A stretch of 20,315 nt of DNA from Candidatus Hodarchaeota archaeon (GCA_016840035.1 JAEOTC010000091.1:1-20315), one strand, 5' to 3'; shown: positions 1 through 20,315, numbered from the stretch's first letter. The notes: generated from the sequence alone by a model not told the origin. Translations and numbers: made by a program.

Positions 1-1
1 T

Positions 2-1798
2 ACAGAAAGCTATTCATTCACATTGTATTATCAAAACACAGTGGATAATGAAGGAATTACCGATGCGACTTATACTACAAATCATTCCTCAGTAATTAAT
101 TTCTGGTATTCTAATTCAAGCGGATATTACTTTTTCAATTTAAGCACGAGTTCCTTAACTTTAGGTTCTCATGGAATCAATATTGCTTTAAATCACACAG
201 TGTATCAAGAGAATTTCATTTTATTGACATTTAACATTGTGGAAATGCCAACACAAATTTTAGATCAACATACTATCAGTAGCAATCAAATAATGGTAGA
301 AGAAACCATAACAGTGACCATTACGGAATTTCTAACTTATAACTCAAATCAAATTACTAGTATTGATGATATTAGTCTTCTCTTGAACGACTCCTTTGTT
401 GATAATAGCTACCTTTCATTCGTCACGAATGCCCCATTTTCAGTTGAACTAGATACCACAGGTATTCAATATGGAAAATACAATCTTTCGGTCATTCTAG
501 AAGTTTATGGATATGAAAACCAAGCAATTTCATTTAATGTTACACTAAATGGATATGAAACAGAAATAAGTGTCGAGATTGAGCCGGGAAAGAACATCCA
601 ACAAGGTGAAGATGTTATTTTCATTGCCACTTTAGTGTATGTCTCTGGAGGTGGAACTGGGGCTGAAGTTACTCAACAGGTTCCCTTAGAAGGGATTGAC
701 ATCACCTTCTTTGTAATAATAGAATACGAGAATGGAACAACTCGGACCTACGATTCAATAAGCCAAACTGATAACTTAAATTATCAAGCTACTTACACAA
801 TCGATGGTATCTTTACCAAAAATGCAATAAAATTCACAAATATTACTATACACTCTGGTTCTACCTTATCAGGATTACCTTATACTTATAGTATGTCAAC
901 CAGCGAATTAGATACCTATCAAATCCTTCCTCCAGTAGTAGATATTTTTGAAGTGATTATAACTGTCTTAACTGTTGTTGTAGTTGTACTAATCGCCCTC
1001 TTTATTGCAGTTACCACTGTTCGTGTATATCGTCGTAGAAGAAGAGTTCATAAGCTCCGAATTCAGAGACAGGATATTGCTGTTGAGCAAAGCTTTGAGG
1101 ATATTAAATCCATTCGACTAATATTAGCTCGACACCAATCTGGTTTGCAATTTTATTCAGAAAAGACAATCGCGGAACTTCAAACCGATACTGATGCCCT
1201 TTCGGGGATGAGTGCTGCATTGTCCTCATTCATGGAAGAGCTTTCTGAAAGTATGTCTTCTCAATCTGAGGAAAAATCAGAGAAAGACAAAATCGAATTT
1301 CTCAGTCGTGAGGGTCTCCACATGCTGATTTGGCATGGATACCACTCAAGTTTTATTATCATATCTGAAACACGCTTACCTGAATACTTCCAGACCCACC
1401 TGAAGGCTCTCGGTCATGAACTCGAACAGAAATACCTTGCTGAATTACAGGACTTCTATAGCAGTGATCAAATTCCAAACACTGTTGTTAAGAAAATGGT
1501 TCGCAAATATATCCCGCTTCATTACTTCTCGGCCTATGTTCTCAATGAAGGTGTTCTCACTCTGGAATCAGTCAAACTTTCTCGGAAATACACCAAAATG
1601 TTTAAAGAAATCAAGAAAGTTATGTTTCATATCGAAGGAGCTCAATACTTCTTCTCTGAACAAATCATTTCACACCTCTCAAAAGACTATAAACGTAGTG
1701 AAGCAATTGAATTCTTGGATCATGCCATCACCATTAATCTTTTGATTGAAGCAGAGCAGAAAGACCTTTTACAGTTAACCCAACAGAAAGGAAATTAA
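2..1798 (+). CDS. Large single-pass membrane protein (5'-truncated): beta-rich extracellular region, TM helix, cytoplasmic longin-like domain and C-terminal helical/wHTH-like region
   Basis: Frame is open from position 2, so the true start lies upstream of the window. N-terminal part is Thr/Ser/Asn/Tyr-rich with alternating beta-strand patterns and many N-x-S/T sequons. Hydrophobic helix IFEVIITVLTVVVVVLIALFIAVTTV (944-1021) is followed by RVYRRRRR (positive-inside). Then FEDIKSIRLILARHQSGLQFYS...DALSGMSAALSSFMEEL, the pattern of Asgard longin-like domains. Confidence 0.8.
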   Translation, partial: TESYSFTLYYQNTVDNEGITDATYTTNHSSVINFWYSNSSGYYFFNLSTSSLTLGSHGINIALNHTVYQENFILLTFNIVEMPTQILDQHTISSNQIMVEETITVTITEFLTYNSNQITSIDDISLLLNDSFVDNSYLSFVTNAPFSVELDTTGIQYGKYNLSVILEVYGYENQAISFNVTLNGYETEISVEIEPGKNIQQGEDVIFIATLVYVSGGGTGAEVTQQVPLEGIDITFFVIIEYENGTTRTYDSISQTDNLNYQATYTIDGIFTKNAIKFTNITIHSGSTLSGLPYTYSMSTSELDTYQILPPVVDIFEVIITVLTVVVVVLIALFIAVTTVRVYRRRRRVHKLRIQRQDIAVEQSFEDIKSIRLILARHQSGLQFYSEKTIAELQTDTDALSGMSAALSSFMEELSESMSSQSEEKSEKDKIEFLSREGLHMLIWHGYHSSFIIISETRLPEYFQTHLKALGHELEQKYLAELQDFYSSDQIPNTVVKKMVRKYIPLHYFSAYVLNEGVLTLESVKLSRKYTKMFKEIKKVMFHIEGAQYFFSEQIISHLSKDYKRSEAIEFLDHAITINLLIEAEQKDLLQLTQQKGN

Positions 1799-1820
1799 AC
1801 ATTCTAGTGAGGATCTTTTC

Positions 1821-2750
1821 ATGGCTGGAAATTATTATCGATTCTGGTTAATAAATGAACAGGGTCTGTATATTATTGACCATAAATATCAGCGTCAGAA
1901 GGTCATTACCAAATCTGATGAGGATAAATTAATAGCTGAGTTATACAATGATCCTCACCTTGAGAGGGATAATACGGCGATCCTTCACAAAAATTTACCT
2001 TCTTATGCTTTCTCTCGTTTGTATTATCAAAAGTACAAGAAAGATCTTTACGTCCTACTTGCCGATGAAATGATAGACACAACAGAAATCGATTTAAAAC
2101 TCCAAACTTATCGCAAAGAGCGTGATACCCAACGTGAGAATTTAATTGGTATTGTTGTGGCAGCTTTTGATGATGCACGTGGACCGAGAGTCGTCTATAG
2201 TCCTGATTTTATTAATGAAGAGACTACTTTGCTGTTAGCAGTCCAAGGACAGACGATATCATACATGGGTAAACTCAATAAATTTCAGGTTGGGTTTAAA
2301 GAACCTTTGAATGTCCCTAATCGCACCGATTTAATTCATGTCAGTTATGACTTTTTAGTTCCCGCTCCGAGTAGTAAAGATCCTAGGATCGCTCTAACAG
2401 GTCGAGTTATGAACTTGTTTTTACTTTTTCCTCGTGATCTACCTTATTTAAAAGAGAAATCCTTCTTGCAGTTTATTGAATCGTTTGTAGATGAATGGGT
2501 TCGGACTTGGATCGATTTTCAAAAAGAGAATGAAGGTAAATATCCAGTAAAAATATTTGACGATCTCTTAGAGAGCTTGAGATCCACAGTCAATCTCGCA
2601 ATCGATCTAGCAACTCACGATGAGCGTGAGATTAGAAAACTTAAAGACTTCGTAATGGAAATCCTAGCCCAGAATCAAGTTTTAACCTTTCAGGTTCAAA
2701 AATTAAAGGAACGGATTAAGGATTTAGAAGCAAAATCAAATCGTGAGTGA
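1821..2750 (+). CDS. Longin + uDENN/NPR2-like domain protein with C-terminal coiled coil
   Basis: 309 aa, 22 bp after upstream stop, GAGGA SD-like motif. N-terminal YRFWLINEQGLYII resembles a longin beta-hairpin. IGIVVAAFDDARGPRVVYSP (from about 2145 to 2204) matches the hydrophobic-F-[DH]-x3-GP-x-V-x3-P start motif of uDENN/NPR2/AVL9/folliculin longin domains. C-terminal heptads LAQNQVLTFQVQKLKERIKDLE. Confidence 0.6.
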   Translation: MAGNYYRFWLINEQGLYIIDHKYQRQKVITKSDEDKLIAELYNDPHLERDNTAILHKNLPSYAFSRLYYQKYKKDLYVLLADEMIDTTEIDLKLQTYRKERDTQRENLIGIVVAAFDDARGPRVVYSPDFINEETTLLLAVQGQTISYMGKLNKFQVGFKEPLNVPNRTDLIHVSYDFLVPAPSSKDPRIALTGRVMNLFLLFPRDLPYLKEKSFLQFIESFVDEWVRTWIDFQKENEGKYPVKIFDDLLESLRSTVNLAIDLATHDEREIRKLKDFVMEILAQNQVLTFQVQKLKERIKDLEAKSNRE

Positions 2751-2880
2751 TATTCTTCTCTCAACATTTCGAGGTGCGATCAAATTTGTCGGATATAGCG
2801 ATTAATGGTTTATATTGGCCGACAATTTAAGTCATGATCCCCTAAATCTAACTTTTTCTTCAAAGGGAACTGTAAAAAGA

Positions 2881-2894
2881 GAAGGGTTATATAT
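2881..2894 (+). promoter_or_regulatory. Putative BRE/TATA promoter for the gelsolin gene
   Basis: Purine-rich (AAAAAGA)GAAGGG immediately followed by TTATATAT (2887-2894); implies a leader of roughly 145 nt. Confidence 0.45.
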
Positions 2895-3063
2895 TGTACG
2901 AACTTAATTCAATAAGATACATAAATAAGTCTGGCTATTGAAGGTTAGATAATTCAAATCGAGTGAAGGGAATTCACTCACTCTTAATCTCTCTTTAGCC
3001 CATGTTAAAATGGAGAATAAAGACATAAATATACTTATTATTCATATTAAAGGTTGATTGTTC

Positions 3064-4311
3064 ATGCGTGTGCTACATGTTCAAGGAAAAAAACTAGTTG
3101 AAACAAACAAAAAGAATGGATCCTATGAATTCTTGAACGGAGACGTCTATATTATTGATAATTCGGATGTTTCCGCAGGCCTCAAGAAAAAGGTATTCAT
3201 ATGGTTAGGATCTCAAGCTTTTGCTGATGATAGAGCAGTAGGTGCTTGGGCTGCAAAGCAACTAGACCTTGCAGATAAAGAAATAGATATCGATACAGAA
3301 GTTGAAGGTAACGAATCTGCAGAGTTTAAAGGCTTATTAGAATTCGTAGTTGTAACAGGAGATACACCTGGCTTCTTAAAACACGTAGAAGTAAATAAAG
3401 AAGATGTAAGCTATGCTCTTTACAGGGTTCGTGATACTGACCTTTCAGATGGATCATCTTCAGATGATATCGTAATCGAGAAGGTACCTTTGGAGCGAGG
3501 CAGTTTTGTCTCTGATGATGTTTTTGTTGTAGATGCTTATCATGATCTATATGTTTGGGTAGGAGCAAGCTCCCAGATTGGTGAAAAGGTTGCAGGAAAT
3601 AGGGTAGCTCGAAAATTAGATGTAGATCGCGATAGAACCCCAATGGTCTATCAAATCGGCGAAGGGTATGAACCTAAAGGCTTTTGGGACCTATTTGACA
3701 AAATCAGTGGAAGTGGATTAACTCGTGAAGATGACTCAGCAAAGATTGGCGCGAGTATGAGTGGCTCTCTTTCTGATTTAACAGCCCCAACTGAACCAGC
3801 TACACCTCCCGTAGAATTAGCTCCTCCTCCATCAAGTAGTTCACCTGGAGAAATCGTTGGTCCTCCAAAAGATGACACTTATGTCCCAAAACCACCAGCC
3901 ATTAAAGATGAACCCGTACCAGAAGTTGCACCTGAACCAGTAGTCGAACCCGAGCCACAACCTGTACAAACTGGTTTTGGAGTCGCTCCTTCAGACCCAG
4001 TTCCATCAAGGCAAACTCAATATACCCTATACTATGTTGACGGTGAATTCTCAGAAGTAGGGGGAAATGAACAGGCGACTCTGGAAATCAATGAATCTAC
4101 AAAAACCGCAGTTCTCACTTTTGCCCAGGGGTCAAGTTTGATTACCCAACGAACTGCTGGACGTCAAGCACGAGGTATCTGTAAAGCAGGTTACGCTGTG
4201 AAAGCTGGATACAGGATCGGTATAAAATGTGATCTACAAGAAGTCAAAGGGGAAGAGGATATGGAATCACGTGTTCAAAGATATCGTGAAGAAGGACGAA
4301 AATACGTCTAA
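3064..4311 (+). CDS. Gelsolin-family actin-regulatory protein (two gelsolin domains, Pro-rich linker, divergent third domain)
   Basis: Domain 1: FLNGDVYIID...VFIWLGSQAFADDRAVGAWAAKQLD...EVEGNESAEF, then linker GFLKHV (cf. gelsolin G1-G2 linker GFKHV). Domain 2: SFVSDDVFVVDAYHDLYVWVGASSQIGEK...IGEGYEPKGFW. ATG at 3064 after AGGTTGA is preferred over TTG 3058. Confidence 0.9.
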   Translation: MRVLHVQGKKLVETNKKNGSYEFLNGDVYIIDNSDVSAGLKKKVFIWLGSQAFADDRAVGAWAAKQLDLADKEIDIDTEVEGNESAEFKGLLEFVVVTGDTPGFLKHVEVNKEDVSYALYRVRDTDLSDGSSSDDIVIEKVPLERGSFVSDDVFVVDAYHDLYVWVGASSQIGEKVAGNRVARKLDVDRDRTPMVYQIGEGYEPKGFWDLFDKISGSGLTREDDSAKIGASMSGSLSDLTAPTEPATPPVELAPPPSSSSPGEIVGPPKDDTYVPKPPAIKDEPVPEVAPEPVVEPEPQPVQTGFGVAPSDPVPSRQTQYTLYYVDGEFSEVGGNEQATLEINESTKTAVLTFAQGSSLITQRTAGRQARGICKAGYAVKAGYRIGIKCDLQEVKGEEDMESRVQRYREEGRKYV

Positions 4312-4336
4312 CTTCTTTCTTCCTATTTTTTTTCTC
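4312..4336 (+). terminator. Pyrimidine/oligo-T archaeal-type terminator
   Basis: CTTCTTTCTTCCTATTTTTTTTCTC directly after the gelsolin stop, in a convergent intergenic gap. Confidence 0.6.
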
Positions 4337-4372
4337 ATCTAAATATAGATCTCTTAACTCGGTTACTCAGAT

Positions 4373-5122
4373 TCAGAATTTTTCCATTGCTTCTTTCAGA
4401 AGAGCTCGAGTTTCTGGACTATACCAGCTATCTACAAAAGATTCAATATGTGATTCAAGTCTAGTCTTGATATGATTTACTTTTGGCATCTTTAGATCAA
4501 GTTTAATTTTCGTAAATGCTAAAGATGGATTTTCAGCTAAGGATAAACACTTTTTTACAGAGTTATCTAATAATCCATCACTAGGAAAGATCTCATGGAC
4601 TATGCCTAATTTTAAAAGTGATTCAGGTAGTAAAAACTCCCCTGTGTATGCAAATTCTTGTGTTTGTTCAGATCCAATCATATTTTCCAAAATGTACAAA
4701 GCAGGATAGGGAATTGGAACACCTAGCTTTATTTCATTTAATCCCATCAATTTTTTTCCTTGTGAAATGTATCTATAGTCACAACAGAGAGCTAGAATAC
4801 ATCCTCCTGCAATAGCATGTCCATTAATTGCTGCAATAACTGGTTTAGGAAATGAATACAAATCAATGCAGAGTTCATTAAAATGGGTATAAAACTGAAT
4901 AAATTCCTCTTTTTTAAGATTATATAAACCGGGAATATTTAATCCAATGGAAAAAAATTTCGTATTTGAACCGGTAAGAATGATCCCTTTTACATTATCA
5001 TCAGCGCTTATCTCACGGAGTTTTTCTCTTAATTCTGAAACCAGCTCTGAAGAAATAGCATTTGTTACTCCGTTATTTAGTTCAATGATTGTAAGATTAT
5101 TCTTAGATTTTATATTTAACAT
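4373..5122 (-). CDS. Enoyl-CoA hydratase/isomerase (crotonase) family protein, probably delta3-delta2-enoyl-CoA isomerase type
   Basis: LNNGVTNAIS, FFSIGLNI, PVIAAINGHAIAGGCILALCCDYR, MGLNEIKLG motifs. Only the second catalytic Glu (LNE) is present. Confidence 0.9.
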   Translation of the reverse strand: MLNIKSKNNLTIIELNNGVTNAISSELVSELREKLREISADDNVKGIILTGSNTKFFSIGLNIPGLYNLKKEEFIQFYTHFNELCIDLYSFPKPVIAAINGHAIAGGCILALCCDYRYISQGKKLMGLNEIKLGVPIPYPALYILENMIGSEQTQEFAYTGEFLLPESLLKLGIVHEIFPSDGLLDNSVKKCLSLAENPSLAFTKIKLDLKMPKVNHIKTRLESHIESFVDSWYSPETRALLKEAMEKF

Positions 5123-5265
5123 TTCTCGTTCCTCTTCTTCCCAAGAATCTTGTGATTTTAAGCCCTACAAAAAGGTAGTTATTTCTGTTCTTGCCGAAAT
5201 TTATTTATTCCCTATAATTAAATCAGTCCTCCTTTCATATAGTATCGCGTATTTAGGTGAATTTC

Positions 5266-6648
5266 ATGCTAACATTCAAAGAAAAAGCAAGTTATGGGAT
5301 AGGTCGACTCGGATCATCAATTACAATAGATATGGCTGATCTCTTTACTGGTTTTGTTTATTATGCTTATTTTGGTTTATCTGAGGATCCCTTTCTTGCT
5401 TTCCTTGGAGTAGCTATTGGAAAATTAGTCATTGCATTTTCAAGCTATCTTTCTGGATATATATCAGATAGAACTAAGACACGATGGGGACGTAGGAAAC
5501 CATTCATCATTATTGGATCACCATTATTAGCCCTCTGTTTTTTTCTACTCTATTCTCCACATATTTTCTTAGCTGGGGTTACTGATTCTGGAATAATCTT
5601 CTCATACTTGCTTATTTTCAATTCCTTGTATCAGGGCCTGTATGGATTCCTCCTTACCCCATTTCAAGCATGGCTTCCTGAGATAACCACAGAAGCAGAA
5701 CGACTGGAGGTCAGTGGCTACCAGAATACAGTTAATCTAATTGCTTTTGTTATAGGCGCAGGGACCTCCTTTTTGATCCCAGCAATCATTGGTGGTTCAT
5801 CGGAAGAATTCTCTCCCTCTGCTTTTCAAGAAGCGAATGATCTTTTACCATCTCTGACTAATGGTATGTTAATCACAGGAATCGTGCTTATATTTGCTCT
5901 TTCTGTTATTATATTCTTTATTCCTTCCCTGAGATTTATTCATGAAAAGGAAGTTTTCATCCCACAACCACCTATTCGTGAAGAGTTAAGTGTTGTTTTT
6001 TCCAATCGAAATTATATAGCCTGGACTTTAGCACGTGGTACTCTCTCAATCATGATCTCAGGTTTACTTGGTATTGTTTTAGCTTGGATCCAAGATGTTC
6101 TTGGGTTTGGAACGATAGATTACCTAATATTTGGTGTTGTTCTGCTCCTAAGTATCTTTACGGGCTACATCTTCTGGACTCGCGTTGGGTCCAACCCAAA
6201 ATATGGAAAAACAAAGAGTTATATCTATTCTATGTTGTATCTTGCATGTATCATGCCTTTAATGATGTTTATTGGTCAAATTGACTTCATTCCTTTTCCT
6301 ATTTTGATTCAAGGGGTGGTGTTTGCTATTCTGGCTGCTGGTGGGTTATCAGCTTACTACTTACTCCCTTATGCAATTGTTGGAGATATTGTTGAGAAAG
6401 ATGAACGTGAGACAGGAGAAAGTCGAGCAGGAATGTATTACGGCTTCGAATCTATTCCTTTAAACGTCTTCCAATTCCTTGGGTATTTACTTATCGGCGC
6501 AATGATTGATTTTCTCCCATCTATCACTAATTCTGCTGGTAGAACATTTTCTCAAGGGTACTTACTATTTGGACCTCTTTCTTCCGTTATTATACTAATC
6601 TCAGTTCTTATTTTTTGGAAATTTGTTAATGCCGATCCTTTACAATAA
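5266..6648 (+). CDS. MFS transporter, glycoside-pentoside-hexuronide (MFS_2/GPH) cation symporter family
   Basis: About 12 hydrophobic segments; GYISDRTKTRWGRRKPF and DIVEKDERETGESRAGMYYG motifs; ATG 5266 preceded by AGGTGA. Confidence 0.9.
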   Translation: MLTFKEKASYGIGRLGSSITIDMADLFTGFVYYAYFGLSEDPFLAFLGVAIGKLVIAFSSYLSGYISDRTKTRWGRRKPFIIIGSPLLALCFFLLYSPHIFLAGVTDSGIIFSYLLIFNSLYQGLYGFLLTPFQAWLPEITTEAERLEVSGYQNTVNLIAFVIGAGTSFLIPAIIGGSSEEFSPSAFQEANDLLPSLTNGMLITGIVLIFALSVIIFFIPSLRFIHEKEVFIPQPPIREELSVVFSNRNYIAWTLARGTLSIMISGLLGIVLAWIQDVLGFGTIDYLIFGVVLLLSIFTGYIFWTRVGSNPKYGKTKSYIYSMLYLACIMPLMMFIGQIDFIPFPILIQGVVFAILAAGGLSAYYLLPYAIVGDIVEKDERETGESRAGMYYGFESIPLNVFQFLGYLLIGAMIDFLPSITNSAGRTFSQGYLLFGPLSSVIILISVLIFWKFVNADPLQ

Positions 6649-6774
6649 TCAGAGGATCCATTTCTCCCTTCTTTTATTCTAAGGAACTGGTAGAAGAAGT
6701 GAACTCCTTTTATTCTGCGAATAAAACGTAAAACAATTTAATTGGTTATTTTCTCGCTAGAATTATCTCGTTTG

Positions 6775-6782
6775 TTTATATA
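6775..6782 (+). promoter_or_regulatory. Putative TATA box of serS
   Basis: TTTATATA about 33 bp upstream of the serS ATG. Confidence 0.5.
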
Positions 6783-6814
6783 AGAGCTATGCGAATCCCC
6801 TAAGGTAATCTGCG

Positions 6815-8086
6815 ATGATTGACATCAAAATTTTTCGTGAAAATCCAGAAATTATTCGTGAATCAGAAAAAAAGAGATTCAAGGATGTTTCACGAGTAGA
6901 TAAAGTGATTAAACTTGATGAACAGTGGCGAAAACTTTTGCAGGAAGTTAATGATCTTCGAAAGGAACGGAACACCATTAGTCGACAGATTGGCCCACTC
7001 AAAAAGAAAGGGGAAGACATTTCTTCTCTCACTAAACGAGTTACTAAAATCAAGAAGGCCATTGCTCAAAAAGAGAATAAAAGTAACAAAATTCTTGAGG
7101 AACGAGATAGTCTTCGTTATGTTATAGGGAATATTCTTCTCCCAGGAGTTCCTATTGCCGAAAATGAGGAAGGAGATGAAACTATTCGGACTTGGGGAAC
7201 GATACCTAAATTCACGTTTCCAATTAAAGGCCATACAAATTTAGTGGAGTCACTTAATGGAGCAGAGCTTAATAAAGCTGCAGAAGTAAGTGGATCAAGA
7301 ACATATTACCTTAAAAATGACCTAGTTTTCTTGAATCTGGCTTTAATTCAATACGCGCTACAGCTACTTTCAGAAAAAGGATTTACTCCGTTCTGGACCC
7401 CTCCTTTCCTTCGAAGGGAGGTTATGGAAGGAGCAAGTGAGTTGGATGACTTTGAAGACCAATTGTATCATGATTCGAAAGAGAATGTTTTCTTTATCGC
7501 AACCTCTGAACAAACCCTAGCCGCCTTACATAAAGATGAATTAATCGATATTGACACCCTTCCGCGAAAATATTGTGGAATCTCCCAATGCTACCGGAGA
7601 GAAGCAGGTTCTCATGGTAAAGATACTAAAGGGATCTTTCGTGTGCATCATTTTGAAAAAGTGGAACAATTCGCTTTCTCACATCCTGAATCATCAGAAG
7701 ACATGCATGAAGAGATGATCCAAAATGCTGAGGTACTTTTTCAAGGTCTAAAGCTTCCTTACCGAATTGTTAACATTGCATCTGGTGAGTTGAATGCCAA
7801 TGCTGCAAAGAAATATGATTTAGAAGCATGGTTTCCTGCCCAAAATGCCTATCGTGAGTTAGTTTCTTGCTCAAATGTTACGGATTATCAGGCAAGAAAA
7901 TTAAATGTTACTACAGGTAAGGCTGGAGGAGAAAAAACCTTCGTACATACCTTAAATTCCACCGCAATCGCCACTGAAAGAACGATATGCGCAATTTTGG
8001 AAAATTATCAACAGGAAGATGGTTCAGTTGTTATTCCAGAGGTTTTACGTCCTTTTATGAATGGAAAAACTTCAATTTCTTTGTAA
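6815..8086 (+). CDS. serS: Serine--tRNA ligase (canonical, archaeal/eukaryotic-like; not the methanogen type)
   Basis: N-terminal coiled-coil arm (MIDIKIFRENPE...), IATSEQ, class II motif 2 YRREAGSHGKDTKGIFRVHHFEKVEQF, KYDLEAWFP, ELVSCSN, motif 3 HTLNSTAIATERTICAILENYQ. Confidence 0.97.
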   Translation: MIDIKIFRENPEIIRESEKKRFKDVSRVDKVIKLDEQWRKLLQEVNDLRKERNTISRQIGPLKKKGEDISSLTKRVTKIKKAIAQKENKSNKILEERDSLRYVIGNILLPGVPIAENEEGDETIRTWGTIPKFTFPIKGHTNLVESLNGAELNKAAEVSGSRTYYLKNDLVFLNLALIQYALQLLSEKGFTPFWTPPFLRREVMEGASELDDFEDQLYHDSKENVFFIATSEQTLAALHKDELIDIDTLPRKYCGISQCYRREAGSHGKDTKGIFRVHHFEKVEQFAFSHPESSEDMHEEMIQNAEVLFQGLKLPYRIVNIASGELNANAAKKYDLEAWFPAQNAYRELVSCSNVTDYQARKLNVTTGKAGGEKTFVHTLNSTAIATERTICAILENYQQEDGSVVIPEVLRPFMNGKTSISL

Positions 8087-8247
8087 AGTGACTCTTCAAC
8101 CAAGAGTTTCTATTCACTAATCCCTTGGTATCACTTTCATGATTAACAGCCTCATCAGCTGAAAAATACTTGTCAATTTGCTAAAAATTGTATCAGAAAG
8201 TCTATTATAGATGATTGAATTATTAATCTCACTAGGTGAGATACAAG

Positions 8248-8571
8248 TTGAGTATTGAGGATTCAGAAGATGAGGCAAAGTTAAAAAATCGTAAGATGCC
8301 TTTAATTACCTCCTTCCCCACTCCTGTTGATCCATGTGAGTTAACTCCTACAGAACAACGAGTTTATCTCCAATTATCACTCGAATTTAGTCTAATCTTA
8401 GATGAAGCTCCCAGTTTTCAGATGGGTGCATATCAGTGGAATTTAGTTCTTCCTAGCCGTTTACAAAAATTTGCTTTAACTACCGAAGCATGGGAAAAAC
8501 TATCATCTCTAGGTGATAGCTCTGAGGAGCTACAAACACAGCTAGCAGATTTAGTGGAACGACATAATTGA
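8248..8571 (+). CDS. Small hypothetical protein
   Basis: Fills the gap between serS and the convergent PAC2 gene. AGGTGA precedes TTG 8248 (alternatives GTG 8236 and a later ATG). No recognisable family. Confidence 0.6.
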   Translation: MSIEDSEDEAKLKNRKMPLITSFPTPVDPCELTPTEQRVYLQLSLEFSLILDEAPSFQMGAYQWNLVLPSRLQKFALTTEAWEKLSSLGDSSEELQTQLADLVERHN

Positions 8572-8587
8572 TTTATTTGTGAATCTA

Positions 8588-9376
8588 TCAGATATAGGTC
8601 TTGTCTGGTTTCCCTATTTGCTTCTCATCATCAACGGCTGCAGTAGCTTGTCCTCTCATCGATAGTGCTAATTGCTCAATCTTTTCTGCTTGAGCTAATA
8701 TTGGCTCGATACCAACACTCAATGATGGAACCAGCTGATTTAATACCTCAATAATTCGGGCAGCGGTTCGAATTTCTGGATAATGCTGTCTAACTTCTCC
8801 TAGAAGAACTATTACCTCAGATTTGTTGAACCACCCCTCATTTAGTAATACAGCACTTAATCCTTTGATTACACCATGATTTAATGGAGGAATTTGTTTA
8901 GAATCGAGAATTGCCCTACATGAATCAGTAGTTCCTACTCCGAATATTTTCATAGGTAATTGCTGGGGTGAATGTGCTTGCTCACTCATGAATCCTTCAA
9001 TAGACACTATTCGACTGATTTCTTTCCTTTTTGCCCAATTAAAGATTTTTCTTCCAATTTCACGTGTTATAGGGGCGTATTGAGGGATTTCTGAGGCTAA
9101 GAGAGCGATCTTCGTATCAGCATTAGTGTTCGCATAAATCCGTATGGGGAACTTAGGCCGATTGAAATAAACCATACATACCGAAGGTAACTGACTGCTA
9201 TCTCCAACAGCTATTTGATCGTAATTCCAATGTTCTGGTCTTCCCCCAGCTTCAAGAATTATGTTTGCTACAATGAGAGCCAAACTACTCGTTGAAGGAA
9301 AACACTCTATTAAGGTTCCTCCAGTAAGATCAATATCAGCAATATCACGTATTTCAAAATCATGAACAGGTTGCAT
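8588..9376 (-). CDS. Proteasome assembly chaperone PAC2 family protein (PbaA/PbaB-like)
   Basis: LIECFPSTSSLALIV (degenerate GFPGxGxVG), PKFPIRIY, LASEIP, ISRIVSIEG, GVIKGLSAVLL, YPEIRTAARII, ILAQAEKIE; ends in TYI. Confidence 0.85.
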   Translation of the reverse strand: MQPVHDFEIRDIADIDLTGGTLIECFPSTSSLALIVANIILEAGGRPEHWNYDQIAVGDSSQLPSVCMVYFNRPKFPIRIYANTNADTKIALLASEIPQYAPITREIGRKIFNWAKRKEISRIVSIEGFMSEQAHSPQQLPMKIFGVGTTDSCRAILDSKQIPPLNHGVIKGLSAVLLNEGWFNKSEVIVLLGEVRQHYPEIRTAARIIEVLNQLVPSLSVGIEPILAQAEKIEQLALSMRGQATAAVDDEKQIGKPDKTYI

Positions 9377-9409
9377 AACTAACCTATTTCACTAATATCC
9401 CTAAAAAGG

Positions 9410-9446
9410 TTTTACTTAAGGAGTAAAAAAAAGAAAAGAGAGGAAA
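9410..9446 (-). terminator. Oligo-T terminator after cdc48 with small hairpin
   Basis: Minus strand reads TTTCCTCTCTTTTCTTTTTTTTACT after the cdc48 stop; TTTTACT(9410-9416)/AGTAAAA(9422-9428) inverted repeat. Confidence 0.5.
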
Positions 9447-9456
9447 TTGTTAGTTG

Positions 9457-12119
<2,663 letters not shown>

Positions 12120-12147
12120 AATATTTCTTCCTTTAGTGTTTAAATAA

Positions 12148-12191
12148 TTTTATTCACATCTAGTATATATATTTATCGAATGTGAATAAAA
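12148..12191. promoter_or_regulatory. 12-bp perfect inverted repeat flanking a TATA-like box (candidate operator of hsp20-cdc48)
   Basis: TTTTATTCACAT (12148-12159), 20-bp spacer CTAGTATATATATTTATCGA, ATGTGAATAAAA (12180-12191). Confidence 0.6.
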
Positions 12192-12478
12192 ATAGAATTA
12201 GCATTTATATCGGAGGTTTTTGTATTTAATACCTTTAAAAATATTTGTTTCCTATTTAAAATATTTTTAGGGAATATAATCAACTAAAAACCATACTTGC
12301 TACTCCATAATAGTATATTTTATCATTAACTTTTGAGGAAATAATTTATTCACACTATTTATCCTCACTTATTTAGTTAATAGGAAAAGATCCCATAAGA
12401 ACGTTTGATAAATTGCAGAAAACTTGAAAAGTTGATGAATGATCCAATTTCAGACTTCCAAAGAAAAGCAATTCAATC

Positions 12479-13558
12479 ATGAATTTATCTTCTAACGAAA
12501 TGAATAAGTTTAGACCGAATAGAGGTTATCTTTTGGCTTCAGAAGACTTGACAAAACGTCCACTCCATTTACGGAAAGATTTCGAACCACTTGTCACCCA
12601 CTTAGAAATTGCATTTGCTACCGAGATTGAAGCCAGGGGGATGGATATCAGAGCTGAGCTACTTAATTATAAAAGAATTCTTCCATTAATTAAAATTTTA
12701 GGATTATTTTCGAAAACTTTTAGATATCCTATGAATGGATTTATCTTTGAGACAAAAGACAAACAAATCGTCGCCTCCGCTAATACTAGTTCCCTCACTA
12801 ACCGTTGGGAAATAGCCATGGTAGCCACACACCCTGATTATAGAAGGATGGGTTTGGCCAGAGAATTAGTAACAGATATTATCAATTTTGTGAAAGATAA
12901 AAAGGGAAAGGTGTGTACTTTAGAAGTAATCGCCGAAAATACTCCTGCTTATAATTTATATATAGATTTAGGGTTTACTCATTATGATAGTATAGCAGAG
13001 ATGAAATTATCTCCAGATAACTGGCCTGAAAATGAAACAATTGCTTTTCCTGATGGCTATTCGAAATTTCCTCTGAAAAGAGACAAAAAGACAAACGATG
13101 ATCGATACAAATTAGTTCGAAAGGCCACACCGAAGAAGGTTCAGGACTTTCTTCCTATTGATAAGAATCGATTTAAAAAATCCAGACTAAAAAATTTGAT
13201 TCGTCCTTTACTCATACGACTTTTTTCACTTAAAGTTAACTCTTGGGTTATCTCCTTCCAAGATGAGTTGGTTGGTACAATTTTTGTTGAAATCGAACAA
13301 TCAGGAAAAAATCCACACAAAATTGAGCTGGTAATTGATCCCGATCATCAAGCTGACATCTCATTAGCGATGATAAGAACCGCTCTCTCAAAAATAAAAA
13401 CCAGTGGCTTAACAGATCAAAATATAATGATTAGTATCAGAAGTACGAACTCTGATCTAATGATGACTTTGAGGAACTTAGGTTTCACAGTTGTCGAGAA
13501 CAATCATAAGCTTGGATTAAAATTTGAGTCGAAAGATTATTCCTATCTCTATTATTAA
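12479..13558 (+). CDS. GNAT family N-acetyltransferase with a second, degenerate GNAT-like domain
   Basis: WEIAMVATHPDYRRMGLAREL (motif A) and LEVIAENTPAYNLYIDLGF (motif B); C-terminal half ends in LRNLGF. Confidence 0.88.
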   Translation: MNLSSNEMNKFRPNRGYLLASEDLTKRPLHLRKDFEPLVTHLEIAFATEIEARGMDIRAELLNYKRILPLIKILGLFSKTFRYPMNGFIFETKDKQIVASANTSSLTNRWEIAMVATHPDYRRMGLARELVTDIINFVKDKKGKVCTLEVIAENTPAYNLYIDLGFTHYDSIAEMKLSPDNWPENETIAFPDGYSKFPLKRDKKTNDDRYKLVRKATPKKVQDFLPIDKNRFKKSRLKNLIRPLLIRLFSLKVNSWVISFQDELVGTIFVEIEQSGKNPHKIELVIDPDHQADISLAMIRTALSKIKTSGLTDQNIMISIRSTNSDLMMTLRNLGFTVVENNHKLGLKFESKDYSYLYY

Positions 13559-13565
13559 TTCGAAT

Positions 13566-14393
13566 CTACCCAATCTCCTTGAGAAATCGTATCCAGTGTT
13601 GTATTGATCTTGTTTTTCTTTCCTTTCGTTCTGAATAGTAATAATCAGGAAATTTAGGATCAGTTTCGATCTCCTCAGAGGTGAAACCTGCTACGAGTTT
13701 ATCCTGAATAAAATCAATGGAGGCTTTAAAAAAATCATTAATTTCCGTTAGATCTTGAATTGTAGCTGTAGGGCCATGCCCACTTATCACAATGTCAGGA
13801 TTTAGATCTATTAGTTCCTCCATCGCTTTTTGCCATTGAATAATATTGCATGATTCATCTGCCCCAAAAGGACCTTCTCTATTGAAAACAAGATCACCCG
13901 CAATTAAAATTTTAGTATCAGCTAACCATAGATAAGTACTCCCAGTGGTGTGTCCATCTACTCGAATTAAGTCTAAGGTTCTTGGACCCTTTAGTTGATA
14001 AGTTTGTTCAAAACAAATGGTTGGTAAAGTGAACTGAAATCCTTCTATCCCATATCCACCATTTTCCCAATCCTCTCGCTCAGCTTGATCTACATTCTCC
14101 CAATACTCTGTTTGAAAATTTTTCATCATATCTTTAGTGCCAGTAGACGCAATTATTGGCACGTCAGAAAAAATTTGATTCCCGAATACGTGATCAGGAT
14201 GATGATGTGTCAATATTAAACCCCCAACCTTAATTTGAAAGTATTCTTCGACCATCTCTCTCCATTCAGCTGCTAATTCCCAATTCAGCATGGAATCAAC
14301 AATAAAGACTTTCTCCCCTAAATTTATGGCAATACTATTCCCGTATCCCACACCAGTCCAAATTATGTTTTCTCCGGCACTTTGATAGTCCAT
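13566..14393 (-). CDS. Metallo-beta-lactamase fold hydrolase (cyclase-like)
   Basis: LTHHHPDHVFGN (HxHxDH), GHTTGS, IAGDLVF, ISGHG. ATG 14393 with upstream GAGGA is preferred over 14426. Confidence 0.9.
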   Translation of the reverse strand: MDYQSAGENIIWTGVGYGNSIAINLGEKVFIVDSMLNWELAAEWREMVEEYFQIKVGGLILTHHHPDHVFGNQIFSDVPIIASTGTKDMMKNFQTEYWENVDQAEREDWENGGYGIEGFQFTLPTICFEQTYQLKGPRTLDLIRVDGHTTGSTYLWLADTKILIAGDLVFNREGPFGADESCNIIQWQKAMEELIDLNPDIVISGHGPTATIQDLTEINDFFKASIDFIQDKLVAGFTSEEIETDPKFPDYYYSERKERKTRSIQHWIRFLKEIG

Positions 14394-14458
14394 TTTCAGT
14401 TTCCTCTTAACGATTCTAATCATCAACTTCTTAAATTAACGTTGATGGCATTAACTTC

Positions 14459-14821
14459 ATGGAACAATTTAATCCTGCTCCAATTAAACCTGAAATCAAT
14501 TTGGATGATCTGAATAAAATTGATATTCGTGTTGGTAAAATCGAAAAAATCGAGGATCTTCCTAAATCTAAGAATATTGTAAAATTGAATGTAAATTTTG
14601 GAGATCACTCAAGAACTATCCTCGCTGGTATTAAACAAGAACGGGAAAACCCAAAAGAAATTGAGGGACAACAAGCGCTTTTTGTGATAAATCTTAAACC
14701 AAGAAAAATGATGGGAGAGGTTTCTGAAGGAATGTTATTTGATATCGGCTACTCAGACAAAATTACACCTGTATTAGCAATACCTGAAAAGCTAGTTCCG
14801 AACGGTACAAGAGCAGAATAA
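14459..14821 (+). CDS. Stand-alone tRNA-binding OB-fold protein (Trbp111/CsaA/EMAPII-like)
   Basis: IDIRVGKIEKIED, VNFGD..RTILAG, VINLKPRKMMGEVSEGML, VPNG motifs. Confidence 0.9.
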   Translation: MEQFNPAPIKPEINLDDLNKIDIRVGKIEKIEDLPKSKNIVKLNVNFGDHSRTILAGIKQERENPKEIEGQQALFVINLKPRKMMGEVSEGMLFDIGYSDKITPVLAIPEKLVPNGTRAE

Positions 14822-14857
14822 GAATTTGGTTGATCAAATAGGATGTTCAGAATCTTT

Positions 14858-14891
14858 TGATTTCTTTCGAATACCAAAGAAATCACTTTTT
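14858..14891 (+). terminator. Hairpin plus T-run terminator-like element
   Basis: TGATTTCTTT (14858-14867), 8-nt loop, AAAGAAATCA (14876-14885), followed by CTTTTT. Confidence 0.55.
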
Positions 14892-15012
14892 ATTCAATCT
14901 TTTTGAGTGATAAGTAATTTTGAAGCCTTTAAATTAAATCAATGATTTTCACATTAATACATAGTAGGGCTCGAAATTTTTACACTATATTTGACTGAAA
15001 AGGAGAATTTAA

Positions 15013-16335
15013 ATGGAAAAAACAACCTCTTCTATTAGAATTATCTCAGAGATATATAGAAACATCAATAAGACGTGGAATAGATTAATCGAACCATCAT
15101 CTACTTTAATAGACTCTGAGGATCAACGAAAATCTCGATTGATTTCATCTCTCATACTTATAGCTATAATAATTTTCTTAGTCTATATTGTTTCATTTTT
15201 ACTTTTTGATGCTTATGTTTTGAGAACCGAATTTACTGGAGAAGTGTTTTTGTATGTGATTAGTGATTCAATATCACTTATCATCCTAATTATCACATTA
15301 TTCGTTAGTAAAACCAAATATTATAACACTAGTTCATTAATATTTCTTATCACTTGTATAGGAATTTTGATATTTAATATTCTCGTTGAGGATGAAATAA
15401 TATTCCAAATAATTTTCATTCTTGCCTTATTTACATTTTTAATAATCTTTACAAGCTTAATGTATTCAACACGGACATTAGTGGTAGGTTTTTTTGTATA
15501 TTTAATGTTATTCCTAATAATTACCACAATTGTCAAACCACAAGATGGTAATGTCATACTTCTTTTAGCAAGTGTTTTTACTTTTCAATTCCTCCTAACT
15601 ATTGTCCAGAATCATCATTATTATCGACGAGTGGCAGAACTTGAAGTGGCTATTACTGAGAAGAAATTCGCTAAGGATCATTCAGATTTTTTAAACTCTC
15701 TTCTTACTCATGATATGGCTAATAAAATTACTAGAGTCAACGGATACTTATATTTGATGAGTAAAACGGAATTAGAAAGTGAAAAAGAGAATTATCTGGA
15801 ACGAACCGTTGCTACATGTAAAGAGGGTACAGATCTAATAAATAAAATTAATCACCTTCGGGATATTGAGGAATCAACTGATTTAGCAAACCAGAAAGTT
15901 AACCTTAGTTCAGTATTAGCACAAGTCGTAAATCTATACCAGGATCATGCATCTACTAATGGAATCAAAATTATTCTTAATGAACAAGAAGAAGACATTT
16001 CTGTTTCAGGAGGAGAGCTCCTCAAGGAACTATTTTCTAACCTCATAGAAAATTCCATTCACCATTCATCTGGAAGCTTGCTCAAAATTTCTCTTAATAA
16101 ATCACCAAAAATAATATCTGTTACTATTGAAGATAATGGAGTTGGGATTCCTGAAACTGTTTCTAAAAACCTGTTTAAAAGAGGAATTAAAGGAGAAAAA
16201 TCAAAAGGATCTGGAATTGGACTTTTCCTTGTAAAATCAATAGCTGAAAACCTTAACGTAAATATCTTAGTTGGAGAATCCTCGTTAGGAGGAGCTAAGT
16301 TTGTCCTTGAATTTAAACAGTTTAAGGCATTATAA
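15013..16335 (+). CDS. Membrane-bound sensor histidine kinase (orphan)
   Basis: About 6 TM segments in the N-terminal half; H-box LLTHDMANKIT, N-box LFSNLIENSIHH, G1 IEDNGVGIP, F-box LFKRG, G2 GSGIGLFLV; AGGAGA SD. Confidence 0.92.
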   Translation: MEKTTSSIRIISEIYRNINKTWNRLIEPSSTLIDSEDQRKSRLISSLILIAIIIFLVYIVSFLLFDAYVLRTEFTGEVFLYVISDSISLIILIITLFVSKTKYYNTSSLIFLITCIGILIFNILVEDEIIFQIIFILALFTFLIIFTSLMYSTRTLVVGFFVYLMLFLIITTIVKPQDGNVILLLASVFTFQFLLTIVQNHHYYRRVAELEVAITEKKFAKDHSDFLNSLLTHDMANKITRVNGYLYLMSKTELESEKENYLERTVATCKEGTDLINKINHLRDIEESTDLANQKVNLSSVLAQVVNLYQDHASTNGIKIILNEQEEDISVSGGELLKELFSNLIENSIHHSSGSLLKISLNKSPKIISVTIEDNGVGIPETVSKNLFKRGIKGEKSKGSGIGLFLVKSIAENLNVNILVGESSLGGAKFVLEFKQFKAL

Positions 16336-16516
16336 AAGAAAAATGAATCCTCTTCTGTGAAGAATTATAAGTTTTCTCAATTCTTTGGATGTCTGATAAA
16401 CAAACAGTTAAAAATGTATTGTTTCGGAGCTTTTGAAAACCGCTAATTACTTTTCTCTGCTTTCCTTTGATTACCGAGTACGAATTAGTTTTATCCAGAT
16501 TTTAAAAGTGATACCT

Positions 16517-17419
16517 GTGAGTAAACCATCACTGACTTCATATGGAGCAATGACCATTGCGATTCTTGGGTGGGGATTATCATCCAGTTTCATTGAGTTT
16601 GGCCTAGATTTTGTTAGTCCTCTTCCTTTTTTATTTTATCGATTCGGACTTGCTACCATTACTTTAACTCCACTGGTTGTCATTTTCCGTACTTCAGAAT
16701 TTCTTCAATTGATAAAAAATAAATGGACTTGGGTTATTGGTATTTCCGAAGCTACTGGATTAACTTTACAATATTTAGGCCAAGAACGTGAAGTAATGGC
16801 AGGATTAGCGGCACTATTATCCTTAAGTTTTATAGTCATTGTGCCATTTATTTCTCCCTTTATAGTAAATGAGAAATTGGAAAAAAATCATGTAATAGCT
16901 ATGTCTATTGCATTTATTGGTGTAGTCTTTATTTCAAGCGAGGGAGATTTGAATAATTTGACAGGTAGTTCTATCTTAGGGATAATCTTACTACTTGGTG
17001 CGGCTGTTGGCTATGCATTTTATATTATATCGACCTCAAGATTAACAACTATAGAAAAACCAAATGTAGATACATTTACTTTATTTTACTCGGTCTTATT
17101 GATTATTACACTTTCTAGTCTTGTAGCAACCATTTCATTCAGTCCAATTGGTGCGGTTCCTACCGAGGGAATTCAATGGATTGTGTTACTCACGATATTT
17201 TCCACCCTAATCGCGTTTTTTACATATTTCAGAGCATTACAAGAAATTTCCGCCAATGTAGCTTCAGTATTATTGCCTTTACAAGTTCTTGTTCCATTTA
17301 TCATTGATTTTTTTATTCTCGATAGAACATACTCATTATGGATTCTTACTGGTTCCTCTCTAATTATTTTTGCAATGGTGATTGTTGTTATCCAACCATA
17401 TCTTGAAGGCTCTTCATAA
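16517..17419 (+). CDS. EamA/DMT family transporter
   Basis: AILGWGLS...SPLPFLFYRF, AGLAALL, IVNEKL; second repeat GIILLLGAAVGYAFY...YFRALQEISANVASV; about 10 TM. Start probably GTG 16517 (the ORF extends to 16433). Confidence 0.88.
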   Translation: MSKPSLTSYGAMTIAILGWGLSSSFIEFGLDFVSPLPFLFYRFGLATITLTPLVVIFRTSEFLQLIKNKWTWVIGISEATGLTLQYLGQEREVMAGLAALLSLSFIVIVPFISPFIVNEKLEKNHVIAMSIAFIGVVFISSEGDLNNLTGSSILGIILLLGAAVGYAFYIISTSRLTTIEKPNVDTFTLFYSVLLIITLSSLVATISFSPIGAVPTEGIQWIVLLTIFSTLIAFFTYFRALQEISANVASVLLPLQVLVPFIIDFFILDRTYSLWILTGSSLIIFAMVIVVIQPYLEGSS

Positions 17420-17438
17420 GAAGTTCAGCACCCTTTTT

Positions 17439-17915
17439 TCAGGATAAACTCTGTCTAATACTATCTGCTAACATAATATTTCGTTTCAGCCATATAGGAA
17501 TACTGGAATGATTTATTACTTCTTCAATTGTCATCCAATACACTTTAGCTACTTCATCAGGGCTTTTACAATATGCTCTTCCAGATTTATATTTACACAA
17601 GAATACAATATCAACAACAGGTTCTTCAACAGCGAAAAAAAGACTACTGTTCACGTACGTCATTTCTTCTTCAACCTCAATTCCCACTTCCTCATAGATT
17701 TCCCTAATTAGTGTCTTTTCAAGAATATCGCTCTCCTCCTCCATTTTATCAACTTTACCCCCCACAAAGGATATGAAACCTCCTCCGTATTTTTCTTTTT
17801 CGCTTCTCTTAATTAATAACCATTTTTCTTCTTTGAATATTGCTGCTTCAACATTCATAATGTAACAAATGGGAGAGGGTTCTTGATTTTTAGAGTTCAT
17901 AACGTTTCTCACCAT
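17439..17915 (-). CDS. NUDIX hydrolase
   Basis: Nudix box GGKVDKMEEESDILEKTLIREIYEEVGI (with short insertion); WLLIKRS. Confidence 0.9.
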   Translation of the reverse strand: MVRNVMNSKNQEPSPICYIMNVEAAIFKEEKWLLIKRSEKEKYGGGFISFVGGKVDKMEEESDILEKTLIREIYEEVGIEVEEEMTYVNSSLFFAVEEPVVDIVFLCKYKSGRAYCKSPDEVAKVYWMTIEEVINHSSIPIWLKRNIMLADSIRQSLS

Positions 17916-17962
17916 TAGAAAGTAGATATAATAAGAATCAACCAGTCTATATGCTTATTCAC

Positions 17963-19084
17963 CTAATTTTTTTCTAAGACTATTCTGACTATGTCTGCAT
18001 CTTGTAAAATGTGCCTTAAGCCTACTTTTTGGCCAGGGAACTTCGCTGACCTTCCCCAGACATTAGCAAAACGAAAATCATTCTTAAACCGACGATGAAG
18101 CTTCATACATATATCTTCGACGGTGGAATTTCTTGAAACAATCATTGGATCATCTAGATCGGCTTTTTCACCTGGTTTACGAAGATATACTCGCATAAGT
18201 CCAACTTTCTCAACAATAGTCTCCTTTAACTCGTCTAATCCTTCTCCTAATTCAGCTGAAATTGGGACGATTTTTCTACCAATTTGTTTTTCAAGACGAG
18301 GTAATTCTTCTTCACTTACCAAATCCATTTTGTTAACTACTATCAATGAGGGAATATATCGTCGATTATCAGCTACAACATCAATAATTTGATCAATTGT
18401 CAGATTAGGATCATTTGGAAGGTACACATCAGCATTCAGAATACGATAGGTACGAAATATATTAGCAATTTCCTCATCGGATAACCCATATCTGAATCCA
18501 GAAATATTTATACCTCCAAAATTGCGCTTAATAACCTTAATTCGAGAAGCTTTTTGATCTAGTCGAATATTTGCTTTCCATAACTCATCCAAAATCTTAG
18601 TAAGATGATCAGGACGTCGAACGTCCAATAAAATTACGATAAGATTAGCATTTCTAACTGCAGCGAATACTTCACGACCTCGTCCTTTTCCTGATGCTCC
18701 ACCTTCAATAATTCCTGGTAAATCGATAATTTGAATTCGGGCGCCTTTGAATTTTCCATCATATTCCATCATCCCAGGAATAGCATCAAGGGTTGTAAAA
18801 TCATATGCTGCGATCTTGCTTTCTTTATTAGTGATTGCACTGAGCAAAGTAGACTTTCCTACTGATGGGAAACCGAGGAGGATGACTGTGGCATCTCCAT
18901 GTTTTCTAATTGAAAATCCTGAGCCTTTTCTTTTTGATTTCATCGCTCGATCGACGAGTTCGGATCGAAGTTGAGCAATTTGAGCTTTAAGTGTTCCAAA
19001 ATGTGCCTGAGTTGCTTTATTGTATTGCATTTTAGCCAGTTCTGCTTCTTTTTCTGCTATACGCTCTTCAATTTTCTCAGACAT
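17963..19084 (-). CDS. drg: DRG/Rbg family GTPase (OBG superfamily) with C-terminal TGS domain
   Basis: YNKATQAHFGTLKAQIAQL, G1 GFPSVGKST, G2 YDFTTL, G3 DLPGIIEG, G4 NKMD, G5 ISA, TGS VWGRSAKFPGQKVGLRHILQDADIV. Confidence 0.96.
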   Translation of the reverse strand: MSEKIEERIAEKEAELAKMQYNKATQAHFGTLKAQIAQLRSELVDRAMKSKRKGSGFSIRKHGDATVILLGFPSVGKSTLLSAITNKESKIAAYDFTTLDAIPGMMEYDGKFKGARIQIIDLPGIIEGGASGKGRGREVFAAVRNANLIVILLDVRRPDHLTKILDELWKANIRLDQKASRIKVIKRNFGGINISGFRYGLSDEEIANIFRTYRILNADVYLPNDPNLTIDQIIDVVADNRRYIPSLIVVNKMDLVSEEELPRLEKQIGRKIVPISAELGEGLDELKETIVEKVGLMRVYLRKPGEKADLDDPMIVSRNSTVEDICMKLHRRFKNDFRFANVWGRSAKFPGQKVGLRHILQDADIVRIVLEKN

Positions 19085-19271
19085 CAGAAAATCAGCACGA
19101 ATTTACTAAATTAGCTTTATTGGATTGGAAACTTGAGCTAGGAGTGAAATCAATCCAATACTTACCTATCAAGTATTTTTTAGTTGGATTTAATGAAACT
19201 TTCACTAGACTTCAAGATGGTCGTAAAAGAATGAGAAGATAATTTATTGGGTCAGTTCCTTTTTACTTTGG

Positions 19272-19279
19272 ATTTATAA
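19272..19279 (-). promoter_or_regulatory. Putative TATA box for drg
   Basis: Minus strand TTATAAAT, about 190 bp upstream of the ATG. Confidence 0.35.
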
Positions 19280-19364
19280 GGCATGGAAAATGCATCTCCA
19301 TTCTCTCTTTTTTTTTCAAAAACTACGAGGTTGAGGAAAGATGGAGGTGTCCTAAAAAAGGAAA

Positions 19365-19844
19365 TTATCGCATCTCAGCCCATAGGAATTTCTTATTCAC
19401 TTTAGGAGAAAAATCATCTTCTTTATCAGAATGCTTATCCTTTCGGCGTCCGTGTGACCTTGTAGGAGTTCTCCTGTCTTGTGATTTCTGCCTTTTTTCA
19501 CTAATATCATTTTCTTGGTTTATTTTGTCGAATTTGACTTCACTGGATTTAATTTCACCACTACGACCAGAAGATAATTGAGCGTGATTTTGAAATACGT
19601 TTACGTACCCATTCGTCAATTCAAAGTTCTGACCAATCTTAAGTACATCAATTTCTTCATTCCATACAGTCAATTGAATTGTACCAGTATCATCAGCCAC
19701 TTTGAAATTTGCAACATTATGGGTAACATTAGGCCCTTTTTGTATTTTCTTTTTAGAAATTTGTTCAATTACCTGGAACTTCACGTGGATATCTTTATTA
19801 TACGGTTTTAAGTCTTTAATAGAAATTATTGAGCTAGAGTTCAT
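19365..19844 (-). CDS. ssb: Single-OB-fold single-stranded DNA-binding protein (crenarchaeal SSB / hSSB1-like) with basic disordered tail
   Basis: IKDLKP, KVADDTGTIQLTVW, LTNGYVNVF, GRSG motifs; Arg/Lys-rich tail. Start at ATG 19844 or GTG 19853. Confidence 0.88.
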   Translation of the reverse strand: MNSSSIISIKDLKPYNKDIHVKFQVIEQISKKKIQKGPNVTHNVANFKVADDTGTIQLTVWNEEIDVLKIGQNFELTNGYVNVFQNHAQLSSGRSGEIKSSEVKFDKINQENDISEKRQKSQDRRTPTRSHGRRKDKHSDKEDDFSPKVNKKFLWAEMR

Positions 19845-19957
19845 AATTAACACACATTTTTTTTGAAATAGAATCAGATTTATGGAAAAAAAAGCGGAGT
19901 TTATCGATTTTGAAGCCAGATAGATTCTACTTTCAGTAAGAACAATCCTAGTCTAAG

Positions 19958-19966
19958 TTTATATAC
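19958..19966 (-). promoter_or_regulatory. Putative TATA box for ssb
   Basis: Minus strand GTATATAAA, about 115 bp upstream of the ATG and just upstream of a long leader stem. Confidence 0.45.
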
Positions 19967-20279
19967 TTTATGGAAGGAAAATCAGTATTTTTTCACGATT
20001 TCAAAAATTGAGAGCGTCACTTCACTTATCAGGCAATCAATCTTAAAATCGTTGTTCTCCACAGTTTTGTGAAGTTTTCCTCTTAATGAATTATCACATA
20101 ATTAATGTATTAAAGCAAAATTGAAATTGAATTTAATTTAAACAAATTATATGATTAAGGGGTAATATTCGACAATGTCGTAAAAGTGTCCAGTACTTCG
20201 TAACTATGAGAGAGGTTGAACTCAGTGAAATTAAGAAGGAGAAAGATTTAAATGTGGAGAGAAGCTATTAGTAGTTATC

Positions 20280-20315
20280 ATGACCAAAATCAAACTACCT
20301 CGCTTTCCACCACGA
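20280..20315 (+). CDS. Possible start of a gene running off the window (MTKIKLPRFPPR...)
   Basis: ATG with an open frame to the window end, downstream of GGAGAG; only 12 codons visible. Confidence 0.35.
   Translation, partial: MTKIKLPRFPPR

Follow-up and report, generated by a model that had tools for sequence, protein, structure and literature searches.

A candidate membrane-anchored longin pair and its gelsolin neighbor in a Hodarchaeales archaeon

Gene organization of the locus

Three co-oriented genes, already delineated in the first-pass annotation, open the window, i.e., the whole 20,315-nt stretch of Hodarchaeales (Asgard) DNA analyzed here (Table 1). ORF1 and ORF2 display the signs expected of an operon, namely, a common strand, conserved adjacency, and a short spacer with a ribosome-binding site, which spans 18 to 50 nt in most related loci. 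Since this spacer has only 22 nt, as had been annotated, there is no room for a separate promoter between the two genes. Their sequence context thus indicates that ORF1 and ORF2 most likely constitute one transcription unit. The gelsolin gene probably starts at ATG 3064 rather than at TTG 3058, which leaves a gap of 313 nt after ORF2 (118 to 301 nt in relatives), and it is likely transcribed from its own promoter. This agrees with the initial caveat that the linkage of gelsolin to the upstream genes may be only positional. No small GTPase gene was found inside the window; at least 32 candidates are encoded elsewhere in the genome.

Table 1. Features of the locus, in nucleotide positions of the window
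Feature	Position	Strand	Description
Locus	2..4311	+	Three co-oriented ORFs; Hodarchaeales (Asgard) archaeon; 20,315-nt window
ORF1	2..1798	+	C-terminal 598 aa of a probable surface glycoprotein; gene truncated by contig start
ORF1 membrane-proximal ectodomain	2..946	+	Residues 1-315; sequon-rich, Lys/Arg 1.6%, fast-evolving
ORF1 TM helix and polybasic RRRRR stop-transfer	953..1045	+	Helix, residues 318-336; hydropathy 3.36
ORF1 cytoplasmic longin domain (modeled)	1109..1528	+	Residues 370-509; AF2 model, pLDDT 77
ORF1 C-terminal helical/winged-helix-like domain (tentative)	1514..1777	+	Residues 505-592; AF2 secondary structure
ORF1-ORF2 spacer	1799..1820	+	22 nt; GAGG 9 nt 5' of ORF2 ATG
ORF2	1821..2750	+	Soluble, 309 aa; two longin-superfamily domains plus zipper
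ORF2 N-terminal longin/roadblock-superfamily domain	1821..2138	+	Residues 1-106; beta-beta-alpha-beta-beta-beta-alpha
ORF2 predicted GAP-type longin domain	2139..2615	+	Residues 107-265; VIA structural matches
ORF2 GP motif	2166..2186	+	F116-D117-D-A-R-G121-P122, just ahead of longin strand 2
ORF2 R189...R195	2385..2405	+	Two invariant Arg ahead of last long strand
ORF2 leucine zipper	2631..2744	+	Residues 271-308; long helix in model
ORF2-gelsolin spacer	2751..3063	+	313 nt, AT-rich
ORF3 (gelsolin)	3064..4311	+	415 aa counted from ATG 3064
Two gelsolin repeats (2DGel core)	3064..3714	+	7whf_G match; Pfam Gelsolin
Gelsolin linker	3730..4026	+	Pro/Glu/Val-rich
Gelsolin C-terminal domain	4027..4308	+	~93 aa; copy of standalone GTPase-operon protein

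A surface protein with a longin-like cytoplasmic tail

Full-length relatives of ORF1 have 1398 to 1547 aa, most of them with an additional N-terminal signal/anchor segment, and ORF1 itself is presumably a type I protein of ~1400 to 1530 residues. Its single strong hydrophobic helix followed by RRRRR bears out the receptor-like, single-pass topology proposed in the first-pass annotation, as does the sequon count the claimed richness of its ectodomain in glycosylation sites: the ectodomain of P0046, an 88%-identical relative, carries 44 N-x-S/T sequons versus 20.3 +/- 3.8 in shuffled sequences, and the cytoplasmic tail has 0 to 1. A Pfam search assigned the ectodomain to no family. Identity to relatives ranges from 28 to 81% in the ectodomain versus 51 to 92% in the tail; mean identity of the tail is 68%, versus 28 to 44% for the ectodomain among the more distant homologs. 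Therefore, ORF1 is most likely a large N-glycosylated surface protein that exposes a variable ectodomain to the exterior.

The AF2 model of the tail predicts a longin fold with the order beta-beta-alpha-beta-beta-beta-alpha-alpha, as the initial reading had anticipated. Structural comparison (VIA) placed it closest to synbindin (Z 12.7, rmsd 3.7, 127 residues aligned) and Sec22b (Z 11.5, rmsd 3.2, 121 aligned; Foldseek TM 0.70), followed by the VAMP7 longin (Z 10.7) and the SRX domain of SRalpha (Z 8.6 to 8.8), with merely Z 7 to 8 for roadblock proteins. Top structural matches were thus SNARE/TRAPP longins and adaptin sigma/mu subunits, not GAP longins. Among the curated families of longin type, such as Longin, Sybindin, and Sedlin in Pfam, none matched the tail at an E value of ≤1, and a profile search of the PDB returned no sequence match. 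The modeled domain has the same fold and helix/strand order as the longins of TRAPPC4/synbindin, Sec22b, VAMP7, Ykt6, and SRalpha, and, like SNARE longins, it would be membrane anchored and face the cytoplasm. However, the domain follows the transmembrane helix of a type I protein whose glycosylated ectodomain exceeds 1000 residues, instead of preceding a tail anchor, and ORF1 lacks a SNARE motif. The remainder of the tail is tentatively assigned as winged-helix-like from its similarity to a TbtB subdomain (VIA; Z 9.1, rmsd 2.5, 82 aligned).

ORF2 and the GAP-type longins

ORF2 was modeled (pLDDT 82) as two beta-beta-alpha-beta-beta-beta-alpha domains, which, together with the heptads of its C-terminal helix, upholds the earlier call of two longin modules and a coiled coil. 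For the N-terminal domain, VIA scores were tied between the VAMP7 longin (Z 10.8), MP1 (Z 9.9), and a Streptomyces roadblock protein (Z 9.6). Domain 2 aligned best with the Lokiarchaeota Roadblock-Longin structure 8yqg (Z 13.7, rmsd 3.3, 149 aligned), followed by Lst4 (Z 12.6, rmsd 3.2, 134 aligned), C9orf72-SMCR8 (Z 11.1), FNIP2/FLCN (Z 10.5 and 10.2), and GATOR1 (Z 10.4). In this structural comparison, domain 2 is most like the Lokiarchaeota protein and the longins of the folliculin/SMCR8/C9orf72/NPRL2 type and is thus predicted to be of the GAP type, sharing its fold with the eukaryotic longin GAP complexes FLCN-FNIP, GATOR1 NPRL2-NPRL3, and C9orf72-SMCR8 at Z 10 to 12.6. Sequence searches did not recover this relationship: Pfam Folliculin and NPR2 models did not match ORF2, HMMER profiles of ORF2 and of the wider GP-longin set did not retrieve FLCN, NPRL2, SMCR8, C9orf72, or 8yqg from the PDB, and Pfam Folliculin reached an E value of 0.13 in just one of the 51 members of the ORF2 superfamily. 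Mutual sequence similarity between the ORF1 longin and those of ORF2 was not found either.

A short motif adds to the structural assignment. Strands in the model at residues 110 to 117 and 121 to 126 place a GP dipeptide at the start of strand 2, within a signature whose F, D, and G are present in 31/31 family members and whose P occurs in 27/31; GP is kept in 57 of the 58 distant representatives. The GP motif has been defined in GAP longins and reported to be specific to these and to one class of Heimdallarchaeial longins, described computationally (PMC12290439). ORF2 likewise has GP before strand 2, and the spacing of its F-D-x3-G-P equals that of W33-D34...G38-P39 in C9orf72 (PMC12290439), i.e., F/W-D-x3-G-P. 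R189 and R195, each conserved in 31/31 family members and in 55/58 and 52/58 distant representatives, respectively, are candidates for an arginine finger. The zipper heptads, with Leu 274/281/288/295/302 at d and Asn285 at an a position, suggest that ORF2 is probably dimerized through this helix.

The 'DENN' label of the first-pass annotation did not hold. Once the longin is assigned, just two helices and the zipper are left, with no DENN core; DENND1A aligns to residues 1 to 105, i.e., the N-terminal domain, alone (Z 8.5), and Pfam DENN found no match in ORF2. What ORF2 has is therefore the longin (uDENN-like) part only. Compared with eukaryotic longin GAPs, it lacks both a DENN and a C-terminal domain. 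Its domain order, a small roadblock/longin followed by a longin of ~160 residues, is that of Lokiarchaeota Roadblock-Longin (8yqg, longin dimer; 8yqk, roadblock), but ORF2 has no detectable sequence similarity to this protein and carries an extra leucine zipper.

A predicted GTPase regulatory module and its gelsolin neighbor

ORF3 is indeed a multidomain gelsolin. Pfam Gelsolin matches it in two stretches (E value 1.6e-22), and residues 3 to 219 align with the solved Heimdallarchaeota 2DGel chain 7whf_G (E value 2e-85). It is most likely a separately transcribed, 2DGel-type predicted actin regulator, which shares two gelsolin repeats with Asgard 2DGel (PDB 7whf) but adds a Pro-rich linker and a C-terminal domain of ~93 residues. 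This domain, for which no sequence relation to the gelsolin repeats was found, is by sequence comparison homologous to a standalone 93-aa protein, a relationship that is new here. The standalone homolog is encoded in a 93aa-GTPase-metallophosphoesterase operon in 9/9 genomes, and the GTPase is Ras-like; when the domain is fused, its partner is gelsolin in 33 of 33 cases. Because its C-terminal domain copies a protein from a Ras-like GTPase operon, gelsolin has its own link to GTPases and, on these grounds, may respond to a small GTPase. This makes the proposed link of the module to actin somewhat more plausible than synteny alone would.

Conservation of the neighborhood, a check suggested in the first-pass annotation, was seen within one clade. 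Full-length ORF2 with assembled upstream sequence always lies directly 3' of an ORF1-type tail (16 genomes, one clade), with gelsolin next wherever the sequence is contiguous. However, distant ORF2 relatives adjoin neither ORF1 nor gelsolin and lie beside unrelated genes, so the ORF1-ORF2 pairing is limited to one clade. This clade also conserves the order of MFS, SerRS, PAC2, Cdc48, and Hsp20 genes, the whole 12-kb block being syntenic. Adjacency of gelsolin thus carries little weight, because synteny extends to the same degree into the housekeeping genes that follow.

We favor, at roughly even chances, the interpretation that the ORF1-ORF2 pair is a membrane-anchored small-GTPase regulatory module, with gelsolin as a separately transcribed conserved neighbor. 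The conserved tail of ORF1 would set a longin and a winged-helix-like domain directly beneath the membrane. Cytosolic, zipper-dimerized ORF2 would contribute a GAP-type longin that bears the GP motif and the two conserved Arg residues. By analogy with the longin pairs of FLCN-FNIP, NPRL2-NPRL3, and C9orf72-SMCR8, the ORF1 tail may recruit or pair with ORF2, and the resulting complex may switch off or scaffold some unlinked Ras/Arf/Rag-like GTPase at the cell surface. Gene structure, predicted folds, motifs, and synteny are what the analysis established, whereas binding, GAP activity, client GTPase, and any effect on actin are inferred. Two different longin proteins encoded together recall the eukaryotic heterodimeric pairs, but here the putative partner longin is the more TRAPP/SNARE-like tail of a giant type I glycoprotein. 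MglA-MglB and the Streptomyces conservons (membrane sensor, roadblock protein, and Ras-like GTPase) are prokaryotic roadblock/GTPase modules. They similarly combine a membrane protein with proteins of the roadblock/longin superfamily whose presumed target is a small GTPase. Unlike them, the archaeal locus has no GTPase gene, the membrane protein carries a longin within its own chain, and the soluble partner, ORF2, is of the eukaryote-like GAP-longin type.

Other readings of the locus are less probable. An extended version, in which ORF2 is anchored by the ORF1 tail and the two together control a small GTPase that in turn engages the gelsolin C-terminal domain, so that surface events remodel actin, is unlikely, yet it stands foremost among the alternatives. 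It would account for the contiguity of the three genes in every contiguous sequence and for a GTPase-related feature in each of them (longin tail, GP-longin, and GTPase-operon-type domain). This surface-to-actin link, as proposed in the first-pass annotation, gains from the gelsolin C-terminal domain but remains tenuous, given the 313-nt region upstream of gelsolin, the equally kept order of SerRS, PAC2, and Cdc48, the lack of gelsolin beside distant ORF2 relatives, and a module devoid of a GTPase gene.

Longin domains also serve in sorting, anchoring, and turnover, as in the SNAREs Sec22b, VAMP7, and Ykt6 and in SRalpha. ORF1 could accordingly be a mainly structural or adhesive coat glycoprotein with a longin tail for its own sorting, anchoring, or turnover, and ORF2 a coexpressed but independent GTPase regulator. 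The SNARE/TRAPP- and adaptin-like matches of the tail, the sequon-rich, fast-evolving ectodomain, and the 3 to 5 tail paralogs that each genome encodes within proteins 1460 to 6884 aa long, mostly without an ORF2 neighbor, all fit this idea; each genome also encodes a second close ORF1 paralog without an adjoining ORF2. We consider it improbable as well, since ORF2 strictly and tightly adjoins one particular ORF1 paralog throughout the clade and the tail is conserved far above the needs of a simple anchor. Least likely is an inherited gene order devoid of functional coupling, with a zipper-mediated ORF2 homodimer acting on a Rag-like/Arf-like GTPase encoded elsewhere. Synteny of the whole 12-kb block, the dimeric type of the zipper, and the homodimeric state of Lokiarchaeota longin 8yqg (per its PDB title) are compatible with it, as is a paralogous GP-longin gene arranged tail-to-tail with a Gtr1/RagA GTPase gene in two genomes (that of the host and one other), an arrangement that equally supports the favored regulatory module. 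Cotranscription of ORF1 and ORF2, to which the short spacers, the ribosome-binding site, and the lack of promoter room point, argues for the coupled module instead.

Since the neighboring gelsolin carries a domain whose standalone form is encoded next to a small GTPase, a putative connection from a surface protein through a GTPase to actin becomes experimentally approachable in this Asgard archaeon.

The ORF1 surface protein and its cytoplasmic tail

Three co-oriented ORFs fill the beginning of the window, which agrees with the run of three consecutive genes reported by the first-pass annotation. The window covers bases 1-20,315 of contig C35, from a 4.3-Mb bin that is 87% complete; the names carried by close homologues assign it to Hodarchaeales (Heimdallarchaeia). 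The contig start cuts ORF1, leaving 598 residues of its C-terminal part; relatives at full length have 1398-1547 aa. Most of these relatives carry an N-terminal hydrophobic segment and one strong transmembrane helix about 260 residues before the C-terminus, followed by an arginine run. In P0046, a relative 88% identical to ORF1, the ectodomain holds 44 N-x-S/T sequons versus 20.3 ± 3.8 in shuffles, and Lys plus Arg make up 3% of the ectodomain versus 13% of the tail; ORF1-type tails contain 0-1 sequons. This topology and the sequon and charge contrast are characteristic of a type-I N-glycosylated surface protein, as which the ORF1 family is predicted from sequence.

Conservation is concentrated in the tail (51-92% identity to relatives versus 28-81% for the ectodomain), with a mean column identity of 68% over 29 homologues. 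Pfam and NCBIfam returned no family and nothing significant for the ORF1 ectodomain or tail, Pfam assigned no family to the full-length relatives, and a HMMER profile of the tail found only chance matches among PDB sequences. By profile search, the tail occurs only in Heimdallarchaeia (families f1, f4, and f7) and in none of the ~220 other Asgard genomes sampled.

An AlphaFold2 model of the tail, built on the alignment of 29 homologues (pLDDT 77, pTM 0.72), runs from a stalk helix leaving the membrane through a beta-beta-alpha-beta-beta-beta-alpha-alpha domain into a helix/strand domain. True longins ranked top in an all-against-representatives structural search of this model, led by synbindin/TRAPPC4 (Z 12.7, rmsd 3.7, 127 aligned) and Sec22b (Z 11.5, rmsd 3.2, 121 aligned), with VAMP7 (Z 10.7), a CPLANE subunit (10.4), and adaptin sigma/mu subunits (9-10) further down; roadblock proteins reached Z 7-8 at most. 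Foldseek was in agreement (Sec22b N-domain, TM 0.70). The last ~85 residues resemble a small winged-helix-like sub-domain (Z 9.1, 82 aligned), to which they are tentatively assigned. Our literature search on longin-tailed receptors found no paper.

Coordinates of the genes and loci discussed
Feature	Location	Positions	Strand
ORF1	Window	2-1798	+
ORF2 (309 aa)	Window	1821-2750	+
Gelsolin, from the probable ATG start	Window	3064-4311	+
Gelsolin C-terminal domain	Window	4027-4308	+
Remainder, ordinary: enoyl-CoA hydratase, MFS transporter, SerRS, PAC2, Cdc48, Hsp20, GNAT, metallo-beta-lactamase fold, tRNA-binding domain, histidine-kinase ATPase, EamA, NUDIX, DRG-type GTPase, SSB-like OB fold	Window	4373-19853	
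GNAT acetyltransferase	Window	12479-13558	
ORF1-ORF2-gelsolin copy	Same bin, contig C258 (L002)	1-3224	
GP-longin paralogue with Gtr1/RagA-family GTPase	Same genome, contig C188 (L005)	1480-3314	
Same arrangement	Second Hodarchaeales genome (L028)	4001-5920	
93-aa gene, Ras-family GTPase, metallophosphoesterase	Same genome, contig C57 (L035)	2545-3985	
P0087 neighborhood	L021	3127-6866	
Tail ending a giant open frame (example)	Genome G214, contig C5	1499-2209	
Arf/Ras-like GTPase and metallophosphoesterase past Hsp20	Relatives (L013; L014)	20011-20912; 13200-14512	

ORF2 and the GP-longin superfamily

ORF2 is modeled (pLDDT 82, pTM 0.71) as two beta-beta-alpha-beta-beta-beta-alpha domains, two packing helices, and a long terminal helix. 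Domain 1 (residues 1-106) is matched equally by longins and roadblocks (Z 9.6-10.8). Domain 2 (107-265) has as its best match the Lokiarchaeota "Roadblock-Longin" longin 8yqg (Z 13.7, rmsd 3.3, 149 aligned), on whose structure our literature search found no paper, followed by Lst4 (Z 12.6), C9orf72-SMCR8 (11.1), FNIP2/FLCN (10.5 and 10.2), GATOR1 (10.4), and the SEA complex (9.7). The helix at the C-terminal end forms a clean zipper: the d positions (274, 281, 288, 295, and 302) are Leu with hardly an exception and the a positions Ile or Val, apart from a central one that is Asn285 in 29/31 members. Asn at this place is a hallmark of parallel dimers of the GCN4 zipper type. Neither Pfam nor NCBIfam gave anything significant for ORF2. 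The first-pass annotation had read a longin-DENN protein here; its longin interpretation is right at the level of the fold, and its DENN assignment must be dropped, as only two helices and the zipper follow the longin, where no DENN core is present, and a match to DENND1A covers the N-terminal domain alone.

A 2025 survey described a Gly-Pro motif starting the second longin strand as specific to the GAP longins FLCN, NPRL2, SMCR8, and C9orf72; FNIP2, NPRL3, adaptins, TRAPP, and DENND proteins lack the motif, which reappears together with an arginine finger in one class of Heimdallarchaeial longins (PMC12290439). ORF2 carries F116-D117-x3-G121-P122 between model strands 110-117 and 121-126, with the spacing of W33-D34...G38-P39 in C9orf72 (PMC12290439). 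F, D, and G of this motif are invariant in the family, as are R189 (S-x-D-x-R-I) and R195 (G-R), and P is found in 27/31 members. When 1.8 billion representative proteins were searched by profile, 71 ORF2 relatives were recovered, and among the 58 with at least 200 residues the GP motif is retained in 57, R189 in 55, and R195 in 52, which places ORF2, as far as sequence goes, in a well-defined GP-longin superfamily. Among 301 Asgard genomes sampled, the ORF2 profile found this superfamily in Heimdallarchaeia only.

Sequence methods connected the superfamily neither to eukaryotic GAP longins nor to 8yqg. Searched against the PDB, HMMER profiles of ORF2 and of the wider GP-longin set gave chance matches only; for these and the ORF1 tail, such matches were haemagglutinin HA2 and coiled coils. 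With no connection at this level, the apparent tie of ORF2 to eukaryotic GAP longins is one of predicted fold and motif, not of demonstrable sequence homology. A paralogous 346-aa GP-longin elsewhere in the genome lies tail-to-tail, at 9 bp, with a Gtr1/RagA-family GTPase (Pfam Gtr1/RagA, E 8.6e-27). The arrangement recurs in a second Hodarchaeales genome (339-346 aa and 4-9 bp across both) and fits a GTPase-related role of the superfamily.

Linkage of ORF1 and ORF2

Only 22 nt separate the ORF1 stop from the ORF2 start, with GAGG 9 nt before the ATG. Full-length ORF2 homologues occur at one copy per genome in the clade to which the window belongs, and an ORF1-type tail immediately precedes ORF2 in all 16 genomes with assembled upstream sequence (spacers of 18-50 nt at most loci). 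Distant full-length relatives of ORF2 (E 1e-22 to 1e-34) have unrelated neighbors. One of them, P0087, follows phosphatidylserine decarboxylase and CDP-alcohol phosphatidyltransferase genes and precedes an M50 peptidase, which hints at a membrane-lipid context in another lineage; another is located downstream of ABC transporter genes. This combination of clade-wide adjacency and dispersed distant relatives indicates that the ORF1-ORF2 pairing is tight but young. The two partners show no similarity by hhalign (ORF2 versus ORF1 tail). We regard the pair as a good candidate for a membrane-anchored longin/GAP-longin module, a reading that we hold to be evenly balanced.

Per genome, one further close paralogue of ORF1 and several more distant paralogues encode proteins of 1460 to 6884 aa without an adjoining ORF2, and Pfam identified no longin and no GTPase among the genes next to the other tail paralogues. 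A 162-aa ORF after the paralogue on contig C211 is unrelated to ORF2. Tail-bearing genes number 3-5 per genome in the clade, with tails ending giant open frames of up to 6884 aa.

The copy of all three genes on contig C258 could be taken for a duplication. Its ORF2, however, is only 54% identical to that of the window and belongs to another subclade, other genomes have one full-length copy, and bin contamination is 4%; for these reasons, C258 is probably a co-binned relative, not a paralogue. The joint absence of the three genes from G130, G175, and G217 is uninformative, since these genomes either lack SerRS as well or have the contig truncated.

Gelsolin, small GTPases, and the proposed relay

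Residues 3-219 of the gelsolin match the solved Heimdallarchaeota 2DGel (E 2e-85). The mechanical OR​F begins at TTG 3058; homologues start at the Met of the ATG listed in the table (MRVLHVQGK...), the probable start on sequence grounds. Measured from this ATG, the spacer after ORF2 is 313 nt, AT-rich, and with room for a promoter, in line with the first-pass caveat that the gelsolin lies about 310 bp further on and is likely to have its own. Gelsolin follows ORF2 at every contiguous locus. An apparent 145-kb separation of the two in genome G241 is an artefact: its contig C1 (L026, L027) is a scaffold in which runs of 100 N link short contigs, and distances inside it are not meaningful. Since the MFS transporter, SerRS, PAC2, Cdc48, and Hsp20 genes beyond the gelsolin keep the same conserved order, its synteny alone says little. 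Past Hsp20, some relatives carry an Arf/Ras-like GTPase and a metallophosphoesterase; the window has a GNAT acetyltransferase at that place, and its genome is without a clear orthologue of this GTPase (best 35-43% identity).

The last ~93 gelsolin residues align end to end with a 93-aa protein that the same genome encodes as a standalone gene (36% identity, E 5e-13). A Ras-family GTPase gene (Pfam Ras, E 6.3e-40) comes 12 bp after that gene, and a metallophosphoesterase gene is next. This order, with short spacers, recurs in 8/8 other genomes (L036-L043; 9/9 overall), and the longer proteins with the domain are Hodarchaeales gelsolins in 33/33 cases. hhalign and PDB profiles revealed no sequence similarity of the domain to gelsolin repeats or any solved protein, leaving its reading as a cryptic third gelsolin repeat unsupported (hhalign probability 0.1; none by PDB profiles). 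By the usual reasoning, its fusion to gelsolin and its occurrence in a GTPase operon predict a small GTPase as an interaction partner of the gelsolin or as a route of its regulation. This link does not tie the gelsolin to ORF1/ORF2 specifically. A GTPase-related feature in each of the three genes nonetheless makes a relay somewhat more plausible than position alone would.

In such a relay, which recasts the surface-to-actin signalling system of the first-pass annotation, the ORF1 longin tail would combine with the zipper-dimerised GP-motif longin into a membrane-bound GAP acting on a Ras/Arf/Rag-like GTPase, and the same GTPase class would dock on the C-terminal domain of the neighboring gelsolin. 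The window contains no small GTPase, and the genome has at least 32 candidates (Ras/Arf/Rag-like). We consider the complete path from surface receptor through small GTPase to actin quite improbable, and the step from the ORF1-ORF2 module to actin speculative and hardly less doubtful. If true, the relay would mean that receptor-GTPase-cytoskeleton signalling of the eukaryotic kind had a prokaryotic forerunner, in the lineage closest to eukaryotes.

Asgard archaea are known to have eukaryote-like components, among them longin/roadblock proteins, small GTPases, and gelsolins; how these are wired to each other and to the membrane is, to our knowledge, poorly understood. GTPases and their candidate regulators seldom share operons, which makes partner assignment difficult (PMC10933270). 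The locus described here provides two candidate pairings, i.e., a receptor-borne longin with a GAP-type longin, and a gelsolin with a domain otherwise found in a GTPase operon. If either of them is true, the control of GTPases from a membrane anchor would be older than eukaryotes, and that of actin by GTPases possibly so as well.
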